DNA from: Minisyncoccia bacterium
GTDB taxonomy: Bacteria > Patescibacteriota > Minisyncoccia > JACQLN01
DNA: 64,000 nucleotides
Direction of reading: 5' to 3'
NCBI GenBank assembly: GCA_049274895.1
Contig: JBASTM010000011.1
Span: forward strand, 2,011 to 66,010
Positions within the stretch are counted from its first letter, which is position 1. Each line of letters opens with the position of its first letter. This document shows, piece after piece, positions 1 to 64,000 of this stretch. Both the position numbers and the translations under genes were made by a program. The notes beneath the pieces are model-generated. The model was not told the origin of the DNA and did not search any database. It worked only from the letters and a program-made list of their open reading frames with translations.

Positions 1-1015
1 TCATAATCATCTGGGCCACCATCGGCGGCACGCTGGGGCTTGAAGCAAAAACGGAATTGATGGTGCTGCCGCGCCTGACCTCCTCGCGGGCTTTTAAGAT
101 TATGGCTTTGTAGACGGCATTGCCCACCACGTCGGCGGTTATGGTCAAAGACTGGATGATGGGAATGCCGCCTTTTATAAGCGTGCCCAAGTTTTCGGAA
201 AAGCGCGCCAAATATATCTTCTTAAAGATATTCCCAAAAATAGGCAGTTTGAGTTTTATTTTGTCCCAGTAATCCCGCCCGACTTGGGTTTTAAGGGCGT
301 ACACTCCGGAAAACGCGATGCCGCCCATAGCCAAAATTCCCAACCACCAGCTTCCCCTCAAAAAATCGCTTAGGGCTATGATCAATTTGGTCAGCACCGG
401 CAGTTCCTGGCCGGATTCTTCCAAAACGCTGGTCAGCTGGGGCACCACAAAAATCATCATCGCCGCGCCCACCGCCACCAAAGCCGAGATGATAAAAATG
501 GGATAGGTCAGAGCGCCTTTTACTTTTTTATTAAGATCGTAAGAACGCTCCTCGTGGTCGGCCAGATAGTTTAGAACTTCCTGCAGACGGCCCGAGGCCT
601 CGCCGGCCCGCACCACCGAAACATAAAAAAAAGAAAAAACTTTGTTAAACTTTTCCAAAGATTGGGACAGGGCCGTGCCGGAATCCACATCGCCGGCCAC
701 TTCCATAACTATTTTTTTTAAGGCCGGGGGCGATTGTTCGGCCAAGGTGCGCAAAGCCGCCACCAAAGGCACTTGGGCGTCAAACAGCACCGCCAGCTGT
801 CGAGAAAAGATAACAATATCCTGGCTTTTTACTTTATTGAAAAAAGGCAGCTCGCCGCCTAAACTTAAGGCAAAACCTTTTTTCCCTACGGCGATTTCCA
901 AAATCACCAGGCCGTAGCGATGCAAAGATTCCACCGCCGCATCTTGGTTGGGCGCTTCCACGGTTCCAGTTTGGATGGCACCTGCAGCGGTGCGGGCCTG
1001 GTAATTGAATTTCAT
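1..1015 (-). CDS. pilC: Type IV pilus assembly platform protein PilC (GspF family). The C-terminus runs off the window edge.
   Basis: Manual minus-strand translation from the ATG at 1015-1013 gives MKFNYQARTAAGAIQTGTVEAPNQDAAVESLHRYGLVILEI..., typical of the T2SS-F/PilC family. The frame is open to position 1. It lies 8 nt downstream of the pilT stop. Confidence 0.8.
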   Translation of the reverse strand, partial: MKFNYQARTAAGAIQTGTVEAPNQDAAVESLHRYGLVILEIAVGKKGFALSLGGELPFFNKVKSQDIVIFSRQLAVLFDAQVPLVAALRTLAEQSPPALKKIVMEVAGDVDSGTALSQSLEKFNKVFSFFYVSVVRAGEASGRLQEVLNYLADHEERSYDLNKKVKGALTYPIFIISALVAVGAAMMIFVVPQLTSVLEESGQELPVLTKLIIALSDFLRGSWWLGILAMGGIAFSGVYALKTQVGRDYWDKIKLKLPIFGNIFKKIYLARFSENLGTLIKGGIPIIQSLTITADVVGNAVYKAIILKAREEVRRGSTINSVFASSPSVPPMVAQMIM

Positions 1016-1023
1016 TGTTGCTT

Positions 1024-2106
1024 TTAGTGAGACAGTAATGACGACAACTCCGAAGGGTTAAGCGAATAGATCTCGGCGTTTTCCAGTGAGATCTGGCCTT
1101 GGCGGACCAGCTCCGAAAGCGATTTGTTTAAGGAAATCATACCCTTGTCGGTGCTGGTTTCTATGACCAGATCCAATTGGTGTATTTTGTTTTCCCGAAT
1201 AAGATTGCGGACGGCATAGTTGGCAATCAACACCTCCACGGCCGCCACCAAGCCGCCGTCTACCCGGGGCACCAAGCGCTGGGACACCACGCCCAAAAGG
1301 GCTCCGGCCAGTTGGAGGCGTATTTGAGATTGCTGCTCCGGCGGGAAGCTGTCGATGATGCGGTCTATGGTTTGGGCAGCGGAATTGGTGTGCAGGGTGG
1401 CAAAAATCAAATGCCCGGTTTCGGCCGCGGTGACGGCGGTGGAAATAGTTTCCAAATCGCGCATCTCGCCCAACATCACCACGTCGGCATCCTGCCTAAA
1501 GACCGATCGCAACGCTTTGCGGAAACTTAAAGTGTCGGAACCGACTTCGCGCTGTTCTATTATGGCCTTGTCCGGCACAAACAGATACTCAATCGGGTCT
1601 TCTATGGTAACAATGTGATCGCCGCGTTTATGGTTTATCTCATCCACCAGCGCCGCTAAAGTCGTGGACTTGCCGTGGCCGGTCGGCCCGGAAATTATGA
1701 CAAATCCTTGACTGGGCCGGGTAAACTCGCGTAAAACCTGCGGCAAGCCCAATTCTTCTAAAGTTCTGATTTTATGAGAAATAAGCCGCAAAGCGCCTGA
1801 AATATAACCCCGCTGAAGGTAGATATTGGTCCTAAAGCGGACCTTATCCTTAAAACTGAAAGCAAAATCAATTTCCTTGTTTTTTTGGAAAAACTCCTGC
1901 TTTTCGGTGTCCATCAGCGCCAAACACAAACCGGCCGATGATTCAGGCGTAATCATCGGCCGCTGGGTCAACTGGACCAGCTCACCGTCGATGCGCAAAG
2001 TGGGATGACGGCCCGGAGCGATATGCAAGTCGGAAGCCCCTTGTTCGGCGGCCAGCAGTAAAAGATCTTCTATTTCCCGCTGGTAATTGTTCATAAAAAG
2101 CGACAC
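1024..2106 (-). CDS. pilT: Twitching motility ATPase PilT (type IV pilus retraction ATPase)
   Basis: 360 aa with Walker A GPTGHGKST, a DPIEY motif, and Asp/His boxes of the PilT/GspE secretion ATPase family. Confidence 0.85.
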   Translation of the reverse strand: MSLFMNNYQREIEDLLLLAAEQGASDLHIAPGRHPTLRIDGELVQLTQRPMITPESSAGLCLALMDTEKQEFFQKNKEIDFAFSFKDKVRFRTNIYLQRGYISGALRLISHKIRTLEELGLPQVLREFTRPSQGFVIISGPTGHGKSTTLAALVDEINHKRGDHIVTIEDPIEYLFVPDKAIIEQREVGSDTLSFRKALRSVFRQDADVVMLGEMRDLETISTAVTAAETGHLIFATLHTNSAAQTIDRIIDSFPPEQQSQIRLQLAGALLGVVSQRLVPRVDGGLVAAVEVLIANYAVRNLIRENKIHQLDLVIETSTDKGMISLNKSLSELVRQGQISLENAEIYSLNPSELSSLLSH

Positions 2107-2180
2107 TAATTACTAATGACACACGAATTTACGAATGAATTTTATTCGCGTCATTCGAGTGCATTCGTATATTGGTGCCG
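2107..2180 (-). promoter_or_regulatory. Leader-A element (ATTCGTA/TACGAAT repeat array) upstream of pilT
   Basis: Minus strand reads ...attcattcgtaaattcgtgtgtcattag... followed by ATG. Confidence 0.6.
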
Positions 2181-2549
2181 CTACTTTAAAATTTCTTTAA
2201 CTTTGGCCACCACCTCCGTCGGCGTAAAATGGGCTTTGATAATGTAACTTTGCGCCCCCAGTTCTAAACCGCGCTTAACATCGCTGTCCAAACCGAGATT
2301 GGTCAATAAAATTACCGGAATTTTAGCCGTTTGGCCGTCGGATTTTAGGATTTTTAAAACCTCAAAACCGTCTTTTTTGGGCAGGACAATATCCAACAGC
2401 ACCAAATCCGGCATCAGCTCTTTAGCTTTAGCCAAGCCCATCTCGCCGTCCTGCGCCACCACCACGTCAAAACCCACCTCCTTAAACTTGGTGGAATACA
2501 TGTCCAGCAAAAACGGATCGTCCTCCACTAATAATATTTTGTAAGCCAT
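2181..2549 (-). CDS. Stand-alone response regulator receiver (REC, CheY-like) protein
   Basis: 122 aa (MAYKILLVEDDPFLLDMY...DLVLLDIVLPKKDGFEVL). The receiver domain carries a conserved Asp pocket. It sits between pilB and pilT. Confidence 0.8.
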   Translation of the reverse strand: MAYKILLVEDDPFLLDMYSTKFKEVGFDVVVAQDGEMGLAKAKELMPDLVLLDIVLPKKDGFEVLKILKSDGQTAKIPVILLTNLGLDSDVKRGLELGAQSYIIKAHFTPTEVVAKVKEILK

Positions 2550-2660
2550 GCCAATTTTATCTATGAGTGAAGCGAATAGCTATTAAATTGAGCATCCAGC
2601 ACCTTTTGGAAGTTAAATATTTTACCTTGAAAAGGTGCTGGATAAGGTTTGCCAGTTAAA
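2550..2660 (-). promoter_or_regulatory. Leader-B element (conserved roughly 100-nt 5' leader with hairpin) upstream of the REC gene
   Basis: Minus strand reads TCCAGCACCTTTT-loop-AAAAGGTGCTGGA ... ttcgcttcactcatagataaaattggc-ATG. Confidence 0.65.
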
Positions 2661-2696
2661 TTTTATTCGCTCCGCTCCAAAATTTAGGTCAAGCCC

Positions 2697-4430
2697 TTAT
2701 TCCTCCACTACCCTCAATACTTCTTCTATAGACACCAAGCCCACCAGCGCTTTCATTATACCATCCTGTTTCATAGTAATCATCCCCTGCCGCTGGGCTT
2801 CTGCGGCAATGGCAATTTCGGATATGGCCGAGCTTAAAATAATCTTTTCCAAACTGGGCGTCATTTCAAATATCTCAAAAATGCCCACTCGGCCTTTGGT
2901 GCCCTTAAAACCGCAAGCGGCGCAGCCCGGCGCCTCAAAAATCTGCCAGGGCTTTTTAAGACCGTATTTTTGCTGTTCGGATTCCGGCATATCTTTAAGA
3001 GCATCACTGACTATTTTTGAAAACTTGTCGGGCAGGGGCACTGGCTTGAAACATTCTTTGCACATTTTCTTTATCAATCTTTGAGCCATCCCGGCCACCA
3101 AAGTGGAAGGTATCAGGAAAGGATCTATATCCATATCCGCCAAGCGCGGAATAATGCCCAGGGAATCGTTGGTGTGCAATGTAGAAAAAACCAAATGCCC
3201 GGTCAGCGCGGCGTGGGTGGCCAGGCCCGCGGTTTCTTTGTCTCGGATTTCACCCACCATGATAATATTCGGGTCCTGGCGCAAAATACTGCGCAAGCCC
3301 GAAGCAAAAGTAAAGCCGATTTCCGGATGTATCTGGGATTGGTTTACGCCCGAAATGTAATATTCCAAAGGGTCTTCTAAAGTGATGATGTTGACGCCCT
3401 CTTTATTTAAAAAATTAAGCGTGGTGTAAAGCGTGGTAGATTTGCCCGAGCCGGTGGGGCCGGTGATCAGCACGATACCGTAAGGATTTTTTATGGATCT
3501 TTCATAGGTTTCCATATTTCTGCCTATTAAACCCAAATCAGCGAAGGTGCCCACGCCCACCGTGGGATCCAAAATTCTCAAGGCAATCTTTTCGCCAAAG
3601 GCGGTCGGCAGGGTTGACACCCTAAAATCAATTTTGCCGGAGCCGATCTTGGTGCTAAACCGGCCGTCTTGGGGCATGCGCGTCTCGTCAATTTTAAGAT
3701 TAGAAAGGACTTTGATGCGGCTGATGATGGCGTTATGCGCCTCGCGCGGCAGAATGATGGAAGAATGCAGAGTGCCGTCTAATCTAAACCGGACGCGGGT
3801 TTCGTTTTCCAAAGGCTCAATATGGATATCGGAGGCCTTGCCTTCCACGGCGTGGCGCAGAATGACCGCCACCACCTTGGTAATGGGCGCTTCGGCGGTT
3901 ATCTGTTCGACTTTCTCTGTGCGAGACTCGGCCACCGGCCCAACCTCCGAAACAAATTCCTGCTCCAATTCCTCCAAAGCACTGGTAACCTCCCGCCCCA
4001 AGTTGCGGTACTGCCGGGCCACAGCGTCAAAATCAGTGGCCGAGATAATATTGATTTTAGGTACAAAATTATTCTTAATGGCAATAAATTTAAGCGCTTC
4101 ACTGGCCTCAACATCTTCAGGGTTGACCATACCAATGGTAAGTTCATTGCTATTTTTTTCCACCGGCAGGATTTTGTAGTGTAAAACCGCATCCTCCGGA
4201 ATTTCCTGAAGCACCTCGGCCGGTATATTTTTATCAGCTAGATCAAGATAGGGCAGGCCCAAAATGGCGCTCTTGGCGCGCAAGATATCCAAAGGGTTCA
4301 CCCAATTGCGCTTTACCAATTCTGTCTCCAGGCCCGCCGCGTCGGCCGAAACCTGGAGAGACAGACTTTTGATCTGGCTTTCCTTCAACAAACCATTGTC
4401 TATTAAGTAAGCGAGTAATTTTTCTACCAT
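2697..4430 (-). CDS. pilB: Type IV pilus assembly ATPase PilB (GspE family)
   Basis: 577 aa with Walker A GPTGSGKSTT and an N-terminal GspE N-domain. A tetracysteine Zn motif (CKECF...CAACGF) is present. Confidence 0.9.
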   Translation of the reverse strand: MVEKLLAYLIDNGLLKESQIKSLSLQVSADAAGLETELVKRNWVNPLDILRAKSAILGLPYLDLADKNIPAEVLQEIPEDAVLHYKILPVEKNSNELTIGMVNPEDVEASEALKFIAIKNNFVPKINIISATDFDAVARQYRNLGREVTSALEELEQEFVSEVGPVAESRTEKVEQITAEAPITKVVAVILRHAVEGKASDIHIEPLENETRVRFRLDGTLHSSIILPREAHNAIISRIKVLSNLKIDETRMPQDGRFSTKIGSGKIDFRVSTLPTAFGEKIALRILDPTVGVGTFADLGLIGRNMETYERSIKNPYGIVLITGPTGSGKSTTLYTTLNFLNKEGVNIITLEDPLEYYISGVNQSQIHPEIGFTFASGLRSILRQDPNIIMVGEIRDKETAGLATHAALTGHLVFSTLHTNDSLGIIPRLADMDIDPFLIPSTLVAGMAQRLIKKMCKECFKPVPLPDKFSKIVSDALKDMPESEQQKYGLKKPWQIFEAPGCAACGFKGTKGRVGIFEIFEMTPSLEKIILSSAISEIAIAAEAQRQGMITMKQDGIMKALVGLVSIEEVLRVVEE

Positions 4431-4540
4431 GCCAATTTTATCTATGAGCGAAGCGAATAGCTATTAAATTGAGCACCCAGCACCTTTTCAAGGTAAAGAT
4501 ATTTATACATCTAAAAGGTGCTGGGTAAGGTTTGGCCGCC
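4431..4540 (-). promoter_or_regulatory. Leader-B element upstream of pilB
   Basis: The stem changes to CCCAGCACCTTTT / AAAAGGTGCTGGG. This is a compensatory T-A to C-G change relative to the copy at 2550. Confidence 0.65.
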
Positions 4541-4546
4541 AAGCGC

Positions 4547-4834
4547 TTAATCCGAAAAAGGATTATTTTTGCCGGTGGTCTCGGTTTTTAGGGGCAGGCC
4601 CGGCGGGGGCAGCAGATCTCTAAAACGCTCGTCTTCCAAAATTTTTACCTTGAGATCGGAGATTTGATTGTTGCTGGCCGTTGTTGGGTTCGCCGGCGGC
4701 AAGGCGGTGCTGGGCAGGGCGCTTTTCTTAAAAATACCAAAATAGACAATAGCCGCGCTGGTTAAAACCAGCACAATAAACACTGTTAAAAACAACCGCT
4801 TACGTTTGATTTCTTTGGTAGCTACGACAGGCAT
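4547..4834 (-). CDS. Small Pro-rich membrane-anchored protein (possible PilP-like pilus assembly component)
   Basis: 95 aa with an N-terminal TM helix. It is embedded in the pilMNO-pilB gene string. A leader-A element sits directly upstream. Confidence 0.4.
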   Translation of the reverse strand: MPVVATKEIKRKRLFLTVFIVLVLTSAAIVYFGIFKKSALPSTALPPANPTTASNNQISDLKVKILEDERFRDLLPPPGLPLKTETTGKNNPFSD

Positions 4835-4920
4835 GCTTTTACGAAATACGAATACTTACGAATTTACGAATGGGATTGGAATTTTATTAGTATATTCGTA
4901 TCCATTCGTAATTCGTAAAT
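4835..4920 (-). promoter_or_regulatory. Leader-A element (4x ATTCGTA array forming a long imperfect palindrome) upstream of the 4834 gene
   Basis: Minus strand reads ...cattcgtaaattcgtaagtattcgtatttcgtaaaag-ATG. Confidence 0.65.
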
Positions 4921-5520
4921 CTACTTTTTAAGTACATACGTTTTCATACTAACACTGTAATCAATGATCGGGTCCACATCGACAACCAATTCGCCTTCGG
5001 ATGTTTTCTTTTGGGCCACCGCAAAAGAAATCTTGGTAACATCCAGCAGACGCAAACTTTTTTCCACCGCGCCCAGCCAATTCTTAAAAGAGCCGTAATT
5101 GCCGGAGGCGCTAACTCCCACCGTCAAGGTTTTTATCATTTCTTTGCTGGCGGCAACAACAGCTCGCGAATTGGGAGTCCGGGCGCTGGTATCCTCCGGA
5201 GCTGACTCCACAATAACCCTCACCAAATTCAAACCGTTTTGAGCCGCCAGATTTTCCATAATACTGATCATCTCCGGCTTAAACTCTAAAGATGGCACCG
5301 CCTGCTCCAACCTTTCCACGTTGCTTTTTTGTGAATCCAAAACCTGATTGACGGCATTGAGCTTGTCTATAACCTGGCGTTCCAATTCTATGGATTTTTT
5401 CTTTAAGGCCGCCTCTTGCCTTAGCGCCGCCACACCCGACCAGCTGGGGAGTACCACCAGCCAGACCAGCGCCACCAAGCCGGCCGCCACTAAAATATTT
5501 ATGATGAACTTGCTCGACAT
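4921..5520 (-). CDS. pilO: PilO-like pilus assembly protein
   Basis: 199 aa with an N-terminal TM helix and a coiled coil. It lies immediately downstream of the pilN-like gene. Confidence 0.55.
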   Translation of the reverse strand: MSSKFIINILVAAGLVALVWLVVLPSWSGVAALRQEAALKKKSIELERQVIDKLNAVNQVLDSQKSNVERLEQAVPSLEFKPEMISIMENLAAQNGLNLVRVIVESAPEDTSARTPNSRAVVAASKEMIKTLTVGVSASGNYGSFKNWLGAVEKSLRLLDVTKISFAVAQKKTSEGELVVDVDPIIDYSVSMKTYVLKK

Positions 5521-6092
5521 TATTTTTTTGTAATAAAATCCTTGGAAAAATTAACAACTAAGGTAAAATCCACCCGCCCATCTTCGGCTAAGTTGATATT
5601 GGAAGCCGCAACTGAAACCACTTGGGGCGTATCTTCGAATATTTTTATCTGCTGGGCCAAAACCCCATAGCTGGGAGAGCGGCCCGTCAGTAAAAAAGAG
5701 GCATCAGTATCATCGCCATCAAAACTCTTGAACGCGACCGTATTCAAAGTTTTTTCTCCCAACATCTTAAAAACCTGCGACCAGTAGCGGTGGTTATCCA
5801 AGATATTCTTAAAAACTTCCAGAACATTATTAAGATTATTAAGCCGCGTCTCCAAACTCATATCTCTCTGGCTGGTCAGACGCTGAAGCTCGGTATTAAA
5901 AGAGGCCACCTCGCTGTTCAAACGATATTTCCAAAAGTAAAGCCCGGCTGTTACCGCCAACGCTACGGCGATAAGCGCCAAACCCAGCTTGGCCGTGGCG
6001 CTTAACTCCAGCGAGGGGCTCCGGAAAGTGACAAAGCGCGGCAAGCCCCGGCTGTTTTTTTCTTTTTTGGGTATTAAAGAGATGTTATCCAT
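5520..6092 (-). CDS. pilN: PilN-like pilus assembly protein
   Basis: 190 aa with a single TM (LGLALIAVALAVTAGLYFW) followed by a coiled coil. It follows pilM. Confidence 0.55.
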   Translation of the reverse strand: MDNISLIPKKEKNSRGLPRFVTFRSPSLELSATAKLGLALIAVALAVTAGLYFWKYRLNSEVASFNTELQRLTSQRDMSLETRLNNLNNVLEVFKNILDNHRYWSQVFKMLGEKTLNTVAFKSFDGDDTDASFLLTGRSPSYGVLAQQIKIFEDTPQVVSVAASNINLAEDGRVDFTLVVNFSKDFITKK

Positions 6093-6158
6093 GCCAATTT
6101 TGTCTATGAGCGAAGCCGAGCTCAGCTCGGCGAAGCGATAGATTCTTAGACAAAGCCC
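6093..6158 (-). promoter_or_regulatory. Leader-B-related element (start-proximal half only) upstream of the pilN-like gene
   Basis: Minus strand reads ...gcttcgctcatagacaaaattggc-ATG. Confidence 0.5.
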
Positions 6159-7250
6159 TTACAGTTCCCTCATGGCCAAACCCACCGCCACCGCCAAACT
6201 GGGCGAAAGTTCCCGCCGGAAAATCTGTTCTAAAGCCGGATCAAATTTTACCCGGCCTAGGGAACTGCCGATAATAATTTCCACCCCCAAGCGGCGGCTA
6301 AGATATTCCGTCAGGCCGGGCAGATTGGCCGCGCCGCCGGTTAGGATAATTTTCTCCACCCGTTTTGATGTTTTTTTATTCAACAAGCTTTCCATTCTTT
6401 CCACTTCACTCACCAACTTATCGATAAAGGGTGCGATGACTTGAGCCAATCCTTTTTCCGCCGAAGCGTCCGATACCCCGGCTGTTTTTTTTAACTCTTC
6501 GGCTCGGCTCGGCGCCACATTCAAACTGTGCCCCACCACTTTGGTTATTTCTTTACCCGACATATCGGCGCTGTGGCTCATCAAAATAAAACCGTGGCTG
6601 ATGATGGTCAGATTGGTGCTGCGAGCCCCCATATCTACAATCATTATGGTCCCTTGATCGGGACCCACCAGTGACCGGGCTAAGCTAAAACTTTCCGATT
6701 CCAAGGCCGCTAATTCCAAATTGGCGGCTTTGGCAATCCTTTGGTACTTAGACACCACCTCTTTGGGCACGGCTATTAGGAGTATAGTCACCTTGCCTTT
6801 ACCTGTTGGGGTTGGGGCAGTTGAGGCTACCAAGCCCTCTTCCGGAATGATCAGCCAATCCAGAACCACCTCGGACAGCGGCACGGGAATATAAGAACGA
6901 GCCTCAAAAGGCACGGCGCTTTCTAATTCCTTGGCGCTCAAGCCGGGTAATTCCATTACCGTGAGGAAACTGGAAAATATGGGGATGGACATTACCGCCG
7001 AACGAGCCTTGACCCGCGCCGAAGCCAAAAGATGTTTCAAGACGCTGGCCACATCGTTTTCGGATATCTTGATTCCCAGAGGCGCATTGGGGCTGCCCAA
7101 TATTTCTCCAAAAAAATCCGAGCCGTCTATCAAGCCGTAATTCGCTAATTTTAAATGTTCACCTTCCCGTTCCAGCTCCACTATCTTTACCGAAGATGTG
7201 CCAACATCAACTCCAAGCTGACGCCGGGTTTTTCGACTAAATGGCCACAT
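6159..7250 (-). CDS. pilM: Type IV pilus assembly protein PilM (actin-like ATPase)
   Basis: 363 aa (MWPFSRKTRRQLGVDVGTSSVKIVELE...). FtsA/PilM actin-fold motifs are present. Confidence 0.8.
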   Translation of the reverse strand: MWPFSRKTRRQLGVDVGTSSVKIVELEREGEHLKLANYGLIDGSDFFGEILGSPNAPLGIKISENDVASVLKHLLASARVKARSAVMSIPIFSSFLTVMELPGLSAKELESAVPFEARSYIPVPLSEVVLDWLIIPEEGLVASTAPTPTGKGKVTILLIAVPKEVVSKYQRIAKAANLELAALESESFSLARSLVGPDQGTIMIVDMGARSTNLTIISHGFILMSHSADMSGKEITKVVGHSLNVAPSRAEELKKTAGVSDASAEKGLAQVIAPFIDKLVSEVERMESLLNKKTSKRVEKIILTGGAANLPGLTEYLSRRLGVEIIIGSSLGRVKFDPALEQIFRRELSPSLAVAVGLAMREL

Positions 7251-7356
7251 AATTATGTTGTGTCTACCCTTAAATTATATCACGATTCCGCTCAAAAATT
7301 CAGATAAAACGGTTATCCACACGCGTTTTTAATTTGAGATTTATTGGGTTATTCTG

Positions 7357-8034
7357 ATGTTGATGATCCTAGTAAAATATATAGAACAGACGCTACTGCC
7401 TTCGTATTGCCTCAATTGCAGGCAGGACACGCCGGAAGAGCCCAAAAGTTTGCGTTGGCTGTGTTTGAACTGCCATTTGTTATTGTTACCTCGTTGGCAA
7501 AAATCGCCCTTAAAACCGGAACTGGAGGAATCTTTTTACATCTTTGACTACCAAAAAGATAAATTGGCCAAAAAACTCATCCACGCCCTAAAATACAATT
7601 GGGTTAAAGAGATAGCCGAGACTTTTAAGGTGGCCTTAGAACAGGAACGCTCCAATATTAAAAAAATGGTTTTTGATTTTATCATCCCGGTGCCTTTGCA
7701 TCCCCGGCGGCTAAGAGAACGCGGTTTTAATCAGAGCGAGCTTATCGCCGAAAAAGTAGCCGAGCTGACCGCCAAGCCGATTATTGAAAATATAATAAAA
7801 AGAAAAACTTACCGCCGGCCGCAGATGGAAATAAAAAACAGGGCAGCGCGGATAAAGAATGCCCAGAACATTTTTGAGCTTGTGCAAAATGTGCAAAATC
7901 GGATTTTGCACCATAAGACTGTTTTAATTGTGGACGATGTGGCCACCACCGGCGCCACCTTAAAAGAATGCGCCCGAGTTTTGAAAAACTCGGGCGCGAG
8001 CAAGGTACTGTCGTTCACCCTGGCACAAGATTGA
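7357..8034 (+). CDS. comFC: ComF family competence protein (ComFC, phosphoribosyltransferase domain)
   Basis: 225 aa with an N-terminal 4-Cys motif (CLNCRQ...CLNCH). The C-terminal PRTase motif is VLIVDDVATTGATL. It is divergent from pilM. Confidence 0.8.
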   Translation: MLMILVKYIEQTLLPSYCLNCRQDTPEEPKSLRWLCLNCHLLLLPRWQKSPLKPELEESFYIFDYQKDKLAKKLIHALKYNWVKEIAETFKVALEQERSNIKKMVFDFIIPVPLHPRRLRERGFNQSELIAEKVAELTAKPIIENIIKRKTYRRPQMEIKNRAARIKNAQNIFELVQNVQNRILHHKTVLIVDDVATTGATLKECARVLKNSGASKVLSFTLAQD

Positions 8035-8035
8035 T

Positions 8036-8344
8036 CTAAAGATGAACTGATTTTTTTCTCCAACCGTTCTCTGCCGTTATTAGATCGGCCATTAACATAG
8101 GAAGCTCATCAAACTCTATATAAACTGCCAACAGTTTATCTCTAAAGAAATAGTAGACATCTACTACTACAAAATTGAGCGCACTTTTCTCACCTTTTGA
8201 GGTCATGAAATCTATAAAAAGTCTTAAACCTATAAATACCGTCGGGAGATATACTGTCTTATAGGCAAAATCACCCCATCCTTTGCCCTCCAATGATTCA
8301 TATTCTTCATACTGATCTATATCTAAAGCCAATTCAACTTCCAT
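8036..8344 (-). CDS. Hypothetical protein
   Basis: 102-aa ORF in an AT-rich segment. It has an acidic N-terminus and a central hydrophobic stretch. No recognisable family. Confidence 0.3.
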   Translation of the reverse strand: MEVELALDIDQYEEYESLEGKGWGDFAYKTVYLPTVFIGLRLFIDFMTSKGEKSALNFVVVDVYYFFRDKLLAVYIEFDELPMLMADLITAENGWRKKSVHL

Positions 8345-8538
8345 GGACGCAACCTCCTCTTCTAAGATTTATTAAAAAACTATCCTCTGCCGTACCCCAA
8401 CAAACTACCATTCCATGCCTAATTAGTCAAATCCATTTAGCACGAGCTCACGATCGTATTCTCGTGCTAAATACGGTTTGTACTTATTAAATTTAATGAA
8501 TCCAATGAAATTGATCTAATAGATCTATCTCATAAGAC

Positions 8539-10680
8539 CTATTTGCGGCGGCCGGAAATTATTTCCTCGGCGATGTTTTTGGGCACCTCTTCGTAGTGGT
8601 TGAACTCCATCGTGTATGACGCCCGACCCTCGCTTAAAGAACGCAGTTGGGTGGAATAGCCGAACATTTCGGATAAGGGCACTTTGGCGTCTATAACTTT
8701 AAGCGCCGAATCGCCCACCGCGCTGGTGCCGCCCCGCGCCGCCATTTGCTCGATGCGGGCGCGTTTGGACGAAAGATCCCCGGTAACTTCGCCCAAAAAC
8801 TTTTCGGGCACGATCACCTCAACTTTCATTACTGGCTCCAACAAAACCGGGCTCGCCCTTTTAGCGCCTTCTTGAAAAGCTATACTGCCGGCGATTTTGA
8901 AAGCCATTTCCGAAGAGTCCACCTCGTGAAATGAACCATCATAAAGCGTGGCTTTAACATCAACCACCGGGTAGCCGGCCACCACGCCTTTATCTATCGC
9001 CTCTTTGATGCCTTTTTCCACCGCCGGAATAAACTCCTGCGGAATGGCGCCGCCTTTAATGGCGTTGACAAACTCAAACCCGGCGCCGCGATCCAGCGGC
9101 TCCAATTTTAAGCGCACGTGGCCGTACTGGCCGCGGCCGCCCGACTGGCGGATATATTTGCCTTCGGCCTCGGCCGTGCTTTTAACGGTTTCTTTGTAAG
9201 CTACCTGCGGCCGGCCGACGTTGGCATCCACCTTAAACTCCCGTTTCATACGGTCCACAATTATTTCCAAATGCAATTCGCCCATGCCGGCAATTAAAGT
9301 ATCGCCGGTCTCCTCGTCGCCTCTTATTCTAAAAGTCGGATCTTCATCGGCCAGGCGGCGCAAAGCCAAACCCATTTTTTCCTGATCGGCTTTGGTTTTG
9401 GGCTCAATCCGCACCGAGATGACCGGCTCGGGAAAGACTATCTGCTCCAGCAGTATCGGTTTGTCTTCATCTGAAAGAGTGTCGCCGGTTCGGGTGTATT
9501 TTAAGCCCACCGCCGCGCCGATCTCGCCGGCAAAAATCTCTTTGACTTCTTCGCGGTGGTTGGCGTGCATTCTTAAAATGCGTCCGATTCTTTCTTTTTG
9601 ATTTTTATTGACGTTCAGAACATAGGAACCGGCTTCCAGCGTACCTGAATAGACTCTAAAAAAAGTCAGTTGGCCCACAAAAGGATCACTGGCAACTTTG
9701 AAAGCCAAGGCTGAAAAAGCGACTTCGTCGCTAGCCGGGCGTTCCTCCGAAGCCCCGGTCTTGGGATTGACTCCTTTTACCGGAGGTAAATCTACGGGGC
9801 TCGGCAAATAATAGAGCACGGCGTCCAACATCAACTGCACACCTTTATTTTTTAAGGCCGAACCGCACAAAACTGGAATAAATTTACCGGCAATAGCGGC
9901 GGCCCGCAAAGCTTTTCTTAGTTCAACCAAGGTAGGTTTTTCCCCGCCCAAATAACGCTCCATCAAGACGTCGTCGGTTTCAACAACTTTTTCTACCAGT
10001 TCGGCCCGGCATTTTTCGGCTTCAACTTTCATATCATCGGGAATATCGGCTTCAATAACCTGCTCGCCGTGCTCGCCTTCAAAACGATAGGCCTTCATTT
10101 TCATTAGATCCACCACACCCTCAAAATTTTCCTCCAAACCGATCGGTAATTGGACTTTTACAGCTTTAGAGGTTAAGCGTTCTAAAATGGAAGCATAAGA
10201 TTTTTCAAAAGAAGCGCCGGTGCGGTCCAGTTTGTTTATAAAACAAATTCTAGGCACATTATATTTATCGGCTTGGCGCCAGACGGTTTCGGACTGGGGC
10301 TCCACGCCGGCTACGCCGTCAAAAACCACCACCGCGCCGTCCAAAACGCGAAGCGACCGTTCCACCTCCACCGTAAAATCAACGTGGCCGGGCGTATCGA
10401 TTATGTTAATACGCATCTCTTTTTCCTTGGTTTTGACCCCGCCGGCCCGATCTTCGGTCGGCGTCCAAAAACAGGTGGTAGCCGCGGCGGTTATAGTGAT
10501 GCCCCGCTCCTGTTCCTGTTCCATCCAATCCATGATGGCCTCGCCTTCGTGGACCTCGCCGATCTTGTGCGACACGCCCGTGTAAAACAAAACCCGCTCG
10601 GAAACGGTCGTTTTTCCGGCATCAATGTGAGCTACAATGCCAATATCTCTGGTGCGTTCGATGGGGTAATCACGTGACAT
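8539..10680 (-). CDS. fusA: Translation elongation factor G
   Basis: 713 aa ([25 protein letters not shown]...). GTPase G1-G4 motifs are present. Confidence 0.95.
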
Positions 10681-10810
10681 ATGCCAATTTTATTTACGAA
10701 CGAAGTGAGTAAATATTAAAATTGAGCACCCCGAGCGCAGTCGAGGGGTAATCCTTCGACCTAGCTCAGGATAAGGTTTTGTTACCGCTCGCTTCGCTCG
10801 CGGACAAAGC
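10681..10810 (-). promoter_or_regulatory. Leader-B-related element upstream of fusA
   Basis: Minus strand reads ...gtgctcaattttaatatttactcacttcgttcgtaaataaaattggc-ATG. Confidence 0.5.
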
Positions 10811-10812
10811 CC

Positions 10813-11280
10813 TTACCAACTAAAATGCGCGAAAGCTTTATTAGCTTCGGCCATGCGGTGGGTGTCGTTTTTCTTCTTGATGGCGTTGCCTTCGTTTTTG
10901 GCGGCCAAGATGATCTCCTCGGCCAGTTTCTGGTCCATGGGCTTGCCCTTGCCGGCCCGAGCCGCCAGAATAAGCCACCTCATCGCCAGAGCCAATTTGC
11001 GCTCGCCTCTCACTTCGCGCGGGACCTGGTAATTGGCGCCGCCAATGCGGCGGGATTTTACTTCCAGTTGGGGCGAAACATTTTTGATGGCTGTTTCAAA
11101 AACTTCCAAACCGGGCTTTTTCTCTTTCTGCTCTATATTATCCAAGGCCTGGTAAAAAATCTTCTGGGACACGCTCTTTTCCCCATGCTGCATTATTTTA
11201 TTAATAAACCGGGCGGCCAAAACACTGCCGTGTTTATAATCGGGTTTAATATCGCGTTTGATGTTTATTTTGCGTCGCAT
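10813..11280 (-). CDS. rpsG: 30S ribosomal protein S7
   Basis: 155 aa S7 family. Confidence 0.9.
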   Translation of the reverse strand: MRRKINIKRDIKPDYKHGSVLAARFINKIMQHGEKSVSQKIFYQALDNIEQKEKKPGLEVFETAIKNVSPQLEVKSRRIGGANYQVPREVRGERKLALAMRWLILAARAGKGKPMDQKLAEEIILAAKNEGNAIKKKNDTHRMAEANKAFAHFSW

Positions 11281-11285
11281 GAATC

Positions 11286-11313
11286 AGCTTTTAGCTTTTA
11301 GCTTTTAGCTTCT
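11286..11313. repeat. (AGCTTTT)x4 heptamer tandem repeat in the rpsL-rpsG intercistronic region. It is flanked by inverted TAGCTT/AAGCTA copies.
   Basis: Direct reading: cagcttttagcttttagcttttagcttcttagg, then aagctaataagctaggaagcta. Confidence 0.8.
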
Positions 11314-11355
11314 TAGGATTTTACTAAAAAGCTAATAAGCTAGGAAGCTAATTTT

Positions 11356-11766
11356 CTATTTGGGAGTCTTAGCCCCATACTTGCTCCGCCGCTGCTTGCG
11401 GCCCTCTACGCCGGTAGCATCCAGCAGGCCGCGCACAATGTGATAGCGGATGCCGGGCAAATCTTTAACCCGCCCGCCCCGCAAAATCACCACCGAGTGT
11501 TCCTGCAGATTGTGGCCGATGCCGGGAATATAGGCCGTCACCTCCATACCGTTGGATAATCTCACCCGCGCGATTTTGCGCAAAGCCGAGTTGGGTTTTT
11601 TGGGCGTCATCGTGCGCACCGAAAGGCACACGCCTCTTTTGAAAGGCGACTGGAAAGCGGAGTATCTGTTTTTTAAGCTATTGAACGCAAAAGTCAGCGC
11701 CGGCGATTTGGATTTGCGCTTGGAGGTTTTTCTTGGTCTTTTGATTAGTTGATTTATCGTCGGCAT
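11356..11766 (-). CDS. rpsL: 30S ribosomal protein S12
   Basis: 136 aa with the S12 family signature [10 protein letters not shown]...GHNLQEHS. Confidence 0.95.
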
Positions 11767-11774
11767 TGATTATA

Positions 11775-11806
11775 AAGGTCAGACCTTGCTAGCAAGGTCT
11801 GACCTT
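11775..11806. promoter_or_regulatory. 32-nt perfect palindrome 9 nt upstream of the rpsL start codon
   Basis: aaggtcagaccttgctagcaaggtctgacctt equals its own reverse complement. Confidence 0.7.
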
Positions 11807-11914
11807 GATCTTACTAGGACACATCGGATTTTAAGCTGAAATCATTATAGATTAAAACAGGCCTTGGCGCAAGAACCAGCATCTACCGAGCTTGCGGCCG
11901 CAACCTCGGTAGAT

Positions 11915-11967
11915 GAAATTAAATATAATAATAAAATGGGGTGAGCACGGTGTTTTGCGCTCACCCC
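11915..11967 (-). terminator. Rho-independent terminator (9-bp GC stem plus U-rich tail) closing the upstream structured RNA
   Basis: Minus strand reads ggggtgagc-gcaaaacaccgt-gctcacccc followed by auuuuauuauuauauuu. Confidence 0.7.
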
Positions 11968-12330
11968 TGACGTCGCCGACCCCCGAAGAGAAGAGGGTGT
12001 CGACTACTTGCTTGTTGAAATCCTTCGGGCCGGTTGAATTTATAGCTGTCTCAACCGGGGTCAATCTAAGTGGGAGCGGTATTTCACTGTCGGCTCCCTC
12101 CGACCCGGAAGTCGGAGCTCTAAGCCCAGCTTACTCTACGCGAAACTTAGATTCCCGTTGGGACCGGTGCGTGGGAATTGAACCCACCTATCTCGACTAC
12201 GTTCGCCTCCGAAGCCTCCGACTCCGATCTCTCCGCGTAGGCTCCCCCAGAGGCACATCGAGATAAACCGTCTGACACCGTTTCCATGCAAGCAAATAGA
12301 TGCTAGCAAAACATCTGGCCGAGGTCAATA
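11968..12330 (-). ncRNA. Structured non-coding RNA candidate of unassigned class (rnpB-like or a novel RNA)
   Basis: This is a 620-nt gap with no credible ORF. It contains multiple GC-rich helices and a T-loop-like hairpin gtggg-ttcaatt-cccac. It is bounded by an upstream 17-bp hairpin and a downstream intrinsic terminator. Boundaries are approximate. Confidence 0.35.
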
Positions 12331-12388
12331 GCAGATAAGACATCTAATAATGTTGAACATCCGATGTTCAACATTATTAGACTAATGA

Positions 12389-13006
12389 TCAAAACAACAA
12401 CGGGGAGCCGGTTATCAGCTGGAAGATTACGGGAATTATCGGAACTATCAAAGGAAACAAAAAGAAGATAAATATCAACACCAAAAACATACCATAACGC
12501 TCCAGTATAACGAGCTGGCGTTCGTAGCGGTAGGGCAAAACGGCGGCTAAAATTTTGGAGCCGTCCAAGGGCGGTATGGGAATTAAATTAAAAATACCTA
12601 AAAGGATATTGATGTAGACTATCAAAGACAACCCCAAGCCAGCCGCGGCCGGGATAGGCGCCCAGCGTAAAGCCAAACCAAAAAACAAGGCCACGGCAAA
12701 ATTGGACAAAGGCCCGGCCGCGGCCACGGCGGCCGGGCCCCATTTTTGATTTTTAAGATTATAGGGGTTATAAGGCACGGGCTTAGCCCAACCGAATATA
12801 AACCCGCCCGCGAGATACGAAATCAGCGGCACTAAAAACGAACCCACAAAATCAAGATGTTTGAGAGGGTTAAAACTTAGCCGGCCAAGGTCGCGGGCGG
12901 TGGGATCGCCTAACTTGTTAGCCGCAAGACCATGAGAAACCTCGTGCGCCACCACCGACATAATCAGCACCGCTAAATTGAAAATAAGCAATACCGTTTG
13001 ATCCAT
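12389..13006 (-). CDS. Site-2 protease family zinc metalloprotease (peptidase M50)
   Basis: 205 aa, polytopic. It has HEVSHG (HExxH) and the NLIPIPPLDG motif. Confidence 0.8.
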   Translation of the reverse strand: MDQTVLLIFNLAVLIMSVVAHEVSHGLAANKLGDPTARDLGRLSFNPLKHLDFVGSFLVPLISYLAGGFIFGWAKPVPYNPYNLKNQKWGPAAVAAAGPLSNFAVALFFGLALRWAPIPAAAGLGLSLIVYINILLGIFNLIPIPPLDGSKILAAVLPYRYERQLVILERYGMFLVLIFIFFLFPLIVPIIPVIFQLITGSPLLF

Positions 13007-13046
13007 ATAATGTTTTGTGTTAATGTGATTCTACCATACAAAAAAT

Positions 13047-13086
13047 CATTCGTATATTCGTATAAATTCGTATTTCGTAAAGATAT
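13047..13086 (+). promoter_or_regulatory. Leader-A element upstream of rpmB
   Basis: Reads cattcgtatattcgtataaattcgtatttcgtaaagatat-ATG. Confidence 0.65.
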
Positions 13087-13305
13087 ATGACTTGCCCCGT
13101 ATGTAAAAAAATAAGCGGTTTTCGCATCAAGCGCGTGCTTTTACGTGGCCATTATAATCCCACGGTCAAACAAAAACAGCATCCTAATTTGCAATGGATT
13201 AAAATCGGCTCGGGCAAAAGGATCAAAGTCTGCGCCAGCTGCATCAAGGCCTCTCAAAAAAATCCCAACTACTTTAAAGAGGCGGCTCCGAATTTGGTTA
13301 AATAA
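13087..13305 (+). CDS. rpmB: 50S ribosomal protein L28
   Basis: 72 aa with C-x2-C ... PNLQ ... C-x2-C zinc-ribbon spacing typical of L28. A leader-A element sits directly upstream and a terminator downstream. Confidence 0.65.
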   Translation: MTCPVCKKISGFRIKRVLLRGHYNPTVKQKQHPNLQWIKIGSGKRIKVCASCIKASQKNPNYFKEAAPNLVK

Positions 13306-13335
13306 ATACTCTATCGAGGTTTAACCTCGATACAA

Positions 13336-13365
13336 AAGACCCGACCATGGTCGGGTCTTTTGATT
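13336..13365 (+). terminator. Rho-independent terminator of rpmB
   Basis: Hairpin gacccgacc-atgg-tcgggtc followed by ttttgatt. Confidence 0.75.
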
Positions 13366-13374
13366 CGGTTTGGT

Positions 13375-13445
13375 GTCGGGCTGCGGGGAATCGAACCCCG
13401 GCTGCAAGACCCCCAGCCTCGCGTACTACCATTATACGACAGCCC
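13375..13445 (-). tRNA. tRNA-Pro (anticodon GGG)
   Basis: A manual cloverleaf fits. Acceptor is CGGGCTG/CAGCCCG with U8. D-arm is GTAT-AATGGTA-GTAC. Anticodon stem is CGAGG/TCTTG with loop CTGGGGG. T-arm is CGGGG-TTCGATT-CCCCG. Discriminator is A and CCA is not encoded. Confidence 0.75.
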
Positions 13446-13451
13446 GTTAAA

Positions 13452-13952
13452 CTACTTACCATGCCCGAAACCACCATCTCGGATGCGGAAATCGTCTAAA
13501 ATATCCAAACCGCGTTGGTCTTTGATGGTGGGATCTTGGACTAGATTATAAATGGCGTCGCCGGTGTCTTGGTGCAAAATGGCATAGAGCCGAGTTCCGA
13601 GCTTATATTCTTTAACCAAATCCACTATCACATATTTATGCTCGCCCGCCGCCAAAAAACGGCTGGTACCCACCAATGTGCCGTACTTGTCGTACGGGTT
13701 TTCGTACACGGCCACGAAGCCGGGTCGGGCCAAAGTCACATTATCAACATAAACCCGATTTTCTATGATCACGCCGTCGCTATAGGGTTTTTGATCTATT
13801 ATTTTAACCGAAGCCAAGGTGGACGCCCGAATAGCAAAATCCGGCGTCGGATTGGCCCAGCCCCTCAACCAAACCACGCCAAAATAAAGGCCGAGGGCTA
13901 TTAAACCAAAAAACAAGGCGTAAAACGGCACCTCCAACCTGATTCTTTTCAT
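13452..13952 (-). CDS. Hypothetical membrane-anchored exported protein
   Basis: 166 aa with an N-terminal TM/signal anchor. No recognised motif. Confidence 0.4.
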   Translation of the reverse strand: MKRIRLEVPFYALFFGLIALGLYFGVVWLRGWANPTPDFAIRASTLASVKIIDQKPYSDGVIIENRVYVDNVTLARPGFVAVYENPYDKYGTLVGTSRFLAAGEHKYVIVDLVKEYKLGTRLYAILHQDTGDAIYNLVQDPTIKDQRGLDILDDFRIRDGGFGHGK

Positions 13953-13999
13953 ATTTATTGATTGTATACGAAAATTGACGGTATAATCAAGTGAACCTT

Positions 14000-14974
14000 A
14001 TGTTTGAACAAACTCTCGAAAATTTTCCCAAACAGTTTGAGTGGCGACCGGAGATAGGCAATGCCGAGAAACTCACTCCAAAAGAAAAGATAATTGTTTT
14101 AGGTATGGGCGGCTCGCACCTGGCGGCCGACCTCGCCCGAACTTGGGCGTCTTATTGGGGCAAGATAATGATTCACTCCGACTACGGCCTGCCGGAATTG
14201 ACCGACGAGGAGTTAGCCAGCTATTTGATTATCGCGAGCTCGCACTCGGGCAATACCGAGGAAGTTATTGACGGACTCAATATGGCACTGGAAAAAAACT
14301 TGCCGGTCACGGTAATAGCGAGCGGTGGCCAGTTACTAGAAATAGCCCAAAAGCAAAATCTCCCTTACATCAAACTACCCGCGGAAAATATACAGCCCCG
14401 AGTGGCTCTGGGGCACTCTTTACTGGCCATATTAAAGCTGGCTGGCCAAGAAGAAACCATTAAGGAACTGTACGAACTGGTTCACATGTTGAAAGTGGAG
14501 GAAATAAAACCCGAGGCCCAAAAACTGGCCGAGAAACTACGCGGCCAAATACCAATAATTTATGCTTCCACGCGCAAGTTGCCTTTGGCTGTAAACTGGA
14601 AGGTAAAGTTTAACGAGACGGCCAAGATTCCGGCCTTCGCTAATGCCGTGCCGGAACTTAACCACAACGAAATGGCCGGGTTTGATGCTTCGCCGACCAG
14701 CCGAGAGCTAGGCGAAAAATTCTCGTTTATAATCCTAGAAGATAAATACGACCACCTTAAAAATCAAAAGCGGCTGGCCGCTTTGGCCGAGCTATTAAAG
14801 GCGAGGGGGCTAACAGTGGAAAGAATACAACTTCAAGGCCAAAACCACTGGCATAAGATATTAAGCTCGGTGGTGATGGCCGACTGGACCAGTTATTATT
14901 TAGCCGAATTTTACGGAGTGGAAGTGGAAAACGTGCCGACAGTAGAAGAATTCAAAAAGAAGCTAACTGGTTAA
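14000..14974 (+). CDS. Bifunctional phosphoglucose/phosphomannose isomerase-like SIS-domain protein
   Basis: SIS motif LGMGGSHLAADL. The start is placed at ATG 14000. The ORF-track start at 13991 is GTG. A sigma70-like TTGATT-18-TATAAT sits at 13958-13987. Confidence 0.6.
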   Translation: MFEQTLENFPKQFEWRPEIGNAEKLTPKEKIIVLGMGGSHLAADLARTWASYWGKIMIHSDYGLPELTDEELASYLIIASSHSGNTEEVIDGLNMALEKNLPVTVIASGGQLLEIAQKQNLPYIKLPAENIQPRVALGHSLLAILKLAGQEETIKELYELVHMLKVEEIKPEAQKLAEKLRGQIPIIYASTRKLPLAVNWKVKFNETAKIPAFANAVPELNHNEMAGFDASPTSRELGEKFSFIILEDKYDHLKNQKRLAALAELLKARGLTVERIQLQGQNHWHKILSSVVMADWTSYYLAEFYGVEVENVPTVEEFKKKLTG

Positions 14975-15010
14975 AAAGATTTATGGGACCTATAAGTCCT
15001 ATAATTAAAT

Positions 15011-15040
15011 ATACCGAGATAGCGATCGCTATCTCGGTAT
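15011..15040. terminator. Bidirectional palindromic terminator between convergent genes
   Basis: ataccgagatagcgatcgctatctcggtat is a 30-nt perfect palindrome with a GCGATCGC core, followed by attttc. Confidence 0.6.
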
Positions 15041-15065
15041 ATTTTCAGTAGCATATCAACAAAAA

Positions 15066-15269
15066 TTACATCATCTGCCCGCCCTTTTTGCTAGAGGAAA
15101 CAGCTACCAGTACAGCCGAAAGACCTACCAGAATGTAGACCACTTTGGCCACACCCGAATCCATACCTCCCAACCAGCGGCTGATGTCCCAGCCAAACAA
15201 ACCCACTAACAGCCAGTTGAGACCTCCCAGAACCAAAAGAATGAAGGCCACTTTGTGTAAGGATTTCAT
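15066..15269 (-). CDS. DUF378-family small membrane protein
   Basis: 67 aa with two TM helices and GLNWLLVGLFGWD. A leader-A element sits directly upstream. Confidence 0.55.
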   Translation of the reverse strand: MKSLHKVAFILLVLGGLNWLLVGLFGWDISRWLGGMDSGVAKVVYILVGLSAVLVAVSSSKKGGQMM

Positions 15270-15312
15270 TAATAAATATTTACGAAGTACGAATAATTAC
15301 GAATTTACGAAT
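15270..15312 (-). promoter_or_regulatory. Leader-A element upstream of the DUF378 gene
   Basis: Minus strand reads aattcgtaaattcgtaattattcgtacttcgtaaatatttatta-ATG. Confidence 0.65.
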
Positions 15313-15384
15313 TAAATAATAAGTCCCGTGAATTCGCAAAGATCGCCGACGCTATTAAATGATAATAGCTTTATTATACCACAA

Positions 15385-16785
15385 CTAGCGTCCCAGGCCG
15401 GCCAGGACGATATTCACAGTCTTGAGGATGATGCCCACATCAAATATAAATGAGCGATTTTTAAGGTAGTAAAAGTCGTAAGCCAGTTTCTCGCGGGTAT
15501 CTTCCACCGAAGAGCCGTAGGTGTAGTTTATCTGGGCCCAGCCCGTGAGGCCCGGCTTAACTAAGTATCTACGGTCGTAAAAAGGGATTTCTTTGGTCAA
15601 AAGCTCGTGAAACTCCGGCCGCTCGGCCCGCGGCCCCACAAAAGACATCTCCCCTTTTAAGATGTTAATAAGCTGGGGCAGTTCGTCTAAACGGGTTTTA
15701 CGCAGCAGCCGCCCCACTTTGGTTATTCTGGCATCATTGGGGGTGGTCCACTGGGCCCCGCCCGCTTCGGCATCGGTGCGCATGGTCCTAAACTTGACCA
15801 GTGTAAAAGACCGACCCTGGCGGCCCACCCGAACTTGTTTATAAAAAACCGGGCCGCTGTCTTCCAGTTTGGTCAAAACAGCAACCAAAACACCCAAGGC
15901 CGCAGACGGAATAAAAAGAGCCAAAACTACCCCAAAATCCAAAACCCTTTTGACGCCCTCATAAAAAGTCCGCCGACCCGAGGCGAAATTGTTCAAAAAC
16001 CAAACGTGATCCACGTTGTTAAGGTCAACCTTGCGCCAGACCCTTTCGCTAAACTTGGAAAGATTGGCCACCTCCACGTGGCCCACGAAATTATAAAGCG
16101 ACGAGGTTAAAGAACTCTGATCCAAAAATTTATCATCTATAATAAAAGCGCGAATGCCTTGACTGTTGACCAAAGATGCAATATCAACCTGGCGCGGCGG
16201 ATTCAAAATCTGCGGCAGGTGTTGATGATGGATTTGATTGGCAAAGGCCTGCTGGGGCCCGACCAAAAAATCAACCTTATAGCCGATCTGCGGGTTTTGG
16301 TTAAGCTTGATGGCTAAAACCGCTCCCCGCTCGTCCCAAGAAACTACGGCGGTTTTCACCAAGAGATTCTTTTTTAAGATGCGGTTGATCTGGCCGCGCC
16401 ACAACACAAACAACAAGGAAAAAACGGCAAAATAAATAAAGAGATTGGTTTTGGGAGCCACCTCCGATGAGCCGGCAAAGTAAAACCATAACACCGCCGC
16501 CAAAAAGTTAACGATTAAAGAACGGGCGAGGCCGCCGTAAAACTCCAAGGTGTTTTTGGCCGAAGTAATTTCGTAGAGGTTATGGATGTAAAAAACCACC
16601 AGCCAAACCAGCATTAGCGGCGTGAAAGCTTGGGCGTGTATGTAAAAAAAATCCGCGGTGGTGTAATTGGAACTGGCCAAGCCCGACACACCGCTGTATC
16701 TTAAATAAACCGTGGCCAACAACGCCAAGTAGAGGAATAAAATATCCCCCATCAAGATGATTATCTTTTTGGCTTGGGCGGGCAT
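15385..16785 (-). CDS. Polyprenyl-phosphate sugar phosphotransferase, the initiating enzyme of glycan assembly (WbaP/bacterial sugar transferase family)
   Basis: 466 aa with N-terminal TM helices. The C-terminal sugar-transferase domain reads ...FYKQVRVGRQGRSFTLVKFRTMRTDAE...DELPQLINILKGEMSFVGPR. Confidence 0.85.
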   Translation of the reverse strand: MPAQAKKIIILMGDILFLYLALLATVYLRYSGVSGLASSNYTTADFFYIHAQAFTPLMLVWLVVFYIHNLYEITSAKNTLEFYGGLARSLIVNFLAAVLWFYFAGSSEVAPKTNLFIYFAVFSLLFVLWRGQINRILKKNLLVKTAVVSWDERGAVLAIKLNQNPQIGYKVDFLVGPQQAFANQIHHQHLPQILNPPRQVDIASLVNSQGIRAFIIDDKFLDQSSLTSSLYNFVGHVEVANLSKFSERVWRKVDLNNVDHVWFLNNFASGRRTFYEGVKRVLDFGVVLALFIPSAALGVLVAVLTKLEDSGPVFYKQVRVGRQGRSFTLVKFRTMRTDAEAGGAQWTTPNDARITKVGRLLRKTRLDELPQLINILKGEMSFVGPRAERPEFHELLTKEIPFYDRRYLVKPGLTGWAQINYTYGSSVEDTREKLAYDFYYLKNRSFIFDVGIILKTVNIVLAGLGR

Positions 16786-16835
16786 AAAATGCAGTTTGTT
16801 TTTATCTATCTATACAACCAAAAACATGGCCCAAA

Positions 16836-16869
16836 GTAACCAAAAACCCCGCTCTTCAGAAGGGCGGGG
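16836..16869 (-). terminator. Rho-independent terminator after the peptidoglycan-binding protein gene
   Basis: Minus strand reads ccccgcccttctgaagagcgggg followed by tttttggtt. Confidence 0.6.
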
Positions 16870-16891
16870 TCTTGATTCATATCTAATAAAA

Positions 16892-18265
16892 CTACTTCTT
16901 CAATATCGCATCTATTTGGGCCTGGATGGCTTTGATTTGATCCGCTATCTGCTGGGCCTGACTAGGCGCTGCTGATGACGGTGCGGCCGGAGCCACATAT
17001 GAAGGAGTTGGCGGGGCTATGGGAGCGCTGACCGAAGAACTGCCCAAAATTTCATTAATCTTTTGCAATGTAGCCGGCCCAACTCTACCCACTGCAGGCA
17101 GACCATACTTGGCTTGGAATTTCTTTACCGCGGCTGTGGTCTTGGGACCGTAGAAGCCGCTCACAGTGCCTTCGGGGTAAATGGTTGGATCTTGGGCTAA
17201 GAGCTTTTGCAAGTCCATAACTTCATCATTTCTAGCACCAGGATTAAGTTCAGAATCTATAGAAACTGATCCGGAAACCACCGGCGCAACCTGTGCGGCC
17301 GAGCCGGATGTGATGCTTTGAATTTGTTGCTGGATAGCTTGAATTTGAGATTGGATTTGATTGGCAGTTCTAGCTTGAACCGACGTTGACGGCGCTGGAG
17401 TTGATATGACTTCGGCTTTAGAACCAAAAACATCATTCAACTTAGCCAATGTAGCCGGCCCAACTCTACCCACTGCGGGCAAACCATACTTGGCTTGGAA
17501 TTTCTTTACCGCGGCCGTGGTCTTGGGACCGTAGAAGCCGCTCACAGTGCCTTCGGGATAAATGGTCGGGTCTTGGGACAAAAGCTCCTGCAGTTTCATA
17601 ACCTCGTCATTACGAGCACCGGGATTAATTTCCTTAGTTAGAACTGGCGCCATACTCACAGATACTGGAGCTGATACGACTGGTGCAACCACGGGGGCCG
17701 TAACAGCTGGAGTTGCTGGTCCAACTGTAGTTGCAGTTGTGGTAGTTGTAGTTTTTGGAGTAGCAGTTGTTGATGTAGTAGTAGTTGTAGTCGTGGTAGG
17801 AGAAGCCGAAGAAGTTGAAGATAATGTACTGGTGGTTGATGATGAACTGCTACTGCTAGAGGAAGACCCGCCTCCGCCGGAAGTGGTAGTACAAGTTGAG
17901 CTACCCGGGGCCACATTCACCGTTTCAGAGGAACCGGACGGCAGAGACACGGAAAGCACCGACGAAGAACTGCCGCATTCCAAACTAAACACGGTCTTGT
18001 CACCCCTATAAGTAAAATTCTTTTTATCGGCAGAAGTTAAATTGATGGTTGACCCTGACGCCAAGGTTATATCCATGTCCGCAGCATTCACAACCAATGT
18101 CTCTACCTTACCATTGGTAACGGTTAAATCTATAGTGTTGCCGCCAACGGTAACACTTAGGGTACCCCCACTAGAAATAACCACATCATCAAAAGCCGCA
18201 GAAACAACCAGAGGCAGTACTAACCCCAACAACACCCCGACCCTCAAAATGTTTTTAAGTTTCAT
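16892..18265 (-). CDS. Secreted protein with two peptidoglycan-binding (PG_binding_1-like) domains and a Ser/Thr-rich linker
   Basis: 457 aa with a signal peptide. A roughly 65-aa module ...PGARNDEVM.LQ.LL.QDPTIYPEGTVSGFYGPKTTAAVKKFQAKYGLPAVGRVGPATL... is duplicated. An S/T low-complexity block is present. Confidence 0.7.
   Translation of the reverse strand: MKLKNILRVGVLLGLVLPLVVSAAFDDVVISSGGTLSVTVGGNTIDLTVTNGKVETLVVNAADMDITLASGSTINLTSADKKNFTYRGDKTVFSLECGSSSSVLSVSLPSGSSETVNVAPGSSTCTTTSGGGGSSSSSSSSSSTTSTLSSTSSASPTTTTTTTTSTTATPKTTTTTTATTVGPATPAVTAPVVAPVVSAPVSVSMAPVLTKEINPGARNDEVMKLQELLSQDPTIYPEGTVSGFYGPKTTAAVKKFQAKYGLPAVGRVGPATLAKLNDVFGSKAEVISTPAPSTSVQARTANQIQSQIQAIQQQIQSITSGSAAQVAPVVSGSVSIDSELNPGARNDEVMDLQKLLAQDPTIYPEGTVSGFYGPKTTAAVKKFQAKYGLPAVGRVGPATLQKINEILGSSSVSAPIAPPTPSYVAPAAPSSAAPSQAQQIADQIKAIQAQIDAILKK
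17041..17260. repeat. Intragenic direct repeat, copy 1 (about 90% identical to 17421-17640)
   Basis: Near-identical roughly 200-nt DNA blocks encode the duplicated PG-binding module. Confidence 0.8.
17421..17640. repeat. Intragenic direct repeat, copy 2
   Basis: See copy 1. Confidence 0.8.
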
Positions 18266-18296
18266 AAGTAGAGCGTGTTAAAGAAATAAGAGAGCG

Positions 18297-19034
18297 TTAT
18301 TTGGGGCATTCAACCACATCCACGCTCAGAAAATCAGCAGCTCCTCCAACAGCTCCAACGGCATTAGCCACGGAATCAGCCATTATGGAAATACAATTGG
18401 CACCATTTGATGATCTGAGTATTATTTGGCCACCATTTCCGCCTTCACCGGCTATATAAACTGTAGCAGTCGCATTCTGGGCCGCACCCACTGCACCCAC
18501 AGTCAAGGAAGGATCAATGGTGAGCGTGCCTGTAACATCGGCATCGGCCCAAGTCGTTGTACCTATAGACACAGCACCGCTTAAACCGTCAACCAATAAA
18601 GAGCTCGAAGCTATACCAAAACCGTATCTAACGGAAGACGTAGCGGTTGTAGATGTAGCCGTGATGTAGGAAGTATAGATAAAGTCGCCGATTATGGCGC
18701 CTCCGGCAACAGCCAAACCGCCATCGTTATTAACATCACTCGACACAGTGGTGGTACCTATGCCAAACCGACCCATGGTCCACGAAGGATTGGTAGAAGT
18801 CGATTTAAAGTAATCAGCATGGACAAAACCTTCCACGATAGCCTCACCTTTAACGGCTAAGGCCGCACCGGGGGTAGTCGTGGCTACTGCCACACTGGAC
18901 GTGTTAATGGTTGTGGCACCGTAAGTCACCACCGCAACCATAAAAACTGACAGAAAGACCGCGGCAAAGGAAACAAAAAACCTCTGCTTATTATTTATAA
19001 TTTTAGTCATTTTTTTAAGATTCTCTGGAAACAA
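18297..19034 (-). CDS. Hypothetical exported Thr/Gly/Ala-rich surface protein
   Basis: 245 aa with an N-terminal TM/signal and low-complexity T/G/A-rich beta-type sequence. Confidence 0.4.
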   Translation of the reverse strand: MFPENLKKMTKIINNKQRFFVSFAAVFLSVFMVAVVTYGATTINTSSVAVATTTPGAALAVKGEAIVEGFVHADYFKSTSTNPSWTMGRFGIGTTTVSSDVNNDGGLAVAGGAIIGDFIYTSYITATSTTATSSVRYGFGIASSSLLVDGLSGAVSIGTTTWADADVTGTLTIDPSLTVGAVGAAQNATATVYIAGEGGNGGQIILRSSNGANCISIMADSVANAVGAVGGAADFLSVDVVECPK

Positions 19035-19092
19035 AAACCCAGAGAAGCTACTTTAATAATTTCGAGCCTAGCTGATGTTTAACATCTTAACA

Positions 19093-19124
19093 CTAAAAAC
19101 GAAAAACCTGTAAAGACAGGTTTT
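19093..19124 (-). terminator. Rho-independent terminator after the O-antigen ligase-TPR gene
   Basis: Minus strand reads aaacctgtctttacaggttt followed by ttcgttttt. Confidence 0.6.
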
Positions 19125-19159
19125 CCACAGCTATTAAAGCCTGTATGGTTTTTTGGGTT

Positions 19160-21406
19160 TTATCTGTCTATTTCTCCATTCCTTATCTCTTCGATAAAAG
19201 CCTCACCCTGGACTTTGAACCCCGGCGCCAGTTCTATGACTTTTTGCAGTTCTTCAATGGCTTTTTTGTCCTCAAAAATCTTTACGTATATTGAAGCCAG
19301 GTTCAACCGATATTGAACATTAGCAGGCTCCTGTTTAACCAGCATTTCCCAAATCCGGGCAACCTTTCCAAAATCACCTATAGCGGCGTAAGCGTTTATG
19401 TATTTAGTATCCGCTACCACCTCGGTTCCAAAATGCTTTTTTAACAAAGCATCCGCTTCCGACGATTTCCCTGAAAAAATAAGTATAACCGAGTAATTAT
19501 GAACGGCATCCGGAAACTCCGGCGCCAAGTCATAAGCTTTTTTAAGAGCCCTTAAGGCCAAATCCTCCTCGCCGGCCTTAAAATAAGCCTCGCCCAACAA
19601 AAAATAAAACTGTTGCCTTTTATCCGAAACGGTTAAACCTTCTTCTGCGGCCAAAACAGCGCTCGCCGGATCCTGATTCAGACCGTGAAGCGTCGAAAGA
19701 AAAGCCTTGGCCCTGACGTCGTATGGAAAATCCTCGGCTTGCTTCTTTATTTCTTTGAGAGCGAAATCTATAAATTCCGCTTTATCTTCTTCGGATGTAG
19801 CTGGGTCCTGATCTATCCTGTCGGCGTATTGAGCTAGTTGTTCCCTGATTTCGGGCGTGCCGAAAGTGTTGTAACTCAAACCTTTTTCTAGAGCCTTTAT
19901 ACCCTCACCCAGATCGCGCACCCGGCTGCCGTCGGCCGAATAGGTAACCATTCTTAAAGAATTGATTATGCTTTTTGAAGCTAATATCGGCTTCACGTTA
20001 AAGAAATAGATCGAAAAAACTAGCGTGGGTACCACCACAGCCATAACACCCCAGCGCAAACCGGAAGGAATTTCTACTTTAGAATTATTTTCAACAACAG
20101 GTACCGCCGAAGTTTCTCTATTTTGAGTCCAAAGACTGTGCAAATAAGCCAAAACGGCGAAAAAAAACATATAGCTTGTGAAATTATCGAAGACAAAAAT
20201 ATTATTCACGAAATAAGCGGCCAGCATTCCCGTAAAAACTCCCGAAACACCAACTGTAAAAATATTTTTTTTAGCCAGATCGTATAAAATCTTAAGCGCC
20301 GAAAAGAATAAACTTAAATAGGCCAAAAGGCCAACTAGTCCAGTAGACGTCATCCAGTCAAAAAAAACATTGTGAGCCCGGTCGAACCACGGCTCTTGGC
20401 GCCACAACTGCGGATCGTAATACTTGGAAAATATGTAAACGAAACTTTCCGGACCCCAACCCAAAACCGGGCGGTCCTGCCAAGCTTCGTAAGCCATGCG
20501 CCAAATTATAAAACGGGATTGGGTGGTTGTTTCGCTTAAAGAAATATCGGCGAACCTAGTTAAAACATCGCTATTTCGCACCAAAGACGAATCCTTGATC
20601 GATATAAAAACAACTGGAACAGCCGCAAGAAGAATTAAAAAAACCACGGCTAGTTTGCGAATCTTTCCTTTTTTCCATATAACACCGACGACCAGACCAA
20701 CCGCAAGACCAATTAACAACCCCAGCATAGCTCCACGAGTAGCTGTCTTATAGACGATGAAAAGTTCGAAAATTACCGCGACCGCCAAACCGATCCTTAG
20801 CCAAACATTTCTTCCGCGGGACTTAAGCAAGAAAAACAAAATTAAAAAAATATGGAAAACAAGATATATAGCCAAATAAGTGGCATTGCCCATGGTCCCG
20901 TCCAAACGTTCATCGCCTTGATGGACGTCCAATACACCTAGAAACTGGAATAAGGCATAAAAAGACGCGGCCAGGCTGGCCAAAATGGAAACGCTCCAAA
21001 ATTTAACCCAATCCCGTTCTCGCCTAAATACGCTACCTAAAATAATAAAATAAACGAAATAATGCCAATGGGCCCAAAATCCTTCCATACGTTCAAAGCC
21101 GGACCAAAAACTTTTATAAGGAGAAATGCTGAATATAGTGGCCAAAAATATGGCAGCCGCGAGGGTAATATAGCTGTAAAGAATCGCGGAAGAGCGGGGT
21201 CGGTACTTAGGATCAGCTAAAATAAGCCACAACCAAAAAACAAAAAGGATTTCTATGATAATCCTAAAAATAAAGTTCCTTCCGGTTATAAACGGAAAAT
21301 ATAAAGACTTAGTGACAACCAAAGGCAGAACCGGAACGATAAAGAGACCGATTTTTATGATCCAGCTTACGGAATTTTTATTCAGCATACTTTGTTTGTA
21401 TAGCAT
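19160..21406 (-). CDS. O-antigen ligase (Wzy_C) family membrane protein fused to C-terminal TPR repeats
   Basis: 748 aa with about 12 TM helices and a Wzy_C-like loop (WGPESFVY...RAHNVFFDWMTSTG). Several TPR-like repeats occupy the C-terminal 300 aa. Confidence 0.7.
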   Translation of the reverse strand: MLYKQSMLNKNSVSWIIKIGLFIVPVLPLVVTKSLYFPFITGRNFIFRIIIEILFVFWLWLILADPKYRPRSSAILYSYITLAAAIFLATIFSISPYKSFWSGFERMEGFWAHWHYFVYFIILGSVFRRERDWVKFWSVSILASLAASFYALFQFLGVLDVHQGDERLDGTMGNATYLAIYLVFHIFLILFFLLKSRGRNVWLRIGLAVAVIFELFIVYKTATRGAMLGLLIGLAVGLVVGVIWKKGKIRKLAVVFLILLAAVPVVFISIKDSSLVRNSDVLTRFADISLSETTTQSRFIIWRMAYEAWQDRPVLGWGPESFVYIFSKYYDPQLWRQEPWFDRAHNVFFDWMTSTGLVGLLAYLSLFFSALKILYDLAKKNIFTVGVSGVFTGMLAAYFVNNIFVFDNFTSYMFFFAVLAYLHSLWTQNRETSAVPVVENNSKVEIPSGLRWGVMAVVVPTLVFSIYFFNVKPILASKSIINSLRMVTYSADGSRVRDLGEGIKALEKGLSYNTFGTPEIREQLAQYADRIDQDPATSEEDKAEFIDFALKEIKKQAEDFPYDVRAKAFLSTLHGLNQDPASAVLAAEEGLTVSDKRQQFYFLLGEAYFKAGEEDLALRALKKAYDLAPEFPDAVHNYSVILIFSGKSSEADALLKKHFGTEVVADTKYINAYAAIGDFGKVARIWEMLVKQEPANVQYRLNLASIYVKIFEDKKAIEELQKVIELAPGFKVQGEAFIEEIRNGEIDR

Positions 21407-21434
21407 AAAAGCATACCCGTAGCAACAATTCTAA

Positions 21435-22148
21435 TTATATTTCACCCATCATTCTTTCGGCCAAAAGCCAATCTGCCGGGCTATCTATGTTAACACTGTA
21501 TTTTTCGGCCATGGGATAAATAACCGCTTTGTCGCCGTAGAAATTGGGATTGTCCGGATGGGATAATAGTTCGGTTTTGAACAAATAAATCGCGCCGTTA
21601 TGGTAATAGGTTTTTTTTGGAAAACTTTGGCGTCTGGGGATGCGTTTATGCAACGGCTCTCGGCTGGTTAAAAGCTTAGCCCAACCGGTTTCGTCTTCCG
21701 CCACCGCCCAATAGGGGCTAAAGTGGCCGGGAATCTCCGACATACTGACCACCGAATCCGCTCCTCTAGTTATAAAAAGCTCTAAGGCCTCTTTAATATG
21801 CCAAGTTTGGCGCAGCGGCGCCGTGGGCTGAAGCAACATAACAGCATCGGGCTGGTAATCTTGATTTTCTTTAAGCCAGGAAACGGCATGTTGGAGTACC
21901 GGCAGATGGGGCGTGCCGTCCTGGGCTAAATCCGCCGGGCGCATAAACGGCACATCCACGCCGTATTTCTTGGCCACCTCGGCGATTTCGGTGTCGTCGG
22001 TGCTTAAGATAATGCGGTCAAAAACACCCGACTCCTGCGCAGTTTTTATGGTATAGGCAATCAAAGGCTGTCCACATAAATCGTTTATGTTTTTGCGGGG
22101 TATGCCTTTGGACCCGCCCCGAGCAGTAATAATTCCGAGTATTTTCAT
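21435..22148 (-). CDS. Acylneuraminate (nonulosonic acid) cytidylyltransferase, NeuA/CMP-sugar synthetase family, paralog 1
   Basis: 237 aa with MKILGIITARGGSKGIPRKNI, the CTP_transf_3 signature. Confidence 0.75.
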   Translation of the reverse strand: MKILGIITARGGSKGIPRKNINDLCGQPLIAYTIKTAQESGVFDRIILSTDDTEIAEVAKKYGVDVPFMRPADLAQDGTPHLPVLQHAVSWLKENQDYQPDAVMLLQPTAPLRQTWHIKEALELFITRGADSVVSMSEIPGHFSPYWAVAEDETGWAKLLTSREPLHKRIPRRQSFPKKTYYHNGAIYLFKTELLSHPDNPNFYGDKAVIYPMAEKYSVNIDSPADWLLAERMMGEI

Positions 22149-22165
22149 ATTTTATTCGCGTGGGG

Positions 22166-23413
22166 TCATAAATCGTTAAATGATTTTTGAATATCTAAAT
22201 CAACTGTAGCAAGTATACTGGCCATATTGGAAGCAGTGTTCCCCCAACCGAACATATCGCTTTTTGGGTACTGACCGTGACTGATCTGAAACGCCATCGC
22301 TTTTTTAAGCGAATCGGCGTTACCTTCAACTTCTAAAACATTCTCACCCTTTTCCCTTTTATTCTGCCGCAAACCCGCTAAAACAACGGGTGTGCCAAAA
22401 TAAGCGCCCTCCCGAATAAAACTGGAGGAATTGCCTACGGCGCAGGCGGTATTTTTTAGGTATTTGTAAAAATCGTCCGGGTGGAGATGTTTGGTAAAAA
22501 AAACATCTTGGGGTTTTTCGTTTTCTAGCCAATTTCTGACGGCACTACCCAGCACATCAGAACCGGCGTCAATGTTGGAACCCAAAATTACTTTTGGCCA
22601 GGGCAGTTCTTTTAAGGCCAAGATGAGATTGGTGACCAGTTTGATATTCCCCTCTTGAGAGTCGGTAGCCACGGGATGGACCAAAACTAAGATATAGGGT
22701 TGATTTACATTCAAGCCAGGAAAAACTCTTGGCGGGATCGTAAAATCAATCTTGGCCACAGCGTCTATGGCTGGTGAACCCACCGCAAAAACTTTACCGG
22801 GATCCTCGCCCATTTGGATCACCCGCCGTCGGCTGGATTCGGTGGAAGTAAAATGAATATGGGCCAGTTTGGTAATGGCATGCCGGATACTTTCATCAAT
22901 TGTTCCCGAAACATCGCCGCCTTCATTGTGGGCTATGGGAACGTTCAGGTAAGAAGCCGCGATGGCCACCGCCAACATTTCAAAACGGTCGGCGTTCACA
23001 AAAACAATGTCGGGTTTTATTTTTTTGATTTCCTCGACTAATCTTTCTACGCCCAAACCCACTGTTTTAGCCATAGTTTCCGATTTGCCCCCGTCAAAAA
23101 ATATAGGCGCGTATGATTCTATTTCAAAACCGTCTTTGATTAAATTCTGGGCCAAAAAATCGTTTCTAAAAACATAATCTTGTCCGGCCCACGACCTTAG
23201 ACGCGCCAACACATACCACGGCCCGGCGGCCACCCACGATCGCGGCCGGCTGTGGGCGATATTCTTAAAAAAATAGCCGTAAGCCGCCGGCACGCCCACG
23301 ATTATTTTCAAATCCAAAGCTGGATGATTTTTAATGGCGTCAAGCACCGGCCGCAACCGGCCGTAATGCGCCCGGTTAAAAATCGGCACCAGAATTTTTC
23401 TTTTGGGATTCAT
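22166..23413 (-). CDS. UDP-N-acetylglucosamine 2-epimerase (hydrolysing), NeuC-like
   Basis: 415 aa with the H-x-E-G-G catalytic motif (IAHNEGGDVSG). The epimerase_2 fold carries a Trp-rich N-terminal insertion. Confidence 0.6.
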   Translation of the reverse strand: MNPKRKILVPIFNRAHYGRLRPVLDAIKNHPALDLKIIVGVPAAYGYFFKNIAHSRPRSWVAAGPWYVLARLRSWAGQDYVFRNDFLAQNLIKDGFEIESYAPIFFDGGKSETMAKTVGLGVERLVEEIKKIKPDIVFVNADRFEMLAVAIAASYLNVPIAHNEGGDVSGTIDESIRHAITKLAHIHFTSTESSRRRVIQMGEDPGKVFAVGSPAIDAVAKIDFTIPPRVFPGLNVNQPYILVLVHPVATDSQEGNIKLVTNLILALKELPWPKVILGSNIDAGSDVLGSAVRNWLENEKPQDVFFTKHLHPDDFYKYLKNTACAVGNSSSFIREGAYFGTPVVLAGLRQNKREKGENVLEVEGNADSLKKAMAFQISHGQYPKSDMFGWGNTASNMASILATVDLDIQKSFNDL

Positions 23414-23415
23414 AA

Positions 23416-24525
23416 TTAAACTATCATTTCGGGAGTTATCGGCTGGTGCCTGGCAATATCCGTTTGGGCAACTCTGCCAACTACAGTTTCAAACTTTTCC
23501 GACGGTAAACCGGCCAAATGCGCCTGCGGCCTCATCGCCCCCACCAACTCGCGAGTTACCATAGAACCGGCCGGAATATCTTCCAGCGCCACCAAAGTTT
23601 TCCTAAAAAACGGCCGGAACTGGGCTTCACCTTCTTGTAAGGTTTTAGCCGAATCGCCCAACCCGGCCCTGACAATATCTTTGGAAAGATATTCTTCCTT
23701 TTTATATGGATCCGATTCCAGTTCTCTGATGCCGCCGACCAAACTAGCCAACTCCGAAGGCGTCATGGCCACCTTATGATCCGAACCCCACAAATCACGG
23801 CTCAAAGAAAAATGTTTTTCGATGATGGTCGCGCCCAACGCCACCGCGGCCAGAGCCGAATCAATGCCAATAGAGTGGTCCGAAAAACCTATCGGGATAT
23901 TGTACCTCTCTCTAAAAAAATTGACGGTACCCAGTTGCAATTCCTCCGGCGGGCAGGGATATTTGGAGACGCAATGCAGTAAAGCCAACTCGGCGCCTCG
24001 CCGGCTTAAAAAATCAACCGCGAGGTCAACCTCTTCCAAAGTGCTCATACCGGCCGAGATAATAATGGGCTTATCCGACGCGGCCAGGTAATCCAGCATT
24101 ACAAAATCCAAAATATCGCCCGAGCCGACTTTCCATAAATCCACGCCGACTTCCTCGTTCAAAAGCTTGGCCGCGCCGCGGCTCATAGGTGTGGAGAAAA
24201 AAATTATGCCTAAGTCGTCGCAGTATTTTTTTAATTCCCGCCAGAACCACACCGGTGTGGCCAAAGTGTTTCTTTTGACCCAGTTATACCTGTCCGCGCC
24301 CTTAAAATGCGGCGCGACAACATTGATATCAGCTTGTTCGTCTGCCACGGTATGGGTTTGAAACTTAACCGCGTCGGCTCCGGTTTCTTTAGCCAGCCGC
24401 GCCAGCTCTTTGGCATTTTCTAAATAGACCTCCACCGGCTGATCCACCTCGGTCTGGATAAAACCCTTACCCACCTCGGCCACCATAAAAACCCCATCGC
24501 CGATTATATTTGATAATTTATTCAT
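23416..24525 (-). CDS. N-acylneuraminate (nonulosonic acid) synthase, NeuB family, with C-terminal SAF domain
   Basis: 369 aa. The TIM-barrel NeuB motif is ...IIEKHFSLSRDLWGSDH.... A C-terminal SAF domain is present. Confidence 0.8.
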   Translation of the reverse strand: MNKLSNIIGDGVFMVAEVGKGFIQTEVDQPVEVYLENAKELARLAKETGADAVKFQTHTVADEQADINVVAPHFKGADRYNWVKRNTLATPVWFWRELKKYCDDLGIIFFSTPMSRGAAKLLNEEVGVDLWKVGSGDILDFVMLDYLAASDKPIIISAGMSTLEEVDLAVDFLSRRGAELALLHCVSKYPCPPEELQLGTVNFFRERYNIPIGFSDHSIGIDSALAAVALGATIIEKHFSLSRDLWGSDHKVAMTPSELASLVGGIRELESDPYKKEEYLSKDIVRAGLGDSAKTLQEGEAQFRPFFRKTLVALEDIPAGSMVTRELVGAMRPQAHLAGLPSEKFETVVGRVAQTDIARHQPITPEMIV

Positions 24526-25499
24526 GATTCAAAAACTTTTTTATCGTCCCAATTATAAACCCATTCACCGCCGACCAGACTGGCGAAACGGCCGCGGTAA
24601 TAATCGCGGTTAAGCATCTCGGTATGGGTCATATCCCTTTCGGCTAAACCAAGCATGGTTTTCCATTCTGGAATTTCTTTGGACACGATTGATTTTTGTT
24701 CCTCTGGCGATAATTTTGCAAAAGAAGAAAGCTCTTTTAATTGCGCTGGGTTTATAGAAACCGGCCCGTCTTTGGTTTTATCGGCTTCAAGAACCGTAAA
24801 ATGCCTTTCCACATAATCAGCGCCGAGCATCATGGCTACCTTGGCCATTTTAATTCCGTCTCGGGCAATTAAAGAATGATCTGACCAACCCACCGAAGGC
24901 GTAAATTGGCGCAACCATTCCAGCCGGGCCAAGTTAGCCATGGCCGCGGTGTTGGGATAACTCGTTACGCAATGCAAAAAGGTGAATTTTTTGTTTTTTG
25001 ATTTTAACAGCTCGGCTGTTTTTTTAATCTCATCGTCAAACGAAGCGCCGGTGGAAACAATCAAGTGATCAAATTTTTCGGCCAGTTCCAAAATCATCTG
25101 GTGGCTGCCGCAGTCGTAACTCGCCACCTTAACCAGTTTTTCTCCTTTATACGGCAGTAAAGTCGCTAGAGGAATCCTGTTTCTGGAAAAAACTGTGAGC
25201 ATCGGCGTTATGCCGACTCGATTACACTCCTCCACAAAAAACCGGTAATCGGCTTCGGTCAAGTCCAGCAACTTCATCCGTTCAAACTCTGCCTGATACG
25301 GCCGCTTGATGGTTTTTCTAACACCGTTATGTTCTTCCAACCCTTCATCAAATCTCTCGCGGGGTGTGAGATCCTCCGAAAAAATTATTTGACCCTTCAC
25401 AATATCCGCCCCGTTTTCCTTGGCGGCGTAAATCAGATCTTTAAGAACTTGGCGCTCGCCGTTGTGATTTTGACAAATTTCTACGATGATTTTAGCCAT
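24522..25499 (-). CDS. NeuB-family nonulosonic acid synthase paralog lacking the SAF domain
   Basis: 325 aa with MAKIIVEICQNHNG...VERHFTVLEADKTKDGPVS. ATGA overlap with the downstream neuB. Confidence 0.6.
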   Translation of the reverse strand: MAKIIVEICQNHNGERQVLKDLIYAAKENGADIVKGQIIFSEDLTPRERFDEGLEEHNGVRKTIKRPYQAEFERMKLLDLTEADYRFFVEECNRVGITPMLTVFSRNRIPLATLLPYKGEKLVKVASYDCGSHQMILELAEKFDHLIVSTGASFDDEIKKTAELLKSKNKKFTFLHCVTSYPNTAAMANLARLEWLRQFTPSVGWSDHSLIARDGIKMAKVAMMLGADYVERHFTVLEADKTKDGPVSINPAQLKELSSFAKLSPEEQKSIVSKEIPEWKTMLGLAERDMTHTEMLNRDYYRGRFASLVGGEWVYNWDDKKVFES

Positions 25500-25560
25500 T
25501 GGATTTTACTTTTTTCAGATAACAATACAACCCTAAAATTAACAAATTTGTCTCTTGACA

Positions 25561-25592
25561 TCAAAGTATCCTGAGATGGCGATCGCCATCTC
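25561..25592. terminator. Palindromic hairpin with GCGATCGC core, a paralog of the 15011-15040 element
   Basis: atcctgagatggcgatcgccatctcaggat is a perfect palindrome. Confidence 0.55.
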
Positions 25593-25624
25593 AGGATACA
25601 AAAACAAGGGCGAAGTAAAAACAA

Positions 25625-26782
25625 TTATCTTTGTAGAAAATCCTCTACAATCATCTTGGTGCAGTATTTATTGCCGTCGTAGGTGCCAAAACGATCCAAA
25701 AGATTTTTGTTTACCGCCTGGATTTTGGGCTTGAGCGATTCGGCTTGAGATAAAATTTCTTCTAGCGGCTGGCCGCGATAGATTATACCCAAACCGAGTT
25801 TTTCCACGCAAAGATTATTAAAATAAATTTCGGGGTCGTCTTTAGGGTCAAATTCCGGAGAGACAAACGGCGTGCCGGCCAGCATTGAAAGCCAGACCGA
25901 ACCCCAACCGCTACGGGCGAACTGGAGCTTGATGTTTGCGTTGGGAATAACATGAGGCAAAAGTTTTTCGCTCCCGGGCACAGCTTGGGTATCGTTACTG
26001 TAAAGCTTGAGGCCGAGTTTTTGAGCTTCGGCGTAAAGACGTTCCAAACCGGGAATGCCGGTTATGGTCACATAAATACCTTCGGCAATATCGTCGTTAT
26101 TGGGAACCGGCGGATAGATGGTGGGCGGTATTGAAATCTCTTTAAGGTAAGGTCGGCGGCCTTCCAGATAAGAAAAAGTCCCGGGATGGGCTATGGCCAT
26201 AAACCGGTATTGGGACTCAATCTCCGAAGCCAAAGGGATAATTCTCCTGACTAATTCCCGATCCACTGCAATCTCTTTTTTAGAAACAGTTAGAGTATTT
26301 TTGAGAATTTCAGAAGTGTGCCCAAAACTGACTCCGTAACTCAATGGCAAGCCATACTTGACCCGACCGGAACGGGATAGCTCCACAACTATATCACTGC
26401 CGGAAACCACTTTTTTGTTCCCAGCTAAATCCTCTACTTCAATATCGCCCTTTAGATAATTGGCGGCCGCTGAATTGACCTCGGTGAACTTGTCGGCCCA
26501 AATTTGCAAAGCTTGTTCATAGGTGTTATCACCATAGAAAATAGTTTTAAGAATCTCCCCCAACCGAGGGGCTAGCAAAATTTCGCCGGGATATTTTTGA
26601 TTCGCGGAGCTAAACTCCTCCAGCATAATCCGTTTCTGTTTCTCGCCATAAACCCACGGTACGATAATGCCACAGCGTTCCCTACCTTCGGACTCCAATT
26701 GTTCATTTATAGATAGAGCGATCTCTGTGGTTCTCAAATAAGGACCAGTTCCATAAGCAAAATTAGTGACTATATTCTTCAT
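25625..26782 (-). CDS. Hypothetical protein with a GT-B-like glycosyltransferase C-terminal signature
   Basis: 385 aa with ...FARSGWGSVWLSMLAGTPFV... resembling the GT-B donor-binding region. The assignment is weak. Confidence 0.3.
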   Translation of the reverse strand: MKNIVTNFAYGTGPYLRTTEIALSINEQLESEGRERCGIIVPWVYGEKQKRIMLEEFSSANQKYPGEILLAPRLGEILKTIFYGDNTYEQALQIWADKFTEVNSAAANYLKGDIEVEDLAGNKKVVSGSDIVVELSRSGRVKYGLPLSYGVSFGHTSEILKNTLTVSKKEIAVDRELVRRIIPLASEIESQYRFMAIAHPGTFSYLEGRRPYLKEISIPPTIYPPVPNNDDIAEGIYVTITGIPGLERLYAEAQKLGLKLYSNDTQAVPGSEKLLPHVIPNANIKLQFARSGWGSVWLSMLAGTPFVSPEFDPKDDPEIYFNNLCVEKLGLGIIYRGQPLEEILSQAESLKPKIQAVNKNLLDRFGTYDGNKYCTKMIVEDFLQR

Positions 26783-27723
26783 CTTTTAAGATGTTTGGAA
26801 ACTAAATCAGCAATATAATCCTGCGTAACTTCCATGGCCTCAAAAGTGGCGCCGCCGACATGGGGCATAATTATAAGGTTTTTATTTTTCCGAGCGTAAT
26901 CCACCAAGGAATTGTTTTTAAGGTGAACACCATCGCCTTTTTCATCCCACATTACATCCACCGCCGCGCCGGCGATCCACTTTTGTTTTAACGCCTTTTC
27001 CAAAACACCATTTTCTACAAGCTCGGCCCGGGCGGTGTTTATAAGATAAGCCGATGGCTTCATTGAACGCAAATGTTTTTCTTTAACAAGATTATGAGTG
27101 TCGTCAGTGAGTAACACATGTAAAGAAACGATATCGGATTCTTTAAACAAATCTTCCATAGAAACTTTGGCCACTCCCCGCCCTTTCATGAACCCGGCTG
27201 AAACATTGGGATCGCAAGCTAAAACGCTCATGTCGAACGCTTTAGCATACTTGGCCACAATACGCCCGAGTCGGCCAAAACCCAAAAGCCCGATGGTTTT
27301 ACCTTTAAGTTGGTGTCCACGCCACTTGATTCTATCCCAGCCACCTTTTTTGACATCATCAAAAGCCCAGGGGATGTTCCTGGAAAGCGAGAGTATCAAG
27401 GCGAAAGTTTCTTCGGCAGTGGAAGGCACGTTTCTTAGAAAGCCCTTGCGGCCGCGCAGGGAAATTAATTTTATGCCGCGAGATTTTATTTCGGCGAGAT
27501 CTAGATGATTCATACCCGTGGCTGGAGAGGCGATGATTTTCAAATTTGGAGTTTGATCTAAAAACTTTCTGTCTAGCTGATGCTTAAGCCCGATAACTAA
27601 AACCTCAGCTGATTGTTTTTTTGACCGCGGGGCATCCGACCAAAAACAAACCCGCCCCAGTGATTTATAAATTTCCAGAGCTTTTTTAGAATAATCTTTA
27701 GGCTCGGTGATTAAAATAGTCAT
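26779..27723 (-). CDS. D-isomer-specific 2-hydroxyacid dehydrogenase family protein (NAD-binding)
   Basis: Motif GKTIGLLGFGRLGRIVA. The start is placed at the ATG forming an ATGA overlap with the upstream stop (MTILITEPKDY...). The ORF-track extension to 27831 overlaps the upstream gene by 111 nt. Confidence 0.7.
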   Translation of the reverse strand: MTILITEPKDYSKKALEIYKSLGRVCFWSDAPRSKKQSAEVLVIGLKHQLDRKFLDQTPNLKIIASPATGMNHLDLAEIKSRGIKLISLRGRKGFLRNVPSTAEETFALILSLSRNIPWAFDDVKKGGWDRIKWRGHQLKGKTIGLLGFGRLGRIVAKYAKAFDMSVLACDPNVSAGFMKGRGVAKVSMEDLFKESDIVSLHVLLTDDTHNLVKEKHLRSMKPSAYLINTARAELVENGVLEKALKQKWIAGAAVDVMWDEKGDGVHLKNNSLVDYARKNKNLIIMPHVGGATFEAMEVTQDYIADLVSKHLKR

Positions 27724-28439
27724 GACAATAACCCTTTGGAAATTAAAAACTCGGCAAACTCCCAATCCAGGGGCGAATCTAGGTCTATAATCTCGCCCGC
27801 TAAAAACAAGGGTAAAATATTTTCGCCGCACATGGATTTTTTAACCATGACGGTTTCGTAGCGGGTCACATCCACTTGGCCGTAATGATTGTAAGCCGCC
27901 GGCAGTTTTTGCCGCGGCCAGTTGAATGTTTCTTTTTCACCGGCTATGGTCAGCGTGGGTTTTAAAAATCTCTCACCAGCATGAAACATTTTGTACGGTG
28001 TAACTGGCGGCTTAGCCACCGTCCAAACCGCATCGGCATCTTTATCGGCCGCGAGCATTTCTATGGCTTTATCTATATCCGAAGTTTTTCTGAAAGGATG
28101 GGTGGGGCGAAGGTGGGTTATAAAATCGGGCTTATAATTTTCATTTTTCTCTAACCACTCCAAGGCATGCGCCACTACCGGCCAGTCGGGTGTATGGTCT
28201 TGAGCCAATTCGGCCGGGCGGGTAAAAGGAACTTCGCAACCGTATTTTTTAGCTACTTCCGCGATTTCGGCATTATCGGTGGACAAAATCAAGCGGTCTA
28301 TGTATTTGGCCGCCTTAGCTTTAGCTATGGTGTGGGCGATCAAAGGCTTGCCGCCCAACATTTTTATATTCTTTTTGGGTATGGACTTGGACCCGCCCCG
28401 GGCCATTATCAAACCTAAAACTTTGTAATTTTTATACAT
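27720..28439 (-). CDS. Acylneuraminate cytidylyltransferase (NeuA family), paralog 2
   Basis: 239 aa with LGLIMARGGSKSIPKKNI. It is about half identical to paralog 1 by eye. Confidence 0.75.
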   Translation of the reverse strand: MYKNYKVLGLIMARGGSKSIPKKNIKMLGGKPLIAHTIAKAKAAKYIDRLILSTDNAEIAEVAKKYGCEVPFTRPAELAQDHTPDWPVVAHALEWLEKNENYKPDFITHLRPTHPFRKTSDIDKAIEMLAADKDADAVWTVAKPPVTPYKMFHAGERFLKPTLTIAGEKETFNWPRQKLPAAYNHYGQVDVTRYETVMVKKSMCGENILPLFLAGEIIDLDSPLDWEFAEFLISKGLLS

Positions 28440-28440
28440 T

Positions 28441-30165
28441 TTACAACCTCTTATATTTCACACCCTCAACCTTTTTTATTTCTTCTTCTTTATACAAACC
28501 CCAAGTGTCAAAAAACAGAACATTATTGCTGGCCCAGCCTAAAAGCTGGCGCATATTCAAATCTTCAAAGGCCGGGTTATTATTCATCACCACCACCGCA
28601 TCGGCCTTGGTAAATACCTCCTTCGGACTGTGGGAATGTTTGACTCCTAGATGTTTAATAGCGTCCCGCCTGACCACAGGATCATAAATATTGATATTAT
28701 TTATCCCGGACTTTTTTAGTTTTTCCACCAGACTGACAGCCGTAGAACCGCGAATATCCGAAGTCACCGGCCGACCCTTAAAAGCCAGGCCTAAGATAGC
28801 TACTTTGGGAGATTGGCGGTTTTTTGATTTCAAAAACAAATTGACTTCCCGGGCAATAAAATCAACCATGGCTTGGCTGATGCTTCTGGCACTCTGGGCC
28901 AGTTGGGGTAGGTAGTTGATCTTTTTGGCGCTTTCAATAAACAAGAAAGGATCCTTTTCCAAACAAACTCCGCCCACCCCCGGGCTGGGCAGAGGCACCT
29001 GACCGCGTTCATAACCCCGGTTGGCCGCCTCAATAACACGACTGGTGTTAATGCCCAGCTTATGGCAAATCAAAGCGAGCTCGTTGGCGAAAGCAAAAGT
29101 GACATCGCGATAAACATTATTAACCAATTTAACCATCTCGGCCTCTTCGGGCGAATCCACCAAAACAACCGAGTGGGTCAGGTGATTAAAAATGTTGGCC
29201 GCCAGATCCGCACTGGCCCAATTTAAGCCGCCGATGACCTGCGGCAATTTGCGTAATTCCTCCAAGGCCTTACCCTCCACAGTGCGCTCCGGAGCAAAAG
29301 CCACCAAAAAATCATCGCCGGCTTTCAGGCCTGATTTCTTCTCCAAGATAGGCACAACAACGTTTCTGGTGGTGCCTATGGGCACGGTGGATCTTAAAAT
29401 GACCGCATCGCCAAACTTTAAGACACCACCCAGATTTTCCGCGGCGGATTTTATGTAGCTTAAATCCGGTTTTTTTGTTTTTTTATCCACCGGCGTGCCC
29501 ACGGCGACAAAATAGACATCGCAATTGTTTTCACCTTCAAAATTGGCGGTGATCTTAAAATTAACATTGAGATTATCCTTAAGCAGCTGTTCCAAACCTT
29601 GTTCAAAGAAATGGGGCCTACCTGATTTTAGCGAGTTGGCAACTTTCCTATCGGCATCGTAACCCAAGACCCTAAAACCCAGATCGGCTAAAGTAACAGC
29701 CAAAGTTAGACCCACATAACCCAGCCCCACTACACCCAACTGCTTGAACCTGACATCGCTTTTTTGCCACAAGTCGTAGAAAGAAACCAAATCAATAACC
29801 TTTTTGTCTTTATCAACTATTATTATCTTGCTAAGGCGATCTTTATGCCAATGTTCTTTTTTAATCTTATTGGAGATGAGCGACAAAATCTCATGCGAAC
29901 TTTTGGGCCCCTCGATCAAAAACGGGTTGGGGTTCATAACTTTGGAAACTGGATCCTCCAACGAAATCCCTTTAGACAAACCCCGGCGGATATCGCCGTC
30001 GGTGGCAATGCCTAAGAGTTTTTTATCGGAAGAAACCACTAAGGCGATGCCGGCCGGCACCAGCGTCCGACTGGATTTGTTCAAAGCCAAAAACGACAAA
30101 ACGGATCCAATGGTTGATTTTGGACCCACACAAATCTTCGATAAATTTTTATATCTATCAACCAT
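28441..30165 (-). CDS. Tandem CBS-domain pair fused to a UDP-sugar 6-dehydrogenase (UDP-glucose/GDP-mannose dehydrogenase family)
   Basis: 574 aa. The N-terminal roughly 140 aa form a CBS pair. A Rossmann motif VGVVGLGYVGLTLAVTLA follows, then dehydrogenase central and C-terminal domains. Confidence 0.7.
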   Translation of the reverse strand: MVDRYKNLSKICVGPKSTIGSVLSFLALNKSSRTLVPAGIALVVSSDKKLLGIATDGDIRRGLSKGISLEDPVSKVMNPNPFLIEGPKSSHEILSLISNKIKKEHWHKDRLSKIIIVDKDKKVIDLVSFYDLWQKSDVRFKQLGVVGLGYVGLTLAVTLADLGFRVLGYDADRKVANSLKSGRPHFFEQGLEQLLKDNLNVNFKITANFEGENNCDVYFVAVGTPVDKKTKKPDLSYIKSAAENLGGVLKFGDAVILRSTVPIGTTRNVVVPILEKKSGLKAGDDFLVAFAPERTVEGKALEELRKLPQVIGGLNWASADLAANIFNHLTHSVVLVDSPEEAEMVKLVNNVYRDVTFAFANELALICHKLGINTSRVIEAANRGYERGQVPLPSPGVGGVCLEKDPFLFIESAKKINYLPQLAQSARSISQAMVDFIAREVNLFLKSKNRQSPKVAILGLAFKGRPVTSDIRGSTAVSLVEKLKKSGINNINIYDPVVRRDAIKHLGVKHSHSPKEVFTKADAVVVMNNNPAFEDLNMRQLLGWASNNVLFFDTWGLYKEEEIKKVEGVKYKRL

Positions 30166-30171
30166 CTGGTG

Positions 30172-31590
30172 TTAAATAAATTTTAACTTACGAATGGCAA
30201 ATAAGGTCATTTTCAAAAGCAACCAGCCGTGGCGCCAGCGCTGGATATTGGTTTCGCCGTAGGTGCGAGTTTGATAACGAATGGGCAGTTCTACAATTTT
30301 TAGATTCAGCTTGGCCGCGCCGAACAGCAAATCAAAATCGCCGAAAGGATCAAACTCGCCGAAATATTTTCGGCCAACGGCTATTTTTTGGTAATCGTCG
30401 CGGAACAAAACCTTGGTCCCGCACAGCGTGTCCTTTATCCTTTGACCCAGCAACCAACTAAACATTAAACTAAAAAATTTATTGCCTAATATATTAAGGA
30501 ATCTCATAGATTCTTTTTCTAACTGATACACCAACCGCGAACCGTTAATGAACTCTCCCCGACCCGAGACAATGGCCCGATAAAATTTAGGCAGATCCTC
30601 GGGCGCGACCGTAAGGTCGGCGTCCAAAATCATCAAAACCTCGCCCGTGGCCATTTCAAAACCCAGTCTCACGGCATCACCCTTGCCAATTCCCTTCTGG
30701 ACAGCATAGCGAATATCCGGTTTGCTATCATACTTATCTACAACTCTTCGGATCTCATCCAGGGTTCCATCTTCGGAATGACCCTCAATAAAAATAATCT
30801 CCTGGGAACTTCCAAATCTCGGCAAACGCAAAATTGCGTTCTCAATATTACCTTTTTCGTTTCGAGCGGGAATTATTATGGACACTGAATAATCCCTTTC
30901 TTTTTGAGATTGAGGCCGAGCTATAACATAGTGAATTAGACCCAAGCGAGAAAAAATAGGTAGATTAGCAATTATCTTATTAAAAAAAGCAGAAACCAAA
31001 GGTATCCCTAAAGGCAAAATTAATTTATTGCCTTTTTTAACAACCTCAAAACCGGCAAGCCAGAGCATATTTTCAACATCACTCGGCGACATCCAGTTTT
31101 GAACAGGCCCTTTGGCTTTAAGATTTAATAACTCGGCTAACTGTAAGATAGGTTCCCATAAATAATTGTAATAAGTGATAATTATCCGAGTATGTCCGCG
31201 GCTGATTGCCTTAAGAGTATGAAAAGAACTTTCAATATCCGCCAAATATCCAACTAAATCGGAAAATATGACGTAATCAAAAATACCGTCCGATTCAAAA
31301 TTCTCCGCATCCGCAACAATCCAAGTAAGCTGGGGATATTTTTTTTTGGCTGTTGTTACCATTGCCCTGGAAATATCCACGCCCACACCATAGGCCGGTT
31401 TGACGGCATTGAGCAAGTCGCCGGTACCCGAACCTATTTCTAAAACCCGGCTATGCTCCGGCACGATAAACCGGCATAGATTTTCTACGGTTTTGTGATA
31501 ATACCAATTGCGTTTTTTCCAATAGTCTCTCACCAAAGCTATAGTATTAAAATAATCAACCACTTCTTGTTTGTTCATATCATCTAACAA
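30172..31590 (-). CDS. Bifunctional class I SAM methyltransferase / GT2 glycosyltransferase fusion
   Basis: 472 aa. N-terminal MT motif LEIGSGTGDL. C-terminal GT2 reads SIIIPARNEKGNIE...ILDADL. Confidence 0.7.
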   Translation of the reverse strand: MLDDMNKQEVVDYFNTIALVRDYWKKRNWYYHKTVENLCRFIVPEHSRVLEIGSGTGDLLNAVKPAYGVGVDISRAMVTTAKKKYPQLTWIVADAENFESDGIFDYVIFSDLVGYLADIESSFHTLKAISRGHTRIIITYYNYLWEPILQLAELLNLKAKGPVQNWMSPSDVENMLWLAGFEVVKKGNKLILPLGIPLVSAFFNKIIANLPIFSRLGLIHYVIARPQSQKERDYSVSIIIPARNEKGNIENAILRLPRFGSSQEIIFIEGHSEDGTLDEIRRVVDKYDSKPDIRYAVQKGIGKGDAVRLGFEMATGEVLMILDADLTVAPEDLPKFYRAIVSGRGEFINGSRLVYQLEKESMRFLNILGNKFFSLMFSWLLGQRIKDTLCGTKVLFRDDYQKIAVGRKYFGEFDPFGDFDLLFGAAKLNLKIVELPIRYQTRTYGETNIQRWRHGWLLLKMTLFAIRKLKFI

Positions 31591-31596
31591 TTTTAA

Positions 31597-32526
31597 CTAT
31601 ACCGTCAGATTATATTTTTTGAATACTCTATCTTTGATTTCTTTTACAGACAAATCCATTCTATCCGCTTGAACCTGAGTCAGATGATTCCTCCAATCAC
31701 CCACGATTCCTTTTCGATATTGGCTATTCCAAAGTTCCTCGCCGGGTTTTCGACTAAAATTAGACGTTTCAACACCTGTGGCGTCGGAATTTATTTTTTT
31801 TTCGGAAAGCTTATCTAAAGCGGAAAGTCTTTCGAAAGAACCAGCTTCAACCATGTTTTTTGAGATATCTTCGGAAACTTCCACTTCCAGATATTCTAAA
31901 ATGCCGACCAACATTTTTTGTGGTTCGGTTTTCATTGATTCATAGGTATAGCAATACATATTCCCCTTATAATCATTAAGAATGGAATACTCCTTGTTCG
32001 CTCTCTTTATAAAAGCGTCGACAAAATCGTCTGAAATATTATCGGTAAGATCCTGCCGGCCTTTTCTAGCTTCATTAAAGTGAAAAGAGACTACTCTATC
32101 TTTAATATCCCTTACGATGCAAATTTTCTTCATAACTGGATAGCAATAATCTATCAAATCGAGATAAAATATGTATTCTTGGGTTTTTTCTCCCACCAAT
32201 CTTTTTTTGCGGAATGAATCGCACCATTGGCTGTATCTGTCTCGAAACATATTATAAAGTTCATTTCGGCTAATTTTATTAAAATAGGGAACCAAATCGG
32301 CAAAATAACCATTTCTTGTTTTAGTAAATGATTTAACAAACTTAACTCCGTTATCTTCGTCTATGCTTCCAAGAACGTCAAAAAAGTGCGGTTCGCCAAC
32401 ACCGCTTTTGCCGCCCGGCAAAGTGGGAAAACAATTTATCTCGGGATGCGCGTCCAGCATGGCCGCCAACCAATAAGAACCGCTCTTGTTCATCCCCACC
32501 ACTAAAAAATCTGGCCCTCTTATCAT
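31597..32526 (-). CDS. Sulfotransferase family protein (PAPS-dependent)
   Basis: 309 aa with the 5'-PSB P-loop-like VVGMNKSGSYWL. The fold belongs to the sulfotransferase family. Confidence 0.6.
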   Translation of the reverse strand: MIRGPDFLVVGMNKSGSYWLAAMLDAHPEINCFPTLPGGKSGVGEPHFFDVLGSIDEDNGVKFVKSFTKTRNGYFADLVPYFNKISRNELYNMFRDRYSQWCDSFRKKRLVGEKTQEYIFYLDLIDYCYPVMKKICIVRDIKDRVVSFHFNEARKGRQDLTDNISDDFVDAFIKRANKEYSILNDYKGNMYCYTYESMKTEPQKMLVGILEYLEVEVSEDISKNMVEAGSFERLSALDKLSEKKINSDATGVETSNFSRKPGEELWNSQYRKGIVGDWRNHLTQVQADRMDLSVKEIKDRVFKKYNLTV

Positions 32527-33437
32527 GTTTTTATCGTTTTAAAAAAATCTTCGTAATTCCCCGCCGAAACTGTTAAAGAATGATCCTTTTCCGAAAATTT
32601 GCCGTGATTATAAGCAACTCCATATTTAAAACCAGATTTCCCCAATATTCGTATCGTGTGTTGATTATAATCGCCAAAAGGGTACGAAAAACATCTTATA
32701 TCAGCCCCGATAACGCTTTCAATCGTTTTCTTGGATTCAACAATGTCGTCGAATTGACTCTCTTCATCTAATGATTTTAAAGAAGTATGACTGTAACCAT
32801 GGCTGCCTATTTCCATTCCTTTTTTTCTCATTTCCTTAAGTTGGCTCGGCGTCATGAAAAAATCGGTCAAAAACTTTTTCTCGTCCCGGACCATCTTTTT
32901 GAATAAAGGATCAATGAATCCATTTTTAACCTCAACCGGCAATCCGGCCAACACCTGTTTCAGGTTAGCTGTAAGAACGGTATCTTTAAGCCTTTTCTGG
33001 TTATTGATTCTACGTTTAGAGGAGACATTAAAATCTCTAAATCTTGCTGGATAACAACCCTTAAGATAACTCACCAAGGTGTCGGATACCGACCTTTCGT
33101 TCGACTTGGAGAATATCACGTGCATTTTTATGGTCGCCGGCACTATACCGCCAAAAACACAACCGATCGGAAAAAATGTAGCTCTGACCTTATTGGAAGT
33201 CAAAACTGGAAAAACATTGGTAAAGTGATCTGCCACACCATCGTCGAAAGTAAGCGAAATATACTTCTTAAGAATATAATCTTTATTTTTTTGATCAATG
33301 AAATCACCCAAACCAATTACTCTATAGTGGTCCAATATGAATTTTATTTGCTTCTTAAAATCCTTAAGATTTACGGATTTAAGATTAAAACCGCCTGTTT
33401 TACGATCCCTAACGTAATGATACACGACTATAGGCAT
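32523..33437 (-). CDS. Polysaccharide deacetylase (carbohydrate esterase family 4, NodB domain)
   Basis: NodB motifs LTFDDG and GSHGYSH are present. Confidence 0.8.
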   Translation of the reverse strand: MPIVVYHYVRDRKTGGFNLKSVNLKDFKKQIKFILDHYRVIGLGDFIDQKNKDYILKKYISLTFDDGVADHFTNVFPVLTSNKVRATFFPIGCVFGGIVPATIKMHVIFSKSNERSVSDTLVSYLKGCYPARFRDFNVSSKRRINNQKRLKDTVLTANLKQVLAGLPVEVKNGFIDPLFKKMVRDEKKFLTDFFMTPSQLKEMRKKGMEIGSHGYSHTSLKSLDEESQFDDIVESKKTIESVIGADIRCFSYPFGDYNQHTIRILGKSGFKYGVAYNHGKFSEKDHSLTVSAGNYEDFFKTIKT

Positions 33438-33441
33438 GGTA

Positions 33442-34797
33442 TCAGTCTAAAAAATCCAAAATAAAATTAGCCATCCTTAATCCGGCTTGGCCGTCGTGTT
33501 TCCAGCATTGTTGCGAAACCATTTTTTTTCTGCCTTCGGAATTTAAAGACTGATTTTCCAAATATTTTTTCATCCAATATGCTAAATCTTCCTCGTCTTT
33601 AACCACGGTCACACCACCAGTGTTAATTAATTTGGAATAATGCTCAGTTTCAAAATAACGTATGGGTTTTTTCATTAAAGGATATCTCCCCAAATCAGAG
33701 AATTTTATATTAATTACAGGCTTATCGAATAAAGCCGCGTCTATAGCAATCGAGGAAGTCAAACTTATCATCATATCGCTGTAAGATAAAATATTGACCA
33801 GTCCTTGCAAATCGGAAAAATCCAGATCCCAGTCAACACCCCTTTCCCCGCTGAACTTATACCCTGGTCTTTGGTAAATTATACCCATATCTAAAAGATC
33901 TGGATCCAAATCAACCTTGTCGTTAGGAGGAAAGCGAACCACCAGCTGAACATTAAAACGCTTCAGTTCACTATTAAGAATATGATAGATCATTCTTATC
34001 AAACTCCTATCGGCATCCCCTCTTTCCCGTCCGGACGGGGCGAAAACAACTATTTTTTTATCGCCGGCAATTCCCAAACCACGGTAAAACATATTTCTTT
34101 CTTCCGGCTTGTTCTTAAAATAAAAATCATACTGGGGAATGCCAACAACCTCAATGTCTTTAGAGTCTATATCGACAAAACGGACTGCTTCCTTTTTAAC
34201 CACATCGTTGTAAACAACTAATTTATCCGGCAAAAGACGGATCATACATCGACCGGTTATTTTGTCCCAAGAAGTTATTAAACCAATGCTTTTTATTTTT
34301 CTTCGTTTAGCTTCTTTCAAAAAAGAAATCTCATCGTCGCCAAACAAATGGGCTAAAAACACCAAGTCAGGCTGGTATTTTTCAAAATATCTCCGATAAG
34401 TACCGTCCCAAGCTAAAAAGTAATCCAAAAACCTGACAATCTTCCTAAAAATCTTCCTAGCAAAAATTCTATTAAACAATAGTTTAAAGCCGAACAGGAT
34501 AAAATTTTTATCCTGCTCAAATTTCATCCGGTGCTTCAAATCTACAGTTTTAGTATTTATAAGATTAAACTTTAAAAGACTGAAAATTTTGTTAAGAAAA
34601 AAAGGCCTGTAAGACGGAGTTATTTCATAAATAATATCATCTCCGCCGAATTCTTTTTCGAAGTATTCCTTTTTCTCTCCACTGCTTACAAACAATACTA
34701 TTCTGATTTCTTTTCCTTTAAGAATCTTAAAAACATCGGACCTTAGTATATTCCTGGCTTCAACCCCCTGAAATATGGGAATAAAAACGGTTTTCAT
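33442..34797 (-). CDS. CDP-glycerol glycerophosphotransferase-like (TagB/TagF family), paralog 1
   Basis: Shared paralog motifs: ...SWDKIT...VVGIPQYDFYF... and a C-terminal GT-B half. The start is placed at the ATG at 34797 (MKTVFIPIF, matching the paralog N-termini). The alternative ATG is 34854. Confidence 0.55.
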   Translation of the reverse strand: MKTVFIPIFQGVEARNILRSDVFKILKGKEIRIVLFVSSGEKKEYFEKEFGGDDIIYEITPSYRPFFLNKIFSLLKFNLINTKTVDLKHRMKFEQDKNFILFGFKLLFNRIFARKIFRKIVRFLDYFLAWDGTYRRYFEKYQPDLVFLAHLFGDDEISFLKEAKRRKIKSIGLITSWDKITGRCMIRLLPDKLVVYNDVVKKEAVRFVDIDSKDIEVVGIPQYDFYFKNKPEERNMFYRGLGIAGDKKIVVFAPSGRERGDADRSLIRMIYHILNSELKRFNVQLVVRFPPNDKVDLDPDLLDMGIIYQRPGYKFSGERGVDWDLDFSDLQGLVNILSYSDMMISLTSSIAIDAALFDKPVINIKFSDLGRYPLMKKPIRYFETEHYSKLINTGGVTVVKDEEDLAYWMKKYLENQSLNSEGRKKMVSQQCWKHDGQAGLRMANFILDFLD

Positions 34798-34807
34798 CTT
34801 AAAACTC

Positions 34808-35761
34808 TTACTTGTTTTCGATTTCTTCACGTATAAAGTAAAAATAATGGCCATCTTTCCAATACAACCTTAAAAGAACATCAGTTAAAAAACCGACCGC
34901 AAAAAGAACTATACCGAGAACTACAAACATAGTTCCGGATACAAATAAAATTCCGGAATCAGAGCCGAAAGACAAGGACGTAGAAAACCAAAACAAAAAA
35001 CCAACAAGAGTGAAAAAAAATCCCCAACCACCAAAAAACCTGAAAGGCTTGATGAAATATCTTAAAAAGAAAATGACAGCAAAAAGGTCGAAAACTGTTT
35101 TAGCCATTTTGGAAATCTTCATCCCAGAACCTCTAAAAACCCTAGGACTGTGAGAAATCTCAACCTCACCAATGATTGCCCCTCTTTCCTTCGCCAAAGC
35201 GGGTAAAAAAATCTGCATATTGCCCCAAAGACGAAAATCTTTTATAAACCTGGCCCGGTAAGCCCTGAGCCCGCAACCAAAATCATGGATTTTAAGGTCA
35301 AGTAAGAATCTCACCAAAAGATTGGCGACCTTTGAAAAAACGAGACGTCTCCAAGGATCGTATCTTTTTTTGCGCCAACCAACGACAACGTCAAACCCAG
35401 AATTTATTTTATCGATAAATTTGGAGATATCGGCTGGATTGTTCTGGAGATCGGCATCTAAAAAAACAAGAATCTCACCTTGGGCGTGCTGGATTGCGGT
35501 ATCTAAAGCCGGAGTGTTGCCATAATTTCTTTGATGACAAACAGCTCTTAAGGGTTTCAACTCTTTCATTATTTCCCAACTATTATCTCTTGACCCATCG
35601 TTTACGAAAACAATCTCAAATTTTTCCGGCCTGTTTTCAAGAGATTTTAAGATGCGCGCGTGAAGCTCTTTTAAGCTTTGGGCATCATTATAAACAGGCA
35701 CTAGTATGGAAATCATATGATTTATAACCATAAAATAAAAGGCGAGGTTTTGCAACCTCAC
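34808..35761 (-). CDS. GT2 polyprenol-phosphate glycosyltransferase (GtrB/DPM1-like) with C-terminal TM helices
   Basis: 317 aa with ISILVPVYNDAQSL...VFVNDGSRDNS. The C-terminal 80 aa are hydrophobic. Confidence 0.8.
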   Translation of the reverse strand: MRLQNLAFYFMVINHMISILVPVYNDAQSLKELHARILKSLENRPEKFEIVFVNDGSRDNSWEIMKELKPLRAVCHQRNYGNTPALDTAIQHAQGEILVFLDADLQNNPADISKFIDKINSGFDVVVGWRKKRYDPWRRLVFSKVANLLVRFLLDLKIHDFGCGLRAYRARFIKDFRLWGNMQIFLPALAKERGAIIGEVEISHSPRVFRGSGMKISKMAKTVFDLFAVIFFLRYFIKPFRFFGGWGFFFTLVGFLFWFSTSLSFGSDSGILFVSGTMFVVLGIVLFAVGFLTDVLLRLYWKDGHYFYFIREEIENK

Positions 35762-35784
35762 CTGATTGGACAGAAACCCTAGAT

Positions 35785-37341
35785 TTAGACAGAAACCCTA
35801 GATATCGCTCCAGAACTCCAGCGCGAACCCATGTTTTCCTTTAGTCTAGCCTCGACGTAATCCCGGCGGTTGACAGTGCGCCAAGCCCATTCTCTTAATT
35901 CCACCAAACGTTCCGGAGACACAGTAGTATTCTTCATGACTGGATTTTTCCAATTCATCAGATCCGGATCAAAACCTGGATCCAGATAACCACTTTTTAT
36001 AGCCGTCTCGTAAAGACAACTGCCTGGGAAAGGGATGGGGATAAAGAACGTGCAGTAATGGGCGCCGGCGTCAACCAACCGTCTACCAAGATCAATACTT
36101 TGGTATATTTCGGCTTCCGTCTCATCAGGAAAGCCAATCATCATATTGATCGGGCAGACAATACCGACCTCAACAGCCGTCTCAACCAGCTTGACCACAT
36201 CTGTTCTGGAGTGGTCCAGTTTAGCTGTGGCATATTTATCAAGTATACGTTGGGAGGCCGACTCAACCGGGAAAACAATAACACTAAACCCGGCTGCTTT
36301 GAGTAACTCCAAGTAATCCCGATCAATCTCCAACCCGCCTCTCTTCGACTTTACAAAAAGATGAACCAAGTTGACACCATTGACGTTAGCTATAATCAAA
36401 CCTCTACTGACCACTTGTTCAAATATAGCTTTCACACGCCATTTTTTGGCGAGCATACTATCATCCTCAAAATATAGCTTTTTTATACCCAGATCTTGAA
36501 TCCTATCTATTTCAGAAATAACCCGCTCTACTGATTTGAGCCGCAAAGAACCAATGTCACCACTAAATCCCGATTCATCTTTCTCTGTAGAAATGTGGCA
36601 ATACGTACATCTAAAAGGACAACCCCGCGAGGTCATGATCGGAGCATATCGGTGCTGACCATGAGTAGAAATATCGCCATGAGGAGCCGCTATTTTTTCA
36701 TATTTATCGAGGGGTAATAGCTCCCAAGCCGGCACCGGCAACTGGTCCAAGTCAGTGATTACTGTATCCACCTGCGGTGGGGTAAGTTTATAACCATTAG
36801 CACCATTTCTACAGACGGTCCCCGGAACACCCTTAAGTGACTCTCCCTTGCTCCATTTCTGGACAATATCCACCACTACACGCTCACCCTCGGTGGTGCA
36901 GATTAAGTCTATGGAACTGGAAGACATAAGGCGCGGCACCATGTTGCGGGCATTAACTCCGCCGGTAATAACCAAAGCATCCGGATTCACCTCCCGAACC
37001 AAATGTGCCATTTCCAAAACCATACGGGTTTGGGGTGTAAAATTGGAATTTATACCCACAACATTATAGCCGCCTCTTGATACAACTTCACGAATACGCT
37101 CCGGCGACATACCTATACGCATCAAACCATTAGGTTGTCTAACTACTCTTCGAAACGTATCATCCAGACTATCTCCAGGCCCACCAACTGAAGCATCAAG
37201 CACATCAACTTCAAAACCAGCATCTCTTAATGCTCCAGCCAAATATAGAGGACCTAAAGAACCATCCGGACGGGGTGTTTCTATATCCATCAGCTGGTTC
37301 GGCGGATAGACCAAAAGAACCTTAGGTTCCTTCAATAGCAT
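35785..37341 (-). CDS. B12-binding domain radical SAM protein
   Basis: 518 aa. The N-terminal region is cobalamin-binding-like (KVLLVYPP). The CxxxCxxC motif is GCPFRCTYC. Confidence 0.7.
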   Translation of the reverse strand: MLLKEPKVLLVYPPNQLMDIETPRPDGSLGPLYLAGALRDAGFEVDVLDASVGGPGDSLDDTFRRVVRQPNGLMRIGMSPERIREVVSRGGYNVVGINSNFTPQTRMVLEMAHLVREVNPDALVITGGVNARNMVPRLMSSSSIDLICTTEGERVVVDIVQKWSKGESLKGVPGTVCRNGANGYKLTPPQVDTVITDLDQLPVPAWELLPLDKYEKIAAPHGDISTHGQHRYAPIMTSRGCPFRCTYCHISTEKDESGFSGDIGSLRLKSVERVISEIDRIQDLGIKKLYFEDDSMLAKKWRVKAIFEQVVSRGLIIANVNGVNLVHLFVKSKRGGLEIDRDYLELLKAAGFSVIVFPVESASQRILDKYATAKLDHSRTDVVKLVETAVEVGIVCPINMMIGFPDETEAEIYQSIDLGRRLVDAGAHYCTFFIPIPFPGSCLYETAIKSGYLDPGFDPDLMNWKNPVMKNTTVSPERLVELREWAWRTVNRRDYVEARLKENMGSRWSSGAISRVSV

Positions 37342-37475
37342 TGAGTTTCTCCTTTTTTGTATTACAACTGGTTAATTTTAAGGTACCATCCAGATAATAA
37401 CAACTCTGGCTGTCAATATCAACAACCTTAAACCAAGTAAAAAAACCCACCCAGATTACGGGCAGGTTTATAAAA

Positions 37476-37658
37476 TCAATCCCTCTTGATTCTTTTGGTC
37501 GTGGATATCAAAACCCCAGAAACATCATCAAAAACATAATCCCCCACCAGAATTTGATGGGTAGATACCGGTACCAATACTCCAGAAACATCATCGGCCA
37601 CAAAATTCGCCTCGGTCTTTTTATTATGAGGATCGAGGATGGCTTTACAACCACTCAT
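37476..37658 (-). CDS. Small hypothetical protein with an internal DDVSGVL repeat
   Basis: 60 aa from ATG 37658. A strong SD (AAAGGTGG) sits 5 nt upstream. The ORF-track GTG start is at 37667. It lies between the GHMP kinase and radical SAM genes. Confidence 0.45.
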   Translation of the reverse strand: MSGCKAILDPHNKKTEANFVADDVSGVLVPVSTHQILVGDYVFDDVSGVLISTTKRIKRD

Positions 37659-37704
37659 TTGTGCCACCTTTCTTTGTTGGTCTAATTAAAGAACTTTGAC
37701 CAGA

Positions 37705-38685
37705 TTAAAAATCAATTCTGGCCACCCTGGTACCTTTATAGTCTATACCGAAATCAATAGGTTTAAAACCGAGATCTACCATGGTTTCTTTTAGTCTCAA
37801 TACTCCTTCTTGATCGGCACAACAAAAAAGGAAATAACCGCCTCCACCGGCACCGATCAATTTACCGCCCAATGCCCCATTCTCGAGTGCAGAGTTATAA
37901 ATAACATCAAATTCCGGCGAGCTGATTCGGTCGGACATCTCCCGTTTGATTCGCCAATGCTCGTCCATAAGGCAACCAAAATCGAAAATATTCCCCCGTT
38001 CGAAAGCCTTAAGCACCTGCCGCCCAATGACTTTGGTGCGATGCTTCAACTTAAGAGCTTTTTGACGATCTTGGTCGCGCAACACTTCCACGCTCTCACG
38101 CCGCACTCCTGTATAAAAGAGTAAAGAGCACGAAACAAACTGGCGCACAGTACCGGGACTGATGTTTGGATGGTACCACCTAACCGATTGGTCAGTTCCG
38201 ATCTCCAAGACCGTGAAACCACCCAAAGCGGCTAGATACGGATCTTGCTTGCCGTCGGGCAAACCCAAGGCCTGGGTTATCCGGAAGGCGCCTTCGGCCA
38301 AGTCAGTCTGTGATTTTTGAACGCCCTTAAAATTCCACAAGACGTTCAAGAGACCGACAGCGCAGCTACCGGAAGAACCAAGGCCGGTGCCCATTGGCGT
38401 GTCGGCGTGGAAATAAATACTAACCGCCTTTTTGACGCCAGCAAGCTTTAAGGCCTCCCGACCAATGGTATGCTCGACTTCATCCACAATATCAACCGAT
38501 TCGAACTTAAGATATTGAAGTTCTATCTTCTCCGAAACACCAATCCAGGGCCGGCGCGCGAATATATCCATGAACATATTGATGGCGACACCAAAGATAA
38601 AACCGCCGTATTTTTCGCAATAGGAGGGCAAATCGGTGCCGCCGCCCCCCAAAGAAATCCTGAACGGGGTCCGAGACATCAGCAT
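37705..38685 (-). CDS. GHMP-family sugar kinase
   Basis: 326 aa with the GHMP ATP-binding motif PMGTGLGSSGSCAVG. Confidence 0.75.
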   Translation of the reverse strand: MLMSRTPFRISLGGGGTDLPSYCEKYGGFIFGVAINMFMDIFARRPWIGVSEKIELQYLKFESVDIVDEVEHTIGREALKLAGVKKAVSIYFHADTPMGTGLGSSGSCAVGLLNVLWNFKGVQKSQTDLAEGAFRITQALGLPDGKQDPYLAALGGFTVLEIGTDQSVRWYHPNISPGTVRQFVSCSLLFYTGVRRESVEVLRDQDRQKALKLKHRTKVIGRQVLKAFERGNIFDFGCLMDEHWRIKREMSDRISSPEFDVIYNSALENGALGGKLIGAGGGGYFLFCCADQEGVLRLKETMVDLGFKPIDFGIDYKGTRVARIDF

Positions 38686-38791
38686 GGTATCCTCCTTTTT
38701 TGTTTTTAAGTCAAAGAACCACCCTGTTAAAACTAATCTTATTCACTTTAAGTTGCAACGATTCATAACTTAGTAATACTAATGGTAAATA

Positions 38792-40663
38792 TCATTTTAG
38801 GAAATCATAAATCTCTACATTGGTATTTTTGTATTCAATTTTTAAATCGTGAAATGTCAAAGTTTTAGGATTAACCAATTGCTTTTCCCAAGGTCCGTAA
38901 TAAATATAATCCCCTCCAAGAGTTTTAATATCAACGCTTGATCCATTATAAATTTTTAAAAGTTTGCCAGCATGGCTTTCAAAAATATATCTAAATACTG
39001 TTTTATTTTCTCCCTCTTGGCCGCGTTTGTAGTACTGCCCGTAAAGATTCCTCATGTTTTTTAAAAGGTTCTGGGCGCGGTGAAAATCTTTTTCTTCACA
39101 AACGTTATCACACAACTCCACCGGGTCGGCCTTCATTATTTTAGCTAAAAAATCCGGATCTACACCGAAAAACTTGTATGTTTCCAAAAAGCGTTCTTCT
39201 AGAACACTATTGGCCTCGCCACTGTTTACACCCACTGCCAAAAACGGGCGAGCGGAGGTGTGGTTGTTTAGATATATCGAAGTCACAAAAGACGGCGAAA
39301 CCACAACCGGTTCGAACGGCAAATTATCATTCATCCAATTCCAAGAATCCGTTACGGAACGGCTGAAGCTGTACTCTTTTAAAATAGCGGGCGGAGAGTT
39401 TAAAAAAACAAGAACATTATTAATTTTCTTGGTGACCAAGAAAAAACAAAGAATCATCAAAATAACCGCCATACCCCTAACAATCTTAGCGTCTCTAACA
39501 AGTTCATAAAAAGAATGAAACAAAATTATAAAAATAAAAGGGCTTATGGCTCTAAACCAATGATCGGGCTGCGGCACAAAACCTGTCACAAGTTGCACCA
39601 ACCAGATTAAGCTCATGGCCGCCGTAAAAATCCAATACAAAACAGCTGTTTTGGAATTACGCCAGTAAAAAACCAAATAAACGACAAAAGCCAGTAAAAG
39701 ATAAAAAAGATAATCGAAGTAAAATGGCGACGGATCGACGACATCAATTCTTCGCCCTTCGGTGATGCCCCAACGGTTAGCTATGTCGTTCGACCAAGGC
39801 AAAGAATTAAAAGAAAAATAATTGACCCAATAAGGAATTGTGACCACAACCACCGCCGCCAAAACCGTTATTACCTCGGGTAAAAGTTTAGGATATTTTT
39901 TCCTGGCGGCGAAAGCATAAACCAAAATAAAACCAAGCACTAGGCTGACAAAAACCCAGTAATGAAAATAAGTGTAAAACATAAGTCCAACAACGAGACC
40001 TAAACTAACTGCCAAGCCACGACTCGGACGGCGCCAAAACAAAAGTAACAAGGTTAAAACAGGCAAAAGAACCAAATAGGTCAACATAGGATCCAACGTC
40101 CGAGCTAAAAATAAATCCGTTAGAGGGGTTTTTATGGCTGGATAAAAATTTTTTAAAACAACATCGGAAAATAAATTAATATTTTTAAAAGCATAAGGTA
40201 GATATTTAAAAACTGGAGTCAAAACACCTATCATTCCCATAAAATAAGCCCATAACTTATTTCCAGTTATTACCTTGCCTAACCAATAGAACAGTAAAAA
40301 AAGAATTGGCGGAATAATAAAATGAGCAAATAAATATGATGCGTTAACGTCAGCTTCAAATAAACCCATGAAACCAGCCATAATGATCATGGGAATGGGA
40401 AAGGGACCGAATGGAGAAGGATTGTTGTTATTAAAATGTAGATCGTTAGGCGGAAAATTGCCTTCGTATATTTCCCGGTAGCGGGCTATGGCGCCGTAAG
40501 CCTCATCGCTGTGATGAGAAAGCTGAACGGCTTCATACGGTAAATTTAAATTATCCAATTCTCGCCAAATCAAAATGCTTGGCAGAAAATACAAAAAACC
40601 GATCATTATGGAAGATAAAGATAAAAAACAAACCCATTTGCAACTTAACTTTGCTTTATTCAT
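38792..40663 (-). CDS. Large polytopic membrane protein, paralog A (GT-C-like putative membrane glycosyltransferase/polymerase)
   Basis: 623 aa with at least 12 TM helices. It shares motifs with the next gene: an N-terminal Y..G.FPP.D..FN, a central FYTYFHYWV, and a C-terminal Y(I/V)YYGPWEKQ. Confidence 0.45.
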   Translation of the reverse strand: MNKAKLSCKWVCFLSLSSIMIGFLYFLPSILIWRELDNLNLPYEAVQLSHHSDEAYGAIARYREIYEGNFPPNDLHFNNNNPSPFGPFPIPMIIMAGFMGLFEADVNASYLFAHFIIPPILFLLFYWLGKVITGNKLWAYFMGMIGVLTPVFKYLPYAFKNINLFSDVVLKNFYPAIKTPLTDLFLARTLDPMLTYLVLLPVLTLLLLFWRRPSRGLAVSLGLVVGLMFYTYFHYWVFVSLVLGFILVYAFAARKKYPKLLPEVITVLAAVVVVTIPYWVNYFSFNSLPWSNDIANRWGITEGRRIDVVDPSPFYFDYLFYLLLAFVVYLVFYWRNSKTAVLYWIFTAAMSLIWLVQLVTGFVPQPDHWFRAISPFIFIILFHSFYELVRDAKIVRGMAVILMILCFFLVTKKINNVLVFLNSPPAILKEYSFSRSVTDSWNWMNDNLPFEPVVVSPSFVTSIYLNNHTSARPFLAVGVNSGEANSVLEERFLETYKFFGVDPDFLAKIMKADPVELCDNVCEEKDFHRAQNLLKNMRNLYGQYYKRGQEGENKTVFRYIFESHAGKLLKIYNGSSVDIKTLGGDYIYYGPWEKQLVNPKTLTFHDLKIEYKNTNVEIYDFLK

Positions 40664-42555
40664 TTATTTATTTTGTAAATGGACACATTGGGAGAAAAAT
40701 AAATCGAAGAAAGTTTTTTATTGCTTCTAAAATCAGGTCGACTGAATTGTTTTTCCCATGGCCCGTAATAAACGTAATCGGCAGATAAATCGCCAAAGGT
40801 CGGCATAGGTAAAGTCTTATATTTTTCGGTTAGTTTATTTAAATAATCTTCGGACATAAAACTATCGCCTTTGAGCACGGACTTACCCTTGGAAAAATAA
40901 TTTATGTATAAAAATCTATTACTTTTATTAAGATTCATCCAGCCGTCCTTAGGACATGGTTCGGTACAAGTAACTTCTTTTTCCGAAAGACGATTCTTAA
41001 ATACTTCGGTTGTAACGTCGAAAAACTTATTGGCCGCCAAAAATCTATCCTCCAATCTAGCCATGGGCATGGCCGAAGCAAACCCGGCCGCAAGATAAGG
41101 ACGGCTGGAAGTGTAAGATGCTAAATAAACGGAAGAAACCGGCGAAGAAGACAATAATTTCGGCTCGTGGGGCAAATTTATGTCTATCCAAGACCAAGAC
41201 GAACTGACACTGGAATCAAAATAATACGATTTTAGAACTTCTTCGTTGGGATTTGCCAACTTGATTATATTCACAATTTTTTTTGTGGGTATAACTAAAA
41301 CAAGAAAAATAACAACTAAATTTATTATTTTTTTAAACAGGATTTTTGTCGAAATCTTTTTTAACAAATCGTGAAAAATTACAAACAACATAAAAAAAAC
41401 AATAAAAGCCGCCGCTTTGGTGGCCTGTCCTGGAACAGGCATAAAACCGGTTAAAAACTGCAAGTTTCCCGACAAAACCATCCCCGCCGAGCAAATTAAA
41501 AACAAAATCATCTTGTCTTTTTCGCGTTTTCTGTAAAGGAAATAAGAAATAACTGCCAACACAATATAGACCGGGTACCGCCAACGAAATTGAGTAAAAA
41601 TACCCAAAGACCTACCCTCGGCTACCCCGTAGCGATATACGAAATCTTTGTAATCGGCCAGCTGCGAGGTTTGAAAATAGTTAAAGGCGTAAGGTAAAGT
41701 CACAAGAATCAAAGAGATTCCCAATAAAATAAAATTGAAAAATCTTTCGCGGTTGTTATTCCGATCGTAAACCGAATACAAAAAAAGCATACCTATGACC
41801 AGCGTGACATAAACCCAATAATGAAAATACGTGTAAAACAAAAAACCTGAAGCCACACCGGCTAAGACCGCGTAAATTTTTAAAGGTTTAAACCAAAACT
41901 TGAACAAAAAACCAAAAGAAGCGATTAAAAACGGCAACGTAAGAAGAGGATCGTCGATTCTGGCCAAATATAACTTATGCACTGGAGTGTCTACTAGCGG
42001 CACAAATTGCTTTACCACAACACTCAAAAAACCAATAATCCCGTTTAAATTCATATCGTCCACACCCCAACGGTAAAACCAAAAAGCCAGAGGCGTAAGA
42101 GATCCGCTAAAAGCAAAAAACAACCTCCAATTTAGGGATTCAAAAAATATTTTTGATAACAAATATAAACCCGCGAATATGACGATGGAAAATAAAAATT
42201 GGGCGCTGAGATAGGCTAAGTTCGTATCGCCGTTCCATAAGAAAAAAAACGCCGAAAAAACGAGAGGCGGCAGATGATTTAATACCGTCGGCCTTTGTTC
42301 GTTAAAATAAGCGTCTTGGGGCGGAAAATGACCGTCGTAAACCTCGTGGGCCCGCGGCAAATAATCTTTAAGCTCATCTTTGTAAGTTTCCAATTGAGCC
42401 AAAACAAAAGAGCTGTCCGAATGATTGAAATTTTTCCAAATTAAAAAAGGCGGTAAAAAGTAAAACAGGGCAACAACAACGCCCAATATCGCGACCATTA
42501 ATGTCTCAGCGTATTTTTTTGAAAAATTCACGTTATTTTGGCAACATGGAAACAA
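40660..42555 (-). CDS. Large polytopic membrane protein, paralog B (GT-C-like)
   Basis: 631 aa with the same motif set as paralog A. ATGA overlap with paralog A. Confidence 0.45.
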   Translation of the reverse strand: MFPCCQNNVNFSKKYAETLMVAILGVVVALFYFLPPFLIWKNFNHSDSSFVLAQLETYKDELKDYLPRAHEVYDGHFPPQDAYFNEQRPTVLNHLPPLVFSAFFFLWNGDTNLAYLSAQFLFSIVIFAGLYLLSKIFFESLNWRLFFAFSGSLTPLAFWFYRWGVDDMNLNGIIGFLSVVVKQFVPLVDTPVHKLYLARIDDPLLTLPFLIASFGFLFKFWFKPLKIYAVLAGVASGFLFYTYFHYWVYVTLVIGMLFLYSVYDRNNNRERFFNFILLGISLILVTLPYAFNYFQTSQLADYKDFVYRYGVAEGRSLGIFTQFRWRYPVYIVLAVISYFLYRKREKDKMILFLICSAGMVLSGNLQFLTGFMPVPGQATKAAAFIVFFMLFVIFHDLLKKISTKILFKKIINLVVIFLVLVIPTKKIVNIIKLANPNEEVLKSYYFDSSVSSSWSWIDINLPHEPKLLSSSPVSSVYLASYTSSRPYLAAGFASAMPMARLEDRFLAANKFFDVTTEVFKNRLSEKEVTCTEPCPKDGWMNLNKSNRFLYINYFSKGKSVLKGDSFMSEDYLNKLTEKYKTLPMPTFGDLSADYVYYGPWEKQFSRPDFRSNKKLSSIYFSPNVSIYKINK

Positions 42556-43909
42556 TAAACTTCCCTATTCTCAAACCGGAAGATCCGTCGAACTTATAAG
42601 CCTGTTCGCGAAGAAAACGCTCTCTGCCGTCTTTGTCTATTTGAGGATTATTTAGATATAAATTAATGTTTTTTACCAATTCATCTTGGTTTTCGGCTAC
42701 TCTGCAACAATTTGTCTTTAACATTTTTTTAACATGATCGTAATATTTAACAAAACGACCAACACTCGAAAGATCGTCTTTTTTTTCGAAGCCGTCGAAA
42801 GAAACGCAAACTACAGGTTTATCAAAACAAACCGCGTCAATAATTAAGCTGGAAGCGTAAACCACAACCAAATCGCTATGAAACAAAGAATCGGCCAACT
42901 TAATGGTTTCTTTGTTCGTAACTTCCTTGTCGGAAAAACTGCCTTCTTTAAAAGAAACACCCGTTTCGTAAATAAAAAAACGCTTCGAAGGAAGGAAGTA
43001 ATCCAATTCCACTTTGTCGTTGGGAGGCAATCTCACTAAAAATCTTACATCGTCGGGCAAAGAACCTTCGTTTGACTTATTTTTAAGTATTTCCAAAATT
43101 TGCCAATCGGTTTCAATAAAACGTTTACCCAAGGGCCCTAAAAAAACAAGCCGACAAGACGGATCAAAGCCTATATTTTTAAAAAAATCCAGCCTGGAAA
43201 TTCGAGGTTCGTTAAAATAATAATCTAATTGAGGCATTCCGCCGACGAATATATTGCCGCTTTTCATCCCCTGATACTTAACGACTTCCGATTTTATCGT
43301 TTCGTTGTGAACAATAAGCTTGTCGGGAGTAAAACGAAACAAACCCTTGTTGGTTATGTTATCCCATGATCTAACCATTCCTACAACAGTAATTCCACTT
43401 TTTTTCGCTTCGGCCAACAAATTTATGTCGCTGTTGTGAAAAATATCGGTGCAAAAAACAAGATCGGGTTCATACTTTTCAAAAAAAGGTTTAAAAAAAA
43501 CGCTGTTTATGGAAATATGGTCTAAAAACCTGGCCAGAGACTTAACGCCCGGAATTTTGCTGGCAAAATAAGCCAAAAATCTGGAGAGGATATAAGCAAA
43601 AAAATCTTTATCTTGAGACAACTTTCGTTTTTGATGTAAAAATCTTGTTTTGGTGTTTAAAAGCGATCCCGACAGATACCTAAAAATAATTCCTTGTTTG
43701 CGTACGGGCAAATCTTTTATTCCTTCTATTAAAACATTCTCGCTCGCGAAATTTTTAACAAAATAATCTTTCTTGTAATCCGGGCAAAAAATAACTATCC
43801 GGCAATCGGCCGTTTTTTTTATTGCTTCTAAAACATCAGATTCCAGTATGTTTCTGGAAATAAATGGATTAAAACTGGTTATAAATATTGTTCGCATAAT
43901 ATTGAGCAA
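42533..43909 (-). CDS. CDP-glycerol glycerophosphotransferase-like (TagB/TagF family), paralog 2
   Basis: 458 aa with GMVRSWDNIT...GGMPQLDYYF. Confidence 0.55.
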   Translation of the reverse strand: MLNIMRTIFITSFNPFISRNILESDVLEAIKKTADCRIVIFCPDYKKDYFVKNFASENVLIEGIKDLPVRKQGIIFRYLSGSLLNTKTRFLHQKRKLSQDKDFFAYILSRFLAYFASKIPGVKSLARFLDHISINSVFFKPFFEKYEPDLVFCTDIFHNSDINLLAEAKKSGITVVGMVRSWDNITNKGLFRFTPDKLIVHNETIKSEVVKYQGMKSGNIFVGGMPQLDYYFNEPRISRLDFFKNIGFDPSCRLVFLGPLGKRFIETDWQILEILKNKSNEGSLPDDVRFLVRLPPNDKVELDYFLPSKRFFIYETGVSFKEGSFSDKEVTNKETIKLADSLFHSDLVVVYASSLIIDAVCFDKPVVCVSFDGFEKKDDLSSVGRFVKYYDHVKKMLKTNCCRVAENQDELVKNINLYLNNPQIDKDGRERFLREQAYKFDGSSGLRIGKFIVSMLPK

Positions 43910-44966
43910 CTTTATTCCAACTCATCGACTTAGCAAAATCGATCGAAGCTCTAGACAATTTTTCTTTAAGACCAATATCGCCAATTATGGATAAAATAGC
44001 TTCAGCTGCTTTTTTTCCATCATTAGTTGGAACCAAAAATCCGTTTATTCCGTTTTTCACCGCGTCTTCGGCACTTGTATTCAAAGTTGCTATAATAGGC
44101 AGACCATAAACAGCAGCTTCCAGAAACACCAAACCAAAACCTTCAATATCTTTACCGTCGTCTTGAGGCAATAAAATAAACAACTCGGCGGCGTGATATA
44201 ACGCAATTAAAAAGTCTTCTTCGACCTTGTCAAAAAAAACCACCTTGTTTTCAATTTTGAGATTTGACATTTGATATTTAAGATTATCCTTTTCCGGTCC
44301 TTTACCCACAATGACGTATTTTAATTCGGGAAATTGTTTGGATATTCGGGCGAAAGTTTCAATCGAATACTCGTACCCTTTTCTTTTTTTTAACGTTCCC
44401 ACGCTTAAAATATACGGCTTTAAATCGGTAATTTGCTTGCCCTCCGTAACTTTACCGCGTCCTTCCGAAGTCTTGGACGAAGTAGGAGCGAAGGAGGAAA
44501 ATTTTTCAAAATCCACCCCATGATTTATAACCTCGATTTTTAAGTTGGGAATGATTTTTAAAATTTCTTTTTTGGTGTTATTACTTATAGCCACAACCTT
44601 GTCGGCTTTTTTGTAGGCCCAAATCATGAGGGTTTTTTTAAAAAAGCGGTACAGCGGCTGAACCGCTCCCGTGCCTATCGCCGTAATAACTATTTTTTTT
44701 CTAAGGCCAACAGAAAAAGCGGTAGCTATGAATCCGTAAGGCCAGCCGTCTAAGGCGTGAATAACTTCGCTTTGGCTGAAAATTCCGCGTATTTTAAAAA
44801 AATTAAAAAGTAAGGATACAAATCCTCCGGAAAGAATGTCCATCGAGGTTAAAATTTTAAATTCCCAATCGGGGTTTTCCTTCTTTAAGGCTCGCGAAAA
44901 AGACAACCAAAAACTGCCGGAGCCGGTATTTGGTTTTAGATTGTGGTTAAGGAAGCATATTTTCAT
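43869..44966 (-). CDS. GT4 (GT1-fold) glycosyltransferase
   Basis: 365 aa with EGFGLVFLEAAVYGLPIIAT. Confidence 0.8.
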   Translation of the reverse strand: MKICFLNHNLKPNTGSGSFWLSFSRALKKENPDWEFKILTSMDILSGGFVSLLFNFFKIRGIFSQSEVIHALDGWPYGFIATAFSVGLRKKIVITAIGTGAVQPLYRFFKKTLMIWAYKKADKVVAISNNTKKEILKIIPNLKIEVINHGVDFEKFSSFAPTSSKTSEGRGKVTEGKQITDLKPYILSVGTLKKRKGYEYSIETFARISKQFPELKYVIVGKGPEKDNLKYQMSNLKIENKVVFFDKVEEDFLIALYHAAELFILLPQDDGKDIEGFGLVFLEAAVYGLPIIATLNTSAEDAVKNGINGFLVPTNDGKKAAEAILSIIGDIGLKEKLSRASIDFAKSMSWNKVAQYYANNIYNQF

Positions 44967-45930
44967 AACGATTCAAAAACTTGTAAAACATGTTCCAACA
45001 ATGGAGTTTCCACGGTTTTAGTAACTTAGAAACATCCGAATAGTTGTTTTCACCCAAAAACAAAGAAGAAAAAGGTTTCCGAGAAGATTTTACCGCCACC
45101 AACCTGATATGATTGTTTCTGGGAAAACCTTTCTGCAATGCCAACTCTTTCAAACTCTTACGCGCATCATCCTCAAAAAATATTAAATCGAATCCGGCCG
45201 AGGCCGCGAAATTTTTAAGAACATTGGGTGCAAACATGTAAGGATGATCGATCTGAATCGAATTTAAAATTTTGCCAGATTTTCTCGACTGTAAAATGAA
45301 ATTCTTTACCTCCAGGTATAAAACCCCATTGTCTTTAAGAACGCCGTAAGCCCAAGAAAAAAAGTGGCGCGGATCCAAAAAATGATTGAGTGCTTGGGTG
45401 CAAAAAACATTGTCGGCTTTAACGGGAAAAGTGTCGGTATTTATATCCTCTATCGAGGCCTGTTTCGTTTGAACGTTGTTTTTTAGGGCATGATTACTTT
45501 CATACAAAGAAGGTTCTACACCTAAAATATCGTTACCCAATACGCTTCTTACGCCGCTTAAAAGACCTCCTGTCCCGGATCCAACGTCAATAATCAAGCC
45601 CGGCTTAAAATAACGCCCCAATTTTTCGGCTAAAAATCTTCCTTCTTTAAAGCGTTTTCCAAAAATACTGCTTAATTTATCGTCTTTTAAAATATTTCTC
45701 TTGTTCTTTAAAATATTTTTCGTCCTGTATTCGCCCGTCGAATAATATTCGTCGTACCACTTTTTGGTCATTCTGGGATTAATGAATATGAGCCCGCATT
45801 TTTTGCAAATGCACGTATCTAAATTCAACCCGTCATGAGTCCGCCGAGCTATAATTTCCAAATTGTTACCCAAGCATAAATTACAAGGTAATTGTTCCTT
45901 TAAAGATGTTTCATAATTTAAATTCAACAT
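44947..45930 (-). CDS. Class I SAM methyltransferase with N-terminal Zn-ribbon
   Basis: 327 aa with CNLC...CKKCG and the MT motif IIDVGSGTGGL. Confidence 0.7.
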   Translation of the reverse strand: MLNLNYETSLKEQLPCNLCLGNNLEIIARRTHDGLNLDTCICKKCGLIFINPRMTKKWYDEYYSTGEYRTKNILKNKRNILKDDKLSSIFGKRFKEGRFLAEKLGRYFKPGLIIDVGSGTGGLLSGVRSVLGNDILGVEPSLYESNHALKNNVQTKQASIEDINTDTFPVKADNVFCTQALNHFLDPRHFFSWAYGVLKDNGVLYLEVKNFILQSRKSGKILNSIQIDHPYMFAPNVLKNFAASAGFDLIFFEDDARKSLKELALQKGFPRNNHIRLVAVKSSRKPFSSLFLGENNYSDVSKLLKPWKLHCWNMFYKFLNRYENMLP

Positions 45931-48716
45931 AAATTTAAATGTTTTTTAATAATATTTAAACACTCGTTAACCGACATTTTGCTGGTATGTAAAGTAATGC
46001 TCGGATTTTCGGGAACCTCGTAGGGGTAACCCTCGCTCACACCGATTAAATTTTTTATCTCGCCTGCTTCGGCTTTTCGATAAAGACCTTTGGTGTCGCG
46101 ATTGGAGCATTCAGACACCGGACAGTCCACAAAAAGTTCCGTAAAACGGTCAGGCCCTATGATTCCTTTCGCCAAAGATCTGTCGTCCTTAAAAGGAGAA
46201 ATAACCGGCACTAAAACGTAATCGCATTCTGCGATTTTTTTTCTGGCTAGACCAGCGATGAATCTGTTATTTTCCCTAATATCCTCGCGCGAAAAACCCA
46301 GATGACGGTTTAAAGTACTCCTAACTACATCTCCATCGATTATCTCCGCCTTTTTCCCTAAAAATTCCATGTCTTTTTTAAACGCTTCGGCTAACGTTGT
46401 CTTGCCCGAACCGGAAAGACCGGTAAACCAAATAACTTTTTTGCCGGCTAAGGTCGGTTCTTTAACGAAAACTTCTTCGTTGTTTTTTATAGCCGCGGTT
46501 ATCATCCGTGAAATTTCCGGGCGCATGAACCATTCGGGCGGCTCGATGCCGTTCTCAAGCATTTTTCTGGCTTGAGTACCACTTATATACAGCTTGTCGT
46601 TTTCGGAATGGTCATTGCCAACTTCGGCTTCAGTAACATGAAAATTCTTCTTCTTGGAATAAAAAACATTGTCGAACTTGATTATTTCCATACCTAAATC
46701 GGGCAATTGGTCGAATATGGTGTGGGAAGCCTTGGGAGAATAAAAATTGCCCACGCCGGTATGATCGCGACCAACAATAAAAGAACTGCATCCATAATTT
46801 TTGCGGCATATGGCGGTAAAAACCGCTTCCCTGGGGCCGGCATACCTGGAATAGGTGGCAAAAGCCGCTAAAACAACCTTGCCTTTGGGATAAAATTTTT
46901 CCAGCATCATTGCGTATGATTTTATTATGAAATCGGCGTTAAAATCGCCGACTTTCTTTTTGCCCACCACAGGGTGAATCAATAAACCGTCGCAACCGGT
47001 CCGTTTTAAGGCTTGAAGCTGGATATATTCATGACTCCTGTGTATCACGTTCCTGGTATGAAAACCAACCACGTTAGACCAGCCTAAGTCGTTAAACAGT
47101 CGGCGGATCTGCCGTGGCGTTAACTCGTAAGCTCTGGTTTTGGACTTTCTTCGGCTTACTAAAAATATTTTCCCGCCCAAAAGAACCGGATTCATGCTTT
47201 CAATCCTTTTAACCCCGGGATGGCTTTTATCTTCGGTCCCGTAAAGTTTTATCGACATTTCTTTCTTGTCGAAATTAAATTTTTCGTCGAGATCAAGAAT
47301 AGCTATAACATCGCCTCGACTATCGGCCAAAGCCGCTTTTTGCCCGATTTTCAAACCTTCGGCTTGATCGGCCGGTACGTCTAAAACAATTGGAATTGGC
47401 CAAATAACTCCGTTTTTGAGGCGCGTGGAATCCAACACGGAATTAAAATCATCCTTATTCATAAAACCTTCCAAAGGACTGAAAACCCCGGTGGCTATTT
47501 GTTCCGCGTCCATTTGTAGATCGTCGTTCAAAACAATTTTAGGCAAAGATTCCAAATATTCCCGCGCAGGCAGTTCGCTGCTCTTTAAGACCCGGTCAAC
47601 TAGCTTGCCTCCGTGCGGCTCAGGCAAACCGGAATTTATCTCCATATCCAAAAGATAGTTGGTAGCGTCGAAATGTTTTACAAAATCGCCGTTATCATTG
47701 TTTTTGATTTTTTTGTTCTCTAAAGCCAACTGGGCATGCCGAATAAGCTTTTTTAACATATTTATGCATTCCATCGGATGCTTGCCGATGGCCGCTTCTC
47801 CGGCCAAAGTTAGACCGGCCGCCCCGTCCAAAATGGTGGTTATGACATCGTGAACTTCGGCGCGAGTCGGTTTCTTTTTTTCTATCATAGTTTCCAAAAG
47901 ATTGGTGGCAACAAAAACTTCTTTGTTTTTTGATTTTGCTTTGTGCAGTATTATCTTTTGGGTAAACGGTATTTTTTCGATTGGTATCTCCTTACTCAAA
48001 TCTCCGCGGTCAATCAATAAGTAATCCGATTTATCTATGATTTCATCAAGATTCTCTAAAGCATCCAAACACTCTATTTTCGAAATTATTTTCATCGAAC
48101 CGTTAGTGGCTTTTTTGACGGTGTCGACGGATTTACCGGAACGAGCGAAAGACATGGCAATATGCTCCACTTTATTGGCTAATCCTATAGCTATGGACTG
48201 ATGATCTTTTTCAGACAACGTCGGCAGAATTATTTTTTTTCCAGAACCGGAATCAACGACAACTCCTTTGTTTTTTCCGACCTCGCCGCCCACCACCACC
48301 CTGGACATTACATAACCGTGAGATAACGTGGAAACATCCAAAACCTGCAAAACCAAAGTGTCAAAATCGATGTATATTAAATCGCCTTCTTTTAACTGCT
48401 CTAAAACAATTTCCGGCTTAAGGCATATATTTTCCGAGTCTCCCACGATATCACCTTTATGGATTTTAACTTTGCTGCCTTCGGTGTAATAAACCTTGTT
48501 TGAAATAAGATCACCGCTACGGATTTGGGAACCTTCGGTATCGATTATAAATGGCAGCCCGACTTTTTGAGACAACGACAAAAAATACTTAAGATCGTCC
48601 AAGGTGGAATGAGACATGTTTATTCTCACAAAATCAACGCCTTTGGCTTTTATTTTCCTAAGATGTTCTTCGGTATTCGTGGACGGACCGAGTGTAACTA
48701 TTATTTTTACATCCAT
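45924..48716 (-). CDS. Trifunctional fusion of a pyruvate kinase catalytic domain to sulfate adenylyltransferase (ATP sulfurylase) and adenylylsulfate (APS) kinase, i.e. a PAPS synthase with an N-terminal PK module
   Basis: 930 aa. Residues 1-330 align motif by motif with the pyruvate kinase A/B domains (IVTLGPST, VRINMSHS, DTEGSQIR, ISKIECLDALENL, LIDRGDLS, ATNLLETM...PTRAEV, TLAGEAA). The middle is ATP sulfurylase (HTRNVIHRSHEY). The C-terminus is APS kinase (FTGLSGSGKTTLA). Confidence 0.75.
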   Translation of the reverse strand: MDVKIIVTLGPSTNTEEHLRKIKAKGVDFVRINMSHSTLDDLKYFLSLSQKVGLPFIIDTEGSQIRSGDLISNKVYYTEGSKVKIHKGDIVGDSENICLKPEIVLEQLKEGDLIYIDFDTLVLQVLDVSTLSHGYVMSRVVVGGEVGKNKGVVVDSGSGKKIILPTLSEKDHQSIAIGLANKVEHIAMSFARSGKSVDTVKKATNGSMKIISKIECLDALENLDEIIDKSDYLLIDRGDLSKEIPIEKIPFTQKIILHKAKSKNKEVFVATNLLETMIEKKKPTRAEVHDVITTILDGAAGLTLAGEAAIGKHPMECINMLKKLIRHAQLALENKKIKNNDNGDFVKHFDATNYLLDMEINSGLPEPHGGKLVDRVLKSSELPAREYLESLPKIVLNDDLQMDAEQIATGVFSPLEGFMNKDDFNSVLDSTRLKNGVIWPIPIVLDVPADQAEGLKIGQKAALADSRGDVIAILDLDEKFNFDKKEMSIKLYGTEDKSHPGVKRIESMNPVLLGGKIFLVSRRKSKTRAYELTPRQIRRLFNDLGWSNVVGFHTRNVIHRSHEYIQLQALKRTGCDGLLIHPVVGKKKVGDFNADFIIKSYAMMLEKFYPKGKVVLAAFATYSRYAGPREAVFTAICRKNYGCSSFIVGRDHTGVGNFYSPKASHTIFDQLPDLGMEIIKFDNVFYSKKKNFHVTEAEVGNDHSENDKLYISGTQARKMLENGIEPPEWFMRPEISRMITAAIKNNEEVFVKEPTLAGKKVIWFTGLSGSGKTTLAEAFKKDMEFLGKKAEIIDGDVVRSTLNRHLGFSREDIRENNRFIAGLARKKIAECDYVLVPVISPFKDDRSLAKGIIGPDRFTELFVDCPVSECSNRDTKGLYRKAEAGEIKNLIGVSEGYPYEVPENPSITLHTSKMSVNECLNIIKKHLNLC

Positions 48717-48727
48717 GATTTTATTGA

Positions 48728-50461
48728 TTAATCGTCGATATATTTTCTAAACCATGCTTCCAAATCCAATAACTGCCATAAAAAAAATGAATTATCGCCT
48801 TTGCCGGAAAAAAACTCATCAACCTTCTCTTTAACTTTAACACTGTTCCAATAAGGCCGGTTTTTGAAACTCGGAGAATTTATGATGTCGTAAACTTCTT
48901 TTTTGAAATGCCGCCTCAACCATTTAGTTTGAAAAGCCCCGAAGAAAAACTTGGGCTTATTCTTGCCCTCGTCCGGAACGATTCCTTCCATAGAATCGCG
49001 CAACAAAGTTTTGAACCGGCCGTCCTCCATTTTTAACCTTTTAGGCAGAAAAAAACAAAATTCCGCCAAACGATAATCCAAATACGGCACTCTTAACTCC
49101 CGGCCATACGCCATGCTTATGTGATCGTTGAAACGCAAAACCCGCGGCATCTTTATATATTTTATATCTCTATACTGCATATTTAAGAGATCGGACTTAA
49201 AAGGTTTCGGAAAATCTGTTTTTAAATCCTTAAATTTTAAAGCAAATTTTGAATCTATTATTCCCGGTTCGCCTTCGCGGGTGAGATCCTGACTTATATT
49301 GTTTTCTCTGCCGCCGGTCTCGTAATACTTATACCCACCCAAAATCTCGTCCGCACCCTGGCCCTCCAAAAGAACTTTTACCCCCAGTATTCCAGTTTCT
49401 TCGTATAAATTGAAATAATTTATGGTGGAAAAACCTCCATAGGGCTCGTCTTGTATCTCCGTCAACCTATCTTTAAGCCACCAAGTTTTTTCGGGCGTGA
49501 GTTTGCTGGTATACAAAAAATTTTTCTGTTTTTTAGAAAGCAAGTTTTTCAAATACTTAACCTCGTCGTAATCGGCGTCAGCCAGCCCGGCCGAAAAAAG
49601 ACGGAGCTGTTCGCCCATCAGACTGTTCGCAAAAAAAAGCATACTCATAGAATCCAGGCCACTGGAAACGTTAAGCCCCACCGGCGCGTCGCTTCTGAAT
49701 TGCAATCTGATGGCGTCGGCCATTAATGTTTTAAACAAATCTAAAGCGTCGGTTCGGGAAATGTTGTCATATTGATTCTCTTTATCCTTAAGTAAGGCTA
49801 AATCCCAATAAGTTTTAATCGTTAATTTATTTTTCTTCCATACAGCGCATTCGCCCGGCATGAGGCGGTTTATTCCCTTAAAAAAAGTCTCTTTGGAATG
49901 ATCATAAAAAGCGTGACGTAAATATTCAAATATTATTTTATCGTTCGGCTGAGAACCAACACCCAGTTTAATCAACGCTTTTATTTCGGAAGCAAACTTA
50001 AAAACGCCATTTTCAAAAGAATAATAAAAGGGTTTTATGCCGAAATTGTCACGGGCGCAGAACAGTTCTTTTTCTCTCGTATCGTAAATGGCAAAAGCGA
50101 ACTGTCCGTTAAATTTAAGTAAACAACTCTTTCCCCATTTTTGATAAGCAGCTAACAAAACTTCGGTATCGGTTCCGGTTTTAAACTTAAATTCGGAAAG
50201 TTCTTTCTTTAACTCGATGAAATTAAAAATCTCTCCGTTAAAAACGACTACAAAACGTTTATCGTGGCTAAACATAGGCTGATTACCAGCTAAAGATAAA
50301 TCTAAAATAGCTAATCTCCTATGCCCAAGAGCTACAACCTCATCAGTAATACCATAATAAACACCTTCTCCGTCGGGACCACGGTGTTTCATTGAATCAC
50401 GCGCTTCGATAAATATTTTTTTATTTATCTTTCCGCCGATTTGTCCAATTATGGCACACAT
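48728..50461 (-). CDS. Asparagine synthase (glutamine-hydrolysing)-like amidotransferase
   Basis: 577 aa with the N-terminal nucleophile MCAIIG and an asn-synthase PP-loop SGLDS. Confidence 0.8.
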   Translation of the reverse strand: MCAIIGQIGGKINKKIFIEARDSMKHRGPDGEGVYYGITDEVVALGHRRLAILDLSLAGNQPMFSHDKRFVVVFNGEIFNFIELKKELSEFKFKTGTDTEVLLAAYQKWGKSCLLKFNGQFAFAIYDTREKELFCARDNFGIKPFYYSFENGVFKFASEIKALIKLGVGSQPNDKIIFEYLRHAFYDHSKETFFKGINRLMPGECAVWKKNKLTIKTYWDLALLKDKENQYDNISRTDALDLFKTLMADAIRLQFRSDAPVGLNVSSGLDSMSMLFFANSLMGEQLRLFSAGLADADYDEVKYLKNLLSKKQKNFLYTSKLTPEKTWWLKDRLTEIQDEPYGGFSTINYFNLYEETGILGVKVLLEGQGADEILGGYKYYETGGRENNISQDLTREGEPGIIDSKFALKFKDLKTDFPKPFKSDLLNMQYRDIKYIKMPRVLRFNDHISMAYGRELRVPYLDYRLAEFCFFLPKRLKMEDGRFKTLLRDSMEGIVPDEGKNKPKFFFGAFQTKWLRRHFKKEVYDIINSPSFKNRPYWNSVKVKEKVDEFFSGKGDNSFFLWQLLDLEAWFRKYIDD

Positions 50462-51285
50462 TATATTTTTTTCTTATCTGCCATAATCTGTATCCATCCC
50501 TCGCCATGGATTATACGGCTTTTTAAAGTTTCGTAGTCATATCTTTCAAACTTGACCCGGCGGATGTTTTCGAAACCGGCTTTTTCGAACCAGTTTCTGA
50601 TTTCGGTTTCGGTATAACGATGGGTATAAGGCGTATATAAATTATCCAGCAAATTGTAGCGCTTGTTGGGCGGAACACCGATAACTTTGAATACGGTGTA
50701 AGCTGTTTTAAATGGTATCCATCTTTTTAGAAAAAACCTAAAAAAATCGTTAGTTAGCCATTTTAAACCTCCTTTACCATACATGGAAAGAAAAATCCGT
50801 CCGCCGGGTTTTGCCACCCGAACTAATTCATCAAATCCCTTTTTAGGCTCCGGCATCAACAAAAGTACACCGGAGCAAATAACATAATCGAAGTAATTAT
50901 CTAAAAACGGAAGGTCTCCGGCGGAAGAATTCATAAGTTCTATATTGGAAAGCTCTTTAGCCCACTTTCTGTTTCTGCCAGCTTCCAAACCGGCCTCGTT
51001 TACATCCACACCTATAACTCTGGCCGCCCCCAGACGCCCCAAGGCCACCACGAATCTGCCTTGTCCGCAACCCACATCCAAACAGATTTTATTTTTAAAC
51101 CACTCCATGGGGATACCCCATTTTTTTTGGCGTATGGTAAAAAGTTCCACAGACTCCTCAAATCTTTTTTCGTCGTAACCAGGAAATATCTCGTTATAAA
51201 TAGAAGCGGTTTTATTTTCCGTTTGCGTGGGCTTAAACGACCAATTATCTTTTAGAGGTATTTTTAAAATATTTGTTTCTTTCAT
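50461..51285 (-). CDS. Class I SAM methyltransferase (tandem paralog a)
   Basis: CLDVGCGQGRFVVAL. The start is placed at the ATGA overlap (MKETNILK). The ORF-track start is 51315. Confidence 0.7.
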   Translation of the reverse strand: MKETNILKIPLKDNWSFKPTQTENKTASIYNEIFPGYDEKRFEESVELFTIRQKKWGIPMEWFKNKICLDVGCGQGRFVVALGRLGAARVIGVDVNEAGLEAGRNRKWAKELSNIELMNSSAGDLPFLDNYFDYVICSGVLLLMPEPKKGFDELVRVAKPGGRIFLSMYGKGGLKWLTNDFFRFFLKRWIPFKTAYTVFKVIGVPPNKRYNLLDNLYTPYTHRYTETEIRNWFEKAGFENIRRVKFERYDYETLKSRIIHGEGWIQIMADKKKI

Positions 51286-52052
51286 TGTTTTTTGTCGGCG
51301 TAAATCTGTATCCATCCCTCACCATGGATGATGCGGCTTTTTAAAGTTTCGTAATCGTATCTTTCGAATTTAACGCGGCGTATGTTTTCGAATCCGGATT
51401 CCGAAAACCATCGACGGATTTCAGATTCCAAAAATCTATAACAGTAAGGCACGTATAAATTATCTAAGATGTTATATCTTTTATTGGCCGGAATGCCGAA
51501 AAAAGAAAAAATAGACTCAACCACTTTAAACGGGATAATTCTACAAATGGAATATCTGAATAGATCATTGACCAGCCATTTAAAACCACCTCGGCCGTAA
51601 ACCGAAAGAAACATTTTACCGCCCGGATTTAATACTCGAACAAGTTCGTTGAAAGCTTTTAAAGGATCGGGAGTATGATGTATAACACCGCTTGAAATCA
51701 CATAATCAAAGCCGGCGTCAGGGAAGGGTAAATCCAAAACTGAACCTTCTTGGGCTAAGGCATTACTTATAACTCTTTCTTTGAGTCTTTGGTTAGATAG
51801 ATCCACGGCCGGTTTACTTACGTCAATTCCCACCACTTTTTTCACGCCAAGTCTCGCCAAGGCCACCAAATATCTGCCACCGCCGCAACCAACATCGAGA
51901 CAAACTTTGTTTTTGAACCAGTCCAGATCTATATTCCAAACCCTATGCCTTTTAAAAAACAAGTCTACCGAATCTTCGAAGAGCTTATCGGAATAACCCG
52001 CAAACAAATTACCGTATATCAACGATGTTTTTTCTTTATAAATAGAAGACAT
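51282..52052 (-). CDS. Class I SAM methyltransferase (tandem paralog b)
   Basis: CLDVGCGGGRYLVAL. Its C-terminal 30 aa are nearly identical to paralog a. Confidence 0.75.
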   Translation of the reverse strand: MSSIYKEKTSLIYGNLFAGYSDKLFEDSVDLFFKRHRVWNIDLDWFKNKVCLDVGCGGGRYLVALARLGVKKVVGIDVSKPAVDLSNQRLKERVISNALAQEGSVLDLPFPDAGFDYVISSGVIHHTPDPLKAFNELVRVLNPGGKMFLSVYGRGGFKWLVNDLFRYSICRIIPFKVVESIFSFFGIPANKRYNILDNLYVPYCYRFLESEIRRWFSESGFENIRRVKFERYDYETLKSRIIHGEGWIQIYADKKQ

Positions 52053-52058
52053 TGTTTT

Positions 52059-53396
52059 TTATTTAACCCGGGAAATAATATATTCCGCCAACCGCCGACC
52101 GGAACCGCCGTCCAGTTTCCAACACTTTTCTTGAACTATCCTTTGTCTACCTTCTTTATCCAGATCTGGGTTGGCAAGATAATCTTTAATATAAAACGAA
52201 AAATCATCCGGATTCGTAGCTAACTTTATACCTCCGGTGTTAAGAAGCGATTTTTGATGGTCAAAATCATAAAACCGCCTCAGGCTTTTCCAATAAGGAT
52301 AATTTTTCGCGCCATCGAACCCTATAAAGACAACTGGTTTTCCAAAAACAACGGCATCCACGGCTAAAGTTGAAGCGAAAGCCACTACAACATCGCTATG
52401 ATACAGCAAATCAGCCAATTTGTCGTTAACTCTCAAATCTGATCTCAGGGAATCGGGACTTTCCGACGGCGCATCTATGGCTATTTTACCAGGAACAGCT
52501 TTGAAGGCACCTAAGTTAACATCGCCTACAAAATATAAACGTAGTATCAGTTGAACATCCAAATCAAGAAGTTTTTTTATGGCTACAGGATTAACAGGAT
52601 TGTCTTTGGAAAAAATGTTCGGAGTTGGAGCAAAAAAAACCGTTTTTTTAGAAGGATCCAAATTAAGTTTTTTGAACAATTCCTCTTTGGAAATATTCCT
52701 GTGTTTAATATATTTATCGTAATGAGGAATACCCGACACAAAAATATCTTTCGGCTCGATATCGTTGTATTTTACAGTCTCATTCTTTATGCTTGGAGTG
52801 TTAACCACTAAGCTCCCAGGAATAAACCTGTTAAGACCATGTGTGGTTATGTTATCCCACGATCTCACCATGCCTAAAATCGGTATTCCCCTTTTCTTGG
52901 CTTCCCTAATTACAATAACATCGTGGGGTTCAAAAATATCGGTCGAAAAAACCATATCGGGGGAATATTTTTGGAAAAGATTGGAGAAATTTTCCTTATC
53001 CGAAAAACGGTAATCGAGCCATCTTAAAAACCGGCGAAAAAAACTAAAACGAGAAAGTTTGGCTATTAACGTCCAAAAAATAAAACCAACCCAGCGGTTA
53101 TGTTGTTTAGCTTCGGTGAAACGGCAAATACGCCTAGAATCAGTATCTAAAGCGTTTAAAAACAAAGCCGCCAAAAAAGATTCTTTACGGGAAGGTTTCT
53201 TAAAATTCAAACCTTCAATTTTAACGTTGGTTCCGCCAAATCTTTCCTCATAAGATTCTTTTTTTTCGGCCGGAGCCAGCACTACGATGCTTAGATTCTC
53301 TTTGAGGCTTAATATTTTTAATACGTCCGTATCCAGAATGTTTCTCGCGATCAATCCGAAAAAAGACGTTATAAAAATTGTTTTCTTGTTTTCCAT
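52059..53396 (-). CDS. CDP-glycerol glycerophosphotransferase-like (TagB/TagF family), paralog 3
   Basis: GMVRSWDNIT...SGIPHYDKYIK. The start is placed at MENKKTIFITSF by paralog alignment. The longest ORF reaches 53441. Confidence 0.5.
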   Translation of the reverse strand: MENKKTIFITSFFGLIARNILDTDVLKILSLKENLSIVVLAPAEKKESYEERFGGTNVKIEGLNFKKPSRKESFLAALFLNALDTDSRRICRFTEAKQHNRWVGFIFWTLIAKLSRFSFFRRFLRWLDYRFSDKENFSNLFQKYSPDMVFSTDIFEPHDVIVIREAKKRGIPILGMVRSWDNITTHGLNRFIPGSLVVNTPSIKNETVKYNDIEPKDIFVSGIPHYDKYIKHRNISKEELFKKLNLDPSKKTVFFAPTPNIFSKDNPVNPVAIKKLLDLDVQLILRLYFVGDVNLGAFKAVPGKIAIDAPSESPDSLRSDLRVNDKLADLLYHSDVVVAFASTLAVDAVVFGKPVVFIGFDGAKNYPYWKSLRRFYDFDHQKSLLNTGGIKLATNPDDFSFYIKDYLANPDLDKEGRQRIVQEKCWKLDGGSGRRLAEYIISRVK

Positions 53397-53472
53397 GACC
53401 GAATTCTCTAGTATCATATATAAAACCATACATACAGCCAAAATGTTATAAAAGACTGTAACTGTAAAATCG

Positions 53473-54225
53473 ATGAAATACTATACTTCCGAGGAATTAA
53501 GAGGTCAGAATCAGGCCGAGGCCCGAAATATTTTGGAAAAATGCTCGGGACCGTTCGTCCGGTACAACTTTGGCATAAACATATTCAAACACTGGTTTAA
53601 TAAAGAATTCGACTCTGATCCCGATGTTAAAACACTAGATCTGGGAAGCGCCAGCGGCGCTTTTGAGGCTCAACTTAAAGATATCGGCTACAGCAATGTT
53701 TACGGCCTAGACATAGACGACTACCGCCTACCAAAAAACAAAGAATTCTTTAAAGATTTTAAAACAGCCGATTTGGGTTGGGACAAAATACCCTGGCCGG
53801 ATAATCACTTCCAAATTGTCACCGGCTGGTGCATTTTACCCCATCTGGAAAATCCGTTCCACTGCGTACGTGAAATACACCGCATCTTGGCGCCTGGAGG
53901 AATTTTCATTTTCTCGGTTCCGCATGTAACTGCCAAACACAGCATAGATTATCTTTCCCAAAAAAAAGATTTTGGAAGTTATCGGGCCACCAACAACCAC
54001 TTGGTGATTTTCACCCCCGCCGTTATAAATAAAGCCATACTAAAATATTTTGATCTCTTAAACACCGAATTCGCGGTAAGAACCGCCAAAATTTTCAAAA
54101 GAGGTCTACAAGGAAAATTAAGAAAAATTCTTTATTTTGGAGCAGAAAAAATATCTCCTAAACTAAAAAGAAAAATAGATGAGCGTTGGGCTTACGACGT
54201 TATTTATATAGTCAGAAAAAAATGA
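53473..54225 (+). CDS. Class I SAM methyltransferase
   Basis: 250 aa with LDLGSASGAF. It is on the plus strand. Confidence 0.7.
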   Translation: MKYYTSEELRGQNQAEARNILEKCSGPFVRYNFGINIFKHWFNKEFDSDPDVKTLDLGSASGAFEAQLKDIGYSNVYGLDIDDYRLPKNKEFFKDFKTADLGWDKIPWPDNHFQIVTGWCILPHLENPFHCVREIHRILAPGGIFIFSVPHVTAKHSIDYLSQKKDFGSYRATNNHLVIFTPAVINKAILKYFDLLNTEFAVRTAKIFKRGLQGKLRKILYFGAEKISPKLKRKIDERWAYDVIYIVRKK

Positions 54226-55571
54226 AAACTCTGTTTTTATTCATACCTCATTATGTTTTCAGTTCCGACTTGCTGCATACCGATTACATAAAAATATTGT
54301 CCGAAAACTATAAAGTGGTAATTTTTAGCCCTATTTTCGAATCAGAAAACCCTGCCGGCTACTACTACTCGCCCAACGTAACATACATACCTTGGCTGGA
54401 GGAAAACCCCAAATTTTGGCTATTTTTTACCAAAATCTTGCGGGTTTCTTTGATCAGAGAGTTCGATAATTTGGAATACTATAAATTGCGTCAGTTGACC
54501 AAAGCCAATTTAAACTGGCAGAGAAAAATACTTAGACGAGCAGGGTGGTTTTTACCAAGATTCATGCTTACAGCCAAGTTCTTCACCAAATTGGAAGAAT
54601 TTTTAATAGGCAATTCCCCGAAATTTCAAATGTTGACTAAAAAATACAAGCCGAGCATAGTAGTAACCTGCACTCCCGGATTCAGTTTTTTAGAGGCTGA
54701 AGCCATAATCATGGCTAAAAAAAATAGATTAAAAACAATAGCTATTGATTCGAGTTGGGACAATTTTACTTCTAATGCAGTCCAATTCAGAAAAACCGAT
54801 TACCTGGCTTGTTGGAACGAGATAATGAAAAAAGAAGCTATGGAAATTCATACTTACACCGAAGATAAAGTTTTTGTTTCCGGGGTATATCGTTTCGACC
54901 ATCATTTTAAGGCAAATCCGCAAGACGTTTCCAGAAAAGAATTTCTTAAAAATAAAAATCTTGATCCTAACTTAAAAACTCTGTTTTTAAGCACGGTCCC
55001 GCCCAATACCTACCCTTTTCAGTACGATGTCTGGCGCAAAGTGGTTGAAATGCGTCGTGATGGGCGGATTCCCAACGTTAATTTACTGATACGCTTACAT
55101 CCCAACGATGACATCACTAAATACGAGGAGTTTAAAAAACTCGAAAATGTTCATATAGAACCAGCTGGCCACAACAAGCCTAAAACCAAAGAAAGTGGCC
55201 ATAAAGTTGAAATGGACAAAAGTGATTTAGATAATCTTCGTCATTCCCTAAAATACACCGACGTCAACGTAAATTTCAGGTCCAGTTTAAGCCTTGAAGC
55301 CACTATATACGATAAACCCGTGATAAACATAGCTCTTTTCGGCTATGTCAATCGCTATCGAGTGGATTGGTATATTCCTATAATAAAAAGCGGCGGGGTA
55401 AAACTAGCCGAAAGTGAAGAAGAATTGTCCGGCTACATCAACGATTACTTAAAAAATCCCAATTTGGATTCGGCAGGCCGAAAAGAAATTTTCAACCAAT
55501 ACGTTAAATTCAGAGACGGAAACTCGAGCACCCGCAGCGTCGAAATCCTGAGTAAAATCATAAATTCCTAG
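54222..55571 (+). CDS. CDP-glycerol glycerophosphotransferase-like (TagB/TagF family), paralog 4
   Basis: IDSSWDNFT...SGVYRFDHHFK. The start is placed at the ATGA overlap (MKTLFLFIP). The ORF-track start is 54186. Confidence 0.5.
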   Translation: MKTLFLFIPHYVFSSDLLHTDYIKILSENYKVVIFSPIFESENPAGYYYSPNVTYIPWLEENPKFWLFFTKILRVSLIREFDNLEYYKLRQLTKANLNWQRKILRRAGWFLPRFMLTAKFFTKLEEFLIGNSPKFQMLTKKYKPSIVVTCTPGFSFLEAEAIIMAKKNRLKTIAIDSSWDNFTSNAVQFRKTDYLACWNEIMKKEAMEIHTYTEDKVFVSGVYRFDHHFKANPQDVSRKEFLKNKNLDPNLKTLFLSTVPPNTYPFQYDVWRKVVEMRRDGRIPNVNLLIRLHPNDDITKYEEFKKLENVHIEPAGHNKPKTKESGHKVEMDKSDLDNLRHSLKYTDVNVNFRSSLSLEATIYDKPVINIALFGYVNRYRVDWYIPIIKSGGVKLAESEEELSGYINDYLKNPNLDSAGRKEIFNQYVKFRDGNSSTRSVEILSKIINS

Positions 55572-56955
55572 AAATCTTTCTTCTGAACACGGCTTTTAAA
55601 AAAGCTGTGGTTTTTTTTGTTCCCTCTTTGATTATTTTTTTATCCACCGCGTCAAAAACAAAAAAACTTTTTAAGTCAAACATAAGATAAGAGTGCGACT
55701 TTATTAAGTAAATAAAAAATAGAACTGTGGTTAAGGCGTACGTTAAAACCCACTCTATAGCCGCTCCAGTAACGCCAAATAAAGGCAACAATATAGCCAA
55801 AAATATCGGAGATAGGAGTGATTCATCCAACGACCGAAGAGTGAGAATTTTGATTTCTTTTAACGCCGTAAGCATCATTCTTAAAATCTTGTAAACGCCG
55901 TACAACAAAACTATTCCTGTCATTATCCAAAAAAGATACAGAGACGGAATATATTTAGGAAAAGCGATATATACGATCACAGGAACAACAGCAGCGGAAA
56001 AAAGAGCCAAAACAAACGCCAAAAAAATTGAGTATTTGGTCATACGGGTAAAAATATATTTCATTCTATTTTTATCATCCAACTCCCGAGGTAACAAAGC
56101 CGCCAAGGTGCCAAGAGGCATAAGCCGAACTATCATGGCTATAATGTTTCTCGCGAAAATAAAATAACCCACCGCTTCGGTGTTTAAAAAAATTCTGATC
56201 AGCCACGGGCGCAAGCTGGCCGAAATACGGGACGTCACGAATCTAACACTAAACCAAACTCCGTAATTTTTCAGCAAACCCCTTAAAATAGAAAATTTGA
56301 CTGCAGAAACTCCTTTTAAGGTTTTCGAATAAAGACCCCAAAAACGAAAAGAAGAAAAAGAAAAAGTGGCCAAGTTACCTATAATATAGGCTCCCATAAC
56401 CTGTGTGACGCCAAAACCCTGCCAAAACAAAAAAAACAAGATACTTAAAAACTTAACGGCTTCCCCGAAAACAGGAGCACCGACAAGAGAAAAATTAAGT
56501 CTGCTTTTAAAAAAAAGTTCCAAAGCCGACTGAGCCACTCTAAAAATCAAAACAGAAATCGCCAATTGGAGATATAAAGTTATATTTTGATGATAATAAC
56601 CAGCAACGAATTTAGACCCCAATATAACACAAACACTCAATAACGCGGCCAAACCAACTTTTAAAATAAAATATTCCCAAAAAATCCTCTTAGCCGACGA
56701 TAACTTTTCTTCCTTAAAATATTTACTCAAATCCACCGACACCACAGAATCAACGAACCCTGCCGACAAACTTTCGGCAATGGCGGCCACCGAAATTATA
56801 AGCTGGTACAAACCGTATTCGTAAACACTTAAAAGACCCACTATTAAGAATGAATTTAAAACAGTAGCTCCGTAAAATACCAAACTCCAAAAACCCTCTT
56901 TGGTTTCGCCCTCGATGAATTTTTCCGAAAAAGAATATTTTTTCTCTTTGTTCAT
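55558..56955 (-). CDS. Oligosaccharide/polysaccharide flippase (Wzx, MOP superfamily)
   Basis: 465 aa with about 12-14 TM helices. Polysaccharide biosynthesis protein family. Confidence 0.7.
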   Translation of the reverse strand: MNKEKKYSFSEKFIEGETKEGFWSLVFYGATVLNSFLIVGLLSVYEYGLYQLIISVAAIAESLSAGFVDSVVSVDLSKYFKEEKLSSAKRIFWEYFILKVGLAALLSVCVILGSKFVAGYYHQNITLYLQLAISVLIFRVAQSALELFFKSRLNFSLVGAPVFGEAVKFLSILFFLFWQGFGVTQVMGAYIIGNLATFSFSSFRFWGLYSKTLKGVSAVKFSILRGLLKNYGVWFSVRFVTSRISASLRPWLIRIFLNTEAVGYFIFARNIIAMIVRLMPLGTLAALLPRELDDKNRMKYIFTRMTKYSIFLAFVLALFSAAVVPVIVYIAFPKYIPSLYLFWIMTGIVLLYGVYKILRMMLTALKEIKILTLRSLDESLLSPIFLAILLPLFGVTGAAIEWVLTYALTTVLFFIYLIKSHSYLMFDLKSFFVFDAVDKKIIKEGTKKTTAFLKAVFRRKISRNL

Positions 56956-56959
56956 TAAA

Positions 56960-58018
56960 TTAAATTCTTGAAAATTCCTTAGAAAGAATTTCTATCAAAA
57001 GAGCTAGACTATGTTTCTCGACGGCTATCTCTCTAAGTTCCTTTCCCATTTCCTGTTTCAACTCCTTAGATAAACACAAAAGTTTTATAATCTTTTTCGA
57101 CAAATCGTCGGCGTCATTTTCGTTAAAAAGGCATGTTTCTTTTAATTTAGGCGGGAGAATCCGATCAAATAGTTTATTGGAAACTAAAATAGGCGTCTCG
57201 CAGGCCATGGCCTCGACAACGGCTTTATCGAAACTTCCCGTGGCCGTTAAATTAACGAATACGCCGCTCCTCACGTAAACAAGTGGAGTATCAATGTTCC
57301 TTACCGGTTTCCCAAAAACAACTTTGCCGTCAGCCGTCAAATCAGCGGCCATATTTTTTATTTTTTCCAAATAAACCCGGTTACTTTCGGAAACAGCGGC
57401 GCCAACCACATTAACGACAAAAGAAATATTTTGTCTGTCTAAAATACGGGTAGCCGCCAAAAGACATTCCAAATTTTTTATGGGTGAAACCCGACCAAGA
57501 TACAATACCGAATTTTCTCTACGAACCGAATCCTGATTTCTCTTAAAAAAATCTGTGTCTATACCCACCGGCATCAGGCGTGTTTTTTTAAACCCGGAAA
57601 CGAAAGAAAATGGCGAGGTGCAAAAAACCCGATGCGACAAAAAAATACCTAATTTGGTGGTTAGCGAACCAAGCGGATGGTTGTACCATAAAAACACCTG
57701 TTTTCCTCCTATTTTCCAAAACAAACCGCCCAACAAAATATATAACGGGTTCATGTGCACAAAAACCGAGTTGTAGTCTTTTCTCAGAATCCAAATATAT
57801 TTGTAAAAAAGAAATACTCGCCTCCAACGGCTAGATCCATATTCCTTTCTTAAAGAAAAAACCCGAACATTAACAGGGAGTTCGGTTCGACCTTGATAAA
57901 GACAGATCACGTTGATTCTATCTACCTTTCTAGATAACTCTTCTATCCAGCGGTGGTAAACACCTAAAACGTCGTCGTTTTTATCTACCTTTTGGGTTAT
58001 AAACAATAATTTGATCAT
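56960..58018 (-). CDS. GT4 glycosyltransferase
   Basis: 352 aa with RVSPIKN...VVEAMACETPILVS. Confidence 0.75.
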   Translation of the reverse strand: MIKLLFITQKVDKNDDVLGVYHRWIEELSRKVDRINVICLYQGRTELPVNVRVFSLRKEYGSSRWRRVFLFYKYIWILRKDYNSVFVHMNPLYILLGGLFWKIGGKQVFLWYNHPLGSLTTKLGIFLSHRVFCTSPFSFVSGFKKTRLMPVGIDTDFFKRNQDSVRRENSVLYLGRVSPIKNLECLLAATRILDRQNISFVVNVVGAAVSESNRVYLEKIKNMAADLTADGKVVFGKPVRNIDTPLVYVRSGVFVNLTATGSFDKAVVEAMACETPILVSNKLFDRILPPKLKETCLFNENDADDLSKKIIKLLCLSKELKQEMGKELREIAVEKHSLALLIEILSKEFSRI

Positions 58019-58047
58019 ATCATCAAGACATCACATCAAAAAGGAGC

Positions 58048-58929
58048 TTAGATAAGCTCCTTGTAGTGTTTCTTGTACCAGCTTACCGTCCGTTTCATTC
58101 CCGCCTCCAATGGGGTAAACTTAAACTTGCCGATCCACTTATACAATGTACTCGTATCTCCTTGTATGACTGCCTTTGAAGTCTCACCAGCTCTCATTGG
58201 TAAGAATTCAATCTTAGCTTTAAGTATATCTGCTATTAATTTTGCAACCTTGATCAACGGCTCGCCCTTACCACTACCGGAATCGATAACTTCTGTGGCT
58301 ACTTTATCCAATTCTAAAGCACGAACTAAAATCTCAGCTGTATCACCGGCGTAAACCAAGTCCACCAACTGACTGCCATCGCCGTAAACCTGAAGCGGTT
58401 GGCCTTGCAAAGCCCTGATTATAAAACTGGGCGCGAATTTGCGAACAGGCTTGAACTTCTGACCTTCTCCATACACATTAAAACCTCTGACAACATTTAT
58501 ATGCGTGCCAAATTCTCGGTTATATAAAAAGGCAAAATCTTTGGCCGTCCTCTTAGTTATAGCATAAGGATTATGCCAAACATCGGGCAAGGTTATGTAA
58601 ACGCATTTTTTGCCGTATTTTTTAACCGCTTCGAAAACGTTCAATGTTCCTAAAATATTGACTTCGTTGGTTTCGATAATATGTTGAAGTGTTTCGGCTG
58701 TACCTAAAATCCCAGCCAGATGTATTACCCCATCACATTCAAAAACAGCTTGATCCACGGCATTTTTGTCGCGAATATCGGCCACAAAATTTTGAACCCC
58801 TGGTGCTGATTTAATAACCTTGCGATCGAAACTCACCACTTGGCAACCACGATCTAATAATTTTTGTATAACATGGCTACCGATAAAACCTTGGCCTCCC
58901 GTCACTAAAACTTTTTTTAAATTACTCAT
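58048..58929 (-). CDS. NAD-dependent nucleotide-sugar epimerase/dehydratase (SDR family)
   Basis: 293 aa with VLVTGGQGFIGSHV and YxxxK. Confidence 0.8.
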   Translation of the reverse strand: MSNLKKVLVTGGQGFIGSHVIQKLLDRGCQVVSFDRKVIKSAPGVQNFVADIRDKNAVDQAVFECDGVIHLAGILGTAETLQHIIETNEVNILGTLNVFEAVKKYGKKCVYITLPDVWHNPYAITKRTAKDFAFLYNREFGTHINVVRGFNVYGEGQKFKPVRKFAPSFIIRALQGQPLQVYGDGSQLVDLVYAGDTAEILVRALELDKVATEVIDSGSGKGEPLIKVAKLIADILKAKIEFLPMRAGETSKAVIQGDTSTLYKWIGKFKFTPLEAGMKRTVSWYKKHYKELI

Positions 58930-60052
58930 AATTTTTTTGAGTTAAAGCGTTTGTGAGCGCTTGATAATATAACTTTAAATAAACCTCTTTGGTAATAAAA
59001 CCAACCGCCATGGCTAGCGATTGTTTTTTAAATATTGCCAGTTTACCCGCATCAGAAGCCAATTCTATCAATTTATCGGCCAATTGTCTATAATCTCCAA
59101 CCAGGACCACAAAACCATTTTTGCCGTTTATGATGGTTTCGCCGGCTGGGGCGACATCGGTCATCACGACCGGCAAACCCGAAGCCATAGCCTCCGCCGG
59201 CGAACGCGCCCCGCCTTCGTAATTAGAAGTTAATAAAAACAAGTCAGCTGTCCTGTAATAGGATATTATGTCATCCGACCAGTTTTCCATGACAACATCC
59301 TCTTGTAATTTGAGGCCTAAGATCTGTGACTTAATATTTGTGTGTTCGGGACCAGAGCCGACAATAAGTAAAAGGGCTTGAGGGCATACCTTAACCACCT
59401 CGGCCATCGCTCTAATTGCCAAACCAATATTTTTTTCTCTGGCTAACCGGGTAGCCATAAGAATTATAAATCTGTCCGGGTATTTTCTGCGCAAGTCAAT
59501 CTTGACCGCACCGGTTTTAAATCTCTCCATATCGTAAACTATAGGCAAAACTGTAATCTTGGAGCTTAGGACTTGAAGTTCGAAGCACAAAGAATCCTTG
59601 ATGCGTTCCGAAACCACACGAAGCCCATCAGCCTTTTTAACCAACCACTTACCTAAAACGACTTTGATTTTGTTCCTTACGGACTCTTGTTGAAAATACA
59701 GACTCAAAAAATCTGTGTGGACCTGGAGTTGTAAGGGTAAATTAAACTTTTTCTTTAGTAAGTAAGCAATTAGACCAAGTTCAAACGGGTCCTGTGAGGT
59801 AATTACCAACCGGGAAATTGAAACACGGGGGAATTGAGAAATTAATTTAGCACCGGTTCTAAAGATTTTTATATAACCATTGGCCGGGTAAATAAAAACG
59901 TTTCCAAAATTTTGATTTTTGGTCTTTGATTTTTGGTTTTTAACAATAATATGTAGTTCCTCCACCAGCTTTCCGTAATCTCTCATCCTCTGCCGAACTT
60001 CCGATCCCTCAATAAATATATTCTCGTCGGTTGATAGCATTAAGACTTTCAT
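58922..60052 (-). CDS. GT4 glycosyltransferase
   Basis: 376 aa with YEGGARSPAEAMASGLPVVMT. Confidence 0.8.
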   Translation of the reverse strand: MKVLMLSTDENIFIEGSEVRQRMRDYGKLVEELHIIVKNQKSKTKNQNFGNVFIYPANGYIKIFRTGAKLISQFPRVSISRLVITSQDPFELGLIAYLLKKKFNLPLQLQVHTDFLSLYFQQESVRNKIKVVLGKWLVKKADGLRVVSERIKDSLCFELQVLSSKITVLPIVYDMERFKTGAVKIDLRRKYPDRFIILMATRLAREKNIGLAIRAMAEVVKVCPQALLLIVGSGPEHTNIKSQILGLKLQEDVVMENWSDDIISYYRTADLFLLTSNYEGGARSPAEAMASGLPVVMTDVAPAGETIINGKNGFVVLVGDYRQLADKLIELASDAGKLAIFKKQSLAMAVGFITKEVYLKLYYQALTNALTQKNYE

Positions 60053-60702
60053 TATTTTTCCAAAACAAAAAACAACCTGTAACCGTCCAAGACCGGCCTG
60101 ATGATTTTAATCTTCTTAAAATGACTTTTAAGTATCTTTTTAACCTTACCTAATCGCCAGTTATAACCGTCTATTTCCCAATAATGTTGCCCTGATATTT
60201 TTATGCCGCCGAATTTTAACGGTATCCTTAGAAACAAACTTAAAAGATTACTCCTTAAAAAAGTCCTGATGCCGGGAAACTTAAAAATAATTTCCCAACC
60301 GGTGGAACGGTACGGCAAAGAGATAACGGCGTATCGGGAACTGACACGCTTGATCTCCAAAAGATCTTTCTCAAACTCACCGAAAGGCAAGTGCTCCAGA
60401 ACCTCAAAAGCGGTTACCACCCGAAAGGAATCGGCCCCGAAAGGCAACTCTCTTATATCAGCCACATGGTCGGGGTTGAGTTTAGGGTCAAAATCGCAGG
60501 TAACCACGCTAAAACCGGCCGTTTTTAAGCAATTAGAGGCCATCCCCGAACCCACACCCACCTCCAAAATGCCGTCTTTGGCCTTGTCTTTAACCAACTG
60601 CGAGACTAAGTCTATTTGATAAAAATACGAAATAAACCGTTCCAAGGTGTTGTACTTGGGCTTAAAATAATGCTCTTTGTTTTTTTGGGGTTTTAATTCC
60701 AT
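60052..60702 (-). CDS. Class I SAM methyltransferase
   Basis: 216 aa with ILEVGVGSGMAS. Confidence 0.7.
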   Translation of the reverse strand: MELKPQKNKEHYFKPKYNTLERFISYFYQIDLVSQLVKDKAKDGILEVGVGSGMASNCLKTAGFSVVTCDFDPKLNPDHVADIRELPFGADSFRVVTAFEVLEHLPFGEFEKDLLEIKRVSSRYAVISLPYRSTGWEIIFKFPGIRTFLRSNLLSLFLRIPLKFGGIKISGQHYWEIDGYNWRLGKVKKILKSHFKKIKIIRPVLDGYRLFFVLEK

Positions 60703-62942
60703 TTTTGAATCAAATTTACCAGCTCTCGAATCGTGTTTTCTATAGAGAATTTTTGAGCTTTGGTTTTGGCTTTTTCAGAAATACTCTCTCTAAAATTTTT
60801 ATCTTTACCCAGCTTATCTATGGCATCCAAAAATTGTTTTTTATCGTTCGGCTCCACCAATATGCCATCCACTCCGTTTTCTATAATCTCCGAAAGATTG
60901 CCGATATTGGTGGCAATAACCGGCAAACCCACACTCATCGCTTCTACTATTTGAAATGAAAAACTTTCAAAGTGGGTGTTAAGAACGAATACCTCGGCTT
61001 CTTGTAATTTCCGCATGAGTTCTTCTCTTGGAATCTGACCCAAAAGTTCCACCCGATCTTGTAATTTGAGATTTGAGATTTGAGATTTGAGATTGGTATG
61101 CTCCGGTCCATCTCCGGCGATAACTAATTTCCACTCCGGCAAGTCCCGCATCAATTCTACCAAAAAACCAAAACCCTTCCACGGCACCAATCTCCCAGCC
61201 GATATGATAACTTTTGGTTTAGAGTGAGTAGCTGGTAGTGAGTAGCTGGTAGTCAAGTCTATACCATTATAGATAACCTTAATCTTGTTGGGATTTCTGA
61301 CCCATTTTGAAACCAACTGTCGAAAATACTTACTGGGCGTAATTACTATATTGGCTTGATCCACCACAAACCTTTGAACCCAACGCAAAAACTCCACTTT
61401 CCAGCCGTATTGTTTGTTTTGAAAATCGTCTATGGAATCTTTGACTCCGAAACGCTGGGTTGATTGCTCCCAAACGTAATCGCCCGGTACTCTTATTATA
61501 AACTTTTTCCGGCATAATTTGGCGGCGAGAAGCGACGGCAAGCCGACGCTGATGGTGTCTTGGGCTAAAACCCAATCGTGCCCGGGGCACAACCGTAACG
61601 ATTTTATAAAATAAAAAAAATGGCGCAGCCCTTTCGGCCAGTTTCTGACGGCCCGAAACGGCAACACGGTTACGCTAATACCGCATTGAGGCAGCTCTCG
61701 CTCCAATAAAGCGGCGTAAGTGGCCGGACCGCCGACCTCCGGCGGATAAATGCCGGTGGCGAGCAATAGTTTTTTAGTGAGTAGTGAGTAGTGAGTAGTG
61801 AGTAAACCGAAAATTTTATTCATTTTATGGGCTATCGGATTCCAAGAATATTTTTCTTTAACCAGCTTCTGGCCATTCTCGGATAACCGGCGGGACAGCT
61901 CGGGATTGTTTGCTATTCTTGTTATCTTTTCGGCTAAATCTTTGGGATCATCAACTCGGCAAAATAGTCCATTGTCATCATCTTTAAGAAAGTCGGGAAT
62001 GCCCCCAACCGAAGTTCCGATGACCGGAAGGCCGGCTGCCATAGCTTCCAAAAATGAATTGCCCAAACCCTCCGAACGCGAGGGACGTACAAAAACATCG
62101 GCTTGGGATAAATACTCTGGAATCAAATCGGGATCAACCTGGCCGACGAATTTGACCCTGTCGGCAACATCCAAATCTTTGGCCAGTTTTTCCAACTTTA
62201 ATCTATCCGGACCATCGCCAACGATAATAGTTTGTAGTTGGTAGTTGGTAGTTGGTAGTAAAGAAATGGCGCGGATGAGAGTATCAATCCCATTTTTATA
62301 AACCAACCGCGAAGTGGTAATGATTGTATAAGTCTTATCAGACTTATGGGTCTTATTGGTCTTATATGAATCTAAATTAACCCCGTTGGGTACAACCTCC
62401 ATGGGGCAGGTTGCCCCATGCCTACGGGCAAAATCGGCAAGGTACCCGCTAATGGCCTGGATGTGATCAGCATTCTTAAATATCAGCCGCCATAATGGGT
62501 AAAATACGCCTACTCGCTTGAGTATATGCTGTTCCGAATCGCCTTCCTGCAAGGTCAAAAGCGTTGGAACCTTTGGATGCAAAAATTTGAAAAATAACCC
62601 CGCCAGACCGGCATAAGCGGCCATAACGGACCAAACAATCTGATAGTTATTTTGACGGTGAAGTTTTCTAGCTAACAACACGGCCTTTAAGGGGTATGTT
62701 AATTTGGTTCCACTGACTCTGTAGACATTCACCTTACCCATGACCTCCTTGACTTCATGACTTCTACTGAATTGCAGAGATATTAGATCGAAATTAAAAT
62801 CACCGCTCAAGCGGCTGGTAATCTCTTTAACGGCTATCTCGGCGCCCCCGACCATAGGAAAATAGGCCAGAGAAAAAATCAAAACCCGCGGCTTCTGATG
62901 GGTCATAACATTAAAACCATCGGCGCGCGGGTTAAATAACAT
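60693..62942 (-). CDS. Double GT4 glycosyltransferase (two complete GT4 modules fused) containing four heptanucleotide repeat tracts
   Basis: 749 aa. The EX7E-type motifs are SRSEGLGNSFLEAMAAGLPVIGT and HFESFSFQIVEAMSVGLPVIAT. Confidence 0.8.
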   Translation of the reverse strand: MLFNPRADGFNVMTHQKPRVLIFSLAYFPMVGGAEIAVKEITSRLSGDFNFDLISLQFSRSHEVKEVMGKVNVYRVSGTKLTYPLKAVLLARKLHRQNNYQIVWSVMAAYAGLAGLFFKFLHPKVPTLLTLQEGDSEQHILKRVGVFYPLWRLIFKNADHIQAISGYLADFARRHGATCPMEVVPNGVNLDSYKTNKTHKSDKTYTIITTSRLVYKNGIDTLIRAISLLPTTNYQLQTIIVGDGPDRLKLEKLAKDLDVADRVKFVGQVDPDLIPEYLSQADVFVRPSRSEGLGNSFLEAMAAGLPVIGTSVGGIPDFLKDDDNGLFCRVDDPKDLAEKITRIANNPELSRRLSENGQKLVKEKYSWNPIAHKMNKIFGLLTTHYSLLTKKLLLATGIYPPEVGGPATYAALLERELPQCGISVTVLPFRAVRNWPKGLRHFFYFIKSLRLCPGHDWVLAQDTISVGLPSLLAAKLCRKKFIIRVPGDYVWEQSTQRFGVKDSIDDFQNKQYGWKVEFLRWVQRFVVDQANIVITPSKYFRQLVSKWVRNPNKIKVIYNGIDLTTSYSLPATHSKPKVIISAGRLVPWKGFGFLVELMRDLPEWKLVIAGDGPEHTNLKSQISNLKLQDRVELLGQIPREELMRKLQEAEVFVLNTHFESFSFQIVEAMSVGLPVIATNIGNLSEIIENGVDGILVEPNDKKQFLDAIDKLGKDKNFRESISEKAKTKAQKFSIENTIRELVNLIQKWN
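61064..61094. repeat. (ATTTGAG)x4 heptamer tandem repeat inside the double-GT4 CDS
   Basis: Reads atttgagatttgagatttgagatttgagatt and encodes NLKSQISNLK. Confidence 0.85.
61224..61251. repeat. (GTGAGTAGCTGGTA)x2, which is two heptamer pairs, inside the double-GT4 CDS
   Basis: Reads gtgagtagctggtagtgagtagctggta. Confidence 0.85.
61777..61804. repeat. (GTGAGTA)x4 heptamer tandem repeat inside the double-GT4 CDS (inter-module linker)
   Basis: Reads gtgagtagtgagtagtgagtagtgagta and encodes LLTTHYSLL. Confidence 0.85.
62234..62259. repeat. (GTAGTTG)x3.7 heptamer tandem repeat inside the double-GT4 CDS
   Basis: Reads gtagttggtagttggtagttggtagt and encodes LPTTNYQLQT. Confidence 0.85.
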
Positions 62943-63740
62943 CTACTTTAACCGGTCAATTTCCTCGGCTACACCCGGCTGGTCGGGCGAAAGTTTAAGC
63001 ACTTCTTGATAGTATTTGAGAGCGTTAGTTTTATCGCCCTCATCACGGTAATAGGTAGCCAAAGCCAACATTAAATTAACATCTTTGATTACACTTATAC
63101 CCTCCAATAAAATCTTGGGCGCTTCCGATTTTTTAGCCGTATAAACATTCTTATAGAAATCGGCGAAACCAATATAATAACCTACCTGGTAAGGATCATT
63201 GGCTATAGCTTTCTTAAAGTTAAACTCGGCTCTGGCATTATCGTGCAAATAGAACCCGTAGAGATTGCCTAAGTTAGCAAAAGAAAGAGCGTTGGCCGGA
63301 TACAAAATGCCGGCATATTCCCAAGCGTCGCGCGCGCCCTCAAAATCGTTAAAAAACTTTTTTATAACTCCCACCGCGATCCAATCATCCACTCCGGCTG
63401 GACCAGTAGCATCCGCCGCTAAAACCACGGCCAACACCTTTAAATCTCCTCGTTGTTTTTCTATTAGTTCTTGCGGTGCGCTAAAACCTTTACCAAAACG
63501 AATTTCACCAATAGGCCGTCCCAAGTAAATAGGAACTTGGGGATTAGCTGAACCAGGAGAATAATAAGATTCTTTATTTACCATTGCGTTATCTACGGAA
63601 CTAGTGTTATTTAGTTCAGGAATATTATTGTTAGAAGTTGGTACATCGGGAGTCTTCAACAGTTGATTCGCACCAACCACAACAACTATAGCCGAGACAA
63701 GACCTAAAACTACTAGTATTTTTCTGTTTATTATAAACAT
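62943..63740 (-). CDS. TPR-repeat protein with N-terminal TM anchor
   Basis: The start is placed at MFIINRKILVVLGLV. The ORF-track start is 63848. TPR-like repeats occupy the C-terminal half. Confidence 0.6.
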   Translation of the reverse strand: MFIINRKILVVLGLVSAIVVVVGANQLLKTPDVPTSNNNIPELNNTSSVDNAMVNKESYYSPGSANPQVPIYLGRPIGEIRFGKGFSAPQELIEKQRGDLKVLAVVLAADATGPAGVDDWIAVGVIKKFFNDFEGARDAWEYAGILYPANALSFANLGNLYGFYLHDNARAEFNFKKAIANDPYQVGYYIGFADFYKNVYTAKKSEAPKILLEGISVIKDVNLMLALATYYRDEGDKTNALKYYQEVLKLSPDQPGVAEEIDRLK

Positions 63741-63764
63741 ATCAAGAATAGAATTATAACCAAA

Positions 63765-63807
63765 CCACACAAAAAAACAACCCCTCCGATATAGATCGGA
63801 GGGGTTG
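63765..63807 (-). terminator. Rho-independent terminator
   Basis: Minus strand reads caacccctccgatctatatcggaggggttg followed by ttttttt. Confidence 0.75.
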
Positions 63808-63861
63808 TTTCCTAGCTCTTCTCCAGCACAAGGCAAGGAGAAGCACAAGTTAGCTAGACTA

Positions 63862-64000
63862 ACTAGTTCAAGGTTACGGTCTCAACCACACCGGCATCGC
63901 TGTTAGAAAGACCGGGTACTAAGAATCCATTGAACCAATCGTAAGAGTTGATGGACTGCGAAGTGTTGGTTGAATTACCGGACCAGATAAAATCATCATC
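63862..64000 (-). CDS. C-terminal fragment of an upstream minus-strand gene (unknown product)
   Basis: The open frame runs to the window edge and ends ...AGVVETVTLN stop. Confidence 0.35.

What the first reader, a model, noticed from the sequence alone, without database searches (positions are those of the whole stretch)
45924..48716. Pyruvate-kinase catalytic domain fused to ATP sulfurylase and APS kinase (PEP-driven PAPS synthase?)
Seen in sequence: a single 930-aa ORF carries three domains. The N-terminal roughly 330 aa match the pyruvate kinase A/B-domain motifs in order (IVTLGPST, VRINMSHS, DTEGSQIR, KIECLDALENL, IDRGDLS, ATNLLETM...PTRAEV, TLAGEAA) but lack the C-terminal allosteric domain. 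The middle is ATP sulfurylase (HTRNVIHRSHEY). The C-terminus is APS kinase (Walker A GLSGSGKTTLA). Established: Sat-CysC fusions (PAPS synthases) are known. I am not aware of a PK module joined to them. Inference: the PK domain could regenerate ATP from PEP and ADP next to the energetically unfavourable sulfurylase reaction and the ADP-producing APS kinase. This would make PAPS locally for the sulfotransferase at 31597-32526 in an organism with little energy metabolism.
Basis: partly seen in the sequence, partly recalled or inferred. Interest (0 to 1): 0.8.

Follow-up and report, generated by a model that had tools for sequence, protein, structure and literature searches.

The report
Pyruvate-kinase-fused PAPS synthase, widespread but undescribed
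One real 930-residue protein joins the catalytic part of pyruvate kinase to the two enzymes that make the activated sulfate donor PAPS; this pairing recurs in hundreds of bacterial and archaeal genomes next to sulfotransferase genes, probably uses phosphoenolpyruvate to keep ATP high and inhibitory ADP low during sulfate activation, and I found no paper describing it.

Summary
ORF 45924-48716 (-) encodes PK barrel (no C-terminal allosteric domain), PUA_2, ATP sulfurylase and APS kinase, all with strong profile hits and a confident AlphaFold model. It is not an assembly artefact. More than 120 protein clusters and up to 416 species genomes carry the PK-Sat pair (Patescibacteria, DPANN, Chloroflexota, Acidobacteriota, cultured Flavobacterium). 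The constant unit is PK plus Sat. The APS kinase may be fused at the C-terminus, fused at the N-terminus, or a separate gene, and some genomes encode PK(ΔC), Sat and CysC as adjacent genes. PK catalytic residues are invariant even at 32-58% identity. The partnered sulfurylases form a clade with His replacing the canonical Gln of QxRN (60 PK-linked with His, 0 with Gln; 57 Gln-type, none with PK). Sulfotransferase genes, and often a CysQ-like PAP phosphatase, lie alongside. One homologue sits in the NRPS cluster of an N-sulfonated monobactam producer. Best explanation: a PEP-driven ATP-regenerating, ADP-scavenging module for PAPS synthesis. This matches published in vitro cascades in which PK/PEP is needed for good PAPS yield. 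No biochemistry exists, so activity is inferred. I rate it a new variant of a known kind, of moderate to high interest.

The parts
45924..48716 (-). Whole 930-aa ORF: PK(ΔC)-PUA_2-ATP sulfurylase-APS kinase
47763..48710 (-). Pyruvate kinase A+B (barrel plus lid) domain, aa 3-318, with no C-terminal allosteric domain. Catalytic residues: R31, N33, S35, D59, T60, R66, K150, K213, E215, D239, T271, E307.
   Evidence: Pfam PF00224 E 6e-66. Alignment to E. coli PykF. Foldseek: about 340 columns at about 3 Å rmsd to solved PKs. Coordinates checked.
47622..47762 (-). Linker, aa 319-365: last PK helix, a lower-confidence stretch, and the conserved NYLLD motif
   Evidence: pLDDT 59-78 in this stretch; family consensus
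47154..47621 (-). PUA_2 N-terminal domain of ATP sulfurylase, aa 366-521
   Evidence: Pfam PF14306 E 4e-48
46497..47132 (-). ATP sulfurylase catalytic domain, aa 529-740, with F-H-T-R-N-x-x-H-x-x-H (aa 552-562) and GRDHTG (aa 649-654)
   Evidence: Pfam PF01747 E 5e-77. TIGR00339 scores 355 bits, above its 323-bit cut-off. Foldseek TM 0.94 and 2.1 Å to 8a8d. Motifs.
47058..47060 (-). Codon of His553, which replaces the canonical Gln of the sulfurylase QxRN motif. This is the signature of the PK-associated sulfurylase clade.
   Evidence: Invariant in 120 of 120 close homologues. Among 150 representatives, 60 PK-linked have His and 0 have Gln. Solved sulfurylases have Gln. Codon checked.
45990..46439 (-). 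APS kinase domain, aa 760-909 (P-loop GLSGSGKT at aa 766-773, DGD, SPF, KGLY)
   Evidence: Pfam PF01583 E 2e-45. TIGR00455 scores 171.5 bits, above its 138.7-bit cut-off. Motif conservation.
31597..32526 (-). Sulfotransferase (Sulfotransfer_1/_3), the likely PAPS consumer in the same gene cluster. It is the only sulfotransferase detectable in the window.
15385..63848 (-). Surrounding surface-glycan biosynthesis locus, almost entirely on the minus strand. It contains Bac_transf, Wzy_C-TPR, CMP-nonulosonic-acid genes (CTP_transf_3, Epimerase_2, NeuB x2), UDP-sugar dehydrogenase, GT2/GT4 glycosyltransferases, five TagF-like enzymes, methyltransferases, a radical-SAM enzyme, a GHMP kinase and AsnB.

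Best explanation
The gene encodes a self-contained PAPS factory. The sulfurylase domain makes APS from ATP and sulfate, and the APS-kinase domain phosphorylates APS to PAPS, releasing ADP. The N-terminal pyruvate-kinase A/B module has lost the allosteric and tetramerisation C-domain. It uses phosphoenolpyruvate to convert ADP back to ATP on the same polypeptide. The net reaction is sulfate + ATP + PEP -> PAPS + PPi + pyruvate. Regenerating ATP would supply both ATP-consuming steps. Removing ADP would relieve two known brakes. [quoted passage not shown] Second, ADP binds the sulfurylase active site much as the product APS does. PAPS is then used by the cluster's sulfotransferase to sulfate a cell-surface glycan. 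What is shown: the architecture, the intact active sites, the conserved PK/Sat pairing whether fused or split, and the sulfotransferase/CysQ context. What is inferred: PEP-dependent ATP regeneration and its kinetic benefit.
For: All four domains give strong profile hits, and the AlphaFold model is confident. PK residues equivalent to PykF R32, N34, S36, D66, T67, R73, K156, K220, E222, D246, T278 and E314 are essentially invariant in 120 close homologues. The core R/N/D/R/K/E/D/E is invariant in 47 of 47 representatives whose PK domains are only 32-58% identical, and in three stand-alone PK(ΔC) genes. The PK/Sat pairing is maintained in several arrangements: fused as PK-Sat, as Sat-PK (P0156), with PK_C retained (P0133), or as adjacent separate genes (L087, L089, L091). 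This pattern is typical of functionally linked proteins. The APS kinase is fused in 30 of 82 loci and lies within 400 bp in another 22. A sulfotransferase lies within 150 bp in 25 of 82 loci, and in 33 of 46 loci with at least 5 kb on both flanks; my HMM misses some families, so these are lower bounds. A CysQ-like gene is present in 18 loci and is fused in L038. A homologue lies between NRPS genes in [Flexibacter] sp. ATCC 35103, which produces the N-sulfonated monobactam SQ 28,332. Monobactam N-sulfonation uses PAPS (PMC11298585). Published biochemistry: PAPS synthesis by PAPSS1 needs a PK/PEP module because of the dead-end ADP-APS complex (PMC9885120; PMC3734648). ADP binds sulfurylase like APS (PMC3734648).
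Against: No member of the family has been assayed. The C-domain that normally mediates PK tetramerisation and regulation is missing, so activity in this context is unproven. Family-specific substitutions lie close to the PK active site (PykF K68->E/Q, E71->Q, Q279->N) and could change cation dependence or substrate. In 24 of 82 loci no APS kinase was found within the available flanks, so in those cases ADP would have to come from elsewhere. ATP regeneration alone does not change the equilibrium of the sulfurylase step. No pyrophosphatase or CysQ was found in this window.
Confidence: 0.7

Rival explanations
1. The PK module is catalytically active but has altered chemistry or is mechanistically coupled to the His-type sulfurylase. 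For example, ATP might be channelled directly so that PEP's group-transfer potential drives APS formation beyond the bulk equilibrium, analogous to the GTPase in CysDN. Alternatively the phosphoryl acceptor or the anion specificity might have changed.
For: The His-for-Gln change in the sulfate-binding QxRN motif, and GRDHTG in place of GRDHAG, go strictly with PK association: 60 versus 0 among PK-linked proteins, and 57 Gln-type without PK. PK carries its own family-specific changes near the active site. PK is tied to Sat rather than to the ADP-producing kinase. The high pTM of 0.78 suggests a defined interdomain arrangement.
Against: The His/PK correlation could simply mark a single clade in which the pairing arose once. 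Split-gene versions (L087, L089, L091) argue against an obligatory covalent channel. All canonical PK and sulfurylase catalytic residues other than the Gln are retained. I could not obtain model coordinates or a PAE map to test the geometry.
Confidence: 0.12
2. The PK module is a general NTP supplier (NDP-kinase-like) for the nucleotidylyltransferases of the glycan cluster, and is not specific to PAPS synthesis.
For: P0076 is an NTP_transferase-PK-Sat fusion. NTP_transferase genes lie directly beside PK-Sat or PK in L002/L003 and L089. Both Sat and sugar-1-phosphate nucleotidylyltransferases consume NTP and release PPi. From my own knowledge, PK accepts several NDPs.
Against: The invariable partner is the sulfurylase. 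NTP_transferase is an occasional neighbour only. The module also occurs in an NRPS cluster (L070, L075).
Confidence: 0.08
3. The PK module is simply the organism's housekeeping glycolytic pyruvate kinase that happens to be fused to Sat, or it is a non-catalytic scaffold or PEP-sensing regulatory domain.
For: Patescibacteria have small genomes and few enzymes, and JGI and UniRef name several of these proteins 'pyruvate kinase'. Loss of the C-domain could indicate loss of normal PK function.
Against: The same module occurs on very large contigs and in Flavobacterium, inside glycan or NRPS clusters. Catalytic residues are invariant across deep divergence, which argues against a non-catalytic role. 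The allosteric domain needed for glycolytic regulation is absent.
Confidence: 0.07
4. The fusion is an assembly or frameshift artefact that joined separate genes.
For: None beyond the prior possibility in a metagenome-assembled genome.
Against: The same continuous ORF occurs in more than 100 independent clusters and in isolate genomes. AlphaFold gives confident structure on both sides of the junction.
Confidence: 0.01

Closest known systems
Bifunctional ATP sulfurylase/APS kinase (PAPS synthase), e.g. Aquifex aeolicus Sat-CysC (PDB 2gks) and human PAPSS1
   Same: Residues 364-930 have the same domains in the same order as the Aquifex enzyme. 2gks is the best PDB match (E 1e-96). The HxxH, GRDH, P-loop, DGD and KGLY motifs are retained.
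   Different: There is an extra 330-aa pyruvate-kinase A/B module at the N-terminus. The sulfurylase has His instead of Gln in QxRN. The score is below the NCBIfam equivalog cut-off for the bifunctional enzyme (436 versus 669 bits).
Pyruvate kinase (e.g. E. coli PykF, PDB 1pky)
   Same: The full A (TIM barrel) and B (lid) domains are present, and all PEP, Mg2+, K+ and nucleotide-contact residues I checked are kept.
   Different: The C-terminal allosteric and tetramerisation domain (PF02887) is absent. Family-specific changes are K68->E, E71->Q and Q279->N (PykF numbering). The module is always partnered with a sulfurylase. The score is below the TIGR01064 cut-off (277 versus 306 bits).
ATP sulfurylase-inorganic pyrophosphatase fusions of stramenopiles and haptophytes (PMC2275785)
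   Same: The logic is the same: a helper enzyme is fused to the sulfurylase to overcome its very unfavourable equilibrium.
   Different: In the algal fusions the helper removes the product PPi. Here the helper regenerates the substrate ATP and removes ADP. The lineages and the fold are unrelated.
GTPase-coupled sulfurylase CysD/CysN
   Same: Sulfate activation is tied to the expenditure of a second high-energy phosphate compound (own knowledge of the CysDN literature).
   Different: CysD and CysN are unrelated in fold. Their coupling is conformational, through GTP hydrolysis. Here any coupling would run through ATP/ADP and is unproven.
Engineered one-pot PAPS synthesis with PK/PEP ATP regeneration (PMC9885120)
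   Same: The same set of activities is used: sulfurylase, APS kinase and pyruvate kinase with PEP. That paper showed PK/PEP to be necessary for PAPS yield because ADP traps the APS kinase.
   Different: That is a mixture of separate enzymes in a test tube. Here the combination is a natural single polypeptide or operon.
Cluster-embedded PAPS supply in monobactam biosynthesis (APS-kinase domain of SulI in the sulfazecin cluster; PMC11298585)
   Same: A PAPS-making activity is encoded inside the gene cluster whose product is sulfonated. The Flavobacterium/Flexibacter homologue lies between NRPS genes of a monobactam producer.
   Different: SulI carries only an APS-kinase domain fused to an NRPS module, with no PK and no sulfurylase.

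Membership tests
Pyruvate kinase (EC 2.7.1.40) | PK barrel (A domain) with inserted B lid domain, Pfam PF00224 | tested here: met
   E 6e-66, profile positions 4-328 of 328. Foldseek aligns about 340 columns at about 3 Å rmsd to PykF and M. tuberculosis PK.
Pyruvate kinase (EC 2.7.1.40) | Catalytic Lys, Mg2+ ligands Glu/Asp, K+ site Asn/Ser/Asp/Thr, and nucleotide/PEP Arg and Lys residues | tested here: met
   R31, N33, S35, D59, T60, R66, K150, K213, E215, D239, T271 and E307 align with the PykF residues. They are invariant or nearly so in the family.
Pyruvate kinase (EC 2.7.1.40) | C-terminal alpha/beta allosteric and tetramerisation domain (PF02887) | tested here: not met
   No PK_C hit. 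The sulfurylase begins about 45 residues after the barrel. The protein scores below the TIGR01064 cut-off (276.6 versus 306.4 bits). A rare relative, P0133, retains PK_C.
Pyruvate kinase (EC 2.7.1.40) | Catalyses PEP + ADP -> pyruvate + ATP | not testable with these tools
   Needs an enzyme assay.
ATP sulfurylase (Sat, EC 2.7.7.4) | PUA_2 plus ATP-sulfurylase domains, scoring above curated cut-offs | tested here: met
   PF14306 E 4e-48 and PF01747 E 5e-77. TIGR00339 scores 355 versus a 323-bit cut-off, and NF003166 scores 426 versus 387. TM 0.94 to 8a8d.
ATP sulfurylase (Sat, EC 2.7.7.4) | Active-site motifs QxRN, HxxH and GRDHAG | tested here: inconclusive
   R555, N556, H559, H562 and GRDH are conserved. 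However, the Gln is His553 (invariant in the family) and GRDHAG reads GRDHTG. The effect on activity is unknown.
APS kinase (CysC, EC 2.7.1.25) | APS_kinase domain above cut-off, with P-loop, DGD, SP[FY] and KGLY motifs | tested here: met
   PF01583 E 2e-45. TIGR00455 scores 171.5 versus a 138.7-bit cut-off. Motifs are conserved in 78 of 80 long forms.
Bifunctional Sat/CysC PAPS synthase (NCBIfam NF004040) | Equivalog score cut-off of 669 bits | tested here: not met
   Score 435.9 bits over aa 386-925. The domain order is the same, but this is a divergent clade.
PAPS-supplying module of a sulfation pathway | Genomic association with sulfotransferase and PAP phosphatase genes | tested here: met
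   The window sulfotransferase is at 31597-32526. Homologue loci: a sulfotransferase in 33 of 46 loci with at least 5 kb on both flanks and adjacent in 25 of 82 loci; a CysQ-like gene in 18 of 82. No CysQ was found in this window.

The most novel reading that the evidence does not exclude
PK(ΔC) and the His-type sulfurylase form a mechanistically coupled machine. ATP made from PEP would be handed directly to the sulfurylase, or the His-for-Gln active site would work differently. PEP's phosphoryl-transfer potential would then drive APS formation beyond what bulk ATP/ADP allows. That would be a third, previously unknown solution to the thermodynamic problem of sulfate activation, alongside PPi hydrolysis and the CysN GTPase.
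Probability: 0.12. Interest if true: 0.85.

Novelty: new variant of a known kind. Interest (0 to 1): 0.6.

Why it matters
Sulfate activation is one of the most thermodynamically uphill steps in metabolism. The known ways of driving it are PPi hydrolysis, rapid APS phosphorylation and a coupled GTPase. A natural, widespread pairing of the sulfurylase with a stripped-down pyruvate kinase would add a PEP-linked strategy. It mirrors what enzymologists had to build by hand to make PAPS in vitro, so it could give biotechnology a compact, single-polypeptide PAPS generator. It also matters for annotation. These proteins are labelled either 'pyruvate kinase' or 'sulfate adenylyltransferase', so they can wrongly be counted as evidence for glycolytic ATP generation, or for sulfur assimilation or dissimilation, in Patescibacteria and DPANN genomes. 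Here they actually indicate sulfated surface glycans or sulfonated natural products. The His-for-Gln signature gives a simple sequence marker for this class. Cultured Flavobacterium strains make the hypothesis directly testable.

Tried and rejected
- Assembly or frameshift artefact: rejected, because the same ORF occurs in many independent assemblies and in isolates.
- An intein or other insertion in the roughly 4 kb matches and the 1341-aa P0002: rejected. The extra part is a degenerate Sat-like domain plus an APS kinase placed at the N-terminus.
- First iterative phmmer classification of neighbours: discarded because it drifted through multidomain ORFs. I replaced it with domain-trimmed HMMs. 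These still miss Sulfotransfer_2-like enzymes (for example L075:9077-9979), so the sulfotransferase counts are lower bounds.
- The afdb50 fold library was unavailable. The PDB search only reconfirmed the individual domains.
- The tools give no model coordinates or PAE, so I could not measure the interdomain geometry or the distance between active sites.
- Ten literature searches with various term combinations found no paper describing a PK-sulfurylase fusion. Papers that hold both terms mention PK only as a coupling enzyme or in gene lists. Subscription-only literature was not searchable.
- A CysQ, pyrophosphatase or second sulfotransferase in the window: not found.
- Whether the genomes also carry a canonical PK could not be tested, because only flanks of up to 10 kb are accessible.


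Full report
**Observation.** The window contains one uninterrupted ORF at 45924..48716 on the minus strand (930 aa, ATG start). Pfam finds four domains in order:
- pyruvate kinase barrel, aa 3-318, E 6e-66, covering the whole profile
- PUA_2, aa 366-521
- ATP-sulfurylase, aa 529-740, E 5e-77
- APS_kinase, aa 760-909, E 2e-45

There is no hit to the PK C-terminal domain. NCBIfam agrees. The sulfurylase and APS-kinase domain models are passed. The full-length PK equivalogs are missed only narrowly (TIGR01064: 277 bits against a 306-bit cut-off), because a third of the canonical enzyme is absent. The best solved relatives are the Aquifex bifunctional Sat/APS kinase 2gks for aa 390-919 and E. coli PykF for aa 3-343. 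An AlphaFold2 model built on a 36-sequence family alignment is confident throughout (mean pLDDT 89.7, pTM 0.78). Its sulfurylase part superposes on the M. thermolithotrophicus enzyme (TM 0.94, 2.1 Å). Its PK part superposes on solved PKs over about 340 columns at about 3 Å. No solved chain covers the whole protein.

**Not an artefact, and not rare.**
- The identical sequence is in NCBI as 'sulfate adenylyltransferase [Minisyncoccia bacterium]'.
- The 120 best database clusters all carry PK + PUA_2 + Sat. About 80 are roughly 930 aa with an APS kinase, and about 40 are roughly 750 aa without one.
- A scan of one genome per species found 416 loci encoding relatives. The best 80 include Patescibacteria, DPANN archaea, Chloroflexota, Acidobacteriota, Gemmatimonadota, Planctomycetota, NC10, Omnitrophota and Acidimicrobiia. 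They also include the cultured strains Flavobacterium sp. Leaf82 and [Flexibacter] sp. ATCC 35103.
- Public names are 'sulfate adenylyltransferase' (RefSeq) or 'Pyruvate kinase' (UniRef, JGI), never both.

**What is conserved.**
- In 120 close homologues, the residues that align with PykF R32, N34, S36, D66, T67, R73, K156, K220, E222, D246, T278 and E314 are invariant or nearly so, in both the long and the short forms.
- In 47 cluster representatives whose PK domains are only 32-58% identical to the window's (median 39%), the core R/N/D/R/K/E/D/E is still 47 of 47. The same holds for three stand-alone PK genes described below. This is the pattern expected for a working phosphotransferase, not a relic.
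- Family-specific changes close to the site are PykF K68->E/Q, E71->Q and Q279->N.
- The sulfurylase keeps R, N, HxxH and GRDH, and the APS kinase keeps its P-loop, DGD, SP[FY] and KGLY motifs.

**An unexpected signature.** Every one of the 120 homologues has His where all solved sulfurylases have the Gln of the QxRN motif (F-H-T-R-N). Nearly all also have GRDHTG instead of GRDHAG. I searched 1.84 billion cluster representatives with the sulfurylase domain alone and classified the best 150:

| PK domain | Motif residue | Count |
|---|---|---|
| present | His | 60 |
| present | Gln | 0 |
| present | not found by my pattern | 7 |
| absent | Gln | 57 |
| absent | His | 20 |
| absent | other or not found | 6 |

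Several of the 20 His-type proteins without PK are fragments. I looked up five of full size, and four had enough flanking DNA to judge:
- L087 encodes a 344-aa PK(ΔC) gene ending 1 nt before the sulfurylase, followed by an APS-kinase gene.
- L091 has a 353-aa PK gene 113 bp upstream.
- L089/L090 have Sat, then a Phosphodiest-family gene, then a 357-aa PK.
- L088 has a PK-Sat fusion next door.
- The fifth contig (L092) was too short to tell.

The His-type sulfurylase clade is therefore the PK-associated clade, whether the two are fused or split.

**Variations on the module**:
- P0156 has the reverse order, Sat-PK.
- P0133 keeps the PK C-domain.
- P0002 carries a degenerate Sat-like domain plus the APS kinase at the N-terminus.
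- P0076 adds an NTP_transferase.
- P0146 adds a PF01663 phosphodiesterase-family domain.
- L038 is PK-Sat-CysC-CysQ in one ORF.
- L008, L039 and L086 have CysC-CysQ fusions.

The invariant pair is PK plus Sat. The APS kinase is mobile.

**Context.**
- In the window the gene sits 11 bp downstream of an AsnB-like gene and overlaps the next methyltransferase gene by 7 nt. It lies inside a surface-glycan locus of about 48 kb that is almost entirely on one strand.
- That locus holds a priming transferase, Wzy, CMP-nonulosonic-acid genes, TagF-like enzymes, GT2/GT4 enzymes, many methyltransferases, and one sulfotransferase at 31597-32526.
- Among 82 non-redundant homologue loci, the APS kinase is fused in 30, within 400 bp in 22, further away within the flank in 6, and not seen in 24.
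- A sulfotransferase is detected in 46 of the 82 loci, and within 150 bp in 25. It is detected in 33 of the 46 loci that have at least 5 kb on both sides. A CysQ-like phosphatase is present in 18. The sulfotransferase numbers are lower bounds.
- Typical arrangements are sulfotransferase, PK-Sat-CysC, then CysQ (L005, L006), and PK-Sat among five sulfotransferases in a Wzx/Wzy cluster (L001).
- In the two Flavobacterium strains the gene lies between giant NRPS genes. A PALP enzyme lies near the start of the locus, and directly upstream of the fusion gene is a 301-aa ORF with Sulfotransfer_2-like PAPS-binding motifs.
- [Flexibacter] sp. ATCC 35103 is the producer of the N-sulfonated monobactam SQ 28,332 (PMC9248904). 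Monobactam N-sulfonation uses PAPS, and the sulfazecin cluster likewise embeds an APS-kinase domain (PMC11298585).

**Mechanism.**
- The sulfurylase reaction is strongly endergonic and is product-inhibited by APS.
- ADP binds the sulfurylase site almost exactly as APS does (PMC3734648).
- In vitro, PAPS synthesis by human PAPSS1 gave almost no PAPS without a PK/PEP ATP-regeneration module and a clear PAPS peak with it. The authors attributed this to removal of ADP (PMC9885120).
- The natural fusion therefore most likely does what the engineered cascade does. It converts ADP to ATP with PEP, next to the two ATP-using enzymes. The net reaction is sulfate + ATP + PEP -> PAPS + PPi + pyruvate.
- Because ADP is expected to compete at the sulfurylase as well as at the kinase, this also explains why PK is tied to Sat even where CysC is a separate gene.
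- These steps are inference from conserved residues, gene association and published enzymology. No member of the family has been assayed.

**Rivals.**
- A mechanistically coupled or chemically altered system is not excluded. The strict His/PK correlation and the PK-side substitutions hint at it, but the correlation may only mark a single clade, and the split-gene versions argue against obligatory channelling.
- A general NTP-supply role is suggested by the NTP_transferase fusions and neighbours, but Sat is the constant partner.
- A housekeeping or non-catalytic PK is unlikely, given the occurrence on very large contigs and inside biosynthetic clusters, and the invariant active site.
- An assembly artefact is excluded.

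**Comparison with the known, and novelty.**
- The C-terminal two-thirds is a divergent member of the Sat-CysC PAPS synthases.
- The N-terminal third is a pyruvate kinase that fails one defining feature of the family, the C-domain.
- The closest conceptual precedents are the ATPS-pyrophosphatase fusions of stramenopiles and haptophytes (PMC2275785), the CysN GTPase, and man-made PK/PEP-coupled PAPS cascades.
- Ten full-text searches found no description of a PK-sulfurylase pairing.
- I therefore class it as a new variant of a known kind. It is widespread, already present but mislabelled in databases, and testable in cultured strains.

Noticed in passing
window 47058-47060 (His553); family-wide in P0001-P0120 and P0128-P0276: PK-associated sulfurylases form a clade marked by His in place of the canonical Gln of QxRN, and mostly by GRDHTG in place of GRDHAG. 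Gln-type sulfurylases among the 150 nearest representatives never carry PK. The functional meaning (anion affinity, ADP/APS discrimination) is unknown.
   Followed up: yes
P0146, P0211; L087:2580-3968 and 6670-8094; L089:6187-7554: A PF01663 'Phosphodiest' (nucleotide pyrophosphatase / alkaline-phosphatase superfamily) enzyme recurs with the module. It is fused as Phosphodiest-PK-Sat (P0146) and as Sat-Phosphodiest (P0211, which is Gln-type). It is also encoded beside or between the split Sat and PK genes. It may be another helper, removing PPi or PAP.
   Followed up: partly
L087:3965-6681; L091:3827-6185; L089:5001-8632: Split versions of the module exist: stand-alone C-domain-less PK genes (344-357 aa) adjacent to His-type Sat genes, and in L087 also to a CysC gene. 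These are the unfused counterparts of the window protein.
   Followed up: yes
P0133; P0156; L038:3-3227; P0002; P0076: Other architectures: PK + PK_C + Sat (C-domain retained); Sat-PK (reverse order); PK-Sat-CysC-CysQ in one ORF; [degenerate Sat + CysC]-PK-Sat; NTP_transferase-PK-Sat.
   Followed up: partly
L070 and L075, positions 820-17474: In [Flexibacter] sp. ATCC 35103, producer of the monobactam SQ 28,332, and in Flavobacterium sp. Leaf82, the PK-Sat-CysC gene lies between giant NRPS genes. A PALP (SbnA-like) gene lies near the start of the locus, and a 301-aa ORF with Sulfotransfer_2-like motifs and no Pfam hit lies directly upstream of the fusion gene. This is probably the monobactam cluster's own PAPS supply.
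   Followed up: partly
L002:4693-7548: A 951-aa protein combines CTP_transf_like + PPDK_N + PEP-utilizers domains in the same glycan cluster as a PK-Sat gene. It is a second case of a nucleotidyltransferase fused to a phosphotransfer module of the PEP-utilising kind.
   Followed up: no
L005:3048-5897 and 9397-9972: One locus carries CysD/CysN-like genes (PAPS_reduct x2 + GTP_EFTU) and an extra stand-alone APS kinase immediately upstream of the PK-Sat-CysC gene, so two different sulfate-activation systems sit side by side.
   Followed up: no
window 15385-63848: This is a very large, almost single-strand surface-glycan locus. It has two NeuB homologues, two CMP-sugar cytidylyltransferases, five TagF-like glycerophosphotransferase homologues, a B12/radical-SAM enzyme, a GHMP kinase and at least seven methyltransferases. 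Large ORFs without any Pfam hit lie at 38792-40663, 40660-42555, 55558-56955 and 25625-26782.
   Followed up: partly
window 1-15000: The window upstream of the glycan locus holds type IV pilus genes (two T2SSE ATPases, PilM, PilO), a ComF-like phosphoribosyltransferase, EF-G, ribosomal protein S7, an M50 peptidase, tRNA-Pro(GGG) at 13375-13446 and a bacterial-type PGI. GC content falls from about 0.48 there to about 0.37-0.44 in the glycan locus.
   Followed up: no
annotation in public databases: The same proteins are named 'pyruvate kinase' by JGI and UniRef and 'sulfate adenylyltransferase' by NCBI. Metabolic reconstructions of Patescibacteria and DPANN that count K00873 or sat hits may therefore over-call glycolytic ATP generation or sulfur assimilation and dissimilation.
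   Followed up: no

What the first reader, a model, noticed from the sequence alone, without database searches (positions are those of the whole stretch)
60693..62942. Four heptanucleotide x4 tandem repeat tracts inside one double-GT4 gene, a slipped-strand phase-variation candidate
Seen in sequence: (ATTTGAG)x4 at 61064, (GTGAGTAGCTGGTA)x2 at 61224, (GTGAGTA)x4 at 61777 and (GTAGTTG)x3.7 at 62234 all lie within one CDS. Each tract is about 28 nt of perfect 7-nt periodicity and maps to inter-domain or linker positions of the two GT4 modules. Gain or loss of one unit frameshifts the gene, while three units restore the frame. Established: short tandem repeats with unit length not divisible by 3 drive phase variation of surface glycosyltransferases in several host-associated bacteria. 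Heptamers are rare and four independent tracts in one gene is striking. A fifth heptamer array (AGCTTTT)x4 sits between rpsL and rpsG.
Basis: partly seen in the sequence, partly recalled or inferred. Interest (0 to 1): 0.65.

Follow-up and report, generated by a model that had tools for sequence, protein, structure and literature searches.

The report
Heptamer DNA repeats inside glycosyltransferase genes
A sugar-transferase gene of an uncultivated groundwater-type bacterium (Patescibacteria) carries four real ~30-base repeats of 7-base units; such repeats recur at the same spots of related GT4 genes across the lineage, but they behave as stable fixed-length DNA repeats, with no sign of rapid on/off switching.

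Summary
ORF 60693..62942 (-) is a fused two-module GT4 glycosyltransferase with four ~30-nt period-7 or 14 tracts (none in 300 simulations).

The tracts belong to a lineage-wide pattern. In 1.5 Mb from 80 orthologous Patescibacteria loci plus the window, period 7 dominates. 54 of 62 heptamer arrays lie in GT4-like genes (27.5% of the DNA), and 1 lies in any other gene. They cluster at four fixed fold positions, are ~4.3-4.9 units long, and are encoded by 7-nt-periodic DNA. Units are uniform within an array but differ between lineages.

The hallmarks of phase variation are absent:
- The 93%-identical relative L081 shows no copy-number difference at the three tracts it covers.
- About 40 tract comparisons within >=90%-identity clusters show none either.
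- None of ~75 arrays sits at a frameshift.
- Known phase-variable heptamer tracts vary from 1 to 38 copies.

Best reading: these are slippage-born, frame-filtered microsatellites that evolve in concert at permissive GT4 sites. Tract J bridges a gene fusion. Three things remain unexplained: the restriction to GT4 genes, the G-poor units, and the replacement of helix-coding sequence without length change.

The "fifth array" between rpsL and rpsG is one arm of an RNA hairpin, a different kind of object.

The parts
60693..62942 (-). Fused two-module GT4 glycosyltransferase gene, 749 aa. Module 1 is about 61794-62942 and module 2 about 60693-61772.
   Evidence: ORF. Pfam matches Glycos_transf_1 (8.9e-90) and Glyco_transf_4 twice each. 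AlphaFold model with mean pLDDT 86.7 shows two GT-B modules. In 32 of 80 orthologous loci the two modules are separate adjacent genes, and in 33 they are fused.
62228..62259 (-). Tract B. Sense strand (ACCAACT) x4.6 at 96% match, perfect over 62234-62259. Peptide LPTTNYQLQT, residues 228-239, covering the loop and first half of the strand before the GDGP motif of module 1.
   Evidence: TRF, profile mapping to m2 positions 211-220, structure. Orthologues carry heptamer arrays at the same site with units AATTACC, AAGTTCC and AAATTGT.
61775..61804 (-). Tract J. Sense strand (ACTCACT) x4.3, perfect. Peptide LLTTHYSLLT, residues 380-390, forming the linker between module 1 and module 2. It occupies the position of the former stop, spacer and start.
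   Evidence: TRF. pLDDT ~64. A +1-unit or -2-unit change gives a stop directly after the tract (391 or 384 aa), and a TTG sits at codon 393. Split orthologues have a 3-72-nt spacer here. L001 has a 7.6-unit array at this site.
61223..61253 (-). Tract L. Sense strand (ACCAGCT ACTCACT) x2.2, a 14-mer made of two heptamers. Peptide TTSYSLPATHS, residues 564-574, in the loop between the N and C domains of module 2.
   Evidence: TRF. pLDDT <50 at residues 570-573. One half equals the tract-J unit and the other is one mismatch from the tract-B unit. In L081 both copies read ACCAACT instead of ACCAGCT, a concerted difference.
61064..61094 (-). Tract H. Sense strand (AATCTCA) x4.4, perfect. Peptide NLKSQISNLK, residues 617-627, in the ordered helix after the GDGP motif of module 2.
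   Evidence: TRF. Helix 615-624 with pLDDT 90-94. This is the commonest array site in the lineage, with about 27 arrays at m2 positions 229-243. The same unit and register occur in L074, a 35%-identity orthologue. In alignment A1 all but two orthologues (P0018, P0039) have the same length here.
59910..59941 (-). Partly decayed heptamer/14-mer array (TTTTGGT-type, x4.6 at 80%; 14-mer x2.2 at 94%) in the adjacent single-module GT4 gene 58922..60052. Peptide KNQKSKTKNQ.
   Evidence: TRF, Pfam GT4, lag-7 DNA identity 0.78.
44256..44285 (-). Partly decayed (TCTCAAA) x4.3 array at 82% match, at the site-H position of GT4 gene 43869..44966. Peptide NLKYQMSNLK. It has the same unit as tract H.
   Evidence: TRF, Pfam GT4, lag-7 DNA identity 0.83.
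62332..62365 (-). A 9-nt repeat (GTCTTATCG x3.8 at 80%) at the N/C-domain linker of module 1. Peptide KTNKTHKSDKTYT. By eye it contains the inverted repeat TAAGTCT/AGACTTA. It is a second kind of short insert at the same class of site.
   Evidence: TRF, sequence, alignment A1 columns 245-285, which vary in length.

Best explanation
The four tracts are short heptanucleotide microsatellites of about 30 nt (4.3-4.6 units, 10-11 codons), embedded in frame in a fused two-module GT4 gene. They are members of a lineage-wide population of such arrays in Patescibacteria GT4 genes.

Proposed mechanism, with each step marked as shown or inferred:
1. Origin by replication slippage, with the bias towards 7-nt units already noted for many bacteria. 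The period-7 excess is shown here. The polymerase cause is a hypothesis from the literature.
2. Filtering by selection. Only arrays that keep the reading frame, are stop-free in all three sense frames, and translate into a tolerated peptide survive. This confines them to a few permissive positions of the GT-B fold: the inter-module junction, the N/C-domain linker, the loop/strand before GDGP and the amphipathic helix after GDGP. It also holds them near 4.x units, which equals one unit plus three. The positions and lengths are shown. The selective cause is inferred.
3. Maintenance by concerted evolution. Slippage or gene conversion within an array, and some exchange between arrays of one genome, keeps all copies identical while the unit itself drifts by 1-2 nt between lineages. 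The pattern is shown. The process is inferred.
4. Consequences. The tracts are stable on ecological time scales. On evolutionary time scales they give in-frame +-7-aa changes, allele replacement and perhaps rare knock-outs. Tract J supplies the in-frame bridge that fused two formerly separate genes.

On this reading the tracts are not fast ON/OFF switches.
For: Period-7 excess:
- Perfect arrays of >=3 copies in 1.52 Mb number 34 for period 7, against 3 for period 6, 1 for period 8 and about 0 for periods 9-21.
- The window alone has 4, against 0 in 300 simulations.
- Heptameric SSR over-representation in bacteria, a polymerase-slippage hypothesis for it, and a preference for four units in Xanthomonas/Nostoc heptamers are reported in PMC4692102.

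Fixed positions and lengths:
- Arrays cluster at m2 profile positions 2-3, 176-193, 211-221 and 229-243.
- Perfect array lengths are 21-34 nt.
- The structure model places tracts J and L in low-confidence loops and tract H in an amphipathic helix.

DNA-level nature:
- 7-aa-periodic peptides in GT4 genes are encoded by DNA with lag-7 identity >=0.8 in about 29 cases, after masked N-runs are excluded.

Concerted evolution:
- Site-H units AAATCTC, AAATTAC, AAGTTAC, AATTACT and AAGTATC are each uniform within their own array.
- Lag-7 identity at site H is bimodal, about 9% >=0.6 with few intermediates.
- Both copies of the window 14-mer differ from L081 at the same base.
- L001 and L003 share an identical 27-nt array including the same imperfect unit, while their flanks are 59/90 identical.
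- Units are shared between different sites of one genome: d<=1 in 13.4% of pairs against 5.8% between genomes, with 22 of 5000 permutations reaching the observed value.

In-frame quantisation:
- L001 has a 7.6-unit array at site J where other orthologues have about 4.6.

Stability:
- There is no length change between the window and L081 at 3 tracts. The tracts show 5 substitutions in 92 nt, against about 13% divergence for the gene.
- Full-length members of the >=90%-identity clusters show no indel at any array site.
- No frameshift coincides with an array.

Fusion:
- 33 loci are fused and 32 split. A +1-unit change at tract J restores a stop immediately after the tract.
Against: - A pure mutation-plus-filter model does not explain why arrays are almost confined to GT4 genes (54 against 1), when in-frame repeats of period 12, 15 and 18 follow the share of DNA (8:21, 4:17, 1:10).
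- Sense-strand units are strongly G-poor (7.7% G against 25%) and A-rich. Stop avoidance does not account for this.
- At site H the array replaces helix-coding sequence without any change in length. Simple expansion does not predict that.
- No slippage event was observed directly. Concerted evolution in a coding heptamer array needs either frameshifted intermediates or 3-unit steps.
- Shared ancestry makes the 54 arrays non-independent.
- All loci were sampled around GT4 orthologues, so the genome-wide distribution is untested.
Confidence: 0.45

Rival explanations
1. True contingency loci. The tracts are kept by second-order selection because rare slippage switches surface-glycan synthesis off and on. 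A tract-J slip would switch between a bifunctional enzyme and module 1 alone. Several short tracts per gene together give a usable switching rate.
For: - The unit length is not divisible by 3, and the host is a glycosyltransferase gene in a glycan cluster.
- Arrays are strongly specific to GT4 genes, which fits selection better than mutation.
- Perfect arrays persist at the same sites across orthologues of 35-60% identity, and arrays are at least as conserved as their flanks.
- Heptanucleotide phase variation of the Neisseria glycosyltransferase gene pglE is a precedent (PMC7157529).
- Homogenisation of a coding heptamer array is easiest if frameshifted intermediates are tolerated (inference).
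- A +1-unit change at tract J gives a clean stop right after module 1.
Against: - No copy-number polymorphism appears in about 40 close-relative tract comparisons or in window vs L081.
- None of ~75 arrays is in an OFF state.
- The tracts have only about 4 units, whereas documented heptamer phase-variable tracts vary between 1 and 38 units across strains, with several of those listed at 13-38 units, and include frameshifted alleles (PMC2651432).
- Up to six tracts per gene, spread over the whole gene including a structural helix and a strand, is unlike the usual single 5'-proximal tract (the comparison rests on my general knowledge).
- The length polymorphisms that were found are a 21-nt hairpin and a toxin-antitoxin cassette, not heptamer units.
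Confidence: 0.2
2. The arrays are functional or actively 'written' nucleic-acid elements. Possibilities include short identical joints that promote gene conversion or module shuffling among GT4 genes, G-poor unstructured RNA segments acting in cis on transcription or translation, or products of an unknown templated process that deposits ~30-nt heptamer tracts in GT4 genes.
For: - Array length is uniform at about 30 nt whatever the unit.
- Units are shared between different sites of the same genome. The window 14-mer combines the site-J unit with a one-mismatch copy of the site-B unit.
- At site H the array overwrites helix-coding sequence without changing its length.
- Units show a strong strand-specific G depletion.
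- Arrays are specific to GT4 genes.
- A co-occurring allele in L208 carries a different heptamer-type array at the same site with diverged flanks, which is allelic replacement.
Against: - There are 26 different canonical units among 34 perfect arrays, so no single sequence-specific factor fits.
- Mosaic block boundaries between the window and L081 (alignment columns ~90, 1003, 1120) do not coincide with tracts.
- The within-genome sharing signal is modest, and L001 contributes many of the pairs.
- The commonest unit, (AAATCTC)n, occurs in many unrelated contexts in metagenomes, and only 1 of 85 of those arrays is in a GT4 gene.
- No candidate enzyme or template was identified.
Confidence: 0.15
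3. Ordinary protein-level linker or heptad repeats. The peptide repeat is what selection acts on, and the DNA periodicity is incidental.
For: - Tracts J and L lie in flexible linkers.
- Site-H peptides keep a hydrophobic a/d-like pattern (L/Y...I/V) that suits an amphipathic helix.
Against: - The periodicity is 7 nt, not 21 nt. Each array holds only about 1.4 copies of its 7-aa peptide, read from three different frames.
- Orthologues conserve DNA periodicity rather than peptides with divergent codons.
- Chance 7-aa matches elsewhere show only baseline DNA periodicity: 135 segments in other genes.
- About 90% of GT4 domains have non-repetitive sequence of the same length at site H.
Confidence: 0.03

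Closest known systems
Heptanucleotide-repeat phase variation of Neisseria meningitidis pglE (pilin glycosylation glycosyltransferase)
   Same: A tandem 7-nt repeat lies inside the coding sequence of a glycosyltransferase that builds a surface glycan. A change of one unit shifts the frame (PMC7157529).
   Different: pglE is scored ON or OFF among carriage isolates, so its expression state switches (PMC7157529). Here there are four tracts per gene, about 4 units each. No length differences between close relatives and no OFF alleles were found.
Haemophilus influenzae heptanucleotide SSRs (hmw1A/hmw2A promoters, TonB-dependent receptor genes, an hmw1A internal tract)
   Same: These are period-7 simple sequence repeats treated as mediators of phase variation. 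One lies within an ORF (PMC2651432).
   Different: Copy numbers there range from 1 to 38 and differ between strains, and frameshifted alleles are attributed to the tract. Most are upstream of genes. Here the length is fixed at about 30 nt, every tract is in frame, and several occur per gene.
Over-represented heptameric SSRs of bacteria: GGGAATC repeats of Xanthomonas, GGGGA(C/T)T repeats of Nostoc, and the tandem heptanucleotides of Calothrix
   Same: Period 7 is specifically over-represented among longer SSRs, and four units are clearly preferred. Slippage linked to the polymerase footprint has been proposed as the cause (PMC4692102).
   Different: [quoted passage not shown] Here the units are G-poor (7.7% G on the sense strand), lie almost entirely inside coding sequence and are restricted to one gene family.
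Helicobacter pylori fucosyltransferase heptad repeats (from memory, not checked here)
   Same: A repeat inside a glycosyltransferase gives a 7-residue periodicity in the protein.
   Different: As I recall, that repeat has a 21-nt period at the DNA level and is a protein-level repeat in many copies. Here the DNA period is 7 nt and each array holds only about 1.4 copies of its peptide.
In-frame insertion of short repeated elements at permissive sites of proteins, such as Rickettsia palindromic elements (from memory, not checked here)
   Same: Short DNA-level elements are tolerated in frame at surface or linker positions of otherwise conserved proteins. In these GT4 genes, 21-nt GC-rich hairpins occupy the same sites as the heptamer arrays.
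   Different: As I recall, those elements are longer palindromic mobile sequences found in many gene families. The heptamer arrays are tandem, about 30 nt long, have lineage-specific units and are restricted to GT4 genes.

Membership tests
SSR-mediated phase-variable (contingency) locus | Tandem repeat within a coding sequence or promoter, with unit length not divisible by 3 | tested here: met
   Four period-7 or period-14 tracts lie inside ORF 60693..62942. A +-1-unit change truncates the product.
SSR-mediated phase-variable (contingency) locus | Copy-number polymorphism of the tract between closely related strains or populations | tested here: not met
   Window vs L081 (93% nt identity) shows identical length at 3 tracts. 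About 40 tract comparisons among full-length members of >=90%-identity clusters show no indel at any array site. Minority variants below the consensus could not be examined.
SSR-mediated phase-variable (contingency) locus | Occurrence of frameshifted (OFF) alleles attributable to the tract | tested here: not met
   None of ~75 period-7 or period-14 arrays in GT4 genes sits at a truncation. The L067 stop is an in-frame TAA point change. The L205 frameshift lies in a hairpin/A-run segment. P0128 is a scaffold-gap artefact. The cluster 7 split breaks in a conserved motif.
SSR-mediated phase-variable (contingency) locus | Tract long enough for high-frequency slippage | tested here: not met
   The window tracts have 4.3-4.6 units. 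Across the lineage, arrays in GT4 genes have 2.9-5.6 units, with one of 7.6. The H. influenzae heptamer tracts range from 1 to 38 units between strains, and several of those listed have 13-38 (PMC2651432). The threshold itself is not a sharp criterion.
SSR-mediated phase-variable (contingency) locus | Measured reversible switching of expression | not testable with these tools
   This needs read-level data, isolates or a reporter assay.
Over-represented bacterial heptameric SSRs | Specific excess of period 7 over neighbouring periods, in head-to-tail near-perfect copies | tested here: met
   Counts are 34 for period 7, 3 for period 6 and 1 for period 8 in 1.52 Mb. The window has 4 against 0 in 300 simulations.
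Over-represented bacterial heptameric SSRs | Intergenic location and G-rich, quadruplex-capable units, as in the Xanthomonas/Nostoc class | tested here: not met
   55 of 62 arrays are inside genes. Sense-strand G content is 7.7%.
Protein-level heptad or linker repeat | Repeat defined at the peptide level (21-nt period), with codons free to diverge between copies and orthologues | tested here: not met
   The DNA period is 7 nt. Lag-7 DNA identity is >=0.8 in about 29 GT4 peptide segments, while 135 chance 7-aa matches in other genes show baseline lag-7 identity.
GT4 glycosyltransferase (GT-B fold), two modules | N-terminal Glyco_transf_4 domain and C-terminal Glycos_transf_1 domain, present twice | tested here: met
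   Pfam finds two stretches for each family. The AlphaFold model has alternating strand-helix domains in both halves. Orthologues have the same architecture. Donor and acceptor specificity were not determined.

The most novel reading that the evidence does not exclude
Patescibacteria may maintain a previously undescribed, GT4-specific system of fixed-length (~30-nt) heptanucleotide arrays at defined positions of the glycosyltransferase fold. It could be a multi-tract, low-rate contingency mechanism. Alternatively, it could be a concerted gene-conversion or 'writing' process that diversifies or rewires surface-glycan enzymes, including toggling between fused and separate modules at the junction tract. 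Either would be a new mode of programmed variability in ultrasmall episymbiotic bacteria.
Probability: 0.2. Interest if true: 0.8.

Novelty: new variant of a known kind. Interest (0 to 1): 0.6.

Why it matters
Patescibacteria are abundant, mostly uncultivated bacteria. All cultivated members so far live attached to other microbes (abstracts listed), so their surface glycans probably matter for host contact and phage exposure (inference).

Arrays this specific to one enzyme family, at positions conserved across deep divergence, point to one of two things. Either there is an unrecognised route of glycan-enzyme evolution or variation in this group, or the DNA slippage bias interacts strongly and unusually with protein architecture. 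Both can be tested with existing metagenome reads.

The case also carries a caution. A non-triplet repeat in a glycosyltransferase gene is not enough to call phase variation. Here the repeats are stable between close relatives.

No paper in the searched library links heptanucleotide repeats, SSRs or phase variation with this phylum.

Tried and rejected
- Exact look-ups of the window protein, an alternative start and the neighbouring methyltransferase found nothing. Same-strain polymorphism at this locus could therefore not be assessed. The closest DNA available is L081 at 93% identity.
- Four candidate OFF alleles were followed up, and none is a heptamer slippage event:
  - L067 has an in-frame TAA point change.
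  - L205 is frameshifted in a hairpin/A-run segment.
  - P0172 and P0174 break inside the conserved EGLGSSFLEAM motif.
  - P0128 is a scaffold N-gap artefact.
- The split forms in cluster 8 are caused by a 1.4-kb AbiEii cassette, not a tract change.
- The only 7-aa indel between close relatives is a 21-nt GC hairpin.
- Arrays as recombination joints: the divergence blocks between the window and L081 do not begin or end at tracts.
- GT4 specificity as a property of the unit itself: rejected. (AAATCTC)n in metagenomes occurs across GC 0.29-0.65, and only 1 of 85 arrays is in a GT4 gene.
- G depletion as a result of stop-codon avoidance: rejected.
- The comparison of array identity with flank identity is ascertainment-biased and is used only descriptively.
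- The 2007 paper on SSRs in prokaryotic genomes is not held and is cited only through PMC4692102.
- One search failed on term length.
- The paper on SSRs in prokaryotic coding regions (PMC3315296) contains none of the search terms tried, including heptamer, heptanucleotide and glycosyltransferase.

Full report
**1. The observation**

The region was read directly and scanned with Tandem Repeats Finder. All four tracts exist:
- 61064-61094: (ATTTGAG) x4.4, perfect.
- 61223-61253: a perfect 14-mer x2.2, made of two related heptamers.
- 61775-61804: (TAGTGAG) x4.3, perfect.
- 62228-62259: (TAGTTGG) x4.6 at 96%, perfect over 62234-62259.

They lie antisense-up inside one ORF, 60693..62942 on the minus strand, 749 aa. 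Pfam finds two complete GT4 modules in that ORF.

In the whole window, period 7 is the only period from 6 to 15 with three or more perfect copies. There are 4 such arrays, 3 of them in this gene. None appeared in 300 Markov simulations, and the expectation is about 2.5e-4.

**2. The organism and the gene family**

The protein has hundreds of relatives with the same two-module architecture. All sources that give a name call them Patescibacteria, Parcubacteria, Giovannonibacteria and similar. The closest is a partial protein at 88% identity from a Hainich groundwater contig, L081.

Eighty orthologous loci were fetched from species-representative genomes. In 33 of them the two modules are fused, and in 32 they are adjacent separate genes with a 3-72-nt spacer. 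The window gene is therefore a gene fusion, and tract J sits exactly where the stop, spacer and start used to be. A +1-unit or -2-unit change at tract J creates a stop immediately after the tract.

**3. A lineage-wide pattern**

The 80 loci plus the window total 1.52 Mb. Perfect arrays of at least 3 copies number 34 for period 7, against 6 for period 5, 3 for period 6, 1 for period 8 and essentially none for periods 9-21. Array lengths are 21-34 nt, apart from two long intergenic arrays.

With TRF there are 62 period-7 arrays:

| Location | Arrays |
|---|---|
| GT4-like genes (27.5% of the DNA) | 54 |
| Any other gene | 1 |
| Intergenic | 4 |
| ORF edges | 3 |

In-frame repeats of period 12, 15 and 18 split 8:21, 4:17 and 1:10 between GT4-like and other genes, which follows the share of DNA. 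GT4 genes are therefore not simply more tolerant of repeats.

Mapped on a profile of the family, the arrays cluster at a few positions:
- the inter-module junction;
- the N/C-domain linker;
- the loop/strand before GDGP;
- the helix after GDGP, with about 27 arrays;
- some N-domain loops.

Some orthologues carry five or six arrays in one gene. The two partly decayed arrays in neighbouring GT4 genes of the window (59910-59941 and 44256-44285) belong to the same population.

**4. DNA-level, not protein-level**

Each array contains only about 1.4 copies of a 7-residue peptide, read from the three frames of the heptamer. Across all genes of the loci, 7-residue-periodic peptides in GT4 genes are encoded by DNA with lag-7 identity >=0.8 in about 29 cases (masked N-runs excluded), and 0.5-0.8 in 12 more. 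The 135 chance matches in other genes show only baseline DNA periodicity.

At the helix site, about 9% of 295 GT4 domains have strong lag-7 identity. Few are intermediate, and the rest match control windows. No other lag shows this.

**5. Structure**

An AlphaFold model has mean pLDDT 86.7. It places the tracts as follows:

| Tract | Residues | Location | pLDDT |
|---|---|---|---|
| J | 380-390 | inter-module linker | ~64 |
| L | 564-574 | loop between N and C domains | <50 at 570-573 |
| B | 228-239 | loop plus first half of a strand | 86-95 |
| H | 617-627 | ordered helix | 90-94 |

At site H, all but two orthologues in alignment A1 (P0018 and P0039, which carry inserts) have the same length whether or not they carry an array. 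The array therefore replaces helix-coding sequence and does not insert into it. The encoded peptides keep hydrophobic residues at a 4/3 spacing. This fits the fact that three heptamers equal one heptad.

**6. Tests of phase variation**

Literature precedents are real. Phase variation of the glycosyltransferase gene pglE in Neisseria is controlled by a heptanucleotide repeat (PMC7157529). H. influenzae heptanucleotide tracts vary between 1 and 38 copies among strains and include frameshifted alleles (PMC2651432). Those hallmarks were sought here and not found.
- Window vs L081 (93% nt identity) shows no length difference at tracts J, L and H. The tracts carry 5 substitutions in 92 nt, against about 13% divergence for the gene.
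- In ten clusters of orthologues at >=90% identity, about 40 tract-by-relative comparisons show no indel at any array site.
- None of ~75 arrays in GT4 genes sits at a truncation.
- Each candidate broken gene turned out to have another cause: a point nonsense codon, a frameshift in a hairpin/A-run segment, a break in a conserved motif, a scaffold gap and an inserted AbiEii cassette.

The limit of this evidence is that consensus assemblies hide minority variants.

**7. Signs of turnover on long time scales**

- Units at one site differ between lineages by one or two bases, yet are uniform over all copies of an array. At site H the units include AAATCTC, AAATTAC, AAGTTAC, AATTACT and AAGTATC.
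- Both copies of the window 14-mer differ from L081 at the same base.
- L001 and L003 share an identical array, including its one imperfect unit, while their flanks are 66% identical.
- L001 has 7.6 units at site J where other orthologues have about 4.6, a difference of three units that keeps the frame.
- Units are shared between different sites of one genome more often than between genomes. This holds for 13.4% against 5.8% of pairs at <=1 mismatch, and 22 of 5000 permutations reach the observed value. L001 contributes many of the pairs.
- In the window, the tract-L 14-mer combines the tract-J unit with the tract-B unit at one mismatch. In L081 the match to the tract-B unit is exact.

These patterns indicate concerted evolution. 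The process behind it is inferred.

**8. Controls and unexplained points**

A scan of public metagenome contigs for (AAATCTC)>=3.6 returned more than 120 hits. They span GC 0.29-0.65 and copy numbers up to 15, and only 1 of 85 arrays is in a GT4 gene. The GT4 association is therefore a property of this lineage and not of the unit.

Sense-strand units are G-poor (7.7% against 25% in GT4 coding sequence) and A-rich. Stop-free natural heptamers would have 26% G, and 0 of 10,000 resamples reach the observed value.

Four things remain unexplained:
- the restriction to GT4 genes;
- the G depletion;
- the replacement without length change at site H;
- the uniform length of about 30 nt.

PMC4692102 reports that heptameric SSRs are over-represented in many bacteria, that polymerase slippage was proposed as the cause, and that Xanthomonas/Nostoc heptamers prefer four units. 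Those repeats, however, are G-rich, intergenic and under-represented in coding regions.

**9. Verdict**

The tracts are real, non-random, DNA-level heptanucleotide microsatellites. They form part of a lineage-wide, GT4-specific and position-specific population.

The most likely account (confidence 0.45) is slippage-born arrays that are filtered for frame and structural tolerance, kept uniform by concerted evolution, and stable on short time scales. Tract J serves as the bridge of a gene fusion.

True low-rate contingency behaviour (0.2) and a functional or 'written' nucleic-acid element (0.15) are not excluded. Ordinary protein repeats are effectively excluded (0.03).

No paper in the searched library describes such arrays in this phylum. 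I rate the finding a new variant of a known kind, with interest 0.6.

Noticed in passing
window 11281-11355 (minus strand): The rpsL-rpsG spacer consists almost entirely of two complementary short-repeat arrays, (TAGCTTNN) x3 and (AAGCTAA) x4. They fold into one long hairpin (-27.5 kcal/mol, z -4.3, 0 of 200 shuffles fold as well) that ends 5 nt before the rpsG ATG. It may be a regulatory or processing structure of the str operon. It is a different class from the in-gene tracts.
   Followed up: partly
window 4830-4925; also 13048-13079 and 15275-15313: Intergenic arrays of a TACGAA/TTCGTA motif at 7-8-nt spacing. The pair at 4838-4917 forms a long hairpin (z about -5.4 on either strand). The other two are unpaired arrays of the same motif and show no significant fold. 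They may be regulator sites or terminator-like elements.
   Followed up: partly
L203 nt ~2220-2245 vs L202; L206 and L205 at site L: A 21-nt GC-rich hairpin (GCCTGCC-TTGTC-GGCAGGC, peptide LSAGRPV) is present or absent in frame between orthologues of >=90% identity. Related CCTGCC-N5-GGCAGG hairpins sit next to a heptamer array in L206 and L205. A second class of short in-frame insert therefore uses the same GT4 sites.
   Followed up: partly
L209 1800-3170: In a close relative (same >=90% cluster as fused P0050), a 1.4-kb cassette encoding a 201-aa protein and an AbiEii-family protein lies exactly between module 1 and module 2. The two modules are therefore separate genes there.
   Followed up: partly
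L001-L080, junction of the two GT4 modules: The double-GT4 is fused in 33 loci and split into two adjacent genes in 32. Many of the splits have a 12-nt spacer resembling TAGAATAGnnnT before the ATG.
   Followed up: yes
window 60913-61030 and 61933-62030 (A2 columns 1003-1120 and 3-100): Divergence between the window and L081 is mosaic. Blocks of 65-74% identity are flanked by stretches of 95-100% identity, which suggests recombination within the gene.
   Followed up: partly
L067 5517-6371: A GT4 gene has an in-frame TAA inside the conserved ...GRAVI*AMAAGLP... motif, and homology continues in the same frame. It may be a pseudogene, a sequencing error or read-through.
   Followed up: partly
L037 1327-1467: Two abutting long perfect heptamer arrays, (TGCTAGG) x11.1 and (TAGGTAG) x9.7, lie outside any ORF of >=100 aa. 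They are the only long arrays in the 80 loci.
   Followed up: no
L208 ~2490-2640: A scaffold gap (10 N) is followed by a segment from a second, co-occurring allele of module 1. Its site H carries a different heptamer-type array (GCGTATG GCGTATG GCTTAGG GCTTAAG) with diverged flanks.
   Followed up: partly
L082-L161 (metagenome contigs): (AAATCTC) arrays of 4-5 units occur in frame in long ORFs of unrelated contigs across GC 0.29-0.65, including coiled-coil-like contexts such as ...EEISNLKSQISNALQ.... Arrays of 10-15 units sit at contig ends. The host proteins were not identified.
   Followed up: no
window 17726-17799: A period-6/18 repeat (GTAGTTGTAGTTGTAGTA-like, 66-75% match) lies inside the gene 16892..18265 for a protein with two peptidoglycan-binding domains. 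It probably encodes a Ser/Thr-rich linker.
   Followed up: no
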